Below are positions 1-64,000 of a stretch of DNA of 64,000 nt, one piece after another. A program made the translations under genes and the position numbers. The notes beneath the pieces are model-generated. The model worked only from the letters and a program-made list of their open reading frames with translations. It was not told the DNA's origin and did not search any database. How positions within the stretch are numbered: position 1 is the first letter of the stretch; each line of letters begins with the position of its first letter. Source of the DNA: Macrostomum lignano (taxonomy: Eukaryota); contig NIVC01001938.1 of the NCBI GenBank assembly GCA_002269645.1, forward strand, positions 62,001 to 126,000. Direction: 5' to 3'.

Positions 1-1805
1 TTGTTAACTCAACGTCGCAGCGTTGTTGATCGAGCGAGTCCGTCAGTGTCAAGGTCTCAGCGTTGAACTAACTAGGTCCTATAAGGAAATTGCTGAGATT
101 CTTAGGCTCACGTGGGGGGATTGCTGATCATGCAGTGATCAGATAGGGTCAACGACTTTTTCTGCCTCAATTCGACTGCCAAGGACTTTTGGTTGCCATC
201 ATGCAAGCCACTTGACTGCTGAGCATTTAACTGCCACAAAGTGGCTGCCTCTCCCGTACAGCAGCAAGCCGGCGTCGGCGACGTGTGGGCCGACGCTAGC
301 TTTCCACTGATTCTCCCAATGATCCCGGGAGAACTCCCAAAAATCGTATCGGAGTGTATCGTATGAACTTAATGATTTGTTTCTATGCTTTTTATTAGTC
401 ACTAGAGTACAGTTTACCATGATTTCTTGTATTCACCCTAAAAGGCCTTCACAATAGCGCCGACGTACATATACAAATAATAACGCATTTAATATAGGCA
501 GTAGTGTATGTGATAATTTGGCATTAGTGAGGGTAGTTACATGTAGTTACTTTGAGCAGTCCCAAAGGACTGTGATCTAGCCACATGTACCTCCGGCCTA
601 ATTTTTTTTGTTTTTTTGTTCTTAATTTTGTTCTTAAGATGAGCACCCGCCGCTCCCCATGATGAATATACATCTACACATGAATATACAGCGGAAACAA
701 TTGCTCCAGTGAGCCAAAGGCGCCGAGAGTCTCCACAGCGACGACTGAAAGTGGTGGTGGTCGCCCAGGTCGGTGTACTTGGCTAACTTGCGGGCCTCGG
801 CCGAGGTGGCAGTTGCGCGGGGGGCGACGGCAGAGGCGTGCATGCAGGTGACTTGGGGCCCGCGCAGCCTGTGTGCGTGATAGTCGCGTCCCAAGCCCAA
901 AAAGCAAATATAAGTAATTTAGCATGTGTACGTATACGTATACTCTCATTGCACTCAGCACTCCAGGTCTATTTGTCTGGTGCACGCTATTCTGTGATTT
1001 GTTTTTGTATACGTCCTTTCAGACCATCACCAACTAACGCAAAACTGTATCAATTGAAACGCGTAATTTTGTAGACTTTCCAAGAAACTTTTCCGCTACT
1101 GATGGTAAAAAGAGCGTGTGCATTCAGCTGCGTCAGTGTGAACGTCTTACCTAGCTGAGCTCAACGCAACCATCTCAACTGAAAGAATAGGAAACAACCA
1201 GGCGTGACTAGGGCGTAGCCGTAGCCGTAGCATAGCTAAAAAAGGGATGAAATAAATAAAATCCGAGATACAATTCATTCCCCCCGGCCCCGGCCAATGC
1301 TTCCACTCCCAGTCCCAATAACATGTCATAGATAGCCAATAGGCCTACCAAAGCCATAGGTGACAGCACTATTTGTCATATAATATTTAAGTGATAAAAG
1401 ACTTGTATTGGTGATTTTTTCCCATTTTCGCCTATGTCATGTGATGATATGCCTGACATGCTTGATATTAGCTAATAGCCTATCACTCATAGGACTGGAC
1501 CTCAGACCTGTTTTCATATAGGCAGCTGATCTAGACCTAAGACCTAAACTAGACCCTGACCTAGTTTAGGCCCCTAATAAATTTTAACCAATATAGGTCC
1601 CTAAACTGGTAGGGGTAGGGCTAGGCCTAGTAGAACCTGAACTTTTCTTTGTCTACTTATCAAGGACAAGGTCTTCATTATTTATAATTAATTGAAATTT
1701 ATAATTATAATAGAGCCTAGGGCAGGGTCCAGTGATAAAAAAATTAATGCAATTTTAGGCCTTTTCCTTTATTGGCCTATATGGCTATAGGCCCTAATGG
1801 TGTAA

Positions 1806-3259
1806 GACTAAGATGGCCACAACATTGAATCTCTATTATATCTACTTTCTCTCTACCATAAATTAGCAACTTAATAGCTATTGTTTTATTATTATGCATT
1901 ATTTTTTGTTTTAATCAATCATATTTATAAATATTGATGCAATAATAGATTTGAAATTAATTATCCATAATACAAAAACTTTAATCTTTTTTGCATTTAT
2001 GCCAATTTATTCTCATAAGGCCATAAATATCAAATATACCACTATCATTTTATTATTAACAAACCATTGCTAATCAGTGTTGGGCACCAGTCGGTTAATA
2101 AGCGTTAATCCGTTAATAAGCGTTAATAAGCGTTAAGATTTTTCATTAACATTAACAGACTATCATTAAGATTTTTTTGAACTAACGGATTAACGAATTT
2201 GCGTTAAAAATTTTGTGAATTAATGATAAATTCATCGTTAACGGTACTGTCTATGTCAATGACCAAAGATGCAAAGAAGGAACGAAAAATAGAAGTCTTA
2301 TAAGAAGTTTAAACATTACAAACGTATTTGAGCTTACCTATATGCCTAAATATAATCTCTTTATTTATGACAATGATCATACAGACATACATAATTAACA
2401 ACTTCTTACAAATAAACTTTAAAATAATGAATTAAAATACTGTGAAACTTTATTTCTTGCACGTGAGCATCAATCGCTTCTGTTGCTTCTGATTGATTCA
2501 CTTCTGTCCCAATCTTTCGCAACTTTCTGCTGCGCCTGCTAATGGTATTGAAACAACCTTCCTATGCGTATTTAATTATGAATTTCTCATTATTAGCTTT
2601 TAAGTTTCAAATAAAATAAGTTACTTTTTTACCATATGCTTTACTTTTAGTAGTATTATGCATGCAAGTTTTAAAATGATTATTTATTACTTTTTTTAGC
2701 TTTCAAATCGCTTAGATGACCTTTGTGTTTCGCTAAAAAGATGGAATAGCAAAGACGTGCATTACAAAGTCTATTTAGGAAAAAATATGCAAGATTTCCG
2801 TATTTTCTGTGTTAACTTTAACGGATTAATGCTTATTAACGATTATCAGTTAACTTTCAGTTAACTTAACGAAATTAGGAGTTAAAAAGTTAAGATTTTT
2901 TTGTTTTAACGCTAACGCTTTTGCTATTAACGGAAGTTAAGATTTTCATTAACGGTGCCCAACATTGTTGCTAATGCTATGCAAAAAATGAGATGAATAT
3001 GCAACAAAGTATTTATTTTGTGCTAGGTTATTTGCTTTATTTAGTAGATAAATATCTATTGGTCAAGCTACAATAAAAGCTAGGCCTAGGCCTAAAGACA
3101 AAAGAAATGATTATAATGTAATAATTCCATTTAAGCATCTATCTTCCTAATTACTACCAATAGGAAAATAAAAATGAGTGAAATGTATAGACTTAGGATT
3201 ATTATTATTTATTTAGACATTTAGATCTATGGCCATCTTGGTGTGTGGCCATCTTAGTC
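1806..3259. repeat. 16-bp perfect inverted repeat pair, possible ends of an older element enclosing the hAT MITE
   Basis: gactaagatggccaca at 1806-1821 and its exact reverse complement tgtggccatcttagtc at 3244-3259. No TSD could be identified. Confidence 0.4.
2075..2967. mobile_element. Non-autonomous hAT-type DNA transposon (MITE)
   Basis: TIRs cagtgttgggcacc (2075) and ggtgcccaacattg (ends 2967), one mismatch. Perfect 8-bp TSD ttgctaat at 2067-2074 and 2968-2975. Many subterminal ttaac/gttaa motifs. No ORF. Confidence 0.9.
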
Positions 3260-4641
3260 ATGTGCCGCTATAATTCTATGAGGGATATCTTAGAAGTAAT
3301 GTCACTTTTGCTTGCTTTTATGAGTATTAGGCCTTAATGTGTGTTAAAAAATCATAGGGCCTAAACTCATAATTAAGCATTTAAAAATATATATAGGGGC
3401 CAATTGACTTTTTATTATAAATGGTATAGGCAAAAATATAAATAATCAACTATATTATTAGCTAAAAAAGGTCTTTTATGCAATGCAACAAAGTCATTTA
3501 CTATTGCAATGTAAAAAAGGTCATTTATTGTTGCAACACTAGCCTTTATTTGAGAATATAGGCATGCACTCATTTTTTGGCATTCTGTATAACTATTCCA
3601 TTTTTATTTAGGTGTGCACCTAGCATGATCCAGACTATGGTATAGAGACCTTTTTTTGATAAAAATTCTTATTCGCATTGGCTTTCAAAAATCAATGCTA
3701 CCTGCAGACTAGCATATAGCCATTCCTATCAAAATATAGCTGTGCACTTAGTATATAGAACAAATTGTACATGGTTGCATAGTGTGCAAGATGGTGCAGC
3801 TTATATTTTAGTTTATTTTGAAGTATAGCAGTATGATGAATAGGCATTTAATTTGATAAAAGGAAGTCAGCAATGTGGAAAAAATGCACAATAGAATTGC
3901 AAATCTAAAAACTAAATTAATGTTTTTATTATCAAAAAAATGTTTTTTGTTCTCCAAATAAAATAAAATAAGAAAGTAAAATTTCTTAATTAGAAGTTTT
4001 AAGAAAATAAAAAATTCTATTTTATAGAGTCCCTTATTGTTGCAACTGCAGAAAAGGTCCTTTATTATCATAATGCCTCATGGGTCCTGTTGAAAGTATG
4101 ATTTTCCATGTAGATTGTGCCTCAACAAGACTATATCACTGAAATAAAAATAGAATAAAATAGAAGTATTTGCACTTCTCAGATTTCAATTGGTGTTTAA
4201 ATCCCATCATTGCCACTAATGAAGTGCTGGTTGGTTCTCAGGTGGTGTCTTGGGTTGTCTTAAAATGGCTTGGTAGGTCTTTGAGTAGTGCCGCTGCTAC
4301 CAATGTTGTATAGGCATCTTGCTTAGGTTCTTCCTCAGGCCTTTTTTTAGAAATTGTACTTATAACCTTTGGTGAGGTACTGATCTCATAGAAGCAAATA
4401 AAGAAGACAAGAGAAAGACTAGCACTTTATGCAGATTTGGCAGTTCTCACTTCTCAATCAAGGGCATCTATAGTCAGCAGTTCCTATTAGGTTTATATGG
4501 GGTAAGAAGGATAGTGCTAGCTTCAGGCAAGCTAAGCTGTCTTACAAATAGCAGGCACAGTCAGAGACAGGCACACTCAGAGTCAGGTTAAACTTAAGTG
4601 CAAACTTAGCAGACAAACTTAGAGATTTGGGTATATATGTG

Positions 4642-4794
4642 CAACCTTGGGAATCACTTGGCTGTTTCTATTGGCAACACACATGTAAGTCGCTATTAGC
4701 TGAGAGCAGTCATATGACTATTGACTACTATTCCATCTAATAGCAACTTAGATGTGTGTTGCCAATAGAAATGGCTGGGTGAATCCCTAGGTTG
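4642..4794. mobile_element. Short palindromic MITE-like element
   Basis: About 57-bp imperfect inverted arms; the core tttctattggcaacacacat pairs with atgtgtgttgccaatagaaa around a short spacer. Confidence 0.6.
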
Positions 4795-7700
4795 TGCCTA
4801 ACAGCCTAAGCATGGATTTGGGCTAATTGTGAGAGAGAGATCTCCTGGCATAGAAAATAGGCTGGCAGAAAGGCTTGTCTGAACCTGGAATCAATTGCAC
4901 CATGAAAACATGACCCCCTGCTGCAAGTCATGAGTGACTATTGCTATTTTAGCAACTGGCAAGCAGGTTTGCCTCAAAGGAGTCAGGGGTGCAGGTGCAT
5001 GTGATTCCTTATAAATATGAGCCCAGTGCACAATGATGAAATCATTGCACTTTTGACTGAAAAGAAGGAAGAGGGCCATCATGTGACTGGCTCATATAAC
5101 AAGGGGAAAAGGCCCATAAGTGAAGGCACTCAACCTTGGGACTAGAGAACAAAATGGCACTACAAAATTAGAAGTGCCAAACTGTGAACAAAACAGAGAC
5201 AGGCCAGACCAAGCTGTCTGGGCATTGCAAAATGAGAGCACAAAACACAAAACACAGAGCACAAAGGGGCAAGCAAGGACAGACAGACAACAAAGGACAG
5301 GCCAAGGGACAGGCAAGAGGGGTAGGCAACTACCCAGTAGCAGACAGAAGCCTTGGGCAAGGGCAAGGAAACAGCTGACTAATACGGCACCTAACTAAAC
5401 TAGTGACTCACTACATTTGATTTTATAGATTACTTAAGTAGTTTTTTGGTAACTTGCTCTGTTTTTTTTGCTTTATTTTTTGCCATTTCTTTTTTAAGAT
5501 ATTTTTGGGCCTAGATTAAGTAGTACATAAGATAGCAATGACATGTGGCTTGTTAGCAGACTATTGTGTATATTCCATAACTTTAAGCTACCATTTTTTA
5601 GTTATAAAAAGGGCAAGCTTATCAATAAAGACATGCTTGCATATTAATAGTGAACTCAAGTTCCCACAATAGAACAATGCATGAGCATTAAATAGGTAAA
5701 GCCAAATATAAAAATAAAATTGCATGCAAAGCAAATCTGTCACTAAAAAGCTTTTTATTTAGATGTAGGTTATATCATAGCCTATTTTTATGAAAAACTG
5801 TTGCACTAGCCAAGTAAAATAACAAAGTAGGCCTATGCATATTCATATGCAAATAAGCATAAAAAGAGCTAAACTATTAATGCTTTATCATTATTCTTAT
5901 TATTATTTTCTTTATTGTTTAGGAAGCTACAATATAAAGACATGATAAAAAAATATCAGATATAGAGCTCAGTTGCAAGAAAATACTATTTGTCTCAGCT
6001 GATCTGTCTCAAGTTGGTAGCAACTTGGATCCTAAACATGTAGGCGAACATCTAAGAGTGTTAAAACCTAAGCTCCCTATGGCATTGTTTTTGTACCACC
6101 CTTCTGTTATGGCCTTTATTATAAAATGACTAAATTGATAATAAAGCAATATGCTAAATTTCTAAGATCTGTTTGTTTGGAATTTGAAATTATATATGCT
6201 CAATACCACTGATTTACACCAGCCATGCAACTTAATTTTTGACCAAAAATGCAATTTGCCTATAGTAAATACCTAATAAAAATTAATGTAATTTTGGCTA
6301 AATGGTAGGAGTAAGTATAAATGTATTATTAAGGCTACATGCCTCATCGTCTTATTAGTATGCTCATACTACATCTATTTTTTATAGGATAGGCATTTTT
6401 ATGACTTACCTTGGCTTTGCCATTTGCCAGCCAGCCAGATTGGCCAGGTGTTTTGCATGTATTTTGGTATCTGATCTATTCAAAGAAAATGTCTATAGAG
6501 AATATGTGGTAAAATATGAAAAGTACAAATAAGCAAGACACATATTATTAAAATTCTGCATAATGGTTAATATATTAGATAGTAGATAATAGATATAATA
6601 GATTTTTTAAATTAGTTAGGCCTTATTAATAGATTAATTGTCTATTCAACAACTTCATGTTTTATACATCTATTCCTTTATGAATTTAAAAAACTCTAAA
6701 TAGCAACCAATATGCTGTTCCTACCCTTTATATAGTTAAGCTTCTCTAACCCATTGAAGTTGTAGAAGTCTAAGTTTATTGATTAATCAAGGCTTCTAAG
6801 TGAAGTTAATTACAAACAATGAGACTAGTATAAAAATGCATCTCTCTATTTGCTATTTGGGCCATTCCATATAATTGTGGTTGTAACATGACAGACTATT
6901 TTTACTTATAAAATGAAATCTAACAATAGAATATACTAAACCAATATTTTGAATGAAATATTATTTTGTCAAGAATATGTTTATAAAGTTTCATATAGAT
7001 ATCATCATTAGTATAGATGCTATTAAACCTTGAATGGCACTTATGGTCGTAACAACAGGATTTTTGACATATAGAAACTAAAAGGTAAAAGTCTTATAAC
7101 ATTTTTCATTTTTGACATTTTGCAATCATTTTTTTAAATTTGACTAAGAACATCTTTAGAAGTCGTACTCTTTTATTAGAATATATAAACTCAAAAAAGC
7201 AACAAAGATACAAAAGAAAAGGCAGCCTTATGGTCATAACATTATGGTTGTAACATATTTTTTTCTGTCAATTCAGTAACTTTGAAGTACTAATATATTA
7301 AAAATATAATAGATTATATGGTTGCTAATGTTTTTATCTGATGATGCAAGTACTATAATTTTATATATAGTTTGTTTTAACCTTCTAAAGCTTTCTATTT
7401 GTTTTTAAAAGGTACAAAATCTTAATTATATCTTTTGCTTAGAAAATGTCCAATTTTTTACAAAAATAACTTTTTGCCAATTGATAACATACTAATCCAA
7501 CATTTTATCATTTATTTATTCTTAGATTGTATACATTACATACAAAAAAGATTTGGTAAAAAAATTGGCTGATAAGGCAATGACAAGCAAAAATATTGAC
7601 TTTTTTCTATTTTCCAAATATGTCCATCTTATATGGAATGGGCCATTAGGTAATCTTGAGTTTGATAAATAAAAAATGAAATTAAATTCTCATCAAAGAT

Positions 7701-7862
7701 GAAAAAATAAGAAAAGTCTTTTGATAAAAATCTGTTTTAGTGTTACAATAGCAAGATTCTATCAGTGAAAAAATCAATTCTATAGTGAACCTCTCTGTGG
7801 CACAAATAAAACTTTATAATTGATTGTTCAATTCTATTCAAATGAACTTGGCTGCAGTCACC

Positions 7863-9391
7863 ATGGACACATTACTGGCTGCCAATCCAAAGAGTCGACG
7901 CTACGAAAAAATTGATTACTTTGACGAGGGCCAGTACGCTCTGGTGTACAAGGCTCGCGACACGCACAATGGCCGCTTGGTTGCCATTAAGAAAGTGAAG
8001 TCCGGCACCCGAGAAGACATTGCCGATGGTGTGAACCGGACCGCGCTTAGAGAGATTAAACTGCTTCGCGAACTGTTGCACGACAATGTCATCAGATTGC
8101 TTGACGCATTCGGCGATGATGGCAATGTTAATTTAGTATTCGAAATTATGCACACAGATTTGGAGAAGCTGGTGCACGATCAGAGTGTAGTGCTGTCCCC
8201 TAGTCACATTAAGAATATTGTGCTGCAGTGCCTGCGCGGCCTGGATTATATGCACGCTAATTTTGTGCTGCATCGGGACATTAAGAGTAACAATATCTTT
8301 GTTAGCGCTACTGGTCAGGTGTGTGTGTACCTCATACCTATTGCTTTATAATTAATGCCTTCTAGACATATCCTTATCTTCACGCTCCTGAAGTCTTCCC
8401 AGTGTATTAATATCCGCTTCTAATTCCTCTAATTTATCTTATTCGATTCTTTGACTGTCAGATTCTCCCCAATATCTAATTCTCGATAATCTCTCTTCAA
8501 TATCCCATTCTTGATAATCTCTCTTCAATATCCCATTCTCGATAATCTCCCTCAAATATCCCATTCTGTATAATCTCCCTCAAATATCCCATTCTCGATC
8601 ATCTCTCTTTAATATCTTATTCTCGATAATCTCCCTCAAATATCCCATTCCCAACCAAATATTTCATTCTTGATAATCTCCCCCAAATATCCCCCTCTCG
8701 ATAATCTCCCCCAAATATTCAATTCTCGATAATCTCTTCAATATCACATTCCCTATAACATCCCCAATATTCCAATAAAGTATCCCATTCTCGAGAAGCA
8801 TCTCAATTTCCCATCCCCATCATCTCCCCAATATCCCATTCTCAAAAATCTCCCCCAATATCCCGTTCTCGACATCTAAAATAGTTTCCTAATTCATATA
8901 ATAAAACTAAAAATTGTGAAAGGTGAAGCTCGGCGACTTCGGTCTGGCCCGCATGTACGGCAGTCCCAACCGGCCACTGACAAACCAAGTGGTGACCCGC
9001 TGGTACAGATGCCCCGAACTGTTGCTAGGCGCCAAAATTTATGGCCCAGGCGTTGACATGTGGGCCGCCGGTTGTGTCTTTGCCGAATTGTTGCGTCGAA
9101 CTGCGCTGTTCCCAGGCGAGTCGGATATCATGCAGCTGTCGAAAATCTATCACCTGTTGGGCACGCCTAATTTAGAGGATTGGCCTGAGGTTGCTCAGCT
9201 GGAGAATTATCTGCAGTTTAAGGAGTGCCAACCAGTACCGCTGCACGATATGTTCACGGCTGCTACAAATGATCTGCTGGACCTGATGCAGGGCCTGTTG
9301 AGACTTAATCCGGCTAAGAGGTTGGTTAGTTTGTTATCTAGTCAGTCATTTAGTTAGTTATTTAGCTAGTCCGTTTTTTAGTTAGCTTGTC

Positions 9392-9435
<44 letters not shown>

Positions 9436-9771
9436 GGTCAGTTAGTTGGTCATTTAGTAAGACAAAACTCAGCTCAAAAAGGCAGCCTCTGACTCAATAA
9501 CTGCAGGCTGACTGCAGCTGAGGCCTTGACCATGCCCTACTTTGTGATGCCGCCGGCTCCTTGCACTAATCAGCAAATTCCTCTGGGCGGTGGCGGCGGT
9601 CGCGGATTCGACGGTGGCGTTATCGGCGGCGTTGCTAGTTACCATAGCAACCAATCAGCCACTACGAGGAATCACATTTTGCCCGGCTCGAACGGCGGTA
9701 GCGGGGGCGGTTTGTCTGTTCCGCCCGCTGCTAAGGTTGCCCGCCGATTGCAGTTTGACTCGGGTAGATGA
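7863..9771 (+). CDS. CDK7: Cyclin-dependent kinase 7 (CAK/TFIIH kinase), 3 exons: 7863(or 7842)-8318, 8923-9320, 9507-9771
   Basis: [11 protein letters not shown] cyclin-binding helix (CDK7 signature), VAIKK, HRDIK, DFG, T-loop [21 protein letters not shown] junctions join in frame (GQ|VKLGDFG; KR|LTAAEAL). C-terminal RRLQF. Confidence 0.95.
8470..8875. repeat. Degenerate ~25-bp tandem repeat in CDK7 intron 1
   Basis: Recurrent atatcccattctcgataatctccc units. Confidence 0.8.
9355..9450. repeat. (TAGT)n microsatellite in CDK7 intron 2
   Basis: gttagttagttagt run. Confidence 0.85.
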
Positions 9772-9885
9772 TTGATTGATTGATTACTCAATTAACTTGG
9801 CAGTTCCTGCTTTCATTTTTTGTAATAAGTGTATTGCATATAAAGCTGCAGTATTCCCTGTCATTTTGGTGCCACTTTTACATTT

Positions 9886-12345
9886 ACGTAATAAATGGCG
9901 CCAGAGTTACAGGGATTACTGTAGCTTTAAGTGTAATAAATGGCGCCAGAGTTAGAGGGATTACTGTAGCTGTAAGTGTAATAAATGGCGCCAGAGTTTC
10001 AGGGATTACTGTAGCTTTAAGTGTAATAAATGGCGCCAGAGTTACAGGGATTACTGTAGCTGTAAGTGTAAAAATGGCGCCAGAGTTTCAGGGATTACTG
10101 TAGCTTTAAGTGTAATAAATGGCGCCAGAGTTAGAGGGATTACTGTAGCTGTAAGTGTAATAAATGGCGCCAGAGTTTCAGGGATTACTGTAGCTGTAAG
10201 TGTAATAAATGGCGCCAGAGTTACAGGGATTACTGTAGCTTTAAGTGTAATAAATGGCGCCAGAGTTAGAGGGATTACTGTAGCTGTAAGTGTAATAAAT
10301 GGCGCCAGAGTTTCAGGGATTACTGTAGCTGTAAGTGTAATAAATGGCGCCAGAGTTAGAGGGATTACTGTAGCTGTAAGTGTAAAAATGGCGCCAGAGT
10401 TTCAGGGATTACTGTAGCTTTAAGTGTAATAAATGGCGCCAGAGTTAGAGGGATTACTGTAGCTGTAAGTGTAATAAATGGCGCCAGAGTTTCAGGGATT
10501 ACTGTAGCTGTAAGTGTAATAAATGGCGCCAGAGTTAGAGGGATTACTGTAGCTGTAAGTGTAAAAATGGCGCCAGAGTTTCAGGGATTACTGTAGCTTT
10601 AAGTGTAATAAATGGCGCCAGAGTTACAAGGATTACTGTAGCTGTAAGTGTAATAAATGGCGCCAGAGTTTCAGGGATTACTGTAGCTTTAAGTGTAATA
10701 AATGGCGCCAGAGTTAGAGGGATTACTGTAGCTGTAAGTGTAAAAATGGCGCCAGAGTGTCAGGGATTACTGTAGCTTTAAGTGTAATAAATGGCGCCAG
10801 AGTTAGAGGGATTACTGTAGCTGTAAGTGTAATAAATGGCGCCAGAGTTACAGGGATTACTGTAGCTGTAAGTGTAATAAATGGCGCCAGAGTTACAGGG
10901 ATTACTGTAGCTGTAAGTGTAAAAATGGCGCCAGAGTTTCAGGGATTACTGTAGCTTTAAGTGTAATAAATGGCGCCAGAGTTAGAGGGATTACTGTAGC
11001 TGTAAGTGTAATAAATGGCGCCAGAGTTACAGGGATTACTGTAGCTGTAAGTGTAATAAATGGCGCCAGAGTTAAAGGGATTACTGTAGCTGTAAGTGTA
11101 ATAAATGGCGCCAGAGTTTCAGGGATTACTGTAGCTGTAAGTATAATAAATGGCGCCAGAGTTAAAGGGATTACTGTAGCTGTAAGTGTAAAAATGGCGC
11201 CAGAGTTTCAGGGATTACTGTAGCTTTAAGTGTAATAAATGGCGCCAGAGTTAGAGGGATTACTGTAGCTGTAAGTGTAATAAATGGCGCCAGAGGTACA
11301 AGGATTACTGTAGCTGTAAGTGTAATAAATGGCGCCAGAGTTACAAGGATTACTGTAGCTGTAAGTGTAATAAATGGCGCCAGAGTTAAAGGGATTACTG
11401 TAGCTGTAAGTGTAAAAATGGCGCCAGAGTTACAGGGATTACTGTAGCTGTAAGTGTAATAAATGGCGCCAGAGTTACAAGGATTACTGTAGCTGTAAGT
11501 GTAAAAATGGCGCCAGAGTTTCAGGGATTACTGTAGCTTTAAGTGTAATAAATGGCGCCAGAGTTAGCGGAATTACTGTAGCTTTAAGTGTAATAAATGG
11601 CGCCAGAGTTAGAGGGATTACTGTAGCTTTAAGTGTAATAAATGGCGCCAGAGTTAGCGGGATTACTGTAGCTGTAAGTGTAATAAATGGCGCCAGAGTT
11701 AGAGGGATTACTGTAGCTTTAAGTGTAATAAATGGCGCCAGAGTTAGCGGGATTACTGTAGCTGTAAGTGTAATAAATGGCGCCAGAGTTTCAGGGATTA
11801 CTGTAGCTGTAAGTGTAATAAATGGCGCCAGAGTTAGAGGGATTACTGTAGCTGTAAGTGTAATAAATGGCGCCAGAGTTTCAGGGATTACTGTAGCTGT
11901 AAGTGTAATAAATGGCGCCAGAGTTAGAGGGATTACTGTAGCTTTAAGTGTAATAAATGGCGCCAGAGTTAGAGGGATTACTGTAGCTGTAAGTGTAATA
12001 AATGGCGCCAGAGTTAGAGGGATTACTGTAGCTGTAAGTGTAATAAATGGCGCCAGAGTTAGAGGGATTACTGTAGCTGTAAGTGTAATAAATGGCGCCA
12101 GAGTTTCAGGGATTACTGTAGCTTTAAGTGTAATAAATGGCGCCAGAGTTTCAGGGATTACTGTAGCTTTAAGTGTAATAAATGGCGCCAGAGTTTCAGG
12201 GATTACTGTAGCTTTAAGTGTAATAAATGGCGCCAGAGTTAGAGGGATTACTGTAGCTTTAAGTGTAATAAATGGCGCCAGAGTTAGCGGGATTACTGTA
12301 GCTGTAAGTGTAATAAATGGCGCCAGAGTTACAAGGATTACTGGT
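9886..12345. repeat. 45-bp satellite, about 54 copies
   Basis: Unit gtgtaataaatggcgccagagttagagggattactgtagctgtaa; period 45 (ccagag at 9901 and 9946). Confidence 0.97.
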
Positions 12346-12950
12346 CTAGCATAGGAATAATCCTTCAAAGTTAAAGTTCAGTATGTCTTTCCAGCTTATT
12401 TCGGTTTTAAAGTACGGCTTGTCCTTATTGATTTAGAACCGGTTTCAGTTCCGTTGATTTGTTTGTGAAGAACTGCATTTGAGTAATATAATTTGAGCAA
12501 GGTGTTGCCTTTGCCTGTCTATGGGTTCATCATAACCCAACTCGGTTATTTTGCATTTTCTCAATACGGTGTAACAGCGCGCTAAGCATGTTTGCAAAAC
12601 ATTCAACCAACGTATATACTACTGTACTAAATTTCATATCAGTAGTATCGGTAGCGTAGAACTTTCTAATATGTGCTGTTATCAAAGAGTTTTTGGAAAG
12701 TAAAAATACTTAACCCGCTTTTGCTTGCTTGAAGTGTAAGTTTTAAATGTGCTATCTAAATAAATACAAATACCATGTTTTATTTTCCTTACACCTGCTG
12801 TGTCATTCGATTTTGCATAACTGCGCGACTTCTTTTATTGCTCTTTTGTTACTACTTAGTTCTAGTAGCCTAGCTTGTTAAAGACTGACAGTGAGGTAAT
12901 TTTGCTTTCAGATTCGCGACAAGTTTTAAAGAATTTTGACGTCTGCCAAC

Positions 12951-15900
12951 ATGACGGCCGCTTGTAGGACAACCGTGCTCCAACTGTTCAAAGAGAAACA
13001 GATTGAGAAGTTGTCAAAATTTGTGGCTGATTGCTCCCCGGATGAGGCACGTGACTTTGCTTATTGTGATTTTCCAGCCAATCCCTGCTCATCCACAATG
13101 TACACCAACTGGGTAGCCAATCCCTGCTCATCCACAATGTGCACAAACTGGGTAGCCAATCCCTGCTCATCCACATATGTACACAAACTGGGTAGCCAAT
13201 CCCTACTCATCCACAATGTACACAAACTGGGTAGCCTATCCCTACTCATCCACAATGTACAGAAACTGGTTAGCCAATCCTTACTCATCCACAATGTACA
13301 GAAACTGGTTAGCCAATCCTTACTCATCCACAATGTACAGAAACTGGGTAGCCAATCCCTACTCATCCACAATGTACAGAAACTGGGTAGCCAATCCCTA
13401 CTCATCCACAATGTACAGAAACTGGGTAGCTAACCCCTGCCCATCCAGAATGTACACACCCTCCCAGCCAATCTCAGCACACCCCACAATGTACACAGCC
13501 TCCCAGCTAATCCCAGCACACCCCACAATATTCTAGCACACCCCACAATGTACACACCCTCCCAGCCAATCTCAGCACACCCCACAATGTACACACCCTC
13601 CCAGCCAATCCCAGCACACCCCACAATGTACACACCCTCCCAGCCAATCCCAGCACACCCCACAATGTACACACCCTCCCAGCCAATCCCAGCACACCCC
13701 ACAATGTACACACCCCCAGCCAATTCCAGCACACCCCACAATGTACACACCCCCAGCCAATTCCAGCACACCCCACAATGTACACACCCCCAGCCAATTC
13801 CAGCACACCCCACAATGTACACACCCCCAGCCAATCCCAGCACACCCCACAATGTACACACCCCCAGCCAATTCCAGCACACCCCACAATGTACACACCC
13901 CCAGCCAATCCCAGCACACCCCACAATGTATACCCTCTCAGTAAATCCCAAATTATCAATCCCATTCTCCAACCCGCCGTGCAGTTGCAGGCAACAATGC
14001 TAGAAGCTTGCGGTGCCCCAGACTTCGGCCACCTAGCCAAGGCCATGTTCAAAGGGCTTGAACTGGCTCACTGTGACGAGTCTGCAGCGGCCGAGCGTCG
14101 TTGTGGTTTGGTCCGAGCGGCAGTTCGCGTGATGGCCAGAACCGAAGTTAGCGGGCCGATCTGCTCTGAAGCGATGTCGCTGCTGTCTATTGAGGTTAGT
14201 TGCTGTACTAACCGCCATTAGCTTAGCTTAACTCTACACAGTTCAATAAATATGGATAGCCGACAAGGCAGCAATGTGTTTCTTGAAAATTCGAATAACT
14301 TAATGACTGAATACTCAAAGCTTATCAGTTAGAATTATTCATTTTTCACAGGTGTCTAATCTTTCTGATTCGGCTTTGGTCAGCGTGTTTGACACCTTGT
14401 TGGATGTCACCGCTTCAGACAGAATTGCTTCACCAGCGTAAGTTTCAAATATTATTTTATTGAATTGTTTATTTTTTAAGAAGTTTTTTTAACTAATCTA
14501 ATAAATATAAAAACTCTGATCCTGAGGAACAATCGCTAATCCATATCAAAACTTCGAAGGCATAAAAGTGATAGACGCCGAAGCAAACTATAAAAGCCGA
14601 CAAAAGCTATTAAAATCGACAAAAGGCCTTGTAACTCGACAAAGACCATAGAAACCGACAAAGACCATGGAAATCAAGAAAGACCATGAAAACCGAGAAA
14701 GGGCCTTATAACTCGACAAAGACCATAGAAATCGACAAAGACTATATAACCGAGAAAGGGCCTTACAACTTGACAAAGACCATAGAAACCGATAAAGACC
14801 GTAGAATCCGACAAAGCCATAGAATCCGACAAAAACGGTAGAAACCGACAAAGACCGTAGGAACCAACAAAAACCGTAGGAACCCGATAAAGACCATAGA
14901 AACCGACAAAGACCGAGGAAAACGACAAAGACCGTACATGTAGATACCGACAAAGACCATAGAAACCGACGAAGACCATAAAAAGCGACAAGGACCATAG
15001 AAACTGATACAACCATAGAAACCGACAGACCATGAAAACCGATAAAAACCATAGAAAACGACAAGGCCATCAAAACCCACAAGGCCACAGAAACCGACAA
15101 AGACTATAGGAATCGACCGAAACTGACAAAGACTAAAACTGTGAATTCAACGTCAGGTTTATGCATCCCAGCCTAAAATTTGCGTAACACTAACTCATAT
15201 TGCTACTTAAAGTATTAGTACGAATTAAAAAATAAGTGTCAATATTATATTGCAGTATACTAGACCTACTAGACAAACTGCTCACCCGTGACAAACTTGG
15301 CCTAGCTGATCGCCTGTGCTCAGCCGATTGGCACAGAGACAATGCCCTGCCCATAGTTGCCTGTCTAGCCGAGCTGGGGGCTCCTCTATCGGCTAGGGAG
15401 CGCGATTCGCTAGTTCGAAAATCTATCTGCTGCCTGCGACGAGTGGACATTTCTAATCTAGCTGGACTGCTCTATCATGCGTTTCTATTTGCTAGCAAGG
15501 CTGGTCTGTTGCGTCTGGTTATCTGCGAGGTTGTGGAATTCTTTGCCGAATTGGAGGGCTCCAATGAGAAGGAGAATTCTCAGGTGAGGATAAATAATGC
15601 CGTTTTTTTAGGTAACTGTAGTTGTCAATATATATTCTAATGCCTCGGCATCTAATTAGTTATTTGTAGATTTGAATTTATCGTATCAGGGTAACCGGCG
15701 AGAGTAACTATAGCTGTCAAAGCATACGTAAATGTCTCGGCAGCTAGTTAATTATTACTAACATGCTACTTTCAGTAGGGTAGCTAGAAAATAAGAGTAT
15801 GGGTATTTTCCCGACCACGCAGGGCGAACCAGACGGGATACACGCGGCGGACGCCAATGAAGAAGACATTGTTGAAGCTGAAGGCACAGTTCTAGTTCAC

Positions 15901-18900
15901 TTATTGTACACTATTCGGTTGAGTCCAACTCTGTCTGCTGAGCTGCTTAAAGTGTTGCGATCGCTTCCACTGGCGCAGCTGTTGCGTCCGTTCTCCTTGG
16001 CGCTATATTTTGTGCTGGTATCCGCTAGGATGGACGACGATATGCACAGGCCTTTGAGGCTTATTGTTGCCAGGTAAACTCACTGTCAATGCTTTCCAGG
16101 GTGCAGATTCCAAGGTGGAGGGTGCAGATTCCAAGGAGGAGGGTGCAGATTCCAAGGTGTAGGGTGCAGATTCCGAGGTGGAGGGTGCAGATTCCAAAGT
16201 GTAGGGTGCAGATTCCGAGGTGGAGGGTGCAGATTCCAAGGTGGGGGGTTCAGATTCCATGGGGGAGGGTGCAGATTCCAAGGTGGAGGGTGCAGATTCC
16301 AAGGAGGGTGCAGATTCCAAGGTGGGGGGTTCAGATTCCAAGGAGGAGGGTGCAGATTCCAAGGAGGGTGCAGATTCCATGGGGGAGGGTGCAGATTCCA
16401 AGGAGGAGGGTGCAGATTCCAAGGAGGGTGCAGATTCCAAGGTGGAGGGTGCAGATTCCAAGGAGGGTGCAGATTCCAAGGTGGAGGGTGCAGATTCCAA
16501 GGAGGGTGCAGATTCCAAGGTGGATGGTGCAGATCCCAAGAAATAGGGTGAGGAGTTCAGGCAGAGGAGTGAAATATTCCAGGCTAGAATGGAGACTACA
16601 TAGACTGAATTCTCTCCAGATACTACCAGGAGCGATGCCTACGCAGTGAGTCTGTCTTCCTTCGCTCGTTCCCCGACCCATTGAGCGATGCATCGGCAGC
16701 TGGTGCTGCTGATGCTGACAGCGAGGGCAGCGGCAGCAGCAGCAGTGTCATCAGCGATCCGATAGTGTCCGCCTTTGACATTGTGGCCACCCGAGCTGCC
16801 CGGCAATGGGACAATATTGTACCTGGCCTGGTTGGTTTCGCATTCAGCTGTTTAGAGGTACAGCAGCAGCAGCAGCAGCAACAGCAAAGCTATCAGACTA
16901 GCGCCGGAATCGCCGCGGCCCGAGCTGTCAATCGACTCGGTCGGGAGCTTCTAGTTCGGATGTATCGACGGGCCGAAGCTGCCCGGGAGACTATCCTGAG
17001 CGAGGCGGTTGCACTGTTGCTCACTACAGGCGGGAGTAGGCCGTTGGCTAATCTGATTCGCACTCTCATTGCCAGGTATCTAATTTACACCATTGCTATA
17101 TAGTTTCAAGCATTTAGCTGTAGGGGTGGGCCTGGGCCCTGTATGCCTTTACCTGAGATCTAGACTCTAAATGTATTTTAACAGACTGGCATTTTAAAGA
17201 CATTCTAGACATCCTATTGCCGTTCTAGAGACCCCCGATATTTCCATTCTAGACCCCCGATATTTCCATTCTAGAGACCCGGTGCGATTCTAGAGACCCC
17301 GGTGCAATTCTAGAGGCCCGGTGCAATTCTAGAGGCCCGGTGCAATTCTAGAGACCCCGGTGCTATTCTAGAGGCCTGGTGCTATTCTAGAGACCCCGGT
17401 GCTATTCTAGAGACCCGGTGCAATTCTAGAGGCCCGGTGCAATTCTAGAGGCCCGGTGCAATTCTAGAGGCCCGGTACAATTCTAGAGGCCCGGTGCAAT
17501 TCTAGAGACCCCGGTGCAATTCTAGAGACCCGGTGCAATTCTAGAGACCCGGTGCAATTCTAGAGACCCCGGTGCTATTCTAGAGACCCGGTGCAATTCT
17601 AGAGGCCCGGTGCAATTGTAGAGACCCCGGTGCAATTCTAGAGACCCGGTGCAATTCTAGAGGCCCGGTGCAATTCTAGAGACCCCGGTGCTATTCTAGA
17701 GACCCGGTGCAATTCTAGAGACCCCGGTGCTATTCTAGAGGCCTGGTGCTATTCTAGAGACCCCGGTGCAATTCTAGAGACCCGGTGCAATTCTAGAGGC
17801 CCGGTGCAATTCTAGAGGCCCGGTGCAATTCTAGAGGCCCGGTGCAATTCTAGAGGCCCGGTACAATTCTAGAGACCCCGGTGCTATTCTAGAGACCCGG
17901 TGCAATTCTAGAGGCCCGGTGCAATTCTAGAGACCCCGGTGCTATTCTAGAGACCCGGTGCAATTCTAGAGGCCTGGTGCAATTCTAGAGACCCCGGTGC
18001 TATTCTAGAGACCCGGTGCAATTCTAGAGGCCCGGTGCAATTCTAGAGACCCCGGTGCTATTCTAGAGACCATAGAACCATTTTAGAGATTCCAGCGCCA
18101 GAGGATTTAAAAAAATTGTAAACCCCCATTATCATAACTGCACGTCATCCCATGCTCAGGTACCCAACTCTCGCTCTAAAGCAGCACGAGATGCTGCGAG
18201 CGAATCTAGATAGTCTATTAGCTACACTGCCTGAATCAGTTGCCGTGGCAACGGTTGCTAGCCTGGCGCCGCTGTTGCGTTGGTCCAGCCGTCTAAGAGA
18301 CTCGCTGATCATGTGCCTGCGCAAGTGTTTGTACGCCCGTCAGGACGGCATCAGACGGATGGCGTTGCGCTCTTTGCTGCTGCTGTTGAAGCACTTCAAG
18401 CTGACGGCTGCGACGCCCGCTGTTGAGTCTTCGGCGGCCTCGCAGGCTGTCAGGCCCGGAGCTGCGTTTCGCGTGTCCGCTTCGTTCGCTAGCCAGCAGA
18501 GTTCATCGCAGAGCTCCTCGCAGAGCTCCTCCCAGGTGCAACAACAGCAGCGGAATGTAGTAGATGTACACCTGCATGCAGTTAGCGGCAGTCAGTTAAC
18601 CAATTATTCTACAGGTGTTAATGAGGCTCTCTGTCTGGAGATTGTCGGCATGGTGAATCGTATCGCTAGTCAGATGCCGCAGTTCCTGTCATTGATTTAT
18701 CAGGTTTGGGTTCTTATTAAATAATCATATTTCTGTCTCCTGCACCAATTTGAGTAGATTTGAAGATTAAAAGTAATTTAATCTTTCCATTATTAGTATT
18801 ATTCCAATTTGAGTTGTTAGCCAAGCATATCCAATCATGCTCAAGCATATCCAATCATGCTGAAGCATATCCAATCATGCTCAAGCATATCCAATCATGC

Positions 18901-21900
18901 TCAAGCATATCCAATCATGCTCAAGCATATCCAATCATGCTCAAGCATATCCAATCATGCTCAAGCATATCCAACCATGCTCAAGCATATCCAATCATGC
19001 TCAAGCATATCCAACCATGCTCAAGTATATCCAATGGTGCTCAAGCATATCCAATCATGCTGAAGCATATCCAATCATGCTCAAGCATATCCAATGGTAC
19101 TCGAGCATATCCAATCATGCTCAAGCATATCCAATGGTACTCGAGCATATCCAATCATGCTGAAGCATATCCAATCATGCTCAAGCATATCCAATGGTAC
19201 TCGAGCATATCCAACCTTGCTCAAGCATATCCAATCATGCTCAAGCATATCCAATGGTACTCGAGCATATCCAACCTTGCTCAAGCATATCCAATCATGC
19301 TCAAGCATATCCAACCATGCTCAAGTATATCCAATGGTGCTCAAGCATATCCAATCATGCTCAAGCATATCAATCATGCTCAAGCATATCCAACCATGCT
19401 CAAGCATATCCAATCATGCTCAAGCATATCCAATGGTGCTCAAGCATATCCAATCATGCTGAAGCATATCCAATCATGCTCAAGCATATCCAATGGTACT
19501 CGAGCATATCCAATCATGCTCAAGCATATCCAATCATGCTCAAGCATATCCAACCATGCTCAAGTATATCCAATGGTGCTCAAGCATATCCAATCATGCT
19601 CAAGCATATCCAATCATGCTCAAGCATATCCAACCATGCTCAAGCATATCCAATCATGCTCAAGCATATCCAATGGTGCTCAAACATATCCAATCATGCT
19701 CAAGCATATCCAACCATGCTCAAGTATATCCAATGGTGCTCAAGCATATCCAATCATGCTCAAGCATATCCAATCATGCTGAAGCATATCCAATCATGCT
19801 CAAGCATATCCAATGGTACTCGAGCATATCCAACCATGCTCAAGCATATCCAATCATGCTCAAGCATATCCAACCATGCTCAAGTATATCCAATGGTGCT
19901 CAAGCATATCCAATCATGCTCAAGCATATCCAATCATGCTCAAGCATATCCAACCATGCTCAAGCATATCCAATCATGCTCAAGCATATCCAATGGTGCT
20001 CAAGCATATCCAATCATGCTCAAGCATATCCAATCATGCTCAAGCATATCCAATGGTACTCAAGCATATCCAACCATGCTCAAGCATATCCAATGGTACT
20101 CGAGCATATCCAATCATGCTCAAGCATATCCAATGGTACTCGAGCATATCCAATCATGCTGAAGCATATCCAATCATGCTCAAGCATATCCAATGGTACT
20201 CGAGCATATCCAACCATGCTCAAGCATATCCAATCATGCTCAAGCATATCCAATCATGCTCAAGCATATCCAATCATGCTCAAGCATATCCAATCATGCT
20301 CAAGCATATCCAATCATGCTCAAGCATATCCAATCATGCTCAAGCATATCCAATCATGCTCAAGCATATCCAATCATGCTCAAGCATATCCAACCACGCT
20401 CAAGCATATCCAATCATTCTAAAGCATATCCAATCATGCTCAAGCATATCCAATCATGTTCAAGCATATCCAATCATGCTCAAGCATATCCAATCATGTT
20501 TAAGCATATCCAACCACATCCAATCACATCCAGTCATGTCCAATCACATCAAATCTAACCCTGAACTAATAAAAAGCAAAGATTAGAAAAGCGGTTCAGC
20601 AGTTTTACTCACCCTTCATCATCAGGTTTAACACCTGTAAGCAACATCCTACCGTTTTACACCAACCTAATCTTTGTCCTCCTCCAGGAGCTCCCAGACG
20701 TGTGCGAAAGCAACCCGGGCCTACTCGAACCGTTTCTCGGTCACCTGCTGTCGCGCCTCGATCGCCTGATGCCATCAGACAGGCTGGCGGATCCAGACCA
20801 GGCCCCTGTGGACTTTTCTCCCTGCTTTGGTCCGGCCATTGGCGGAGGTGTTGCTCTGCTGGAGCCGCTGGTTAGTTGGCAACAGCGGTTTCAATTTTTA
20901 TGGCTTTTTGATAAACTGTCTCTGTTGTCTCAATATCATTCAGGCGCTTTTTATCGTTTCTCTCAATTTATATAGTCAGATTCTGCCTTATAATTTCATT
21001 TCATTAATATGTCACATCTTGTCACACCCTGTCTCATTCTGCGACATCCTGTCACATTCTGTCACACCCTGTCTCATTCTGCCACATCCTGTCACATTCT
21101 GTCACACCCTGACTCATTCTGCCACATCCTGTCACATTCTGTCACACCCTGTCTCATTCTGCCACATCCTGTCACATTCTGTCACACCCTGTCTCATTCT
21201 GCCACATCCTGTCACATTCTGTCACACCCTGTCTCATTCTGCCACATCCTGTCACATTCTGTCACACCCTGTCTCATTCTGCCACATCCTGTGACATTCT
21301 GTCACACCCTGTCTCATTCTGCCACATCCTGTGACATTCTGTCACACCCTGTCTCATTCTGCCACATCCTGTCACATTCTGTCACACCCTGTCTCATTCT
21401 GCGACATCCTATTATATTGTACCACATCCTGTCACATCCTGTCACGTTGTTAGCACACTTATAGTCTATGGCCGTGCGCGAGTACACGCCATTAATCCAA
21501 TCCAATCCAGGACGAACTGCTCAGCGCTACTCAACGCTTAGTCTCTCTTGGCCGCGCAGAGCTCAAACAGCAAGAGCCACCAAGCCCAGCCCTGTCGGAC
21601 CTGGTTAGCCGAGCCAACTCGCTTTTATCCAACGCCGCCGCTCGTTTTGCCTCCGCCGAATTGGAGGAACTCGAAGTCGACGCCACGTCAGAATACTGCG
21701 GCGCCGGCGACGAAGCTGTTAAAGTCTGTCGCCGGTCGGCGCTAATGCTCGGCTCGTTTGAGTCGCTAATGTTGCACGAGATGTCAACGGCCGCCAGCGC
21801 TACTGACCTGCCCGACCGGCTGGTGGCTCTCTACAGACAGCGCCGACTTCTGTGCGAAGTTATCGATAAGAAGCGAGCCAACGCCGCCGCAACTGCGGGA

Positions 21901-23223
21901 CCATCGGCTGGGAACGGCCGGAGGGCCAACAACGCTTCGGCGGCGGCCGGCACTTCTGCAATTAGTAGCAGCAATGGCGGTGCCGCGGGTCAGCTGGCCT
22001 GGCCAGTGCAGCCGGACTCTTGCGGCCAGTTGCGCCTTGACGAAACCTGTCAGATGCTCTGTCGAGCTCTCACCGCGTCGCCGTCTTCTTCAACGTCCGC
22101 CGCCTCGCCGGTCAGTCCGGAGACGCGGGCCGACCTGTCCCAGTTTCTGCTAGACCGGGCTCGCCTACTACTGCCGCCTGTCCAGCCGCCGCCGGTGACT
22201 TTCGTCGATGAACAACCCGACGCTAAGGCGGCGGAGTCTGAGGACTTTGACGATGACGAGATAAGCGCTGAAACTAAGGCGAAACAGTTAAAGGCGATGC
22301 GTCAGCTGTGCAAAGTCAGTTTGAGCTTCTACGGGCATTCGGTTAAACGAATAACAGCTGGTGTTGCTACTAATAATAGTAGTACAGCTGCGGCTGATAC
22401 TAGCGGCGTTGGCGCTGGCCCGGCGCCGATCTCGATGACTGTGCACCGGTGCGTTCATCGAGTGATGCAGGTAGGTTTTTATGTTATGTCGATATTTCAT
22501 TTTTAGTGAATTGTCGATTTTTTCATCGTTTTTTATTAGATTATCGCTTTTTTTAATTGTCGATTTTTATTGGATTATCGATTTTTTATATTATCGATTT
22601 CCATTTAACATTATCGATTTTTACTAGATTTTCAGTTTTAATTATCGATTATTTTGGTCGATTATCTTATTTTTTCGATTATCGATTTTTATTAGATTAT
22701 TGATTTTAATTATTAGATTAGATTATCGTTTTTTCGATTATCGATTTTTTTATTATCGATTTTTTCGATCATCGATTTTTATTAGATTATCGTTCTTCCA
22801 TTATCGATAATTTCTACTGACGCGCCTTAACATAGGCTGCCCTAAGCCTGGCCTCGGCTATCTCGGATCGCTGGACAGGGCGTCAGCTCAACTCCGTCTC
22901 AATCAACAGCCAATCGCTGGCCGACAATCTGCGCCATTGGACCGCCGCCCTAGTTCGCACCGGGGAGCCCCGGCACAGCCGGGACCTGGCCCAGCTAGCC
23001 GGCCTTCTGCTCTGCCTGGATCCCGGCCAGGCCTACCTGCACTTTGCCGAGTCCCTGCTGCGCTCCGAGGCTGTTGCTAACGGCGCTCTCAAAGACGATG
23101 CCGCCTCTACTAGGGCTGTGGCGGCCCTGTTGGCTAGGAACTGCGTTCGGCATCACCCGCTGCCTGGGGACCACCTGATGGCACTAGCTGGGTGAGGACA
23201 GTGTGTCTGTCTGTCTGTCTGCC

Positions 23224-23270
<47 letters not shown>

Positions 23271-23327
23271 GTGTCTGTCTGTGTGTCTGCCTGTCTGTCT
23301 GCCTGTCTGTCTGTCTGTCTGTGTGTG

Positions 23328-23410
<83 letters not shown>

Positions 23411-23461
23411 GTGTGTGTGTGTCTGTCTGTCTGTCTGTCAGTCTGTCTGTCTGTCTGTGTG

Positions 23462-23496
<35 letters not shown>

Positions 23497-23509
23497 ATGT
23501 CTGTCTGTA

Positions 23510-23542
<33 letters not shown>

Positions 23543-23555
23543 TAGTGTCTGTCTA

Positions 23556-23586
<31 letters not shown>

Positions 23587-23617
23587 TTCTGTATGTCTGT
23601 CTGTCTGTCTGTCTTAG

Positions 23618-23658
<41 letters not shown>

Positions 23659-23685
23659 TAGTGTCTGTCTGTCTGTCTGTCTTAG

Positions 23686-23722
<37 letters not shown>

Positions 23723-23745
23723 TAGTGTCTGTCTGTCTGTCTTAG

Positions 23746-23782
<37 letters not shown>

Positions 23783-23805
23783 TAGTGTCTGTCTGTCTGT
23801 CTTAG

Positions 23806-23890
<85 letters not shown>

Positions 23891-26800
23891 GTCTCTGTCA
23901 GTCTTAGAATCTGTCAAACTGTCTCAAATCCCTGCTACCTGTATCCCACAGCTGCCTTCGCCATCGACTCGGCGATGGAGAAAGCGAGGCTGGAGGCAGC
24001 GGCGCCGGAGGTCGTCGTCAGCAGCGTCGCGACGGCGCCGCCGCATTCGCCTGCATCAATCGTCGCACAGCGGACTCGGTGCTGCAGGCCCTGGTTGGCG
24101 AGCTGGGCTTTGCTCTCGACGAACTCGACTGGATTTTGTCAGCCTCCGGCGGTGCTTCATCATCGGCGCTGCAGTCTGTGGAATCGTTCCGCTCGGTGGC
24201 CTCCCGGTTCGGCCTGCTGTCCCGGCTGGTGCACTGCCTGGCCTCCATGGGCCTGAAGCCGGGCGCCCAGACTGGCCTCGTGACCCGCCTGGCCACCAGG
24301 CACTTCCGGTTGCTGGCCTCTCTGGTCCGCTGCCTGGCCACCGCTGGACAGTCTGTGGCGGTACAGCAGGTGGGTGGCAGGGAGATTCGACTTTCTTGAG
24401 GGTCGGATTGCCTCATAAATGTTCTCAGTGACGCTATTTTGCTCCTAACTCACCTGTAGAATCGCCCCTCAATCACCCTGTAAAATCGCCCCTGAATCAC
24501 CTGTAGAATCGCACCTCAATCACCTGTAGAATCGCCCCTCAATCACCTGTAGAATCGCCCCTAAATTACCCTGTAGAATCTCCCCTCAATCACCTGTAGA
24601 ATCGCTTCTGAATCACCCTGTAGAATCGCCCTTCAATCACCTGTAGAATCGTCCCTGAATCACCTGTAGAATCTCCCCTCAATCACCTGTAGAATCGCCC
24701 CTAAATTACCCTGTAGAATCTCCCCTCAATCACCTGTAGAATCGCCCCTGAATCACCTGTAGAATCTCCCCTCAATCACCTGTAGAATCGCCCCTAAATT
24801 ACCCTGTAGAATCTCCCCTCAATCACCTGTTGAAATCGCCCCTCAATCTCTTGTAGAATCGCTCCTGAATCACCCTGTAGAATCTCGCCTTAATCACCTG
24901 TAGAATAGCCTCGTAATCACCCTGTAGAATCGCCCCTCAATCACCTGTAGAATCGCTCCTGAATCACCCTGTAGAATCTCCCCTCAATCACCTGTAGAAT
25001 AGCCTCGTAATCACCCTGTAGAATAGCCTCGTAATCACCCTGTTGAATCTCCCCTCAATCACCTGTAGAATCGCCCCTCAATCACCCTGTAAAATCGCCC
25101 CTGAATCACCTGTAGAATCGCACCTCAATCACCTGTAGAATCGGCCCTAAATTACCCTGTAGAATCGGCCCTAAATTACCCTGTAGAATCTCCCCTCAAT
25201 CACCTGTAGAATCGCTCCTGAATCACCCTGTAGAATCGCTCCTTAATCACCCTGTAGAATCTCCCCCCAATCACCTGTAGAATAGCCTCGTAATCACCCT
25301 GTAGAATCGCCCCTCAATCACCTGTAGAATCGCTCCTGAATCACCCTGTAGAATCTCCCCTCAATCACCTGTAGAATAGCCTTGTAATCACCCTGTAGAG
25401 TCGCCCCTCAATCACCCTGTAGAATCGCTCCTGAATCACCCTATAGAATCGCCCCTCAATCACCTGTAGAATCGCTCCTGAATCACCCTGTAGAATCGCC
25501 CATAAATCACCTGTAGAATAGCCTCGTAATCACCCTGTAGAATAGCCTCGTAATCACCCTGTAGAATCGCACCTCAATCACCTGTAGAATCGCCCCTCAA
25601 TCACCCTGTAAAATCGCCCCTGAATCACCTGTAGAATCGCACCTCAATCACCTGTAGAATCGGCCCTAAATTACCCTGTAGAATCTCCCCTCAATCACCT
25701 GTAGAATCGCTCCTGAATCACCCTGTAGAATCGCTCCTTAATCACCCTGTAGAATCTCCCCCCAATCACCTGTAGAAAAGCCTCGTAATCACCCTGTAGA
25801 ATCTCCCCTCAATCACCTGTAGAATAGCCTCGTAATCACCCTGTAGAGTCGCCCCTCAATCACCCTGTAGAATCGCTCCTGAATCACCCTATAGAATCTC
25901 CCCTCAATCACCTGTAGAATCGCTCCTGAATCACCCTGTAGAATCTCCCCTCAATCACCTGTAGAATCGCTCCTGAATCACCCTATAGAATCTCCCCTCA
26001 ATCACCTGTAGAATAGCCTCGTAATCACCCTGTAGAGTCGCCCCTCAATCACCCTGTAGAATCGCTCCTGAATCACCCTATAGAATCGCACCTCAATCAC
26101 CTGTAGAATCGCCCCTCAATCACCCTGTAAAATCGCCCCTGAATCACCTGTAGAATCGCACCTCAATCACCTGTAGAATCGGCCCTAAATTACTCTGTAG
26201 AATCTCCCCTCAATCACCTGTAGAATCGCTCCTGAATCACCCTGTAGAATCGCTCCTTAATCACCCTGTAGAATCTCCCCCCAATCACCTGTAGAATAGC
26301 CTCGTAATCACCCTGTAGAATCGCCCCTCAATCACCTGTAGAATCGCTCCTGAATCACCCTGTAGAATCTCCCCTCAATCACCTGTAGAATAGCCTCGTA
26401 ATCACCCTGTAGAGTCGCCCCTCAATCACCCTGTAGAATCGCTCCTGAATCACCCTATAGAATCGCCCCTCAATCACCTGTAGAATCGCTCCTGAATCAC
26501 CCTGTAGAATCGCCCATAAATCACCTGTAGAATCGCCCGTAAATCACCCTGTAGAATCGCCCCTATAAATCACCTGTTGAATCGCCCTCAGTCACCTGTA
26601 GAATCGCCCCTATAAATCACCTGTTGAATCGCCCTCAGTCACCTGTAGAATCGCCCCTATAAATCACCTGTTGAATCGCCCTCAGTCACCTGTAGAATCG
26701 CCCCTATAAATCACCTGTTGAATCGCCCTCAGTCACCTGTAGAATCGCCCCTATAAATCACCCCGTTACAATAAATCACAGATCAGTCAGTCTCCAACGG

Positions 26801-28261
26801 CCCACCCTTTGCAGATCCTGCAATCAGCCGAGGCCTACGCCGACCTGGAGCGCCTGGTGGAACTCTGCGGCGGCGAGCTCGCTCCGAAAATCTACGATCG
26901 AGTCCTGCAAAGCCAATTGGCCGCGTCCAGGGCCGCCAGAGAGGCGGCAGAAGAAGCGGCCAGGCGGAAAAAGGATAAAAAGCAGGGGAAGAAAAATGGC
27001 GGCGGCGGTAAAAAGCTTGCCGTAGACGACGGTGGCAAACGACGCGGCGGTGTCAAGGTTGACAGGGACGCTACGGTGAGTAGTAGGAGTACTATTGATT
27101 AGTGTCTCTATTACTTAGGTATATACAAAATTATGTCTTTCTCACGAAACAAATCTTCACTCGGGCACCCGATCCACCCGGATACCCAAATCCACTCGGA
27201 CACCTAACTCTACCCGGGCACTCAACTCCTGCTCGGCCACCCAACTCGTACTCGGACACCCAACTCGTACTCGGACACCCAACTCATACTCAGACACCCA
27301 ACTCGTACTCAGACACCCAACTCCCACTCGGACACCAAACTCATACTCAGACACCCAACTCGTACTCAGACACCCAACTCCCACTCGGACACCCAACTTG
27401 TACTCGGACACCCAACTCCCACTCGGACACCCAACTCGTACTCAGACACGCAACTCCCACTCGGACACCTAGTCCGACTCGGACACCAAACTCCTACTTG
27501 AACACCTAGCTCCTACTCGGACACTTACTCCCACTCAGTCACTTAATCCCATTCGGACACCCAACTCCCACTCGGACACCTAATCCGACTCGGACACCAA
27601 ACTCCTACTTGAACACCTAGCTCCTACTCGGACACTTACTCCCACTCAGACACTTAATCCCATTCGGACACCCAGCTCCTACTGGGACATCCAACTCCTA
27701 CTGGGACACCAAACTTTTACTCGGACATACAACTCCTACTCGGACACCCAACTCTACTCGGACACCCAACTCCCAATCAGACACCCAACTCCCAATCGGA
27801 CACCCAACTCCCAATACTCCCACCTCAACTTGTTGCCTGGGACGGCATTCATGATTCCCCATGATAGTTAATAATCAGAACTCGCACTCTGGCCTCCCTC
27901 TATGCTACAGGCGGTGCCCCAGCTAGTGTACTCAATTGAGCAGTGGGAGAAGGCCCTGATGCAGCTATGCCGCAAGCGCAGCCTGGGCCTCATGCTTCGC
28001 GTGCGTCGGGCGGCTTCGCGCGATTTTCGAATTCGACTGGACGAAGTGCAACAGGCGCTGCGGCGCGGCGAGGCGCCGGAAGATGACGGAGAAGGCGACA
28101 TTGGCGAGGATGATGAAGAAGCTGAGGAGGATGCCGCTGAGGAGGCTGAGGACGATGAAGAGGATAATGAGGATCAAGGTGACGAATCTGTTGAACCCGA
28201 AACAGTGGAGAGCACGGAGCCGCCAAGGAAGCGGGCTCGAGTGCAGCAGAAGTCGCGTTGA
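12951..28261 (+). CDS. FANCI: Fanconi anemia group I protein, 13 inferred exons: 12951-13046, 13985-14194, 14352-14437, 15256-15583, 15823-16073, 16620-17075, 18160-18703, 20688-20870, 21511-22470, 22836-~23191, 23952-24370, 26782-27075, 27911-28261
   Basis: Collinear similarity to recalled human FANCI: [44 protein letters not shown] (ubiquitinated-Lys region), SQ cluster followed by [16 protein letters not shown], and C-terminal [19 protein letters not shown]...SRDFRI with an acidic tail. The exons splice in frame. Confidence 0.93.
13070..13935. repeat. 39-bp minisatellite grading into a related 38-39-bp variant (FANCI intron 1)
   Basis: Units actgggtagccaatccctactcatccacaatgtacagaa, then cccagccaatcccagcacaccccacaatgtacacacc; shared agccaatccc and ccacaatgtaca cores. 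Confidence 0.93.
14590..15130. repeat. Degenerate ~19-bp tandem repeat (FANCI intron 3)
   Basis: Recurrent aaccgacaaagaccatag units. Confidence 0.85.
16095..16540. repeat. 18/21-bp minisatellite (FANCI intron 5)
   Basis: Units gggtgcagattccaagg(tgg)a. Confidence 0.93.
17225..18075. repeat. 19-21-bp minisatellite (FANCI intron 6)
   Basis: Units cccggtgcaattctagag(a/g), each containing tctaga. Confidence 0.95.
18823..20520. repeat. 20-bp minisatellite, about 85 copies (FANCI intron 7)
   Basis: Unit caagcatatccaatcatgct with variants. Confidence 0.97.
21010..21440. repeat. 40-bp minisatellite (FANCI intron 8)
   Basis: Unit gtcacaccctgtctcattctgccacatcctgtcacattct. Confidence 0.95.
22500..22810. 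repeat. Degenerate ttatcgattt repeat (FANCI intron 9)
   Basis: Recurrent ttatcgatttt motif. Confidence 0.75.
23198..23895. repeat. (GTCT)n microsatellite (FANCI intron 10)
   Basis: Long gtct run with cttagt interruptions. Confidence 0.97.
24450..26765. repeat. 21-22-bp minisatellite (FANCI intron 11)
   Basis: Unit tcacc(c)tgtagaatcgcccctcaa with variants. Confidence 0.97.
27160..27815. repeat. ~20-bp minisatellite (FANCI intron 12)
   Basis: Unit actcggacacccaactccc/ctcgt. Confidence 0.9.
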
Positions 28262-28310
28262 ATAGTTTGACCTGCAGACTAAATTTAGTATGCAATCTGG
28301 ATGGATTCGG

Positions 28311-30338
28311 GTAGACTTGGTGTCCAATCTGGGTAGGTTTGGTGTGTCCAATCTGGGTAGATTTGGTGTCCAATCTGGGTAGATTTAATGTCCAATCTGG
28401 GTAGATTTAGTGTCCAATCTGGGTAGATTTGGTGTCCAATCTGGGTAGATTTGGTGTCCAATCTGGGTAGACTTGGTGTCCAATCTGGGTAGATTTGGTG
28501 TCCAATCTGGGTAGATTTGGTGTCCAATCTGGGTAGATTTGGTGTCCAATCTGGGTAGATTTGGTGTGTCCAATCTGGGTAGATTTGGTGTGTCCAATCT
28601 GGGTAGACTTGGTGTCCAATCTGGGTAGATTTAGTGTCCAATCTGGGTAGATTTGGTGTGTCCAATCTGGGTAGATTTGGTGTCCAATCTGGGTAGATTT
28701 GGTGTCCAATCTGGGTAGATTTGGTGTCCAATCTGGGTAGATTTGGTGTGTCCAATCTGGGTAGATTTGGTGTCCAATCTGGGTAGGTTTGGTGTCCAAT
28801 CTGGGTAGATTTGGTGTGTCCAATCTGGGTAGATTTGGTGTGTCCAATCTGGGTAGATTTGGTGTCCAATCTGGGTAGATTTGGTGTCCAATCTGGGTAG
28901 ATTTGGTGTCCAATCTGGGTAGATTTGGTGTGTCCAATCTGGGTAGATTTAATGTCCAATCTGAGTAGATTTAGTGTCCAATCTGGGTAGATTTGGTGTC
29001 CAATCTGGGTAGATTTGGTGTCCAATCTGGGTAGATTTGGTGTCCAATCTGGGTAGATTTAGTGTCCAATCTGGGTAGATTTGGTGTCCAATCTGGGTAG
29101 ATTTAATGTCCAATCTGGGTAGATTTGGTGTGTCCAATCTGGGTAGATTTAATGTCCAATCTGAGTAGATTTAGTGTCCAATCTGGGTAGATTTGGTGTC
29201 CAATCTGGGTAGATTTGGTGTCCAATCTGGGTAGACTTGGTGTCCAATCTGGGTAGATTTGGTGTCCACTCTGGGTAGATTTGGTGTCCAATCTGGGTAG
29301 ATTTGGTGTGTCCAATCTGGGTAGATTTGGTGTGTCCAATCTGGGTAGATTTGGTGTCCAATCTGGGTAGACTTGGTGTCCAATCTGGGTAGACTTGGTG
29401 TCCAATCTGGGTAGACTTGGTGTCCAATCTGGGTAGGTTTGGTGTCCAATCTGGGTAGATTTGGTGTCCAATCTGGGTAGGTTTGGTGTCCAATCTGGGT
29501 AGGTTTGGTGTCCAATCTGGGTAGGTTTGGTGTCCAATCTGGGTAGATTTGGTGTCCAATCTGGGTAGATTTAGTGTCCAATCTGGGTAGATTTGGTGTC
29601 CAATCTGGGTAGATTTGGTGTCCAATCTGGGTAGATTTGGTGTGTCCAATCTGGGTAGATTTGGTGTCCAATCTGGGTAGATTTAGTGTCCAATCTGGGT
29701 AGATTTGGTGTCCAATCTGGGTAGATTTAATGTCCAATCTGGGTAGATTTGGTGTGTCCAATCTGGGTAGATTTAATGTCCAATCTGAGTAGATTTAGTG
29801 TCCAATCTGGGTAGATTTGGTGTCCAATCTGGGTAGATTTGGTGTCCACTCTGGGTAGATTTGGTGTCCAATCTGGGTAGATTTGGTGTGTCCAATCTGG
29901 GTAGATTTGGTGTGTCCAATCTGGGTAGATTTGGTGTCCAATCTGGGTAGATTTGGTGTCCAATCTGGGTAGATTTGGTGTGTCCAATCTGGGTAGATTT
30001 GGTGTGTCCAATCTGGGTAGATTTGGTGTCCAATCTGGGTAGATTTGGTGTCCAATCTGGGTAGATTTGGTGTGTCCAATCTGGGTAGATTTGGTGTGTC
30101 CAATCTGGGTAGATTTGGTGTCCAATCTGGGTAGACTTGGTGTCCAATCTGGGTAGACTTGGTGTCCAATCTGGGTAGGTTTGGTGTCCAATCTGGGTAG
30201 ATTTGGTGTCCAATCTGGGTAGGTTTGGTGTCCAATCTGGGTAGGTTTGGTGTCCAATCTGGGTAGGTTTGGTGTCCAATCTGGGTAGATTTGGTGTCCA
30301 ATCTGGGTAGATTTGGTGTCCAATCTGGGTAGATTTGG
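28311..30338. repeat. 20/22-bp minisatellite downstream of FANCI
   Basis: Unit tccaatctgggtagatttggtg(tg). Confidence 0.97.
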
Positions 30339-30715
30339 TATCAACTGTGAATTTGTGAGACAGACAAAGGAGTTTTTTAATAAATATTTTGTTCTCCCGA
30401 GTTATACTCGAATTCTTAGCGTTTGCATTTTGTACTACTGATACTTGTAGTAGTATTTAATATCATTATTATTCAATACAACGGTACTTGTTTTACTATT
30501 TAAAAACTTAATTTTCTATTATTAATTTACATGGTTTGTTAAATTTACAAATGGCTCAGCATTTTCCTATTGGTGCGTCCATGAGTTTGCGCTCCCCGTG
30601 GCATTGTCTTTTTTAATAAACGTTACTGTCTATTTAATATAAATTCCTTTTGTTAATAGTTATTTGTATAGTTTAGTTAATATTTAATAGCATTAATTAG
30701 TGCTGTCTCATCAAG

Positions 30716-31575
30716 GATATGGTAGACTCCATAGGTAGGTTATCTTAGATAGGGTAGACTCCGATAGTAGATATAGGGTAAACTCCGATAGTAGATAGGG
30801 TAGACTCCGATAGTAGATAGGGTAGACTCCGATAGTAGATATAGGGTAGACTCCGTTAGTAGATATAGGGTAAACTCCGATAGTAGATAGGGTAGACTCC
30901 GATAGTAGATAGGGTAGACTCCGTTAGTAGATATAGGGTAAACTCCGATAGTAGATAGGGTAGACTCCGATAGTAGATAGGGTAGACTCCGATAGTAGAT
31001 AGGGTAGACTCTGATAGTAGATAGGGTAGACTCTGATAGTAGATAGGGTAGACTGATAGTAGATAGGGTAGACTCCGATAGTAGATAGGGTAGACTCCGA
31101 TAGTAGATATAGGGTAGACTCCGTTAGTAGATAGGGTAGACTCCGATAGTAGATAGGGTAGACTCCGATAGTAGATAGGGTAGACTCCGATAGTAGATAG
31201 GGTAGACTCTGATAGTAGATAGGGTAGACTCCGATAGTAGATAGGGTAGACTCTGATAGTAGATAAAGTAGACTCCGATAGTAGATAGGGTAGACTCTGA
31301 TAGTAGATAAAGTAGATTCCGATAGTAGATAGGGTAGACTCTGATAGTAGATAAAGTAGACTCCGATAGTAGATAGGGTAGACTCTGATAGTAGATAAAG
31401 TAGACTCCGATAGTAGATATTGTAGACTATGATAGGGTAGACTCTGATAGTAGATAAAGTAGACTCCGATAGTAGATATTGTAGACTATGATAGGGTAGA
31501 CTCTGATAAGAGATTCGATAGACTCCACATGTAAGTTTTCTTAGAAAATATCAGATATGATAGACTCCATAGGTA
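30716..31575. repeat. 20/22-bp minisatellite
   Basis: Unit agatagggtagactccgatagt. Confidence 0.95.
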
Positions 31576-31678
31576 GACTATGCTCAAATAGGTAGAGGGT
31601 AATACAGTAGATAAGCGAATCGAAGTACGTGTGCAATGTGTGCACCCGCCCATTATTCGATCAAATACAATTTCGCAG

Positions 31679-32176
31679 GAAATCTCCCCGCTAGCCAATG
31701 AGAACAGCCTGCTATCTGCTGGCATTCTCACCGCCTCCAGCGTATTCGCCATTGCCGCTGGCGGCTCTCGTTGGGGCCTGGGAATCTACGGCTTATTGCT
31801 GGGCCCACTGCTAGCCCTGCTGGAGTATCCCCGGGCCTTCAAGGTCGAGAGACGCTGGCAAAGCCGTCTGTACCCTCTGTTTCGGTGGCCACTAATCGGC
31901 AAGCTGTACACTCGATGCGTTCTCCATCTGGTTGTAGCTTTGCCCTGTCTGTTCTGCCTACCATTGACTGCGCCGTCATTGTCTTTGTTAATATCGGCCT
32001 GTCTTTATCTAGCTGCTACACTACGCGGAGAGAAGTTTTGCCTACCAGAATCTGATGCCATGAATAGAGCCTATCTGCCGGCAGGTGGCCGAGGTATGAG
32101 TTTACCAACGCAGCCGCCGCCTATGCCGCAGTCGCAAACTGAACTGGCTAATAGTGGCGGATTCTCTAATTATTGA
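31679..32176 (+). CDS. CYBA: Cytochrome b-245 light chain (p22phox)-like; main exon, start exon not located
   Basis: LANENSLLSAGIL, LLEYPR, RCVLHL, LYLAATLRGE and the proline-rich TQPPPMPQ tail match recalled p22phox motifs (WANEQALASGLIL, LLEYPRG, RAVLHL, YLLAAVRGE, NPPPRPP). Acceptor tttcgcag at 31677-31678. Confidence 0.85.
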   Translation, partial: EISPLANENSLLSAGILTASSVFAIAAGGSRWGLGIYGLLLGPLLALLEYPRAFKVERRWQSRLYPLFRWPLIGKLYTRCVLHLVVALPCLFCLPLTAPSLSLLISACLYLAATLRGEKFCLPESDAMNRAYLPAGGRGMSLPTQPPPMPQSQTELANSGGFSNY

Positions 32177-32259
32177 TTTTGCAAAACTGAACTCTGTGTA
32201 ATTAAATCTTTATCTACTAATACAGTCTGTATTCAATTCTGAGATACGAAAATAATTGA

Positions 32260-32695
32260 AGCCCAGTCCGGCCAGCCACCTCACTCTCCAAGTGTACTTA
32301 TTCCTGCCCAGTCAGGCCAGCCACCTCACTCCCCAAGTGTACTTAATTTGTGCCCAGTCAGGCCAACCACCTCACTCCCCCAGTGCACTTATTCCTGCCC
32401 AGTCAGGCGGCCAGCCACCTCACTCCCCAAGTGTACTTAATTCGTGCCCAGTCAGGCCAACCACCTCACTCCCCCAGTGTACTTAATTCCTGCCGAGTCA
32501 GGCCAGCCACCTCACTCCCCCAGTGTACTTAATTCCTGCCCAGTCAGGCCAACCACCTCACTCCCCCAGTGTACTTAATTCCTGCCGAGTCAGGCCAGCC
32601 ACCTCACTCCCCTAGTGTACTTAATTCCTGCCCAGTCAGGCCAGCCAACTCACTCCCCCAGTGTACTTAATTCCTGCCCAGTCAGGCCAACCACC
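32260..32695. repeat. 45-49-bp minisatellite
   Basis: Unit cccagtcaggccagccacctcactcccccagtgtacttaattcctg. Confidence 0.92.
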
Positions 32696-33074
32696 ATTCC
32701 AGTATAGTTAATAACTGTTAATCTATAATTTATTCCTAAAATCAAATTTAAATTTTGTATTTTAATGTTAGTACTTATATCACCGAAGTTACTCCAACGC
32801 TTTGGAAGATATTGAGCATTGCTAACTGTAAACATGCTAATTTTAAGCTTTCTTGCTAACGATATTGACATTGATAGATGGCTGTGATTCTGATTTTTAC
32901 TGTGATAATCCCTCAGATTTTTTTATCAACTACATGTAAGTATTGCTATAAAATAAATTTAGCAACAAAATATTAATACTTTTACATTCCTGTAGCTGAC
33001 AGTTAATGTGTTTTGTCATGTTTGATTTTTTTCTTTTAATTTCTTATATAGAATTGTTCCAGAAAAGTCACCAT

Positions 33075-33455
33075 AGAACAATCCTCATCATCCATGGGAT
33101 TTCTAGGAAAGACCGCTTTGAGAACATCCTCATCTTCCATGGGATTTCTAGGAAAGACCACTTTGAGAACATCCTCATCTTCCATGGGATTTCTAGGAAA
33201 GACCACTTTGAGAACATCCTCATCTTCCATGGGATTTCTAGGAAAGGCCTCTGAGAACATCCTCATCATCCATGGGATTTCTAGGAAAGGCCTTTTTGAG
33301 AACAATCCTCATCATCCATGGGATTTCTAGGAAAGGCGTCTTTGAAAACAATCCTCATCATCCATGGGATTTTTAGGAAAGGCCTCTTTGAAAACAATCC
33401 TCATCATCATGGGATTTCTTGGAAAGGCCTCTTTGAGAACATCCTCATCTTCCAG
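33075..33455. repeat. ~45-bp minisatellite upstream of COG7
   Basis: Unit catcctcatcttccatgggatttctaggaaagaccactttgagaa. Confidence 0.92.
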
Positions 33456-33561
33456 AAGCACAGTTTAATTATTTATGCTAAAATCTGAATTAAAGTTGGC
33501 AGCTAATTTCACAGCTTATAACGCCATTGCACCCCACAGCACACAAAGATCAGACACACCG

Positions 33562-36500
33562 ATGGATTGTACACCAATTTTCGAGCCAGACTTCGACATG
33601 AAGGCTTGGCTTAACGCCGCATTTGCTGCTGGAGCCGCCGACGAGCCCGAAGGTCTTGACGATGCTGACACGGCTAACAGATTGTTGGCTAAACTGCAGT
33701 CCTATCAGCAAGAAGTTGGTGCCCTACTAGAAGAGAGCTGGACTTCGGCAATTGCCGCGGTGCCAAGGGCTGCTAGAGAGATGGCTTCGGTGAAGCAGGA
33801 GGCCCTGCTGTTGCAAGATCAGCTGAGGTCGGTCAAGTCGCAATTGGAGCGGGTAGAGCAGGTTGGTGATTTTATTATTTTTTATCTTTGTTGCTTTTAA
33901 ACTACTTATAGTAGATCAAAACGAAATCTCCCTTATTTTTATTAAAAATTCAAAATTTCCGTTTTTTATCTATATTTTCTACTTGTAGTAGCTGATTGAT
34001 AAATCGCTGTTTTTTGCTGTTTTATTCCGTAGTTTTTACATAAATTTGGCCTTATCTTTGAACCTTGAAAAATGAATTTCTTACGAATGAAATTTTCTTC
34101 AGCAGAAATATAAGATTTCCTTCGTCTACTTATAGTAGCCTATTGAACAGCAAAAATTGAAATTGAAATTTTCTTTTTGAAAAATTAAAAAAAATAGTTA
34201 ATTATTACCAACGCAGGAGACCTCGGCCAGCATGGCCAAATTAGTTGAGGCTGACAGATTAAAAAGCCGCTTACAGCGAGCCAGCTCGGCACTGCGAGAG
34301 GCCGACAGCTGGACCAGTCTGTCAGCCAATCTCGACGATCTGCTTGATAGCGACGATCTCGCTGGCATAGCCGATCGCCTGGCTCAGCTAGCTCAGTCTT
34401 TGAGCATGCTCGACTCTTCGCCAGATTACGCGTCCCGCCAGCAGCAGCTCGAATCCTGGCGCAATCAGTTCGAGGCCCAACTAGCTGTACACGTGTATCG
34501 AGCTTTCGCTGGCCGAGACACCGGCGAGTGCGCTCGGCTGGTGGGCCTGCTAGCTCGGATTGGGAGGCCGGCAGCGGCCAATACTCACTATCAGCGATGG
34601 CTCACTGGTTACCTGGCCGACGTATGGTCCGCTGCCGCCGCCTCCGCCGCCGGTTCAGCCAAGCAAGACGACAGCCAGCAAGCTGCCGAGGTTGCTGAGG
34701 ACTCTCAGACTGCCGCTTCGGAGGATGACACCGATTCGAAAGGTTCGAATTTACATTTCCGTTTTTTCGATACATATCGGCGATTTTTTATTTTATCTTC
34801 CGACTTAATTAAGGGCTTTTTACTTGAATAATAGTTTTCGATACATACCGGCAATTTTTTTGTCGGACTAAATAGTATATCTACTACTGGAATAGCAGCT
34901 TTCGATACATATCGGAATTTTTGTTTTATTGTCGGACTAAATAATGCCTCTACCGGAATAATAGTTTTTCTAAACATATCGGCGATTTTTTTATTTTATC
35001 GTCGGGCTTATTATTAGAATAATAGTTTTCGATACATATCGGAGATTTTTACTTTTATCGTCACTGAATATTAGCTCTTTAATACTGGAATAATAGTTTT
35101 CGATACATATCGGTGAATTTATATTTTATCGTCGGATTGAATATTAGCTCTTTATTGGAATAGTCGTTTTCGATACATATCGGCGATTGTTAATTTTATT
35201 TTCGGACTAAATAATAGCTCCTTACTGGGATAATAGTTTTCAATGCCTATCGGCGAAATTATTATCAAAGATTTAACAAAAGCGAGACTGTCAGACGATA
35301 TGTGTATTAAAAAATTGATTTAATTTTACTAATTTTTTCGATACATGTCGGCACCTCACCCTGCTGCTCAACTTGCAGCAGCCAAAGCAGTGGAAACTGC
35401 CGAATCGTCGCTAGACGCTCTGCTAAGCGCCTGCCGTCGCGAACTGCAAGCCAGCCTGCTGTCCGACTGCCGCCGGCTCGTGCTGGACTGTCTGGCTCGC
35501 GCTTTGCCAGCGTTGCGACCCTCCATACCGGACGTTGTCCGACCCAAGTCCACCGTCGCTGATGCCGCCCAGCCTGACCTTCACGTGTCCCTTCGACGTT
35601 TAAGCATCATGTGCCAATCCGCCGCCGATCTGGCCGCTCTGTTCCCAGCCGCCGCTGCCCACGACGGCACCTCCTCGGCTATGGAAGAATCTCGGACAGC
35701 CGCTCTGTCCGGCTTGCTTCGTCCGGCTTGTCCGAATCTGCTAGCCGACATCGAGCAGGCAGCCGCCCAGCAACTGTCCAGCGATCTGGGCGCCATCCCC
35801 ATGGATCAATCCGATGTTGACGACACTCTGGGCTTGTTAGAGAACGCCACTCCCCTTGCCATGTCCTCCGCTAGCCGCCTGTCCTCAGCGTGCCTGACCG
35901 TCAGTCCGCCTGTCTGCTCGGCTCGCCTAGCCCGCCTTCTGCCGGCGCACCTGGCCAACTACCTGCGCGAGCTGTCCAGAGTGTTGGGCAATGTCCGGGC
36001 CAAGCTGCCCGACCCGTCGGACGATTGGTCAGCTGTTGGCGTCATACTTCGCACCGGCTGCCTGCTGGGCCGTCTGGTGGATGCCGCCGCCCAGTTTGCC
36101 GTTGAATTCTCGGACAGCTGCCTGACAGCTGCGGCCAGCTCTGACCAGCTGCGCCTGCCCGACTGGACTATGCTGGTTTATGCCGACAGCGCCGAGGACG
36201 ACCGGCGCCTGCTGCGCGAGTTGATCAGCGCGCTGCAAGACGGCCGACAGCCTGGCTGGCTGCGCGAGATGCGCGCCTCCTGTCAGGCATTCTGCAGGGA
36301 GCAGCACCGCCTGCTGTTTGGCCTGTTGGCTAAGCCTGTTGACAGGCTGTTGAGCGCTCTGCCCGGCTTGCCTTGCTGGTCGCCAAGGTAACTTGTATGC
36401 GTGTATTGGAATTGCTTGGTGCAGTGCGTAGTTCATAGCGCATGTTTGCTAAGCTGCGAGTTTCTGTCAGTGAAGATTACGACTAATTACCTGGGAGACT

Positions 36501-38743
36501 ACAGTGTGTAGTGCAGGGGTCGGCAAACTCTGGTCCGCTCAAGGTTTGTCTCTTTTCCTCTACTCTACTTTCTTTCAACTACTTTCCTCTCTCTCTCTCT
36601 GCTCTCTTTCCCTTCTCTCATCTCTCCTCTTTTCCCTCTTTCCTTTCCTCCTCTTCTCTCATCTCCTCTCCTCTCCTCTCCCTTCTCTCCTCTTTCCTTT
36701 TCTTCTTCTCTCTCTCCTCTCTCCTCTCTCCCTCCTCTGGCCTGCAGTCATGCGCTAGGTTCTCTATCTGGCCTTTTAGATAAAATAGTTATCAATGATT
36801 CGTTCTCTATGAGGCGTTAAATGCGGTGTTGCCATAGACAAATGTAACAAATTTAGCATCCTGCTTCAATCAGTTAACTCTTTCCTCTCACTTACATACG
36901 AGGGGTATTCAATAAGTTTCCGGATACACAATAAAAATAGCAAATAAAAAATTACTATTAGGTCTTTTCAAAGTACTCCCCAGCAGCTTCGATGCACTTC
37001 CTCATCCTCTCAAACCAAGTAGAAAAGCAGCCAGTCCATTTGGACTAAGGGATGTTGTACAGGTGACTGCGGAAGGCCTCGACAGCCAACTCCGGCAACT
37101 CAAACCGAACTCCTTTGAGCAGGCGCTTGACCCGAGGGAACACAAAGAAGTCGCACAGGGCCAGGTCTGGACTGTAGGGTAAATGTTGAAGCAGCTGGAT
37201 GCGGTTCTGCTCCATAAACTCCATTGTTTGTCGCGCAGTGTGGGCTGGGGCATTGTCCTGGTGGAGCAACAGGCTGCGAGTTCGAGTCCTTGGACGCCTC
37301 TCGTCGATGGACTGTAGCACCTGCGGCATGCATTCGGTAACATTCCATCCGGCAGTCACATGACACAGGGCCACATGACTGCTACGAGCCACAAAAGAAG
37401 CTGTACACTGTACACCCAGGTTTCATCACTAGTGATAATCTCCTATAGGTGCTCGTTGACCTCCCACTGTCAAAAATGTTGAGCATGGCTTGGCAACAAT
37501 CGACCCAGGCCTGCTTCTGCTCCTGGGTCAGGTGGTGGGGTACCCAACGGGCGGATGCCTTGCTCAGCCTGAGCCTTTTGTGCAGAATGGTGGAGGTGCT
37601 TCCCGATGAAATGCCGATAGCTGTGGCTAGTTGCTGAACCATCATTTGCGGATCTTCTTCAATCAGTGCTCGCACTGCAGCAACGTTTTCATCGGTTGTC
37701 AAGCTTGGAGGTCGTCCCTCTCGAGCTTCGTCTTCAAGCGACAGCCGACCCCGACGAAATTCGGCGAACCAGTCAAAAACGGTTGCTCTGGATGGCGCAG
37801 TGTCGCCGAAGGCCTGGTGAAGCCGTTCCAAGCTCTCTGACTGCGTCAGACCACTTTTGTAGTCGTAGTAAATCATCGCTCTCCAGTGCAGAGTGCGCGA
37901 CAGTTCCATTGCAGATAGGTTTGATAAAGGGAGGGGGGTAGGTGACTAAAATAAAATTCTAAGTGGCAGGGTTGAAAGTGGAGCCTTTTATATTTGATGA
38001 ATAAGCTTGGGACATGTATATCTTTTAGTTAATTACATTGTGTGCAGACCTAAACAAGCTGTTTCATGTATTTCGGAAACTTATTGAACACCTCTCGTAT
38101 TTCTCGCGTTTTACTACTCATTTATGCTTTTGGAAGTAGCATATATTAAAAAAGTAAGCGGTAAAAAAAATTGAAAAACCTTCAGACCCGACGATCCGGC
38201 TGCAGCTCAGCAACTGCCGGCTTTTGGTTATTTAGCCAGCGAGTGCGTTGCCCAGGTTGGGCAGTACCTGCTGCACCTGCCGCAGCAGCTGGGGCCCTTC
38301 CTGTCTGCCGATACACCTGGCCTCAGGTCCGCTATTGCTCACTCCGGTCTCACCCAGATGCTGCAGCATCATCACCATCAGCAGCATCAGAGGCTGGGGC
38401 AGCAGCAGCAACAGGCCGCTGAGACTGAGGATGGCGCTGCGACTGCAACTAGCGACCAGGTTAGTTTCACCTCTGTCTGTCTGTCTGTCTTAGTGTCTGT
38501 CTTAGTGTCTGTCTGACAGGCTGTCTGTCTTTCTGTCTGTCTGACAGGCTGTCTGTCTTTCTGTCTGTCTGACAGGCTGTCTGTCTTTCTGTCTGTCTGT
38601 CTGTCTGTCTGTCTGTGTCTGTCTGCTGCCTGCCTGTCTGCTGTCTGTCTGTCTGTGTCTTTCTGTGTCTGTCTGTCTGTCTGTCTTTCTGTCTGTCTGT
38701 CTGTCTGTCTTAGTGTCTGTCTGCTGTCTGTCTGTCTGTCTGC

Positions 38744-38779
<36 letters not shown>

Positions 38780-38783
38780 CGAG

Positions 38784-38831
<48 letters not shown>

Positions 38832-38835
38832 CGAG

Positions 38836-38883
<48 letters not shown>

Positions 38884-41800
38884 CGAGTGTATGTCTGTCT
38901 GTCTGTCTGTCTTTTCCCGTTGAAAACGTTACGGTGACAAGAATCGCTAAAGAGTCATTGCAAACAACTCAGTAGTGACTCTAACGACTCTGGGGCAACT
39001 CTTGAGACCTTCACGACTCAAACGACTGTATGCGACGTAGAAGCGACTTGTTGCATAATTAAAGAGTCACGAAAAAGTTGTCCAAGAGTCGCTGTGTTAA
39101 CGCTTAACTTTCTACTAACTCAAGTAGACTAAATGGAGTTGTTATAAATGCAAAGTGCGACACGTCGTTTTAGAGACGTGAGTCACTTTTTTCCTATTCT
39201 CGTACCTGTAATCAAACAGCTCTGGGGCGACGCAAGTGACAGACGCTTCTTAGCCTGGGTACCGTTTTCATCGGTTCTGTGTGTTTGCCTGTCTGCTGGC
39301 TGGCTGGCTGTCTGTTTGCCTGCCTGTCGGTCTGGAAATCGCCTTTGAATTACGATTCCTTCTTTTTCTGCGCCTCACTTCTCTATCTCCAAACGTATTT
39401 CGTCTTGCTCCCTTCTCTCACATCTCCATTCTCTTTACCTCCCATCTCTCCCTGTATGATGGAATAAGCGCCAGTTGAAAAAGCTAGTAGTACATACAAA
39501 CTTAAAGCTTCTTAAACTTCTTGAGTGAGAATCAAGTCGCCAGAAGGTCGGATTCTTACCATATGCGCCATGCATATTCTTAAACACTTAAGCACTTAAG
39601 TGTCTTAAGCACTCAGTCCTCATCCTAACGGCATCGGTAGCCTTCAACAGGTGGCACCAGGTGACTATGGATACCCTCAACTATAGTGTCTTAAGCACTC
39701 AGTCCTCATCCTAACGGCATCGGTAGCCTTCAACAGGTGGCACCAGGTGACTATGGATACCCTCAACTATAGTGTCTTAAGCACTCAGTCCTCATCCTAA
39801 CGGCATCGGTAGCCTTCAACAGGTGGCACCAGGTGACTATGGATACCCTCAACTATAGTGTCTTAAGCACTCAGTCCTCATCCTAACGGCATCGGTAGCC
39901 TTCAACAGGTGGCACCAGGTGACTATGGATACCCTCAACTATAGTGTCTTAAGCACTCCGTCCTCATCCTAACGGCATCGGTAGCCTTCAACAGGTGGCA
40001 CCAGGTGACTATGGATACCCTCAACTATAGTGTCTTAAGCACTCCGTCCTCATCCTAACGGCATCGGTAGCCTTCAACAGGTGGCACCAGGTGACTATGA
40101 ATACCCTCAACTATAGTGTCTTAAGCACTCAGTCCTCATCCTAACGGCATCGGTAGTCTTCAACAGGTGGCACCAGGTGACTATGGATACCCTCAACTAT
40201 AGTGTCTTAAGCACTCAGTCCTCATCCTAACGGCATCGGTAGTCTTCAACAGGTGGCACCACAAGTTGTAGCAATGACTCATTAGCTAATTGACTTGACT
40301 TCTGTTCTTTAATTAGTCATCTCTGCTAATTTTTTGCAATGCGATACGATTCTTAGCCACCCTGTGTTGCGAAGTGATGTGATATTATGATAGAAATTTC
40401 ACTGCTGTCTTATCTACAAGCTAACTTAACTGTATAGTTTCACAGTAATAGCCCTCTTATTACACTCTTACCCTTGCGTGGTTTAGACCGGAACTCGCTA
40501 GTATCTTTGCGCGCATTTTGTGTTATTGCACATCAGTTTACGCGCGCGCTTATTTTGCTGCGTGTGTACGTGTATATCATGCACGCTTACTTCATTGAGA
40601 CACTTAAAAATGCGGGTTTACTATATTGAGACACTTCAAATTGCACGCTTACTACATTGAGACACACTTCAAATTGCACGCTTACTTCATTGAGACACAC
40701 TTCAAATTGCACGCTTACTACATTGAGACACACTTCAAATTGCACGCTTACTACATTGAGACACACTTCAAATTGCACGCTTACTACATTGAGACACACT
40801 TCAAATTGCACGCTTACTTCATTGAGACACTTCAAACTGCACGTTTACTTCATTGAGACACTTGAAAATTCGGGCTTACTTCATTGAGACACACTTCAAA
40901 TTGCACGCTTACTTCATTAAGACACACTTCAAGTTGCACGCTTACTTCATTGAGACACGCTTCATAATGCGCGCTTGTGTCACTGAGACTAACTTCAAAA
41001 TTCAAGCTTACTTCATTGAGACACTTGAAAATGCCGGCTTACTTCATTGAGACACACTTCAAATTGCACGCTTACTTCATTGAGACACACTTCAAATTGC
41101 ACGCTTACTTCATTGAGACACTTGAAAATTCGGGCTTACTTCATTGAGACACACTTCAAATTGCACGCTTACTTCATTAAGACACACTTCAAGTTGCACG
41201 CTTACTTCATTGAGACACTTGAAAATTCGGGCTTACTTCATTGAGACACACTTCAAATTGCACGCTTACTTCATTGAGACACTTCAAACTGCACGTTTAC
41301 TTCATTGAGACACTTGAAAATGCGGGCTTACTTCATTGAGACACACTTCAAATTGCACGCTTACTTCATTGAGACACACTTCAAATTGCACGCTTACTTC
41401 ATTAAGACACACTTCAAGTTGCACGCTTACTTCATTGAGACACTTGAAAATTCGGGCTTACTTCATTGAGACACACTTCAAATTGCACGCTTACTTCATT
41501 GAGACACTTCAAACTGCACGTTTACTTCATTGAGACACTTGAAAATTCGGGCTTACTTCATTGAGACACACTTCAAATTGCACGCTTACTTCATTAAGAC
41601 ACACTTCAAGTTGCACGCTTACTTCATTGAGACACGCTTCATAATGCGCGCTTGTGTCACTGAGACTAACTTCAAAATTCAAGCTTACTTCATTGAGACA
41701 CTTCAAGTGCGCGCTTACTCTACTTTTCCCTCCTTGATCCCAGGCCTCGGCCGGCATAGAACTGTGGATCGAATGCGTGGCGGCGCACACTATGGACAAG

Positions 41801-42052
41801 TTCGTTGATCGGGCCATGGAAATTCCCCAGCTAACCGCCAACTCGGCTGTGCAGCAGCTCATTACTGACGCCAACTATCTAGCCAGCTGTCTGGACGATC
41901 TGGGCGTATCCGCTAGCGATCGACTGCAGGCCCTGCGCGACTTGGTCTCAGCCGCCGACTCTACCGCTTTCCATCGGCGCGCCGCCGAAGGCGCCCCGCG
42001 TCGGATTGTGTCAGCGGTGGCTCGGATGCGCGACTTTGGCGCCGCTAATTAA
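33562..42052 (+). CDS. COG7: Conserved oligomeric Golgi complex subunit 7, 5 inferred exons: 33562-33861, 34217-34742, 35379-36387, 38186-38459, 41744-42052
   Basis: [43 protein letters not shown]...[16 protein letters not shown] and QLITDANYL...ARMR match recalled human COG7 segments in order. GT-AG junctions are in frame. Confidence 0.93.
34760..35345. repeat. Degenerate ~60-bp tandem repeat (COG7 intron 2)
   Basis: Recurrent ttttcgatacatatcggcgatttt...gtcggactaaata. Confidence 0.8.
36899..38097 (-). mobile_element. Mariner (DD34D) DNA transposon in COG7 intron 3
   Basis: ~28-bp TIRs (cgaggggtattcaataagtttccg and the reverse complement at the right end, cgagaggtgttcaataagtttccg). TA TSD at 36897-36898 and 38098-38099. 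Confidence 0.95.
36960..37909 (-). pseudogene. Decayed mariner transposase
   Basis: HTH N-terminus, WVPHHL, TSDETW (other frame), [18 protein letters not shown] and C-terminal [12 protein letters not shown]. Carries frameshifts, an apparent internal deletion after DETW and an in-frame TAG at 37045-37047. Confidence 0.92.
38470..38912. repeat. (GTCT)n microsatellite (COG7 intron 4)
   Basis: Long gtct run. Confidence 0.95.
39601..40260. repeat. 86-bp tandem repeat, about 7.7 near-identical copies (COG7 intron 4)
   Basis: Unit starts at 39601, 39687, 39773 and so on; no unique spacers. Confidence 0.97.
40583..41715. repeat. 31/33-bp minisatellite (COG7 intron 4)
   Basis: Unit cacgcttacttcattgagac(ac)acttcaaattg. 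Confidence 0.95.
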
Positions 42053-42169
42053 CCTGTTGTCGTTTTCTGTTTAGCTCGCTAAGTTTATGAGTTGGCTGGC
42101 AAAGGTTGATTGGCTCCCTCATACAGTAGCTTTGGCGCCCCCTGCCCCTGTCACCCCCTCAAGTGCAAT

Positions 42170-43030
42170 GGCGCCCCCATCAGTTACGAAATTGCGCCTC
42201 AATATATTGAAATGGGGCCGCCGCCCCCATCAATCGAAATAGCGCCCCCATAAATTGAAATGGCGCCCCACCAATTGAAATGGCGCCCCAACAATTGAAA
42301 TGGCGCCCCCATCAATTGAAATAGCGCCCCAATCAATTGAAATAGCTCCCCCACCAATTGAAATAGCGCCCCCATCAATTGAAATGGCGCCCCCACCAAT
42401 TGAAATGGCGCCCCACCAATTGAAATGGCGCCCCACCAATCGAAATAGCGCCCCCATTAATTGAAATGGCGCCCCAATCAACTGAAATGGCGCCCCACCA
42501 ATTGAAATGGCGCCCCATCAATCGAAATGGCGCCCCCACCAATTAAAAAGGCGCCCTATCAATTGAAATGGCGCCCCCACCAATTGAAATGGCGCCCCCA
42601 CCAGTTGAAATGGCGCCCCCACCAATTGAAAAGGCGCCCCATCAATTGAAATGGCGCCCCATCAATTGAAATGGCGCCCCACCAATTGAAATGGCGCCCC
42701 ACCAATCGAAATGGCGCCCCCATCAATTGAAATGGCGCCCCACCAATTGAAATGGCGCCCCATCAATTGAAATGGCGCCCCAATCAACTGAAATGGCGCC
42801 CCACCAATTGAAATGGCGCCCCATCAATTGAAATGGCGCCCCACCAATCGAAATAGCGCCCCCATTAATTGAAATGGCGCCCCAATCAACTGAAATGGCG
42901 CCCCAATCAATTGAAATGGCGCCCCAATCAATTGAAATGGCGCCCCAATCAATTGAAATGGCGCCCCAATCAATTGAAATGGCGCCCCATCAATTGAAAT
43001 GGCGCCCCATCAATTAAGATGGCGCCTCAA
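42170..43030. repeat. 20-21-bp minisatellite downstream of COG7
   Basis: Unit aattgaaatggcgcccca(cc/tc). Confidence 0.95.
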
Positions 43031-45039
43031 TAAACTGAAATGGTGCCTCCCCCCTCAGTTTAAATAGCTACCCAATGTACCCTCAGCATAAATTAGAAAG
43101 TCAGAAAAGACAGTAATCTAGGTTTTAATGCAAATATACTAAATGTTCATATTTCTAAACTAGCCTTTTCTGCACCTTCCCTCAGCCTTTAGTTTCTGTC
43201 TCTGTTCCTATGTAAACATGTAAACATGGGTTTGGGCTATTATTGACAGTTGGCACCAGTGTTTACGCAAGCAGCCAAGTTCAACTGTGGGACCGGAAGT
43301 AAACCAGCACTGCAGATCAACATTCCTGTAATATTTGCAAGTTTATTACTTTTTTCTGGGTAAATAGTATGATATGTTAGATCCTTAAGTTGCGTTATGA
43401 ATATTATTGCTTAGCTTACTATAATAAATTAAAACCATATTTGTTGGCTAGCTGTGTTTCAACAAGACGATAAATTGAAATTTAATTTTTATTTATCACC
43501 ACGATAATTAGTTGTAGTTATGCTCAGTTCAATGTATAGCCATAGAATTTTTATTTGTATTATATGCACTTTTCTATATTATATATATATGCCTCCTTTT
43601 CTATGCAATACAAAAATACCCTACAGCTGCCGTGTTAACCCCCAACCCAAAATACGGTCGCGAATAGAGAATTCGGGGCAATTTTAAGTGGAAGTGCCCA
43701 CTTTATACTATGAGTAAATATCGCTGCAACCCAAGGGTTTGTGAGAGAGAGAGAGAGAGAGAGTTGTGAGCTCAAACTTACCTTACTTCTCTTCAACTTC
43801 AGTACCTATCTATGCCAAAAGGCATTTGGCTGCAATATTGACAATTCAATGGTTTCTGACTTGAGGCTTGACTGCCCGCTTAAGGCTCGCGTATATTCCC
43901 TGCTCAATTTTTGCTATGGATATATTGAATTCCACTATCTTATCCGTGGTTTCCCGGTTGCTTTAGTAATTTATTCTGATTGTTAGGGATCAAATTATAA
44001 AACTCTCTAACTCCAACTGGGTTACTAAAAACTTGGCTATTTTAAATACAGGATACAAATGTACCCTAATGTACTTTTAGTGCGCCGGTCATTTTAGCAC
44101 ATTTTTGCACAGTCATTAAACAGAATCAGAGTAAAGGTTCAGATCAGAGTCAGGTCCGCTGTACACGGAATTCTTCGAATTATGAGAAACAACCACATGT
44201 TTCAAATGAACCCTAGCATGTGCACATACTCAACAAAATTGAAACACTGAAAAACTCTAGTCAGTGTCAGTTTAACCTGACTAGGCCTCGCTCCTGACCT
44301 GATGATGGGACAGTCAGCTTCGTAAGAGTCGTCTCCCTTCCCCCACTTACTAGTTAAGACTGCTGCTTTTAATTTTTTAGATTAAAAGTTTATTTTTTTA
44401 AACGTTTTTTTCATTAAGGATGTGGTCTACAATTTTTTGCCAAGAACAACTTATTTTATGAAGATTCGACAGTTAAACAATGATAACACTAAACGATGAA
44501 CACGTTAAATGGGTCTCTGCAGATCTTAAAAAAAAAATCCGTTGAAATCATTCATTTTCGCGCGCCGCATTTCTGAAGAGTGGCACGCTTCTCTATTGCA
44601 GCCAGTCTTCTTTTAATATCAAAAGTGTGACAAATATGATGCGCGGTAGCTTAACGACTAAAATCTTGAGAGGTCATTCACAAGTTCACCTCTCTGCCAG
44701 ATGCTTAGGTCTCTAGGTCGAATGATGATTTTCCATTTTTCTTAGGCCTAAAAACTATATGTTGCTCTATCAGTTTCCTCTGCACTATAATATACTTCGG
44801 GGCCCTTCACTAAAAAAGTAGTGTGCACGCGCACGCATTTCGGAGTCATAGACATTGATTGATTGACCATTCTGTGTAAGTTCTGTGGTCTAAGCTAGAC
44901 TGAATAATTTGACTTAAGTCAGCTTCAAATAGGTCTCAATTACTTCATTAAGATCTGTAACGATACTTCAACTTAAATTCGTTTGAAGATATTCAACCTA
45001 TGACTAATTCTCTGCAACTTTGCAGCTCTCGCCCAACCC

Positions 45040-46182
45040 ATGGCTACAAATCCTTCCAACGCGGCGGCGGCAAAGCTGGTCGCAAAGCGTCAAAAAGCCG
45101 AGAAAGCTGCACTGCGCCGCATTCGAAAGTGCATGCAGCCGCGCGAGTGCTTAAAACACGTCGCCGTATTGCTGGACGATCGCATTGCCAATGACCAGCG
45201 GCTTGGCCCGTCGATAACCGGCTGTCTGAACGGGCAACAAGTTGTTCCATTAGACGCCGATGAACAGCGACTGTTGCCTCTGCCCGCTATTCGCTGGAGT
45301 AGAAACGTTCACGCGTTGGACCCGGCCGCGTTTGCCGATCTGGCTCACGACGCTTTGCCATCGTCGCTAGCTGCTGCTTCAGTAGAATTTGAAGAGCTCG
45401 AGTCCGATTCCTTGCTAATAATGGACGGTCGCCAATTAGTTGAATTGATTCAGCAGAAGCGGCAGAGTGGATTGAGCACATTAGTGTTTCCCGAGCAGCT
45501 TGTCAGCACTAATCGCTGGTCGCCCAGTCTTGTCGTTTATGATCTGGAGCTTCACATAACCCAATCCAGCCGAGCCGCTGAAGGCAACGCTCTGCGTGCA
45601 AAGATGCTGGCCAATTCCGATAAGCCAGCAGCGCCGCCAGCTAAGAAGCCCAAAGCTAGCACAGCTGATCAGGTCACTCGACTCCAGTGCGAGGAAGCGT
45701 TCGTCTCGCTGCAGCTGACTCGCGGTGTCACTGTACGCGTGCTAGAGGACCCAGTTCAACTGGGCAAACTGGTCTACTGTCTGACCAAAGCCATTGCCGA
45801 GCGGCCTTTCAAAGCTGCCAGACTTGAATCCGTCTTCTCGTTTCACGTTGGCGCCGGTGTTGGCGCCGGCTGCCGGCTGGAAGAGAGCGCGGACGGAGGC
45901 TCGCCAGCTGGCATTGACGAGCTGTGGCGCTGCCAGCTGCAGTGTTTTCCTTTGGTTACGGCCGAGGTGGCTCGGACAATAATGCGAGCCTACCCGTCGC
46001 CTGGCCACTTGATTCGGGCCTACGCCGGGTGCGCCAGCGCCGAGGAGGCCGTCAAACTTGTGGCCGATCTGCAGGTGTGCAAAGGCACCGGGCCGCTTAG
46101 CACTGCCAGGCGACTGGGACCGGAATTGGGGAAACGTATTTACGCGTTTTACTCGTCTCGCGATCCGAATCAGGTGCTTTAG
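45040..46182 (+). CDS. EME1: Crossover junction endonuclease subunit EME1 (MUS81 partner), single coding exon
   Basis: PRECLKHVAVLLD, EEAFVSLQL, LTKAIAERPFK, FSFH, WRCQLQ, AYPSPGHLIRAY and RRLGPELGKRIY match the recalled human EME1 ERCC4/HhH region. Confidence 0.92.
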   Translation: MATNPSNAAAAKLVAKRQKAEKAALRRIRKCMQPRECLKHVAVLLDDRIANDQRLGPSITGCLNGQQVVPLDADEQRLLPLPAIRWSRNVHALDPAAFADLAHDALPSSLAAASVEFEELESDSLLIMDGRQLVELIQQKRQSGLSTLVFPEQLVSTNRWSPSLVVYDLELHITQSSRAAEGNALRAKMLANSDKPAAPPAKKPKASTADQVTRLQCEEAFVSLQLTRGVTVRVLEDPVQLGKLVYCLTKAIAERPFKAARLESVFSFHVGAGVGAGCRLEESADGGSPAGIDELWRCQLQCFPLVTAEVARTIMRAYPSPGHLIRAYAGCASAEEAVKLVADLQVCKGTGPLSTARRLGPELGKRIYAFYSSRDPNQVL

Positions 46183-46516
46183 TCGGGAGCATGATTAATT
46201 ATACCCTGAATTATTGGACTTCTCGTCGGTTCTGTACTTGTATTCGTATACAATATACATGTTCAAAAGCATTTCCAATTTCGGTCTGTCAAAATTAACC
46301 GCTAATATTTCTATTGAATCTCTTTAAACAGTTGCGGCCTAGTTTTTTAATTCAAGTCTTTATCTATTTGTACATAGATCAATTAAGAAGAATACTTTGC
46401 ACTTTGCAGGTATATTTTATTATTACTAACACTTAAACCGGTGCATTGTCAATACATACAGATTAATGTCTGAGCACACCATTGAATGCAGTGTTGCTCC
46501 GAATGAACACTATAGA

Positions 46517-47793
46517 TTAAAAGTTCAGGTTGCAATTTATAATAGGTAAAATTGAAGAAATTTTCAAAGCACTAGAAGTTAGCATGTTATGCGTGTAGCT
46601 CAAATGCATAAACCTGTGGACCGTGTAGGAACCATTCGGAATCTGTTTAGTCTCGAAATTTGTGCGGTTCAGTCGCCTGCAATGGTCCTGTTTCGGCTTA
46701 GACAGCTTTTCTGGTGCTAGACAGAGCTTCTTTAGTCTGTCAGGAATCCATGCCACGTCCCAGATGGGCTGGAAGGCGTCTGCCTCGGCCAGCATGTTGC
46801 CGCACCAGTCGGCAGGTCGGTCGCTCTTCTTCAGAGCCGTGTACTTCTCGTAGAATGTGTGCAGCATTCTGGGTCCCGTGACGTGCACCGCATCGTTATG
46901 AACTCTCTTGGTGTTACTGGCCCAATTCTGCTCGAACCATTGCGGCCAGTTTGTTAGCACGAAGCTCAGGAAGCTGTGATTCGCTCGGCTCATCATCACC
47001 GCATTCGAAATCAGTGCCGGAAGATTGAACGTGAAGACTGCGTGCTCAGTAGGCTCCTGACTCCACACGGCTGACTCACAGTCGAAGTTCGGAGTCAGCC
47101 CCACTCCCTGAAGCTGCGACGGTCTTAGCAGCGGTGTCGGATCTCGAAGCAGCTCCACATCCGTGTCGATGTACAGACCGCCGACGTGGTGCAGCACGAC
47201 CAGACGGCCGATGTCCGATCGTTCCAGCCCGTTGACCAGCTTGCGGTAGCTTTGAACAAGGTACGGATAGTGCTTCGAGATGAGCTCGGAGATCTGCTTG
47301 TCGTCCCAGTGCATGAAGTGCCAGGCCTGGATTCGGCTACCGTTACTCAGCCGTGCCCAGGAGCGCACAATGGGAACCAGCTTGGCAGGCACTCGGCCGT
47401 CTTTGCTGGTCCAGTGCACCAGCGCCGGGATGGAGTCCGGGAACTGGGAGGGCAGCTCGCTGCAACTTGAATTCTTTAAGGCTGACGAATCGTTTTGCCA
47501 TTCTGATTGAGTATTTGTAGTTGGCCTTTTATTTAGATAGATTATCAGCTGTATCGCAATCGTCAGTATTATTAGAAGCGTCAGTTTTCGTCTATTCGCT
47601 AAAAATATATAGATGGTAATCACAGGTATAGTTGCAGTTAAGGGCGTTGCCAGAGAGAGGGGTCTATACGGTCAATTGAAGGCTTGTTCTAGCCACCTTT
47701 TACTGCAGCCTTCTTTAACAATACTTCTCGACCTATTACATGTATAACCCGACTATTCCACTAATCACAGACACAGCTATACTAACTTGCCAT
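46517..47793 (-). CDS. GT32-family (DXD sugar-binding) glycosyltransferase with N-terminal signal anchor. Main exon 47598-46517; putative micro-exon 47793-47787
   Basis: IPALVHWT, ERSDIGRL and GGLYIDTDV (DXD) motifs; hydrophobic LTLLIILTIAIQLIIYL. The listed ORF starts at GTG. An ATG GCA A|gttagt micro-exon with a ttttag acceptor at 47600-47599 gives MATNRRK in frame (inference). Confidence 0.82.
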
Positions 47794-48527
47794 GGAACTT
47801 CAGTATTTCTTGATTCTGTACCCAGCGCTAGAGTCGATTGCGGCGGCTTTCGAGTATCGATAGATCAAATTAACAGATGTTTGTCTTTCGGTACGTAGCA
47901 CTGTTGTTGGCTAGTCAGTCAGACTAAATAAAATTCACTTATGTCCAAAAAATTGTTAAAAGGTATATTTATGCCCACTTGATCCAAACGAGTACATACT
48001 TACATGGGGTACAATATCGCTTTAGTCCATTGGCCATCACAATTTTCTCAATCGAGTTTTTATTAGGTAATCCTGATTTTTTCCGCTTTCAATTGCCTTA
48101 ATTTTACGTCGGCAGCTATACTGTATTGTTTAGATAGACGAAACATGTTGAAAAAATTTAGTTGACTTTATTTAAAGCTTTCTGTCAATTCACCCCTTGT
48201 ATGCGCATTTGGACTCCACCCCTGTGCACTGCACTGCCTTTCTGCCTAGGACATTTTTATTCGGCCAATGAATGAAGCGAGTGTAATAGTGCCTGTTTAT
48301 CCAGCTGCTATCCATTCACGACTGAGTATGGACTGTACTAGCTAAATTGCGTTGAACCTGAACGCTGAATCTGCGACTTCTTTTTCTCCATGCTGATTTA
48401 AACCAAAAAGCCAAACCAGGAAGGATAAATTCAACTAGATGAACTGTAATAGGGGGGGGGGGGTCATACAAGCTCGAAATTTCGCCTTGTCGAAAACTCT
48501 TGTTAGCTCTTCCAGTCACCCGCTAGC

Positions 48528-48825
48528 TCAGTCATTCTGTCTATTAGGCATCAGCGAGTGCAAACCTTCGCGAAAATGTCAACCCCTACTAATTGCAGTG
48601 TTTTTTCGGTGTTGCACGTACGTCTGTTCCATTAAATATGTAAATATGTACTAAACATATTTACAAGGCTAGCTCAAAACTAAGCATTAAACAGGCTAGA
48701 TCAGTCATTCTGTCTATTAGGCATCAGCGAATGCAAACCTTCGCGAAAATGTCAACCCCTACTAATTGCAGCGTTTTTTCGGTGTTGCACGTACGTCTGT
48801 TCCATTAAATATGTAAATATGTACT
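48528..48825. repeat. 125-bp direct duplication
   Basis: 48528-48652 and 48701-48825 are near-identical (tcagtcattctgtctattaggc...aaatatgtact). Confidence 0.9.
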
Positions 48826-49919
48826 TTTAAATTGCATCGTCAATTATTGAATCAAAGAAAAAATCGGAAACAATCATCGCATTCTTGCTGACAGAGCAAA
48901 GGTTTCTGATCAGGCAGTTAAAGCGGAAGCTTTCAATGTAATGCATGGCACATGCTCGACGCATTCTAATCTTCGATGAGCTGATAGGGAAAACAACTCA
49001 CAGCTGTGTTGTTTCGTCATAAGCAATAAGCAAGCTATGAAAATATCTTTTCTTAGCCCAGTGGAATCTCTCGTATTAGGCACTTAAAGATTGAATGATT
49101 CCTAGATGATCACAAAAGCGGAAATGATATCTGCACTCGCACTCAGATGTTAATCAATTCGTTCGAAATGTAAACTGCAAGTTTAGATGTCTACTTCTAG
49201 GTTTGCCGGTCCCTCAGTTGAGCTTCTCGGTGAGAAATTTGCGTGCTGTCCATGTTCAACCTTACTTAATACTGTGTACACTCCTTATTGTAAGGCTTCT
49301 CCCTGTGACATATTTGCCACGAACGCACGCCCACTCTCTATATTGAAATTGCAGTAATGGGTTAAATGGAGCAAACGCGTCAGTAACTTGATAGTCTATG
49401 GCTGTCTTCCATGCATTTAAATGGGGCAAAGTCTTCTGTAAAACGAGCGAGGTTTGAGATTGCGAGAAAACCGACTTGGCGCTCAGGCCTGACAATCGAT
49501 ATATTTTATAAGCCGAAGATTGAGGTGGGGTTTGGGTGTTGCACACGCACGGGCGCAACCGCACGTTGCAAACAACCACCCCCCCATACACAAGCACGTA
49601 CAAATATGACTACGAACAACATTAGAATATATATAGGTGCATAGAATGCTCACACTTCAGTAGAGCTTTTAAATGGGGCAGAGTCGTCAGTTAGATGGTT
49701 TTGAAAAGAATCACTACTGCTACTACTATTAGTATAATCGATGAATTGATTGATTGACTGCTTTACCTTTCAAAATATAAGTATTTACCTAAAATACTAA
49801 GTGTGGATTTAATTTTATTGAGCGGCGGCAGCAGCGATGGAGTCGAACTGGACAGAAGCCTGTACATATGATTTGCCAGTTATTAATTGGATCACCGCAT
49901 TGTGTGCTGTCGTAACAGA

Positions 49920-51177
49920 ATGTCTCCTTGGCAAGACGAGTTTACTGACAGCGACGACGAGCGCATCGCAGCTGCATTAGATGAGTACGAGCGAGAAAGA
50001 GCCGCTGCAGCCCAGAATACTGCAGGCCCCGTGTCTTCTGTCCGCAAGCGAGAAGTTTCCGCCGATGATATCCCACCTGCTGGTCAGCCGGCACAGAAAA
50101 GGGGGCGGAACGCCACGACGGACGACGATGAAGCCGACGAGTTCAGTGTGCTGGCGTTTAGTAGTGGAGCACCGCGGCAGCCACCACAGCCGACACTGCC
50201 GTCACAGTCAACTATGCAGCAACAGTCATCCGCCTCCTACGAGCTTGATGAGATGGACTCGGACGACCGGGCGGCCCTCAACGCCATGCTCGACTACGAG
50301 GCGTCCATGAGCCCTGCCGTGCCGCAGCAAAAACCGCCGCCGGAACCTGCTGCAGCTGTCGCCAACCCTGCCGAGCTCTCAACGCTGCCGAAACCGCCAG
50401 AAGTAGCCGCCGAGCTGCATCGTCAACAGCAGCAGCAACAGCAGCAACAGCAACAGCAGACTGAATGGCAGCGAACGCAGCAGCGGGAGCCGTACTCGCA
50501 AGCAATCTCACGTTGGTCAATGCAGACCATGCCTCTGGCGAGCCAACGACGGAGCTGGAACCGGCCTGAAGCTCGAGCCGCCGAGGAGCTTCGACCGGAC
50601 GAACTGTCCTCGTTAAGCTACAGCCCGTCGTCATCTGCTGCACAGTTAATCCGAATGCTACAGCGCTCGGAGTCTGGCAGTACCATCAGCAGCAGCAGCA
50701 GCAGCAGCAGCTCCAGCTCCCAACGCGGCAGAGGCGCAGCGGCAAACGGTCGACGCAGAGGCGTCGGCGTCCGGCAAATCGGCCAGAATCCGCTGCTGCA
50801 GGCCGACGCGTTCCGCCAACAGTTCACGGTCACTCGATCAGCTAGCCGTTCGCTACCGCTGTATGGTGCCGCTCCGGTACAGCGGCTGGTTGAGGACACC
50901 GGAGTACTAACTGTGCGGCGCTATCTGCACGTCATCCACATCGATAATTTGCGCTTCATCGGTGAGTAGTAGTAGACTGCTCTTCTCTCTGCTTAACTTT
51001 ATACTTATGCATGCAACGCCACAACAATCCCATGTACAGGCCGTGCAAAGGTGTACTTGGGCGAGGCGCTCGAGCCGCACTGCACTGAGTTGCTATTGGC
51101 GTCCAGTCCGGAACTTAACGTCGGCATGGACGAGTCGTGTGACCGCCGGCTAGTGGAGGACCCGCTGGCTGTCGACG

Positions 51178-51208
<31 letters not shown>

Positions 51209-52192
51209 TCGCACCTTGTCGGGCTACATTCGGCTTGTGACCAACACCGCCGGCTGGCACGTTTACGAGCTGCTGCACAGACTGCTGCCGGGATCCGAGG
51301 TGGGCCGAGGTTTCGTGCTCAACAACCTCACAACGCTGACAGTCTGCGGTGTGCGTTCCCCTGATACGATTGTGCGAAGTCTCACGCAGCACGACGGATA
51401 CTCCTGGTCGGCATTGGCGTATCTCAATGCAGCATGCTGGTGCAGGCAACGCGCTGGGTGCTCTCCTACCCGCGGACGGCCAGCCTGCCAAATAATACCG
51501 ATGGCTTTCTGCTAGCTCACCAGCAGATGCGGGCGGCACTCCTTACGATGTTTAAGGATATCCAGCGCCAGCGTCGTATCCGTCAGGAGCGCCTCCAACG
51601 CTGCTCGGCTTGCTCAGAAGCACTGAAGCAAACAATGCGACACCTGAAGCGCCGTCAGTGCCCGCTCCGGGTGGCCGTGTGCAATGCCCTACTCCGGACA
51701 TCAGGTGTCGTGTACCTTTATGGGCCATCAGGAGTCGGAAAAACCACGGCCGTTGAGCGCCACTGGGGCCCAGAGCGAGTATTCTGCCCAACAATCAAGC
51801 CTTTCGATGGCAACGACTTCATCTTTGATGGGCTCGACATCAACAGGCACTCTGTCATCTTCATTGACGAAATTCGGCCCCAATATTTTGAAGGGAGTAG
51901 TGACCTAGAAGCGACGCTACTGCGGCTGTTGAATGGGAACTCGTTTCTAATCAACACGAAGCATCAATCGCATGTGTACGTCGACTGGGCGCAAAGACTC
52001 ATAGTAGTCCTGGCCGGGCACGCTTCGCCTGAAGAATACAGTCCGGATTTTCAGCGCCGGCTGCGGAACGAGAATAATGTCGCTATAGAAATGGATCACG
52101 ACATTGAAGAATGTCATGGGGAGTGCCAGCCAGTACCTGATGGCGCCTACGCTGCTGCCGCCGACGATGAGCCCGACAATGGCATGTACTGA
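49920..52192 (+). pseudogene. Rep-like protein (degenerate HUH region plus SF3 helicase) with long low-complexity N-terminus. Exons 49920-50961 and 51040-52192; frameshift near 51425-51434
   Basis: Walker A YLYGPSGVGKT (51722-51745), Walker B VIFIDE and Arg-finger-like FQRRL. A 78-nt GT-AG intron (gtgagt...tacag) joins the 49887 and 51051 ORFs in frame. HUH-like positions RRYLHVIH, TLSGYIRL and RSPDTIVRSLTQHD lack the catalytic His and Tyr. Confidence 0.68.
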
Positions 52193-52633
52193 TCTTTTGA
52201 TCGATCGATCGATCGATTGATTAATGTTCTGTTTCTTGACTAATTACTTGGCTAGTACTACTACTATTAGAGACTCTGGCCTAATAACGGTTCTTTGTTT
52301 AATAATCAATTCATTTATTCAGCTAGCCAGCCAGCCAGCTATTCCCCCCTCCCCCAATGTTTTTGTCGCATAGTTTAAAGCCTTCTTAAGCCTATTGTTC
52401 CTGTCTATTGACTATACAGTTTTCCCTTGACTAAAAACTGCAGGTATGAAGATTTCTTACTTTGATAATAATAATAATCCACAGCAATGGACAGCAGCGA
52501 TGAGCAGCGGTAGATTAACAACAACGGCGGCAGAAGAAAAAGGACGCTAAAATTCAAATGGCGTGCCAAAGCAGAAAGCTTAGTCTCAATAATAAAATTG
52601 ATATACCTATCAAGAAGAAAGAAGAAGAAATTA

Positions 52634-53355
52634 CTATAGCATTTTGCAGTCAAGTTTGAACTGCGGGCATTCAAATTAGACAAGAAGGGAAGAGCCAAAT
52701 TTCAGAATCCGTCCCCAAGTCAAGCAGAACTTTATGTCTGTGGCACAAACTGAAACACACTGACGGGCACTCAATTTAGACAACGGGCATTCAAATTAGA
52801 CAAGCAGCGGAAAGTCTATGTGTGCCAGAGAGAAAGACCATGGACAATCCGATTCGTCGCTATGCAAGAATTTCCAGAGAGAAGCGTGGCCTCATTATTG
52901 GGGCATGCCAACGTGGTGACTCTGTGGCTGAAATTGCCAACATGTTGGATGTCAAGAGATCATCAGTGTACAACATCTGGAACAAGTTTGTTCAGGATGG
53001 CCAGCGATACGCGCTACCAAGGGGAGGAGCCAGGCACCGTCGAATGAATCCTGCAATGAAGGACCATCTGGCCGCCTTGTTGAATGCCAACCCTCTGATG
53101 ACACTCGGGCAAATGCGGGAATCGCTTCAAATGCGGGTTCACAGAATGGTTGTCTGACAACAGACGCAACACGATCTTGAATTGCCCAGCCAATGCGCCT
53201 GAGAACTTGTCTAATTTGAATGCCCCTTGTCTAAATTGAGTGCCCACCAGTGTGATTTTGTCTAGGCCATAGATAGCATTTGTGCCAGCAGTGAGATCTG
53301 GTCAAGCGTCTAATTTGAATGCCCGCAGTTCAAACTTGACTGCAAAATGCTATAG
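52634..53355 (+). mobile_element. Internally deleted IS630/Tc1-like transposon retaining the HTH region
   Basis: Perfect 48-bp inverted repeat (ctatagcattttgcagtcaagtttgaactgcgggcattcaaattagac) with inner repeated gggca(t/c)tcaa(a/t)ttagacaa motifs at both ends. ORF 52838-53157 MDNPIRRY...SVAEIANMLDVKRSSVYNIWNKF is a Tc1-type HTH with no DDE domain. Confidence 0.85.
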
Positions 53356-54319
53356 CTAGCTGCTGTTAGGCGGCTTCGTTCAACGACTATAATCTTCCTT
53401 GTCTTTACAGTCCAATACATTAATAGTTTATGGCTTTAACTTTGATTACAACTATAAATAACTGATACATTTACATAATAAATAATAATCTTATATCTAA
53501 AGCTGAGTGGATCGATCGACCGGCCGGGTTTAACGCGTATCTCCTCCTAAACGGCTGGCAACTCAAATGCGGGACTTATATATATCAATGCAGAATTTTC
53601 CTACGCAACAAATAGGCTATTTTAATGTTGAAATTTTCAAAATTAAGTCTGTTAAAAAAGCAGAAAACTGTTTTCTTAACCTTCTTTGGCCACATTGCCT
53701 CTCCAGTGGAGGGGTAGTGGCATAATTGTAAAAACAACTACCCCAACCTCCTCCCGCGGGTCGCTGTGTTTTGGAGGGGTGGGTGACGCGTGTTCTGGGT
53801 TCAATGCTAATAAAACCCCGCGTGTTGGGGGTGCCGTAAAATTTAATGATTCCCCCGGAATAGGGGGGGGGGGGTTGGTTTGGGCTGAGTGTACATAGCA
53901 ATGTACTGTGTAAACAGATAGAAAAGGACTGTGTCGAGATTCAATTGGTTTTATTATCGGCGTCTTTCAAAAGGCTGTGTATTAGCTGGGCAGCTAAATT
54001 CAATGAATAAACTTGCGAGCGGGAAGTTCAAACGCAAACTGTTCCTTGAGTTTTAAGCTTTGAGAGGAGAGAATTTGTATTGCTGGAAAGATCTTGCAAC
54101 GCTGAGTTTGGGGATATAAGTTATTTGTTTTAAATATGAAAACAAAAAGCACAGCATTGAAAAAACGATTTCCATACTTTTAAACTTTCTGCCAAGATTG
54201 TAGTTGGGGGGGAAGGTTGCGTACACAAATTCAAGCCAGCTATCATTTGAGTAATTTTAGTAATGGAGGAGGCGGGTGATAAATTTCAATTGTTTTGATT
54301 ATCGGCGCTTTCAGTCCGT

Positions 54320-55990
54320 CAGATAAGAGAGTAGAGAGAAGAGAGTAGAGAGAAGAGAGTTTTCAAGGAGAAGAGAGGATAGAAAGATGATAGAAAAGAC
54401 AGTAGATATGAGAGCTGAGAGATTAAAGACGAGTCGACGACAGAGGGGAGAGAAGAGTGGAGTAAGGCAAGAATGATGAAGAGGGAAAGTGAAGAGAAGA
54501 GAATGTGGAGGGAAGATAGGGGGGGGGGAAGGAAAAATGAGAGATCAAAGGAGGGAGGAAAGATGGGGAGGAGAGAGGAGGGATAAGAGAGTACAGAGGA
54601 GATAGAAGAGAGAGGAGAGATGAGACAGGAGACGGTAGAGAGGAGAGGGGAAAGATGAGAGATGAAAAAGAAGAGGGTAAGAGAGAAAATAGGAGTATGA
54701 GAAATGAGAGCAGAGAGAAGAGACGAGAGAGAAAAGAGAAGAGAGAGAGGGCAGGGTAGAGGAGAGGCGATAGATAAGCGAGTAGAGATGAGAGATGGAA
54801 GAGAAGAGGAGAGATAAGAGAGAATTGAGAGAAGACAGGAGAGAAGACGGGAGAGAGAGAAGCGAGAAGAGAAGAGAGAGAGGACTCAGGAGAGAGATGA
54901 GAAAAGAAATGAGAGAGCAAAGGGGAAAGATGAGAGAATAGAGATAAGAAAAAAGAGATAAGAGCGCAGAGAGGAGAGATGAGAGATGGGAGGTGATTGA
55001 TAAGAAAGTAAGAGTAGAGATGAGAGAGGAGATGAGAGCAGAGAGAAGAGATTAGATAAAGGAGCAAAGAGGAGAGAGGAGACAGGAGAGAGTCTCAGTC
55101 TGGACCTTGCAGTCAATTTTTGCAAACAGGGAAAACATGCTATGATATTTCAGAGGTTTTATGGAGGATTTTTTAATTTTTTTGACGTATACCCAGACAA
55201 GTAAAAAGCATATTTTATAGACTTCAGTTTCATAGTCTTGAGTGACTGAAATTTGATAGAGATAATATTTTTTTAATTGATGGATTGTAGCTTGAAGGAG
55301 ATGATACACGCTGGATTGCAGTTTAACGGAGATGATTTTGATGATATCTGTTTCATAGAGAGGATGAAATGGCTAAATGAAAGGGAATAGAGAAAAGAGA
55401 AAAGGAAAGAGTGGATAAAATATTAGATGAAAGAGAACATGAAAAGAGAGAATCAAAAGGGACAGATTAGAGAAAAGAAAAAGAGAATAAAGGCGAGAGA
55501 AGAAATGAGGGAATTGAGAGGAGAGAGGAGAGGGGTAAGAGAGGAGAAAGAGGAGACAGGAGGGAGTAGAGCCAAAAGACGAGAGAGAAGAGATAAAAGA
55601 GTAAAGATGAGGGGAGAGAGAGGAGAGAGAAGCGAGAGGATAAGGGAGAGAGGAGAGGGGAGAAAGTAGAAAGATGAGAGAGCAGAGAGGAGATAAAGGA
55701 GAGGAGAGTGAAGAGATAAAAGAGAAGAGAGGAAAAAGTAGAGGAGAAAGTAGTGAGGAGAAAGAAGAGAGTAGATATGAGAGTGCAGAAAGGAGAGATA
55801 AGAGAGTAGAGATGAGAGATAAGAGATGAGATGAGAAATGATTGATAAACGAGCAGATAAGAGCAGAGAGGAGATAGGAGAGATTAGAGATGAGAGAGCA
55901 AAGAGGAGAGAGGGACAGACGAGAGTCTCAATCTGGACAATGGCAGGCAGTCAATTTTTGCAAACAGGTAAAACAACATGATTTTTGGGG
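54320..55990. repeat. Two long homopurine (GA-rich) tracts, each followed by the same ~90-bp tail
   Basis: Tracts ~54320-55090 and ~55380-55925; tail gagagtctca(g/a)tctggac...gcagtcaatttttgcaaacagg at 55088 and 55921. Confidence 0.85.
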
Positions 55991-56373
55991 GGTTAATAGA
56001 GGATTTGGAGAGGATTTGGACGATGGGATTCGTGTCATTGGATTCAGCTGATGGATTTCAGGGAATGAAATTCTGGCGATGGGAGTTCTATCCCCTTACT
56101 CCGCCAACGGAGGAGTTGGCCTCGTATAATATAATAATAACATCGGAAAAACTGATCACGCAATATCAAAAGATGAAAAAAATTATAAACAAGGGCTGGC
56201 TAACTAACGCATGTCCATCGTACAGTTCATATTCATAGTGCGCGCATAATTCCCTAAAATAATAGCTAAATGGATCGAATCCCTGATAATTTATCCCTGA
56301 TCCCTGATAACGTACGTGCGCGCTTTGTACGCTATCGTACTAATAGTAATTAAACACACTGGCGGCGGATCTT

Positions 56374-56674
56374 TTAACTCTGCCGCTGAACCTTGGCGAC
56401 AGGCTGCGAAACAACTCCCAAGCCTCCATCCTGGCCGCCGTCACAACTTGCTGAGTTTTGCCTCCGCCTCCGCCGCTGCTTGCTTCTGCTGCCGCCGCCG
56501 CCGCCGCCGTGCACTGCAGCATCAGCGCGCTGCGTCGGCCGAATCTCGCCGCCGCCGCCGCCGCTGTCTTTGGCACCACCGCTGTCGGCCAGCAATGCCG
56601 ATCGGACAGCCAGCGCCGAGGAAATTGCGGCAGAAGCAGAAGCAGAAGAATTCGCCGACTCAGACGCTGCTGCG

Positions 56675-56706
<32 letters not shown>

Positions 56707-57412
56707 TGGTTTAGTAGGATGGCCGTTGCCAACTGTCTGGCGCGAGCGGATGACGGCACCCATTTGCAGCGCCCTGTGCGCGTTATAGCCGTCGTTTCGG
56801 CATATAACCGCCGGCGAGGTGCCATGGGCGCGGGCAAATGCGTGCAGCTGCGCCGGCTCCATCGCCAGGACGACGCTGCATATTGTGCGGCGCCAGTCAG
56901 TCGCAACATAATGCCGGCCGAGCAGCCTATCGCCTCCAGTGCTGATCATGCGGCTGAATGCGCTCTCGCTGTAGACGAGGCCATAAATATCCAAAAAAAT
57001 TGTGGACACCTCGGGCGGAGGAACAGTGACTCCGCGCGCAACGAGGCTCGGCCGGATGTAGGCGTCGTGCAGGCGCAGCAGGGCGTCGCAGAAGAGGTCG
57101 GGCAGCACCATTGTGGCTGGCTGGCCAGTATGCCCGGCCTTGTGCGGAACTTCGGTCGGCGGCAGCACCAGGTGCGAGTGCCCAACGAGATCTTCTTCAG
57201 TGGCACTGATGCTGGTGTCGCGAAACAGCTGGTCCCGGTCGTCCGCCGCCCTGTGTTGCACTGCACGGTTAAGCAGATGCTGCCGCCGCAGATAAATCCA
57301 CGGCAATAGACTAATCGGCTGTTCCACGCTGCAGAAGAAAACGAACTCCTGCACAATGCGCCGGACAAATACCATGGCGCACAGCTGATTGTCGTCGTCG
57401 CTGCGAGACGAG

Positions 57413-57450
<38 letters not shown>

Positions 57451-59649
57451 GTCTCCAGTTTGCGGCAGCGCCTCCCAACTGTGCTCAAGCAGCATATTAA
57501 AAAACCGGCCGCGCCGGTTAAAAATATTGCACACTTCGCTACGTTTAATATAGCTGGCCATATAGCCCATCTGCCGACCATGGTGGCCCAGCTTATGGAG
57601 CTGCTCCTGGAGTGAGCGTACAGCGGCGAACTCACCTTTGGCTTCGTCGATCAGCGAAGACATGCGCACAACTGCAAACTGCCTAGCAGCGAGTGGGTTG
57701 TCGCTCATCAGCTGCTGCTGAGCTCGCCAGCCGGCCTGCTCGGCATCCCCTCTGTCGTCGGCATCGGCGGCGGCGGCGGCACAAAACAACTCTGATTGGC
57801 GCAGTCCGATCGCGTCGAGCACCTGCTCAAGACAGCGATTGCCGCGCAATGTGAGCCAACCCTCCAGGGAGAGCAGGATGGTAACTATCTCCTGGCACTT
57901 GCGGCCCGCCGTTGAAGGCGCCAGCTTCAACTGATTGGTGACCACCTCCAAGCCAAAGACGCCAGCAATGAGGAAAGGCCGCAGCACTAGGTCGGCCAGA
58001 GTGAGCTGCTTGCGCTGCCACAGCCGCTCCAGTGTTGCCTCAACGGAATCGCGGATCTTTCCCCAGCGGCGTTTGTGGCTTTAGTTGGCGGAGACGCGCA
58101 TCTTAGTTGGCGCCGTCCACCAGAGCACGGACAGTCGGTTCAGCGTGGCCTCAATCGACGGCCGGTCGCCGAGCGACACTTTCCTGGCTGGGTGCTCCTT
58201 GCTGAAGTGGCGAAAGACGGAGGCGGAGCTGGCAGACTGACGCTCGCCATGGCGTCGCCGCTGCTGGCACTGGGCGCTGCCGACGAGGTCTCCTCCTCAA
58301 CATTGTCAGCAGCAGCAGCAGCAGCAGAAGAAGAATGAGGCTTCAGCGCCGCCCGGCGCTGCTTTGGTGGCGTGGCAGGTAGTCTGACGAGCAGTTGTTG
58401 GCCATTGCTGATGTTGGCAGACGAGCTGCTGGGTCGCTCCAGCGCGATATCAGCTGTCTGCAACGACAATGGCGAATGACTGGCCAATGGCGGCACGACT
58501 GTCGGCGCAGCTGCAACAGCAGCAGCAGCAGCAGCAGCAGTAGAACTGTCTGGCTGCAGCATCTGCGGCTCATCGTCAGCTTCCTCCTGCTCCTCAACCG
58601 TCGGGCAAAGCAGCAGGCGGCGGCGGCGATCGTTTGATGAGAAGCAGGCAGCGCGTCCCATTGCATCTGCAGCGACCATCATATCGATGATCGCTGTATT
58701 ATCCTCTTCAAAGATGACATCAGCAGTCTCCGCCGCTACCGATGCCGATGCATCATCGGGGTCCGCTGCCGGAGGTACTGACTGCGCGGCGGAATCGATT
58801 GAACCCTGGCAGCGATGGGCCCGAAGCCGACACCGCGCCTCTCCGCAGACGGGGCAGACGGCGATCACTTCCAATCGATGGCTGGCTTTGGTGCTGCGGC
58901 TGCACTTGATCGCCAACCAAACAATGTTTCTCCGCTGCTTGCCGTCTGCGGCAGACCATTGTGCCTCCGTAGGGCGCATGCGCTCTGGCACATCACTCAG
59001 CTGGAAGCTCTGCAGGACCTCTCTCTCATGGCGATTTATATAGTGGCGCTTCAAGTTCGCACCAGGTACAGTCTCGCCACACACAGGGGGGTCTTTCTCG
59101 AAAGCAACTTACGATCGACCATAGACGTAAGTTGGGTAAGCTACACTTACGGGTTGCTCGAAGGGCTCGCAAGTTAGCTATGCGTAAGATTGATCGCAAC
59201 TTTACGAGTTCGTAACTTTGCGCAAAAGACTGTTTCTCGAAACGTTCGTATGTCTATGGTCTTTCGTAAGGTTGATCTTAACCCTACGACTGCTCGGTAT
59301 CAGTCGTAAGACGCACTTAAGCACTAATCGCATAGTACGTGAAGCTTTAGTCAAGCCAAGTCAAGTTAAACTTTATCGAAGGTGGGTCTTTCTCGAAAGC
59401 AACTTACGATAGACTAAGTAAAGATATTTGCAGATTTATGACCATAGACATGCAACTTTTCGTTTCAGATTCGACTTACGAACAGCGTAAGCCACGCAAA
59501 ATCTAAGTGAGTTTTGAGAAAGCGTCTTACGAGCAAACTTACGCTACACGTAAATTTCTTTCTTACGATCTAACTTACCATAGAACTTATGTGAGTTTCG
59601 ATAAACACCCCCCTGGGCATTCCGAATTTCGGCGGCATTTCGAAGCCAT
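56374..59649 (-). pseudogene. Zinc-finger plus divergent tyrosine-recombinase-like gene, disrupted by a MITE, a frameshift and an in-frame TAA (58081-58083)
   Basis: Reconstructed N-terminus MASKCRRNSEC|PVCGETVPGANLKRHYINRH (C2H2-like) and a second CPVC...HRC motif. The C-terminal ORF has LAPSTA (core-binding-like), HKAGHTGQPATMVL, YIRP, FLDIYG, ATDWRRT (HxxR-equivalent) and ARAHGTSPAVICRNDGY (GTS...Y). The first catalytic Arg position reads EQP. Confidence 0.62.
59087..59612. mobile_element. PIF/Harbinger-like MITE inserted in the zinc-finger codons
   Basis: Imperfect TIRs gggggtctttctcgaaa / tttcgataaacaccccc; 3-bp flanks cag (59084-59086) and ctg (59613-59615). Internal second copy of the left end near 59384. 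Excision restores the reading frame. Confidence 0.75.
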
Positions 59650-62032
59650 TTCCTCCTAAGTAAATACACTCAGCAACATTTAAAACGCAACACTCTAACT
59701 AGAAGAAAAATTTTTCTTGTATATATTTTCTAATTATTAAGCGCCAATACAATTTTTTCTACACTACTACTACCCAAGTGCCCTCCCCATCAACCTCCAT
59801 CAAACCTTTAGCACCCAACCCCATATTTCTTAAGCTGAAGAAGCACCCATCCCCCAGAATTTTTCTTTAATTTTGCAGCAATCGCATGAGTGCATCGGAC
59901 GAATGCAATGTTTGTATGACTAGGTTCTGTCTGGCTGGCTGGCTGGCTGTTTGTCGAGATTTGAGGTTTCTGCCATAAACTATAGCTATCTTTTAACCCA
60001 AGCCTACTGGCTAGCTGATTCCTTTGCTTCAGTAGTTGTCCTTTGTTTGGATAGTTCGGCCATAGACTAAAGTACATGGCTGCGGATTCTTGCTCGGGAG
60101 GTTAGACCATAAACTACTTTTTGGCGGACAGGTTTCTCGCTCGGCTAAAGGCGGAGCTACTCTCTTTCAACTATCTCGCTCCTTTATTCTGCAGTGCTTT
60201 AGCTCTGGTCGTAAGCTTTTGTTCTTCTAACACCACCCTTTGTTTGAGGTAAGTTTTCAGTACTGCTTTGACTATATTACAGGCCTGTAACTTCTTACAG
60301 GCCCCAAGCGTCATTAGTTGAATTATTTGAGTAGCTATTATCTATCTATCTCTTATATTTGATCGGAGGCCCCTTCCATGCTGCATGCAATTTTCTTATT
60401 TTCTTGGCTTGCAAGAACTCCTGCCGAGATTGTCTCCATTTTTATTCAATACCGTCCGTTATATCCTTGCACGTCGATTTAGTCTTACAAGCTAGAGGGG
60501 AGCAGCTCAGCGGTAAACAGCTTTGACTCCAGCACCACGAATCATTCATTTGGGGCTTGTGCAATGACTCAAGCATTCAGTCATCACCCCGACGCTGTCG
60601 GCACCTTAAAGGAGACGAAAACATGACTAAGGACACCCAAAAGAGATAATTTTTTAGCCATTTTAGTAACATTTATTACTTGATCTTCAGTCCACACAGA
60701 AATTCGATACTTTTTTGTTATTTTTTCTCTTGGCAAAAATTTGGTTCAATTTACAGTTCAGTTAACTAATTGCGTCATCACGTCGAGTGATGATAGACTG
60801 TTTGTGAGCCTTAGCTGAGAATGACCAGGAGTTAAAGTTTGCCCATTATTGATGATTGATCAGTGACATCAAAGACATTCGCAAAAGGATGTCCATAGTC
60901 GCGTGGTGTAATCTGTTGAAGGTGCCAATGGCGTCTGAGTGATGACGGAATGCTTGAGAGACTAGCTGAGAACGTCCAGCAGTCGAGTTTTGCCCACTGT
61001 CGAGGCTTGATCAGCGAAACTAGAGAAATCCGCATCAGGGTGTCCATAGTCACCTGGTGCCACCTGTTGAAGGTCCAGAAGCTCCGCCTGGGTGAAGGCT
61101 AGTGACCAAAGAAGTCAGTGCTGATGCAGACACATGTGATCGACGTGCTGATGAAGTTTGGAGGCTTGGCAAGGCTGCACTGAGGCGCAGTGCTGATTGG
61201 CGCACAGGGGTGTACTGAATACACTAGCGCTTATGGAAACAATCCGACTTTTTGGCAAAATCGTAGAATATCTCAACGGTCCAGAGGGCTGGCGACTTTA
61301 TTCTTGTTTGAAAAGGTGCGCAACAGAAAGTTAGCCCGTGTTTTTTTGTGTGTCTGCGTTGCTCCGTTCCGGCGCAGCCAAGAAAATTGTCAGGGGGGGG
61401 GATTTTTCCCGTCTGGCAGTTTTGTGCACCTTACGACAGGATTATTACGAAGTACCATGCACCGGCGGTTTTTTTAACGATCCAACGATCCAGCGAACCC
61501 TTCAATCGAACCGCATCGCATACCAGTGCCCATACGAGAGGTGGAGGCCCTAATGTATGGCACCACCCCAGCAGAAGTGCATTCAGTAGGTGAACAATAC
61601 TCAACCGTACATCGAGGTGTCTAGAGCTGGTCGACACCTTTGGCTGAATGACAACAAACTGACATTCAGACAACCAACTGACCCCTCTCTCTCTCTCTCT
61701 CTCTCTTCATTACAACGACTGTGCGTCGGTGTGTGCATTAAACTGTATGTGTTCACTGCTCACTGTTCGTTCATTCACTGCTCACTGTTCGTTCATTCAC
61801 TGCTAAATGGATTCCAAATAAACAGTGTTGTCGGATTCAGCGCGCAGGAATGTCGTTCCCGCACTCGTTCGCGTACCGGAATGCAACTGTCTATGGTAAA
61901 AACGCCATTGAAATCAAAGAGAAAATCAGTGCAGGAATGATGTGCGATTCTTGCACTATAAAGGAAACGGAACATTTATTATATAGTATATTTAGTTCAT
62001 TTAAATTTACTTTGGTTCACTTTGGTTTAAGT

Positions 62033-62155
62033 GTCTATGGTCTCGTATTACTGGTCTGGTTTTAAGTGTCTATGGTCTCGTATTACTGGTCTGGGTTTAA
62101 TTGTCTATGGTCTCGTATTACTGGTCTGGGTTTAATTGTCTATGGTCTCGTATTA
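62033..62155. repeat. 35-bp tandem repeat, about 3.5 copies
   Basis: gtctatggtctcgtattactggtctgg(t/g)tttaa(g/t)t at 62033, 62068, 62103, 62138. Confidence 0.92.
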
Positions 62156-62439
62156 GTGGGGGCTCCGCCCCCACACCCCGGCAAGGGGACTGCGTCCCCT
62201 TGACCCCTGCTTCCTACCACTCTTACTGTGTGCAAGAATGAATCCAACAACACTGCAATTTCCACACTCTGACTCGTGTGTCTCGTGCGCACTCGTGCTT
62301 TTTGCCATAGACGCACTCGTTAGAGTGCGGAAATATACCATTGTCGTTTGACCACAGCGTGCAGGAATGATTTTTTCGATTTATTATCGTGCAGGAATGT
62401 CTGTGTCTATGGTAGAAATCACTTGACATACGTTAGCTT

Positions 62440-62471
62440 ATCGTGCAGGAATGACTTCATTCCTGCACGAT
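62440..62471. other. Perfect 32-bp palindrome, candidate recombinase target site
   Basis: atcgtgcaggaatga-ct-tcattcctgcacgat: 15-bp arms around 2 nt. Confidence 0.6.
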
Positions 62472-62606
62472 TTAACAATTTATTTTTACCTGGTAGAAGC
62501 AACTGAATATGTAATCAATAACAATATGGAAGAACAAAAAGGATAATAAGTGGAACTAGGGAAACATTTAATGAGTCTATAGACCTACTCACACCCCTCT
62601 CGGCAT

Positions 62607-64000
62607 TTACTCGAAAATAAACTGCACAACATTCGTTTCGCCGTTTGCCAAAATCTTCATCCGCTTAGTGGGGGCTGCTACAAGTGTGGTGGTCGATTCT
62701 TCAACAACCAGTGACTTCTTGACAGTTGACATTGACGCTGATCCGCACGGGTCGGTAGTCGCAACAGCCCTTGTAGGAGCGTCGCTCAGGGCGCACGGGT
62801 CGGTAGTTGTAACAGCCCTTGCAGGAGCTTCGCTCAATGTAGAACTTGGTGCCGGCATAGTTCCAGCTAGAGCGACTGTCAGCTGATCACTCATCCCTGC
62901 CATGATCGAGTCCCTCTTCTTGCCTCTCCGGATGTATCGTTCTACCGACGCGCTATTCTGTGAATAGAGGTGGTGTTTAATAAATTCCTTGTCCATGTGT
63001 CAATAAACTTACTAAGAATAAAGAATTGCTCACCTTGTGACCTGTCACCTTCGCAATTTTTTCGACAGAAAAGCCAGCTTCATGCAGCTCCGTAACAACT
63101 GTAGGTCGCACACAATGCGGAGTGTACAGCTTGGACAGGTTAGCATTCGAAGAGATCTTCTTGAGCAACGGCCCCAAAGTGTTGATTCCAACTGGTACTT
63201 TGGTGTACCAGATGCCATCCGCATTCACTCGTGGTTTCGGACGCAGAAAGAAGTCCTCCTGATTCCAACCCGGCACGGCAGTAATTTTCGACAAATAAAG
63301 CTGGAAGGCCTGAACTGGACAGTGCCTTGACTCCGGCTTGGCCACCATCAAGGCCTGTTTATTGTCGTCGCAGAGTCGCATGTCACTCAAGCCTTTTACA
63401 TTCTTTGAGGTGCTGCCTTGCAACTCGATCGCCATAGCTCCGTTTGATAGGGCCTTCTCTCGGAATGAACGAACAGTGAGACCTCGTAGCCATTCTCTGC
63501 CGCGATTGCCGAAATAAAATAACACATTGAAATATACCTCTTCTTGCAAACGTGTTGGAGTGCTTCTGTCGAAGTAAGAAGCAAGCTTGACAAGGTCGTC
63601 CGACTCAATGGCTTCGTAATGCTGCACTCGACCACCGGACTTCAAATACGCATTGCAAACATTCTTCACCATCAAATTCGCGCTATGAAAAGCCTCGTGA
63701 GCGATGATATTGAGGCCACGTAATTTCATAAAGTACCTGAACAGTGCGGCTCGAATTCCTACGATTGTATTCGGCGAATAGAAGCTGCCGTCTGACTTAC
63801 GCAGAGTCGCATAGAAGTAGCGGACCCATTTGGCAATTTATTCCACCGAAGCAGTCGCGTAATCCACTTTTACATTATTCTCCGCCAACCAGGCCGTCAA
63901 GCGGTTGATCACAGCTTTCTCCTTAGAGACAGTCGAATGACATTCGTTGTCTCGTTCCAGTTGAGCGGCCAGACTTTCCAATTCGTCAAGGTTACACAAG
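62607..64000 (-). mobile_element. Crypton-type (DUF3504-like) tyrosine recombinase gene, 5' end outside the window; intron 63033-62958; one premature TAA at 63840-63838
   Basis: Catalytic set R (FGNRGRE), K (SKN), HxxR (TPHCVR), H (TGHK) and Y (SVERY, after splicing a 76-nt gtgagc...cag intron). CPVQAFQLYLSK and VGINTL are Crypton-like. Upstream in-frame YFYATLRKSDGSFYSPNTI. Confidence 0.9.

Follow-up and report, generated by a model that had tools for sequence, protein, structure and literature searches.

The question raised by this locus is whether two broken genes, lying tail to tail on Macrostomum lignano contig NIVC01001938.1, are the remains of a single mobile element or chance neighbours. 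The stretch of the contig that was analysed, 64 000 nucleotides in length, is referred to throughout as the window, and the coordinates of its features are given in Table 1. A preliminary description had proposed that the pair constitutes a self-replicating DNA element, in which a zinc-finger tyrosine recombinase (here gene B) excises a circle and a nuclease-dead Rep helicase (here gene A) amplifies it. Two large convergent genes were confirmed, with 4181 bp between their stop codons. Both are real genes and not chance open reading frames (ORFs), as a protein 51% identical to a piece of gene A (P0002) and eight homologues of gene B were recovered. What survives of the pair in M. lignano is foreign or mobile DNA, now dead and fixed in place.

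Table 1. Position of the gene pair, its predicted domains and neighbouring features in the window
Feature	Position	Strand	Remarks
EME1/MUS81-type host gene	45028..46182	+	Neighbour; anchor by which the other two locus copies were retrieved
Gene A, broken	49887..52192	+	ORF pieces of the + strand
SF3-type (Rep/NS1-like) P-loop ATPase domain, gene A (predicted)	51701..52093	+	Walker A, Walker B, motif C
Tc1/mariner-type mini element, 716-722 bp	52634..53355	.	48-nt perfect inverted ends, TA duplication
2635-bp spacer block	53490..56124	.	Private to the window copy
Gene B, broken	56374..59084	-	ORF pieces of the - strand
Tyrosine-recombinase-like catalytic domain, gene B (predicted)	56716..57396	-	AF2 and Foldseek
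Helical N-terminal domain, gene B	57397..58200	-	Core-binding-domain position; homologous to P0015, P0003, P0011 and L003
Two Cys/His zinc-finger motifs, gene B	58809..59084	-	Both complete in P0015
AT-rich, internally repetitive sequence	59085..59600	.	Adjoins the cut 5' end of gene B
Crypton-type tyrosine recombinase gene, canonical	62607..64000	-	Neighbour outside the pair; split in pieces, exits the window end

Gene A begins with a long N-terminal part of low complexity, continues through a middle part with no assigned fold and ends in an SF3-type ATPase. Approximately 500 residues, many of them of low complexity, precede the helicase, and the protein stops ~30 residues past the ATPase core, leaving a compact domain that has no C-terminal lid. 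The last ORF (252 codons) is intact in the window copy, and this 252-aa helicase ORF is an annotated protein in both NCBI and UniRef. The sole homologue of gene A among 5.8 billion proteins was P0002, which is 51% identical to the last gene A piece; the word-indexed protein search could overlook helicases below ~30% identity. P0001 and P0002 agree without exception in Walker A, Walker B and motif C. Pfam RNA_helicase (PF00910) scored 17.5 bits against gene A (E=0.006), below its cut-off of 21.5, and neither Viral_Rep nor Parvo_NS1 was matched. The AF2 model of gene A had pLDDT values of 70-80 in the core and a mean pLDDT of only 57. The top PDB matches of this model in Foldseek were AAV2 Rep68/40 and the PCV2 Rep ATPase (TM 0.63 on the target); BPV E1 was also present, and generic AAA+ proteins (HslU, RuvB) were close behind the SF3 matches in the list. 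In BFVD, the named entries among the top 50 were nearly all CRESS Rep or parvovirus NS1 proteins. By this modelling the ATPase domain of gene A is predicted to be SF3, Rep/NS1-like, at the level of fold. The designation of the gene as a nuclease-dead Rep helicase is therefore supported for the ATPase. An HUH nuclease, dead or alive, was not detectable by sequence, the two gene A pieces upstream of the ATPase having no Pfam or PDB sequence match.

The zinc fingers of gene B are followed by a linker of low complexity and a helical domain; next comes the tyrosine-recombinase-like catalytic domain, and the tail is rich in Ala, Gly and Arg. Truncation of the gene at 59084 has removed the first Cys of the first finger. 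The N-terminal match to P0015, an M. lignano protein of 1084 aa, had an E-value of 8e-4. The AF2 model of gene B gave a mean pLDDT of 70, with the catalytic domain mostly at 80-93. The top ten PDB matches in Foldseek were all tyrosine recombinases (XerA, XerH, S. aureus integrase and lambda Int among them), with probabilities of 0.13-0.99 (0.87-0.99 for the first eight), E-values of 0.03-2.5 and TM scores of 0.17-0.45. The positions of the Lys, Arg-Arg and Tyr residues agree with the tyrosine-recombinase fold. The catalytic Lys, in a beta-hairpin loop, is kept in every aligned member covering the column. The Arg-Arg at a helix start, which represents the second catalytic Arg, is invariant in alignment A5 and is followed by a Thr-Ser helix; the last helix starts just past the conserved Tyr position. 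For the first catalytic Arg there is an Arg-rich stretch after the first helices, in which no Arg column is common to all members. At the two places where a catalytic His (or His/Trp) is expected, the family alignment shows neither a conserved His nor a conserved Trp. The column of the Tyr nucleophile holds Tyr in all five of the other members that cover it (P0004, P0005, P0009, P0010 and P0015), and a non-Tyr residue in the window gene B.

Pfam models (Phage_integrase, DUF3504 and similar) gave no match at E<=1 to the window pieces, nine homologues or P0015. A profile search of PDB sequences found no recombinase, and a single-sequence PDB search was also empty. These data suggest, on the basis of the predicted structure, that the product of gene B combines zinc fingers with a highly divergent tyrosine-recombinase-like fold, in agreement with the zinc-finger tyrosine recombinase first described. 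The models thus identify both genes at the level of fold.

The M. lignano assembly contains two paralogous loci of the EME1 neighbourhood (L009 and L010). In both, COG7-EME1 is followed by gene A and then by gene B, as in the window, and the gene A copies are 97.5% identical to that of the window. In the window, a distance of 2.3 kb separates gene A from the host genes upstream of it. The pair was seen at this single syntenic position only, in three duplicated copies of the host locus. No second, independent locus carrying the pair was found, and there were no further copies of either gene elsewhere within the 64-kb window. The three copies all descend by duplication from one insertion, which leaves no empty site from which its bounds could be set. 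The mobility ascribed to the pair is not borne out by this single position, the three duplicated copies with breaks in common and the lack of terminal repeats.

Decay of the two genes was compared between the copies. The window copy of gene A has one frame change, which is also present in L009. Gene B in the window is truncated at its 5' end and has at least one frame change and one in-frame stop, the latter within the stretch alignable to P0015; the stop and the frame change are common to the window and L010. Since these breaks are common to copies, they predate the locus duplication; assembly errors were considered as their source and rejected, as the breaks recur in independent contigs. In L009 and L010, additional indels disrupt the frame of gene A and a stop interrupts its ATPase domain, and gene B has a 771-bp loss of its catalytic half. 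The dN/dS of gene A between copies was 0.4-0.8, which with only 18-20 substitutions is indistinguishable from neutral. Inactivation of both genes thus came first and duplication of the locus later; the other two copies decayed further and nothing at the locus is functional today.

The decay reported earlier for both genes was upheld, with one correction that concerns a cluster of stops in gene A. The four stops of this cluster fall within an AT-rich interval of 78 nt that keeps the frame, has GT...AG ends and is conserved in all three loci; from its sequence the interval reads as an intron, not a break, and the cluster was rejected as a sign of decay.

The Tc1 insertion that had been noted in the segment was verified. 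This mini element has an HTH ORF only (52822-53157, 111 aa) and no DDE transposase, and is a non-autonomous derivative. It is missing from L009 and L010, where a single TA is present at the empty site, and it therefore arrived after the locus duplication. The 2635-bp block consists mostly of two GA-rich 7-nt satellite arrays (54321-55171 and 55501-56006), which form an ~840-bp duplicated unit. This block may be either an insertion in the window copy or a deletion in the ancestor of L009 and L010. As ~3.35 kb of the spacer is private to the window, the older spacer was ~0.83 kb. There is no capsid, DDE transposase, polymerase or RT ORF between or beside the genes, which for the first three agrees with what had been reported for the spacer. 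Capsid and packaging ORFs were absent from 47-64 kb, and no packaging ATPase or protease ORF was found within 49-60 kb or the flanks.

Composition gave two results. Genes A and B have a GC of 0.56-0.61 and a GC3 of 0.60-0.75, and the host genes EME1/COG7 in the same window have a GC of 0.56-0.64 and a GC3 of 0.57-0.71. The GC-rich codons are thus present as claimed but do not link the two genes, and they were rejected as a sign of a common foreign origin because the host genes show equal GC and GC3. The CAG/GCN tracts described in both genes were substantiated, seven of the eight long trinucleotide runs in the window falling in genes A and B. The flanks of the pair are eroded and rich in insertions. 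The AT-rich stretch beside gene B contains a 35-nt direct repeat (59085-59119 and 59380-59414), and no further part of gene B was found upstream of this stretch. Termini and direct repeats were sought, and there were no terminal direct or inverted repeats joining the two flanks, only chance matches of <=21 nt.

Relatives of both genes are few. Gene B has eight true homologues among 1.84 billion representative proteins; P0008 was rejected as a homologue, being a low-complexity/LPD23 false match. A word-indexed search with gene B, whole or trimmed of low complexity, produced nothing, the untrimmed run having given 8000 low-complexity candidates. No relative of either gene traceable to a prokaryote was found in the 5.8 billion and 1.84 billion proteins. 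The 2.9 million contigs of IMG/VR were scanned with P0015 and with an alignment for each of the helicase and gene B, and no relative of gene A or gene B was found. Scans of JGI metagenome contigs with both families gave no match, even to known contigs, and this collection is evidently without the co-assembly from which those came. That co-assembly, JGI 3300040801, is the source of P0002 and of four of the six environmental gene B homologues. It pools many brackish-mat samples, and co-occurrence of the two genes there may therefore only mean that a related animal was present. The 3' flank of the environmental helicase contig did not overlap the flanks of the environmental gene B contigs. The environmental gene B family is diversified and partly decayed, and L005 and L006 differ as an internal-deletion variant.

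An obligate pairing of the two genes is not supported, given the gene B relatives from M. lignano, a Logan run and an ENA assembly for which no gene A relative was detectable within the ~30% identity reach of the word-indexed search (seven M. lignano UniRef entries, one Logan contig and one ENA contig). These unpartnered relatives include P0015, L007 and L008, and P0015 has zinc fingers and a recombinase-like domain only. The preliminary description had taken independent occurrence of the homologues as the mark of a chance juxtaposition; this was found for one side of the pair, the gene B relatives with no helicase partner detected, and the proposed interpretation is consequently only partly supported.

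The reading we tentatively prefer, as plausible though short of probable, is that the locus is the fossil of one old integration of a single recombinase-plus-helicase element in the M. lignano lineage. The joint arrival of genes A and B, and the mechanism as a whole, we infer. The integrated form would have been a compact DNA element of ~5.9 kb (later insertions excluded) with two tail-to-tail genes. Gene B would have been the integrase, inserting a circular copy into the chromosome with no need of long terminal repeats, by analogy with Cryptons, integrating plasmids and viruses, and gene A an SF3 (Rep/NS1-type) hexameric helicase that would serve replication of the free form. The ancestral distance of only ~830 bp, tail to tail, the trinucleotide tracts common to both genes and the derivation of the sole gene A homologue and four gene B homologues from co-assembly 3300040801 argue for a single element. 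The lack of a second locus and of flank-joining repeats, the host-like composition, the weak E-values of the gene B fold (0.03-2.5) and the conservation of neither catalytic His argue against it. The main rival, a credible but lesser possibility, is that gene B is a dead single-gene Crypton-style transposon and gene A an unrelated relic, for instance an orphan gene or a helicase gene endogenised from a small DNA virus; both would have come to lie next to each other in repeat-rich DNA before the duplication. Such an origin would be consistent with the gene B members that have no detectable helicase (P0015, the six other M. lignano entries, L007 and L008), with the reduced make-up of P0015 and with an environmental family that is diversified and includes a deletion variant, like single-gene transposon families. 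The canonical Crypton is only 3.5 kb from gene B, which shows that elements with a recombinase are no rarity in this region and makes adjacency by chance less unlikely; the failure to find common termini points the same way, and CRESS-derived endogenous sequences suggested for other flatworm genomes (PMC10269781) were also counted on this side. Chance adjacency fits less well with an original gap of just ~830 bp between tail-to-tail genes, with tracts common to both genes and nearly missing from the rest of the window, and with both genes being orphans whose lone helicase relative comes from the co-assembly giving most of the gene B relatives. Gene A has, moreover, diverged much further than endogenous CRESS or parvovirus Reps typically do.

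Two further explanations were weighed. That the pair are host or domesticated flatworm genes, now or recently, with breaks that are introns or complexity of the gene models, is improbable. The host-like GC and GC3, the fixed syntenic position, the annotation of the 252-aa helicase ORF in NCBI/UniRef and the one gene A interval that resembles a true intron in three loci would all agree with host genes, but the in-frame stop of gene B within the P0015-aligned stretch, and in the other copies the stop in the ATPase domain and the 771-bp loss from the catalytic half of gene B, would not; nor is the gene A dN/dS separable from neutral, and relatives are nearly absent among 5.8 billion proteins. We regard as very improbable a remnant of a larger virus-like element (polinton-like virus, virophage-like or large DNA virus) of which only integrase and helicase survive. 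In its favour, recombinase and helicase modules are known in polinton-like viruses (PMC11296320, PMC5499653), and the flanks are eroded and insertion-filled; against this stand the absence of capsid, packaging ATPase, polymerase and protease ORFs within 49-60 kb or the flanks, the host genes 2.3 kb upstream of gene A and the lack of a relative of either gene in the IMG/VR contigs. Returning to the preferred reading of one old integration, it is rather unlikely, though conceivable, that genes A and B represent an as yet unnamed kind of animal integrative element of ~6 kb, with no capsid or terminal repeats. Such an element would enter the chromosome by way of a very divergent zinc-finger tyrosine recombinase that has neither of the classical His residues, and its free form would be copied by an SF3 Rep-type helicase; living relatives might then exist in brackish-mat meiofauna.

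If the pair is one element, the DNA elements that recombinases mobilise in animals would gain a branch with a helicase, and with it a likeness of design to small DNA viruses and integrating plasmids. Should the pairing have arisen by chance, it still holds that the gene B family is a recombinase-fold lineage missed by curated sequence models, and the gene A family is an SF3 helicase almost without known relatives. The locus itself is dead and has no present function, and its three duplicated copies record, as a dated series in a neopolyploid genome, how the genes decayed and what was inserted afterwards.

Cryptons are eukaryotic DNA transposons that encode only a tyrosine recombinase. Like these, the gene B family has a recombinase fold to which a DNA-binding module is joined, and it encodes no reverse transcriptase; long terminal repeats were not seen, the genes are eukaryotic in style and the environmental relatives are diversified and partly decayed. 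Unlike the true Crypton of the window, which matches both Pfam DUF3504 (E=6.7e-10) and Phage_integrase (7e-5), gene B matches neither, and BLASTP and hhalign comparisons of the gene B family with the window Crypton-type gene gave nothing. Gene B also differs in its two N-terminal zinc fingers, in conserving neither catalytic His and in the helicase gene that adjoins it; to our knowledge Cryptons do not carry a helicase gene. Gene A resembles the Rep/NS1 proteins of CRESS viruses and parvoviruses in its small, lid-less ATPase with Walker A, Walker B and motif C, and in its best fold matches (AAV Rep68/40, the PCV2 Rep ATPase and CRESS/parvovirus Reps). It differs from them in that no HUH nuclease was detected by Pfam or PDB sequence search and PF00910 is sub-threshold, in the ~500 extra upstream residues and intron-like interval, and in the absence of a capsid gene.

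Polinton-like and virophage-like elements are eukaryotic, integrate and may combine a tyrosine recombinase with a replicative helicase (PMC11296320, PMC5499653). The present pair differs from polinton-like viruses and virophages in size (~6 kb compared with 14-40 kb), in having no capsid or packaging genes and in its lack of IMG/VR relatives. The pair also departs from DIRS-like retroelements, there being no RT ORF beside the recombinase and no terminal repeats. Among prokaryotes, some integrating plasmids and satellite phages, such as archaeal integrative plasmids and P4-type elements, encode both a tyrosine integrase and an SF3 primase-helicase. The pair described here differs from these in its animal host and in that neither a primase domain nor att-like repeats were detected, and no sequence relation to them was found in the searches of 5.8 and 1.84 billion proteins. 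The likeness would be one of design, with an integrase for passage into and out of the chromosome and an SF3 helicase for replication of the free circle, and, if genes A and B are one element, that element would by analogy be a eukaryotic counterpart of the prokaryotic integrase-plus-helicase plasmids.

Two large convergent genes are present in the window, as the preliminary description had proposed, gene A on the plus strand and gene B on the minus strand, with their stop codons facing each other over 4181 bp. The GC content of both coding blocks was 0.55-0.62, compared with about 0.42-0.44 in the surroundings. However, the GC and GC3 of both genes were those of host genes, and the GC-rich codons put forward as a shared mark of the pair do not therefore set it apart. 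A 252 aa ORF of gene A is recorded on NCBI contig NIVC01001938.1 (assembly GCA_002269645.1); the ORF pieces of both genes were each analysed separately, unjoined. The host genes upstream of gene A are COG7, an EME1/MUS81-type gene and a glycosyltransferase ORF, the last of which is missing from the genes called on the contig record.

Positions of genes, insertions and repeats in the window (L009 is a paralogous copy of the COG7-EME1 locus)
Feature	Position	Strand	Remarks
Blocks with extreme strand skew	10001-14000, 23001-24000, 25001-31000		Probably satellites or low-complexity DNA; GC skew +0.40 to -0.52 between 10 and 14 kb, AT skew -0.71 at 23001-24000
Mariner remnant ORF	37382-37909	-	Mos1-type HTH (HTH_48 E=2.4e-11); inside COG7 gene span
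86-bp tandem satellite	39599-40261		COG7 gene region; many more units in L009 (3292-5533)
Further tandem arrays	40580-41719, 42154-43076		COG7 region; offset BLAST ladders, paralogous loci compared
EME1/MUS81-type gene	45028-46182		Host neighbour
Glycosyltransferase ORF	46517-47623	-	368 aa, single exon; DXD domain, Gly_transf_sug E=2.5e-11
Gene A	49887-52192	+	Three ORF pieces
Tc1/mariner mini element	52634-53355		722 bp; 48-nt perfect inverted ends, TA duplication
Two GA-rich arrays	54321-56006		7-nt period; ~840-bp duplicated unit within the 2.6-kb window-only block; GC skew about +0.68, AT skew about +0.4
Gene B	56374-59084	-	Two ORF pieces
Lone 37-nt match to 86-bp satellite unit	61037-61073		Near 61050
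Crypton-type tyrosine recombinase gene	62607-64000	-	DUF3504 E=6.7e-10, Phage_integrase 7e-5; at least two frames, runs past window end

Walker A (GPSGVGKT), Walker B (VIFIDE) and a motif C with Asn are present in the last piece of gene A, all invariant in the sole homologue found among 5.8 billion proteins, the environmental sequence P0002 (51% identical), whose ORF is still open where its 919-bp contig ends. Pfam returned P-loop matches only, the SF3 model PF00910 falling under its threshold. The AlphaFold model, made from two sequences, reached pLDDT 70-80 in the core with a mean of only 57 and low confidence outside the core; in the PDB its best match was AAV2 Rep68/Rep40, followed by the ATPase domain of PCV2 Rep (TM 0.63 on the target, 21% identity), with papillomavirus E1 also among the matches and generic AAA+ proteins close behind. 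Against viral models, the named entries in the top 50 were nearly all CRESS-DNA Reps or parvovirus NS1. The protein ends ~30 residues past the ATPase core and thus has no counterpart of the lid domain found in classical AAA+ proteins, an absence that fits SF3 helicases. The ~500 residues upstream of the ATPase are largely low-complexity and gave no match in Pfam and PDB sequence searches; of the 'nuclease-dead Rep helicase' first suggested, the Rep/NS1-like SF3 fold is supported, and these searches detected no HUH nuclease domain, whether functional or degenerate. The proposed decay of gene A also holds in part. One true frame change separates the middle piece from the helicase piece, but the stop cluster falls in an AT-rich interval of 78 nt that begins with GT, ends with AG, is divisible by three in length and is preserved in each of the three locus copies; we read this interval as an intron.

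Gene B gave nothing in Pfam, a PDB sequence search or a word-indexed homologue search. Eight true relatives (25-33% identity) emerged from a full HMMER search of 1.84 billion representatives: four on contigs of JGI co-assembly 3300040801, one each on a Logan and an ENA contig, and two fragments of M. lignano in UniRef. One of these fragments shares its 90% cluster with the 1084-aa A0A1I8G604, which shows the complete architecture, with two zinc fingers followed by a long linker, then a helical domain and, at the C-terminal end, a conserved domain; the N-terminal piece of window gene B aligns with its zinc-finger region (E=8e-4). An AlphaFold model from nine sequences had a mean pLDDT of 70, with 80-93 across most of the C-terminal domain, and its ten best PDB fold matches were all tyrosine recombinases (XerA, XerH, staphylococcal integrase and lambda Int), with probabilities up to 0.99 yet weak E-values of 0.03-2.5. 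Conserved across the family are a Lys in the beta-hairpin loop, an Arg-Arg where a helix begins and a Tyr that opens the last helix; no conserved His was present in the family alignment at either classical catalytic position. The window copy has a different residue in the Tyr column, and its decay was borne out: it is cut at the 5' end inside the first zinc finger, where AT-rich repetitive sequence abuts, and has at least one frame change and one in-frame stop, within the stretch aligning to A0A1I8G604. Neither protein family has been described to any real extent.

Among the environmental contigs with gene B relatives, L005 (1064-1151) and L006 (1-607) have common ends, and L005 skips ~466 nt with the catalytic coding part of L006; L005 resembles the internally deleted variants of transposon families. 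The M. lignano family fragments P0006, P0007, P0012-P0014 and P0016 carry the source name 'Ras-GEF domain-containing protein', which looks like a misannotation, since P0006 and P0007, the two scanned, had no Ras-GEF Pfam match.

The assembly has two paralogues of the EME1 neighbour on further contigs, both named '[Macrostomum lignano]'; its accession is cited in papers for this species, which is described as a neopolyploid (e.g. PMC10733133). In each of these loci, L009 and L010, COG7-EME1 is followed by gene A (97.5% identity) and next by gene B, as in the window. The pair therefore occupies a single syntenic position, duplicated afterwards, and three transpositions are ruled out. The gene B stop and frame change are common to the window and L010, the gene A frame change is common to the window and L009, and a stop inside the ATPase domain of gene A occurs in both L009 and L010. 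Relative to the window, gene A has five indel runs in L009 and six in L010 (three and four, respectively, not multiples of three), and its dN/dS between copies was 0.4-0.8 on 18-20 substitutions, indistinguishable from neutral. We conclude that both genes were dead before the locus was duplicated and that the breaks are not assembly errors; nothing at the locus works now, and it is a fossil.

The window also differs from the other two copies. L009 and L010 have lost a 771-bp stretch with the catalytic half of gene B, past which each enters a different, unrelated GC-rich sequence, probably separate later insertions, one at a trinucleotide tract. These sequences interrupt gene B at 18115-21155 in L009 and 19388-21155 in L010, with no match in the window. 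The secondary Tc1 insertion proposed for the window was confirmed by its ends and target duplication; it is absent from L009 and L010, and the clean empty sites, each with a single TA, show that it was inserted after the locus duplication. A 2635-bp GA-satellite block is likewise absent from both, and without these two private blocks the spacer is about 830 bp.

The tail-to-tail arrangement of genes A and B, about 0.83 kb apart, argues for a single element, as does a common habit of CAG/GCN tracts, a shared feature that was upheld: seven of the eight long tracts in the window fall in the pair. Both observations count against independent insertions that came to lie side by side, as does the origin of P0002, the sole helicase relative, in the co-assembly that also yielded four gene B relatives. 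Many samples from brackish microbial mats were combined in this co-assembly (PMC8605020), and a related meiofaunal animal among them would account for the co-occurrence whichever hypothesis is right. Independent insertions are a possibility of some weight, although not our first choice. Gene B relatives occur in M. lignano, the Logan run and the ENA assembly with no helicase relative detected, so that the homologues, whose separate occurrence would have suggested chance juxtaposition, give a divided answer. The boundaries expected of an element did not emerge, as comparison of two flanks found no terminal repeats joining them, and a search for other copies within the window found no second independent locus. 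A canonical Crypton-type gene is found 3.5 kb past gene B, which indicates that recombinase elements are common here, and the host-like composition of the pair also counts against a single element, as does the absence of both families from IMG/VR. That these were host or domesticated genes appears unlikely, and a remnant of a larger virus-like element is very improbable.

The reading of the pair as a single unit is unproven. What the data establish is the identity of the genes at the level of fold, their synteny, the breaks that copies have in common and the later insertions. Tentatively, we favour as ancestor a small integrating element, and infer both the joint arrival of the genes and its mechanism. 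The zinc-finger recombinase would have joined a circular form to the chromosome, by analogy with Cryptons and integrating plasmids, and the SF3 helicase would have served replication of the free form. Gene B resembles Cryptons in its predicted recombinase role; however, it fails sequence tests for the Crypton clade, is without both His residues and has no relation detectable by hhalign to the Crypton-type gene of the window. Gene A resembles Rep/NS1 helicases in its modelled fold, whereas their nuclease domain was not found in Pfam and PDB searches. The pairing of the two genes is like that of prokaryotic integrase-plus-SF3 plasmids in logic only.

What the first reader, a model, noticed from the sequence alone, without database searches (positions are those of the whole stretch)
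49920..52192. Spliced CRESS/parvovirus-like Rep with intact helicase Walker motifs but dead HUH nuclease
Seen: SF3-type Walker A (GPSGVGKT), Walker B (IFIDE) and an FQRRL Arg-finger-like motif; motif C reads VVLAGH rather than xxTSN. Upstream, segments sit where RCR motifs I, II and III would be (RRYLHVIH; TLSGYIRL versus HLQGY; RSLTQHD versus YxxK), but the metal-binding His and catalytic Tyr are absent. The gene has a canonical 78-nt intron and a ~340-aa poly-Q/poly-S disordered N-terminus resembling host exons, plus one frameshift. Inference: an ssDNA-virus-type replication protein resident in an animal genome long enough to gain host features, either repurposed as a pure helicase or decaying.
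Basis: partly seen in the sequence, partly recalled or inferred. Interest (0 to 1): 0.75.

Follow-up and report, generated by a model that had tools for sequence, protein, structure and literature searches.

The report
Nuclease-dead viral Rep gene in flatworm
A flatworm (Macrostomum lignano) chromosome carries a gene that comes from the replication protein of a small circular ssDNA virus; it has kept the motor (helicase) half, lost the DNA-cutting residues, gained an intron and a long disordered head, and belongs to a small conserved family. It is therefore a captured viral gene that was probably kept for a host purpose, not a live virus.

Summary
A + strand gene runs from 49920 to 52192.

The window is M. 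lignano contig NIVC01001938.1. The gene lies among host genes (COG7, EME1, a glycosyltransferase).

- **Helicase half.** It is SF3-type. The only whole-domain matches are papillomavirus E1 and Rep helicases in PDB (E 7.5e-6), a Pfam-certified CRESS Rep (hhalign 96.9 %) and mostly CRESS Reps by Foldseek.
- **Splice model.** A natural uninterrupted relative (metagenome contig L007) is colinear with exon 1, exon 2 and the helicase in one frame. This validates the splice model exactly.
- **Upstream domain.** It links to intact Rep nuclease domains only through intermediate sequences. In that alignment none of four family members keeps the HUH pair, and the Tyr column reads S/R/W/D.
- **Family conservation.** The family keeps Walker A/B, the B' Lys, the Arg finger and its own Cys clusters. 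Two relatives give dN/dS of 0.07.

The best reading is a CRESS-Rep-derived, nuclease-dead host gene family. This copy is either just broken or mis-assembled. The HUH fold, expression and function remain untested.

The parts
49920..52192 (+). Whole Rep-derived gene, ATG to stop. It has two exons by the splice model. It is broken once (1 frameshift) and has 0 in-frame stops in the exons.
   Evidence: ORF list and sequence. An uninterrupted relative, L007 1531-2865, is colinear in one frame.
49920..50786 (+). Low-complexity N-terminal extension (poly-Q, poly-S, acidic repeats). It is not conserved in relatives.
   Evidence: Translation. Open-frame statistics. Only residues from about 253-290 onward match L007. 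No Pfam hit.
50787..51395 (+). Degenerate HUH-nuclease-derived domain, with the intron inside it.
   Evidence: 36 % identity to the L007 N-domain. Transitive link to the intact Reps P0016 and P0015 through P0007. Alignment register.
50916..50942 (+). Motif I-equivalent strand, RRYLHVIHI.
   Evidence: Aligned with KLFFITVD of P0016 and RRFLHVACI of L007. Predicted as a beta-strand, at low confidence.
50962..51039 (+). 78-nt intron, GTGAGT...ACAG, in phase, with three in-frame stops.
   Evidence: Sequence. GC 0.42 against 0.61 in the exons. The spliced junction ...FIG|RAKVYL matches ...EVGRAKLVL of L007 with no gap.
51213..51236 (+). Motif II-equivalent, TLSGYIRL. Both metal-binding His are absent.
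   Evidence: Same register from hhalign, MAFFT and BLASTP. The HUH columns read H-L-H in P0016, H-C-H in P0015, E-I-H in P0007, L-Q-L in L008, T-V-A in L007 and T-L-S in the window.
51375..51395 (+). Motif III-equivalent, RSLTQHD. The catalytic Tyr column holds Ser.
   Evidence: The Tyr column reads Y, Y (P0016, P0015) and W, D, R, S (P0007, L008, L007, window). The Thr and Asp of the motif are kept in all six.
51602..51682 (+). Family-specific Cys cluster (CSAC ... CPLRVAVC) in the linker before the ATPase.
   Evidence: The CxxC is present in 6 of 8 family members covering it, and the Cx7C in 9 of 10. Both are absent from the intact Reps P0015 and P0016.
51700..52075 (+). SF3 (AAA+) ATPase/helicase core.
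   Evidence: PDB profile search: E1 1tue at E 7.5e-6 over the whole domain, and 9pqj Rep. hhalign against CRESS Rep P0022 gives 96.9 %. Foldseek results.
51722..51745 (+). Walker A, GPSGVGKT.
51857..51871 (+). Walker B, IFIDE.
51959..51961 (+). Motif B' Lys, the only invariant column of the 12-sequence helicase alignment.
52004..52021 (+). Motif C-equivalent, VVLAGH. The sensor-1 Asn is absent.
   Evidence: Aligned to VVSNE, IIVSN and IISNF of the intact Reps P0015, P0016 and P0022. AGH is shared by the window, P0002, P0003/L007, P0004 and P0006.
52049..52063 (+). Arg-finger segment, FQRRL.
   Evidence: Aligned to the LESRI segment of E1 1tue and to FLRRL of P0022.
52112..52126 (+). C-terminal CxxxC, CHGEC.
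   Evidence: Present in 8 of 8 family members that reach the C-terminus.
49714..49732 (.). Upstream copy of a 19-nt direct repeat that brackets the gene.
   Evidence: Its meaning is unresolved.
52252..52270 (.). Downstream copy of the 19-nt direct repeat (17/19 identical; 2538 nt start to start).

Best explanation
This is a chromosomal gene of Macrostomum lignano that descends from the Rep (replication-initiator) gene of a CRESS-DNA-type circular ssDNA virus.

It belongs to a small, divergent family. At least one second locus exists in M. lignano. Relatives occur in environmental and SRA assemblies, including brackish microbial mats.

Shown:
- The HUH nuclease lost its metal-binding His pair and its catalytic Tyr before the family diversified.
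- The SF3 ATPase core (Walker A/B, B' Lys, Arg finger) and new Cys clusters were kept under purifying selection.
- In M. lignano the gene has host-like base composition, a long disordered N-terminal extension and a canonical 78-nt intron.

Inferred mechanism:
- The protein can no longer nick an origin, so it cannot start rolling-circle replication.
- What remains is an oligomerising, ATP-binding DNA motor or clamp.
- It would act either as a host DNA/chromatin ATPase or as a decoy that binds origins or subunits of related exogenous Reps.

This particular copy carries one frame break. Everything else is open, so the break is either very recent or an assembly error.
For: **Host context**
- The contig is NIVC01001938.1 of GCA_002269645.1, the Mlig_3_7 assembly.
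- The neighbours are COG7, EME1 and a glycosyltransferase.
- GC and GC3 match those neighbours.

**SF3 identity**
- The only whole-domain PDB profile hits are E1 (E 7.5e-6) and a Rep.
- hhalign gives 96.9 % and E 2e-10 against a Rep that carries Pfam Viral_Rep plus RNA_helicase.
- Most named hits among the first 50 in the viral Foldseek library are CRESS Reps, best E 3e-8. AAV Rep68 tops the PDB hits.

**Family**
- The exhaustive HMMER search found 17 proteins. They include M. lignano A0A1I8FT91 and the intact Reps P0015 and P0016.
- P0016 lies on a 2.3-kb contig, followed by an ORF with an Arg-rich N-terminus.

**Splice model and single break**
- L007 has one uninterrupted frame colinear with all three open stretches of the window.

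**Dead nuclease**
-.

**Selection**
- L001 against L007 gives dN 0.158, dS 2.25 and a ratio of 0.07 over 214 codons.
- Cys clusters and AGH are conserved at 25-55 % identity.
- There are no in-frame stops in about 2.2 kb.
Against: - One frameshift separates the nuclease-like part from the helicase part, so as assembled no full-length protein is encoded.
- No SF3 Pfam model reaches its curated cut-off: RNA_helicase scores 17.5-19.1 bits against 21.5.
- The upstream domain alone has no significant match to any HUH domain.
- Its AlphaFold model is poor and finds nothing.
- The sensor-1 Asn is missing, so ATP hydrolysis may be impaired.
- No expression data could be consulted.
- The hosts of the environmental relatives are unknown. 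The purifying selection measured there could have acted in a virus or mobile element rather than in a host gene.
- L007 might be cDNA-derived, which would weaken the 'intron gained' reading but not the splice model.
Confidence: 0.68

Rival explanations
1. This is a decaying endogenous viral element. The copy is a pseudogene with no function, and the loss of the nuclease residues, the sensor-1 Asn and the reading frame are all steps of decay.
For: There is one frameshift. The catalytic His and Tyr are absent. Motif C is altered. A relative, L005, is also interrupted once.
Against: - There is no in-frame stop in 347, 133 and 252 codons. Each is improbable by chance.
- The same 'defects' are shared by members only 25-55 % identical that otherwise keep Walker A/B, the B' Lys, the Arg finger and the Cys clusters.
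- dN/dS is 0.07 between two relatives.
- The intron has canonical splice sites and an exact junction.
Confidence: 0.25
2. The gene belongs to a mobile or episomal element rather than to the host. In this reading a ~2.5-kb unit bounded by the 19-nt direct repeats was inserted here, either as a transposon or as a more-than-unit-length circular DNA.
For: A 19-nt direct repeat brackets the gene, 2538 nt start to start. Its 13-mer core occurs otherwise once in 64 kb, against 0.08 expected. That unit size is typical of small circular ssDNA genomes. Other mobile-element remnants lie nearby.
Against: - The gene occurs once in the window, and the exact protein is seen on one contig only.
- There is no capsid-like or second gene inside the unit.
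- The nuclease needed for Rep-mediated mobility is dead.
- The repeat lies in (TAC)n-like low complexity, so the shuffle control may overstate its rarity.
- The pattern scans of IMG/VR and of the JGI metagenome contigs confirmed no relative.
Confidence: 0.1
3. The gene derives from a parvovirus NS1 rather than a CRESS-type Rep.
For: AAV2 Rep68 and Rep40 are the top Foldseek PDB hits. A few NS1 proteins appear among the viral-library hits. Parvovirus-like insertions are reported in the planarian Schmidtea (PMC3198968).
Against: - The nearest intact relatives, P0015 and P0016, are about 420-440 aa Reps. P0016 is on a 2.3-kb contig with an Arg-rich second ORF.
- The profile match to a Viral_Rep-bearing Rep is 96.9 %.
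- Most named hits among the first 50 in the viral library are CRESS Reps.
- There is no Pfam Parvo_NS1 hit.
Confidence: 0.05
4. It is an ordinary cellular P-loop NTPase with no viral ancestry, and the motif resemblances are convergent.
For: Most Pfam and PDB hits of the single sequence are generic P-loop matches.
Against: Those generic hits cover only the 15-30 residues around Walker A. Every match that spans Walker A to the Arg finger is an SF3 viral helicase. Full Reps with intact nuclease motifs are detectable relatives, and the alignment is colinear beyond the ATPase.
Confidence: 0.02

Closest known systems
Rep of CRESS-DNA viruses (Cressdnaviricota). Solved example: PCV2 Rep helicase, 7lar. 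Relatives found here: P0016, P0015, P0022.
   Same: The domain order is the same: nuclease-type domain, linker, SF3 ATPase. Walker A, Walker B, the B' Lys and the Arg finger are present. hhalign gives 96.9 % to P0022. BLASTP is colinear with P0016 from the motif II/III region to motif C. Viral-library fold hits are mostly CRESS Reps.
   Different: - There is no HUH His pair, no catalytic Tyr and no sensor-1 Asn.
- There are extra Cys clusters and a ~290-aa disordered N-terminal extension.
- The gene has an intron and a chromosomal location among host genes, with no capsid gene.
- It does not reach Pfam cut-offs for Viral_Rep, Gemini_AL1 or RNA_helicase.
SF3 helicase domains of papillomavirus E1 (1tue, 2gxa, 7apd) and AAV2 Rep68/Rep40 (9bc5, 9rm5).
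   Same: These are the best solved-structure matches by profile (E 7.5e-6, whole domain) and by fold (E 2e-5).
   Different: Identity is about 13-20 %. The N-terminal domains differ. These are dsDNA-virus or parvovirus initiators. TM-scores are low (0.3-0.4) because the model is of modest confidence (pLDDT 56).
Rep-like genes of circular ssDNA viruses fixed in eukaryotic genomes (Liu et al. 2011, PMC3198968).
   Same: A virus-derived Rep sequence resident in a eukaryotic chromosome.
   Different: That survey does not list flatworm CRESS-type Reps; it mentions only parvovirus-like elements in Schmidtea. Here the nuclease is inactivated across a whole family while the ATPase is conserved, and the gene has acquired an intron.
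Eukaryotic HUH transposons (Helitrons, Replitrons; PMC10288648).
   Same: They are Rep-class HUH proteins encoded in eukaryotic chromosomes. P0015 gives a sub-threshold hit to Replitron_HUH (E 0.06).
   Different: From general knowledge, Helitrons carry a Pif1-type helicase, not an SF3 one. Replitrons are reported from plants, algae and protists. Both need an active nuclease. This gene was found once in the window and is nuclease-dead.

Membership tests
SF3 helicase (AAA+ superfamily 3) | Walker A GxxxxGK[ST] and Walker B acidic pair | tested here: met
   GPSGVGKT and IFIDE are present and conserved across the family.
SF3 helicase (AAA+ superfamily 3) | Motif B' basic residue of the DNA-binding hairpin | tested here: met
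   The Lys at 51959-51961 is the only invariant column of the 12-sequence alignment. It is aligned to the Lys of the 'IDRKHK' segment of E1.
SF3 helicase (AAA+ superfamily 3) | Motif C with the sensor-1 Asn | tested here: not met
   VVLAGH is aligned to VVSNE, IIVSN and IISNF of intact Reps. The Asn column holds Gly, or His in another alignment.
SF3 helicase (AAA+ superfamily 3) | Arg finger after motif C | tested here: met
   FQRRL is aligned to the LESRI segment of E1 1tue and to FLRRL of P0022.
SF3 helicase (AAA+ superfamily 3) | Whole-domain profile match to recognised SF3 helicases | tested here: met
   PDB profile search gives E1 at E 7.5e-6 over positions 7-129 of 141. Every other hit listed above the remaining E1 and Rep entries covers only the Walker A region or a short stretch. 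hhalign gives 96.9 % to a CRESS Rep.
SF3 helicase (AAA+ superfamily 3) | Pfam SF3 model above the curated cut-off | tested here: not met
   PF00910 scores 17.5-19.1 bits against 21.5. DUF5906 and PPV_E1_C are sub-threshold in relatives.
SF3 helicase (AAA+ superfamily 3) | AAA+ fold resembling SF3 structures | tested here: inconclusive
   The model has pLDDT 56. AAV Rep68/40, E1 and PCV2 Rep are among the top PDB hits, but so are HslU and RuvB. The viral library gives mostly Reps.
HUH (Rep-class) endonuclease | Motif II His-hydrophobic-His metal site | tested here: not met
   These columns read T-L-S in the window. No family member keeps both His: T-V-A, L-Q-L and E-I-H.
HUH (Rep-class) endonuclease | Motif III catalytic Tyr | tested here: not met
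   The column reads Ser in the window, and R, W, D in L007, P0007 and L008. It reads Tyr in the intact Reps P0015 and P0016.
HUH (Rep-class) endonuclease | Sequence homology of the domain to HUH nucleases | tested here: inconclusive
   Direct comparison is not significant: E 2-4 and hhalign 1.5 %. The transitive chain is significant: window-L007 at 1.5e-10, L007-P0007 at 6e-13, and P0007-P0016 nuclease domain at 1e-5.
HUH (Rep-class) endonuclease | HUH fold (beta-sheet with motifs I and II, helix with motif III) | tested here: inconclusive
   The AF2 model has pLDDT 41. Predicted strands lie at the motif I- and II-like segments and a helix at the motif III-like segment, but Foldseek finds nothing.
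CRESS-DNA virus (as a virus or provirus) | Capsid gene and circular genome with a stem-loop origin | tested here: not met
   No second virus-like ORF lies within or next to the unit. No origin was searched for systematically. The flanks hold host genes.
Endogenous viral element | Virus-derived sequence embedded in host chromosomal DNA | tested here: met
   It lies on a 220-kb M. lignano contig with COG7, EME1 and a glycosyltransferase within 16 kb upstream. Viral ancestry is supported.
Co-opted (domesticated) viral gene | Uninterrupted reading frame | tested here: not met
   One frameshift is present in the assembly. Whether it is real needs reads.
Co-opted (domesticated) viral gene | Purifying selection | tested here: inconclusive
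   dN/dS is 0.07 between relatives L001 and L007. dS is saturated for every pair that includes the window copy. The hosts of the relatives are unknown.
Co-opted (domesticated) viral gene | Expression and syntenic orthologues in related species | not testable with these tools
   No RNA-seq data and no other flatworm genome could be searched here.

The most novel reading that the evidence does not exclude
Macrostomid flatworms (and perhaps other meiofauna) hold an old, selectively maintained host gene family born from a CRESS-virus Rep. The nuclease was switched off at the origin of the family. The SF3 motor was rebuilt, with Gly/His in place of the sensor-1 Asn and new Cys4-6 metal-binding clusters before and after the ATPase. 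It was then fused to a disordered regulatory head. This would be a cellular DNA motor, or an anti-Rep decoy, of viral origin.
Probability: 0.35. Interest if true: 0.7.

Novelty: new variant of a known kind. Interest (0 to 1): 0.55.

Why it matters
Rep genes of small ssDNA viruses are known to have been captured by many eukaryotes. Cases where the capture was followed by clear remodelling are few. Here the remodelling is inactivation of the nuclease, retention of the motor under selection, new metal-binding motifs, an intron and a host-type disordered extension.

If the family is expressed in M. lignano, a transgenic regeneration model, it offers a tractable example of how a viral replication initiator becomes a cellular ATPase or an antiviral decoy. 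It also adds a flatworm branch to the fossil record of CRESS-type viruses.

Tried and rejected
- **Single-sequence Pfam, PHROGs and PDB searches.** The three open stretches gave only P-loop noise, plus a sub-threshold RNA_helicase hit.
- **Word-indexed search with the spliced upstream domain** (poly-Q masked with X) found nothing.
- **Pattern scans** of JGI metagenome contigs and IMG/VR with the close alignment found no confirmed relative. The broader alignment was too divergent for that tool.
- **AlphaFold of the upstream domain.** With the permitted rows the model was poor and its fold search empty.
- **A second intron instead of a frameshift.** 27 GT..AG candidates of the right phase exist, but none has a good splice context. 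Homology to L007 changes frame within a few codons, leaving no room for an intron. This idea was rejected.
- **Extra copies in the window.** None were found.
- **Similarity of the N-terminal extension** to the capsid-like ORF of the virus contig L006. None was found.
- **Literature.** No prior description of this flatworm family turned up.
- **dN/dS for the window copy** is unusable because dS is saturated.
Full report
**1. What is in the sequence**

On the + strand, an ATG at 49920 opens a frame that runs to a GT at 50962. Three in-frame stops follow. The same frame resumes after an AG at 51039. Further on, the reading continues in another frame down to the stop at 52190-52192.

The 78-nt interval has GTGAGT at its start and ACAG at its end. 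Its GC is 0.42 against 0.61 for the exons.

Exon 1 is open for 347 codons. Composition predicts P of about 3e-5, and 0 of 2000 shuffles reach that length. The five other frames carry 6-14 stops each.

Break count for this gene:
- one frameshift;
- no in-frame stop in the exons;
- no detectable insertion or deletion of a domain.

I tested whether a second intron could replace the frameshift. 27 GT..AG candidates of the right phase exist, but none has a convincing splice context. Homology to an intact relative also switches frame within a few codons. So it is a frameshift, not an intron.

**2. Where it comes from**

The last open stretch is found, letter for letter, on NCBI contig NIVC01001938.1 of GCA_002269645.1. 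NIVC01 is the Mlig_3_7 assembly of the flatworm Macrostomum lignano. It was built from PacBio reads with Canu and polished with Pilon using Illumina and RNA-seq data (PMC5730564).

The neighbours are host genes:
- COG7 exons at 34-36 kb;
- an EME1/MUS81-type gene at 45040-46182;
- a glycosyltransferase at 46517-47623 on the minus strand.

GC and GC3 of the Rep-like exons are 0.56-0.61 and 0.62-0.74. Those neighbours give 0.52-0.64 and 0.56-0.70. No second copy exists in the window.

**3. The helicase half**

The single sequence gives only P-loop matches, plus a sub-threshold hit to Pfam RNA_helicase. That hit does, however, cover 88 of the 105 profile positions.

An exhaustive HMMER search with the window protein plus its one close relative found 17 proteins. 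They fall into three groups:
- A close group, P0002-P0011 (24-56 % identity over the helicase domain). It includes UniRef A0A1I8FT91 of M. lignano, i.e. a second locus in the same species.
- A helicase-only group with Ser-rich N-termini (P0012, P0013, P0017-P0020).
- Two complete Reps, P0015 and P0016, with intact nuclease motifs.

P0016 lies on a 2.3-kb contig and is followed by an ORF with an Arg-rich N-terminus. That is the layout of a small CRESS-type virus. I did not print that contig.

A 12-sequence alignment of the ATPase domain was tested in several ways:
- Searched as a profile against PDB, it returns papillomavirus E1 (1tue, E 7.5e-6, positions 7-129 of 141), three further E1 entries and a 'Replication-associated protein' (9pqj) as the whole-domain matches. 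Every other hit listed above them covers only the Walker A region or a short stretch.
- Against P0022, a protein carrying Pfam Viral_Rep plus RNA_helicase, hhalign gives 96.9 % probability and E 2e-10 over 119 columns, from Walker A to the Arg finger.
- The AlphaFold model of this part (pLDDT 56) has AAV2 Rep68 as its best PDB match. E1 and PCV2 Rep also appear, mixed with HslU and RuvB.
- In the viral library, most named hits among its first 50 are CRESS-virus Reps, with best E 3e-8.

Within the SF3 frame:
- Walker A, Walker B, the B' Lys (the only invariant column) and the Arg finger are kept.
- The sensor-1 Asn of motif C is replaced.
- That change is shared as 'AGH' by five family members.

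**4. The splice model and the intact relative**

Contig L007 is 3375 nt and comes from JGI 3300040801. That is a co-assembly from brackish microbial mats of the Etang de Berre (PMC8605020).

L007 carries one uninterrupted frame, 1531-2865. It matches, in order and in a single frame:
- the end of exon 1 (E 7e-4);
- exon 2 (E 1.5e-10);
- the helicase stretch (E 6e-73).

Across the proposed splice junction the alignment has no gap...FIG|RAKVYL in the window against ...EVGRAKLVL in L007. This confirms the 78-nt intron model to the base. It also shows that the natural state of the gene is one continuous frame.

Two cautions apply:
- L007 lacks the intron, but if it is cDNA-derived this says nothing about intron gain.
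- Its upstream 1.5 kb also holds low-complexity ORFs in other frames, so it too looks eukaryotic.

**5. The upstream domain**

Taken alone, the upstream domain has no significant match:
- none in Pfam or PHROGs;
- none in the word-indexed protein search;
- none to the nuclease domain of P0016 (E 2-4);
- hhalign probability of only 1.5 %.

The AlphaFold model is poor (pLDDT 41) and its fold search empty. It does place strands on the motif I- and II-like segments and a helix on the motif III-like segment.

The link to HUH nucleases is transitive:
- Window exon 2 to L007, E 1.5e-10.
- The L007 N-domain to the P0007 N-domain, E 6e-13, including the motif III region.
- The P0007 N-domain to the nuclease domain of the intact Rep P0016, E 1e-5, from motif II through motif III, without any helicase residues in the query.
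- The whole L007 frame gives one colinear BLASTP alignment with P0016, from the motif II/III region to motif C (E 5e-15).

In that register the catalytic columns read as follows:

| Sequence | Metal-site columns | Tyr column | Lys three residues on |
|---|---|---|---|
| P0016 (intact Rep) | H-L-H | Y | K |
| P0015 (intact Rep) | H-C-H | Y | K |
| P0007 | E-I-H | W | S |
| L008 | L-Q-L | D | S |
| L007 | T-V-A | R | Q |
| Window | T-L-S | S | Q |

The Thr and Asp of the motif III segment are kept in all six sequences.

Four different residues occupy the Tyr column, set in a conserved frame. This indicates that the nuclease was lost before the family diversified and that the position has drifted since.

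**6. Is the family maintained?**

- Members that are only 25-55 % identical keep the ATPase motifs.
- They also keep three features absent from the intact Reps: a CxxC (6 of 8 members covering it), a Cx7C just before Walker A (9 of 10), and a C-terminal CxxxC (8 of 8).
- L001 against L007 gives dN 0.158 and dS 2.25, a ratio of 0.07 over 214 codons.
- For pairs that include the window copy, dS is saturated.
- The nuclease-like domain evolves faster than the helicase: 32-36 % against 53 % identity to L007.
- Two relatives are themselves interrupted. L005 has one frame break. L008 has a microsatellite-bearing gap between its two ORFs.

**7. Most likely mechanism**

Shown:
- Rep ancestry of the helicase.
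- Chromosomal host context.
- The exact splice model.
- Absence of the catalytic His and Tyr.
- Conservation of the ATP-binding and DNA-hairpin residues.

Inferred from what is established for Rep proteins:
- The nuclease nicks the origin through the Tyr and a metal held by the His pair.
- The linker drives oligomerisation.
- The SF3 domain forms a ring that translocates on DNA.

On that basis this protein cannot initiate rolling-circle replication. What remains is an oligomerising ATPase with a DNA-binding hairpin. The conserved Cys in the linker and tail suggest a metal-stabilised assembly module. The poly-Q/Ser/acidic head suggests regulated nuclear interactions.

Two uses fit: a host DNA or chromatin motor, or a decoy that titrates origins or subunits of related exogenous Reps. 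I cannot separate them. The loss of the sensor-1 Asn leaves open whether ATP is hydrolysed or only bound.

For this copy, the single frame break with no other damage means either a very recent loss or a residual assembly error.

**8. Comparison and novelty**

The nearest known things are CRESS-DNA virus Reps, and the Rep-like genes already reported in many eukaryotic genomes (PMC3198968). That survey mentions only parvovirus-like elements for a planarian. My literature searches found no description of this flatworm family.

By strict membership:
- It fails two defining features of HUH nucleases (the His pair and the Tyr).
- It fails one feature of SF3 helicases (the sensor-1 Asn).
- It stays below Pfam cut-offs.

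It works like, and descends from, a Rep, but it is not a functional Rep. I rate it a new variant of a known kind.

**9. Unresolved**

A 19-nt direct repeat (17/19 identical) brackets the gene at 49714-49732 and 52252-52270, 2538 nt start to start. Its 13-mer core is otherwise nearly absent from the window: 3 matches against 0.08 expected. A TACTACT stretch lies at a similar distance after the stop in L001 and L007.

The repeat could mark the edges of the original insertion, a 3' UTR element, or chance in (TAC)n-like sequence.

Noticed in passing
window 52634-53355: A Tc1/mariner-type remnant. It has 48-nt perfect terminal inverted repeats (52634-52681 and 53308-53355). They enclose a 111-aa ORF (52822-53157) that keeps only the HTH DNA-binding part (Pfam HTH_29, HTH_SB).
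   Followed up: partly
window 49714-49732 and 52252-52270: A 19-nt direct repeat (17/19 identical) brackets the Rep-like gene, 2538 nt start to start. The 13-mer core is almost unique in the window. It could be an insertion boundary, a UTR element or chance.
   Followed up: partly
window 54300-56000: A purine-rich degenerate satellite with a register of about 14 nt (GC skew 0.68). Similar strongly skewed blocks lie at 10-12 kb and 24-30 kb.
   Followed up: no
window 56374-57987 (-), 58140-59084 (-), 62977-63729 (-): Two long GC-rich ORFs (537 and 314 aa) have Ala/Ser runs and no Pfam hit. Nearby is a DUF3504 plus phage-integrase-like ORF, which points to a Crypton-type tyrosine-recombinase element remnant.
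   Followed up: partly
window 49920-50310 (exon 1): Two copies of an acidic peptide lie about 100 residues apart in the disordered head: ..DSDDERIAAALDEYE.. and ..DSDDRAALNAMLDYE... This may be a short interaction motif.
   Followed up: no
L003 380-1483, L004 242-1417 (Logan SRR21069068): A second lineage of Rep-type SF3 proteins (P0017, P0019, P0020). They have Ser-rich N-termini and no recognisable nuclease motifs. This suggests that nuclease loss with helicase retention happened more than once.
   Followed up: partly
L006 (Logan SRR14381426, 2347 nt): A small contig with an intact Rep (P0016). A same-strand ORF with an Arg-rich N-terminus follows it, which fits a CRESS-type virus. It is the nearest intact relative found; its sequence was not printed.
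   Followed up: partly
L005 and L008: Family members from ENA metagenomes are also interrupted. L005 has one frame break near its 3' end. L008 has a (TG)n/poly-Ser-bearing gap, possibly an intron, between the nuclease-like ORF and the helicase ORF.
   Followed up: partly
window 48522-48825: Two copies of a 131-nt unit, 98 % identical, spaced 173 nt start to start, about 1 kb upstream of the gene.
   Followed up: no
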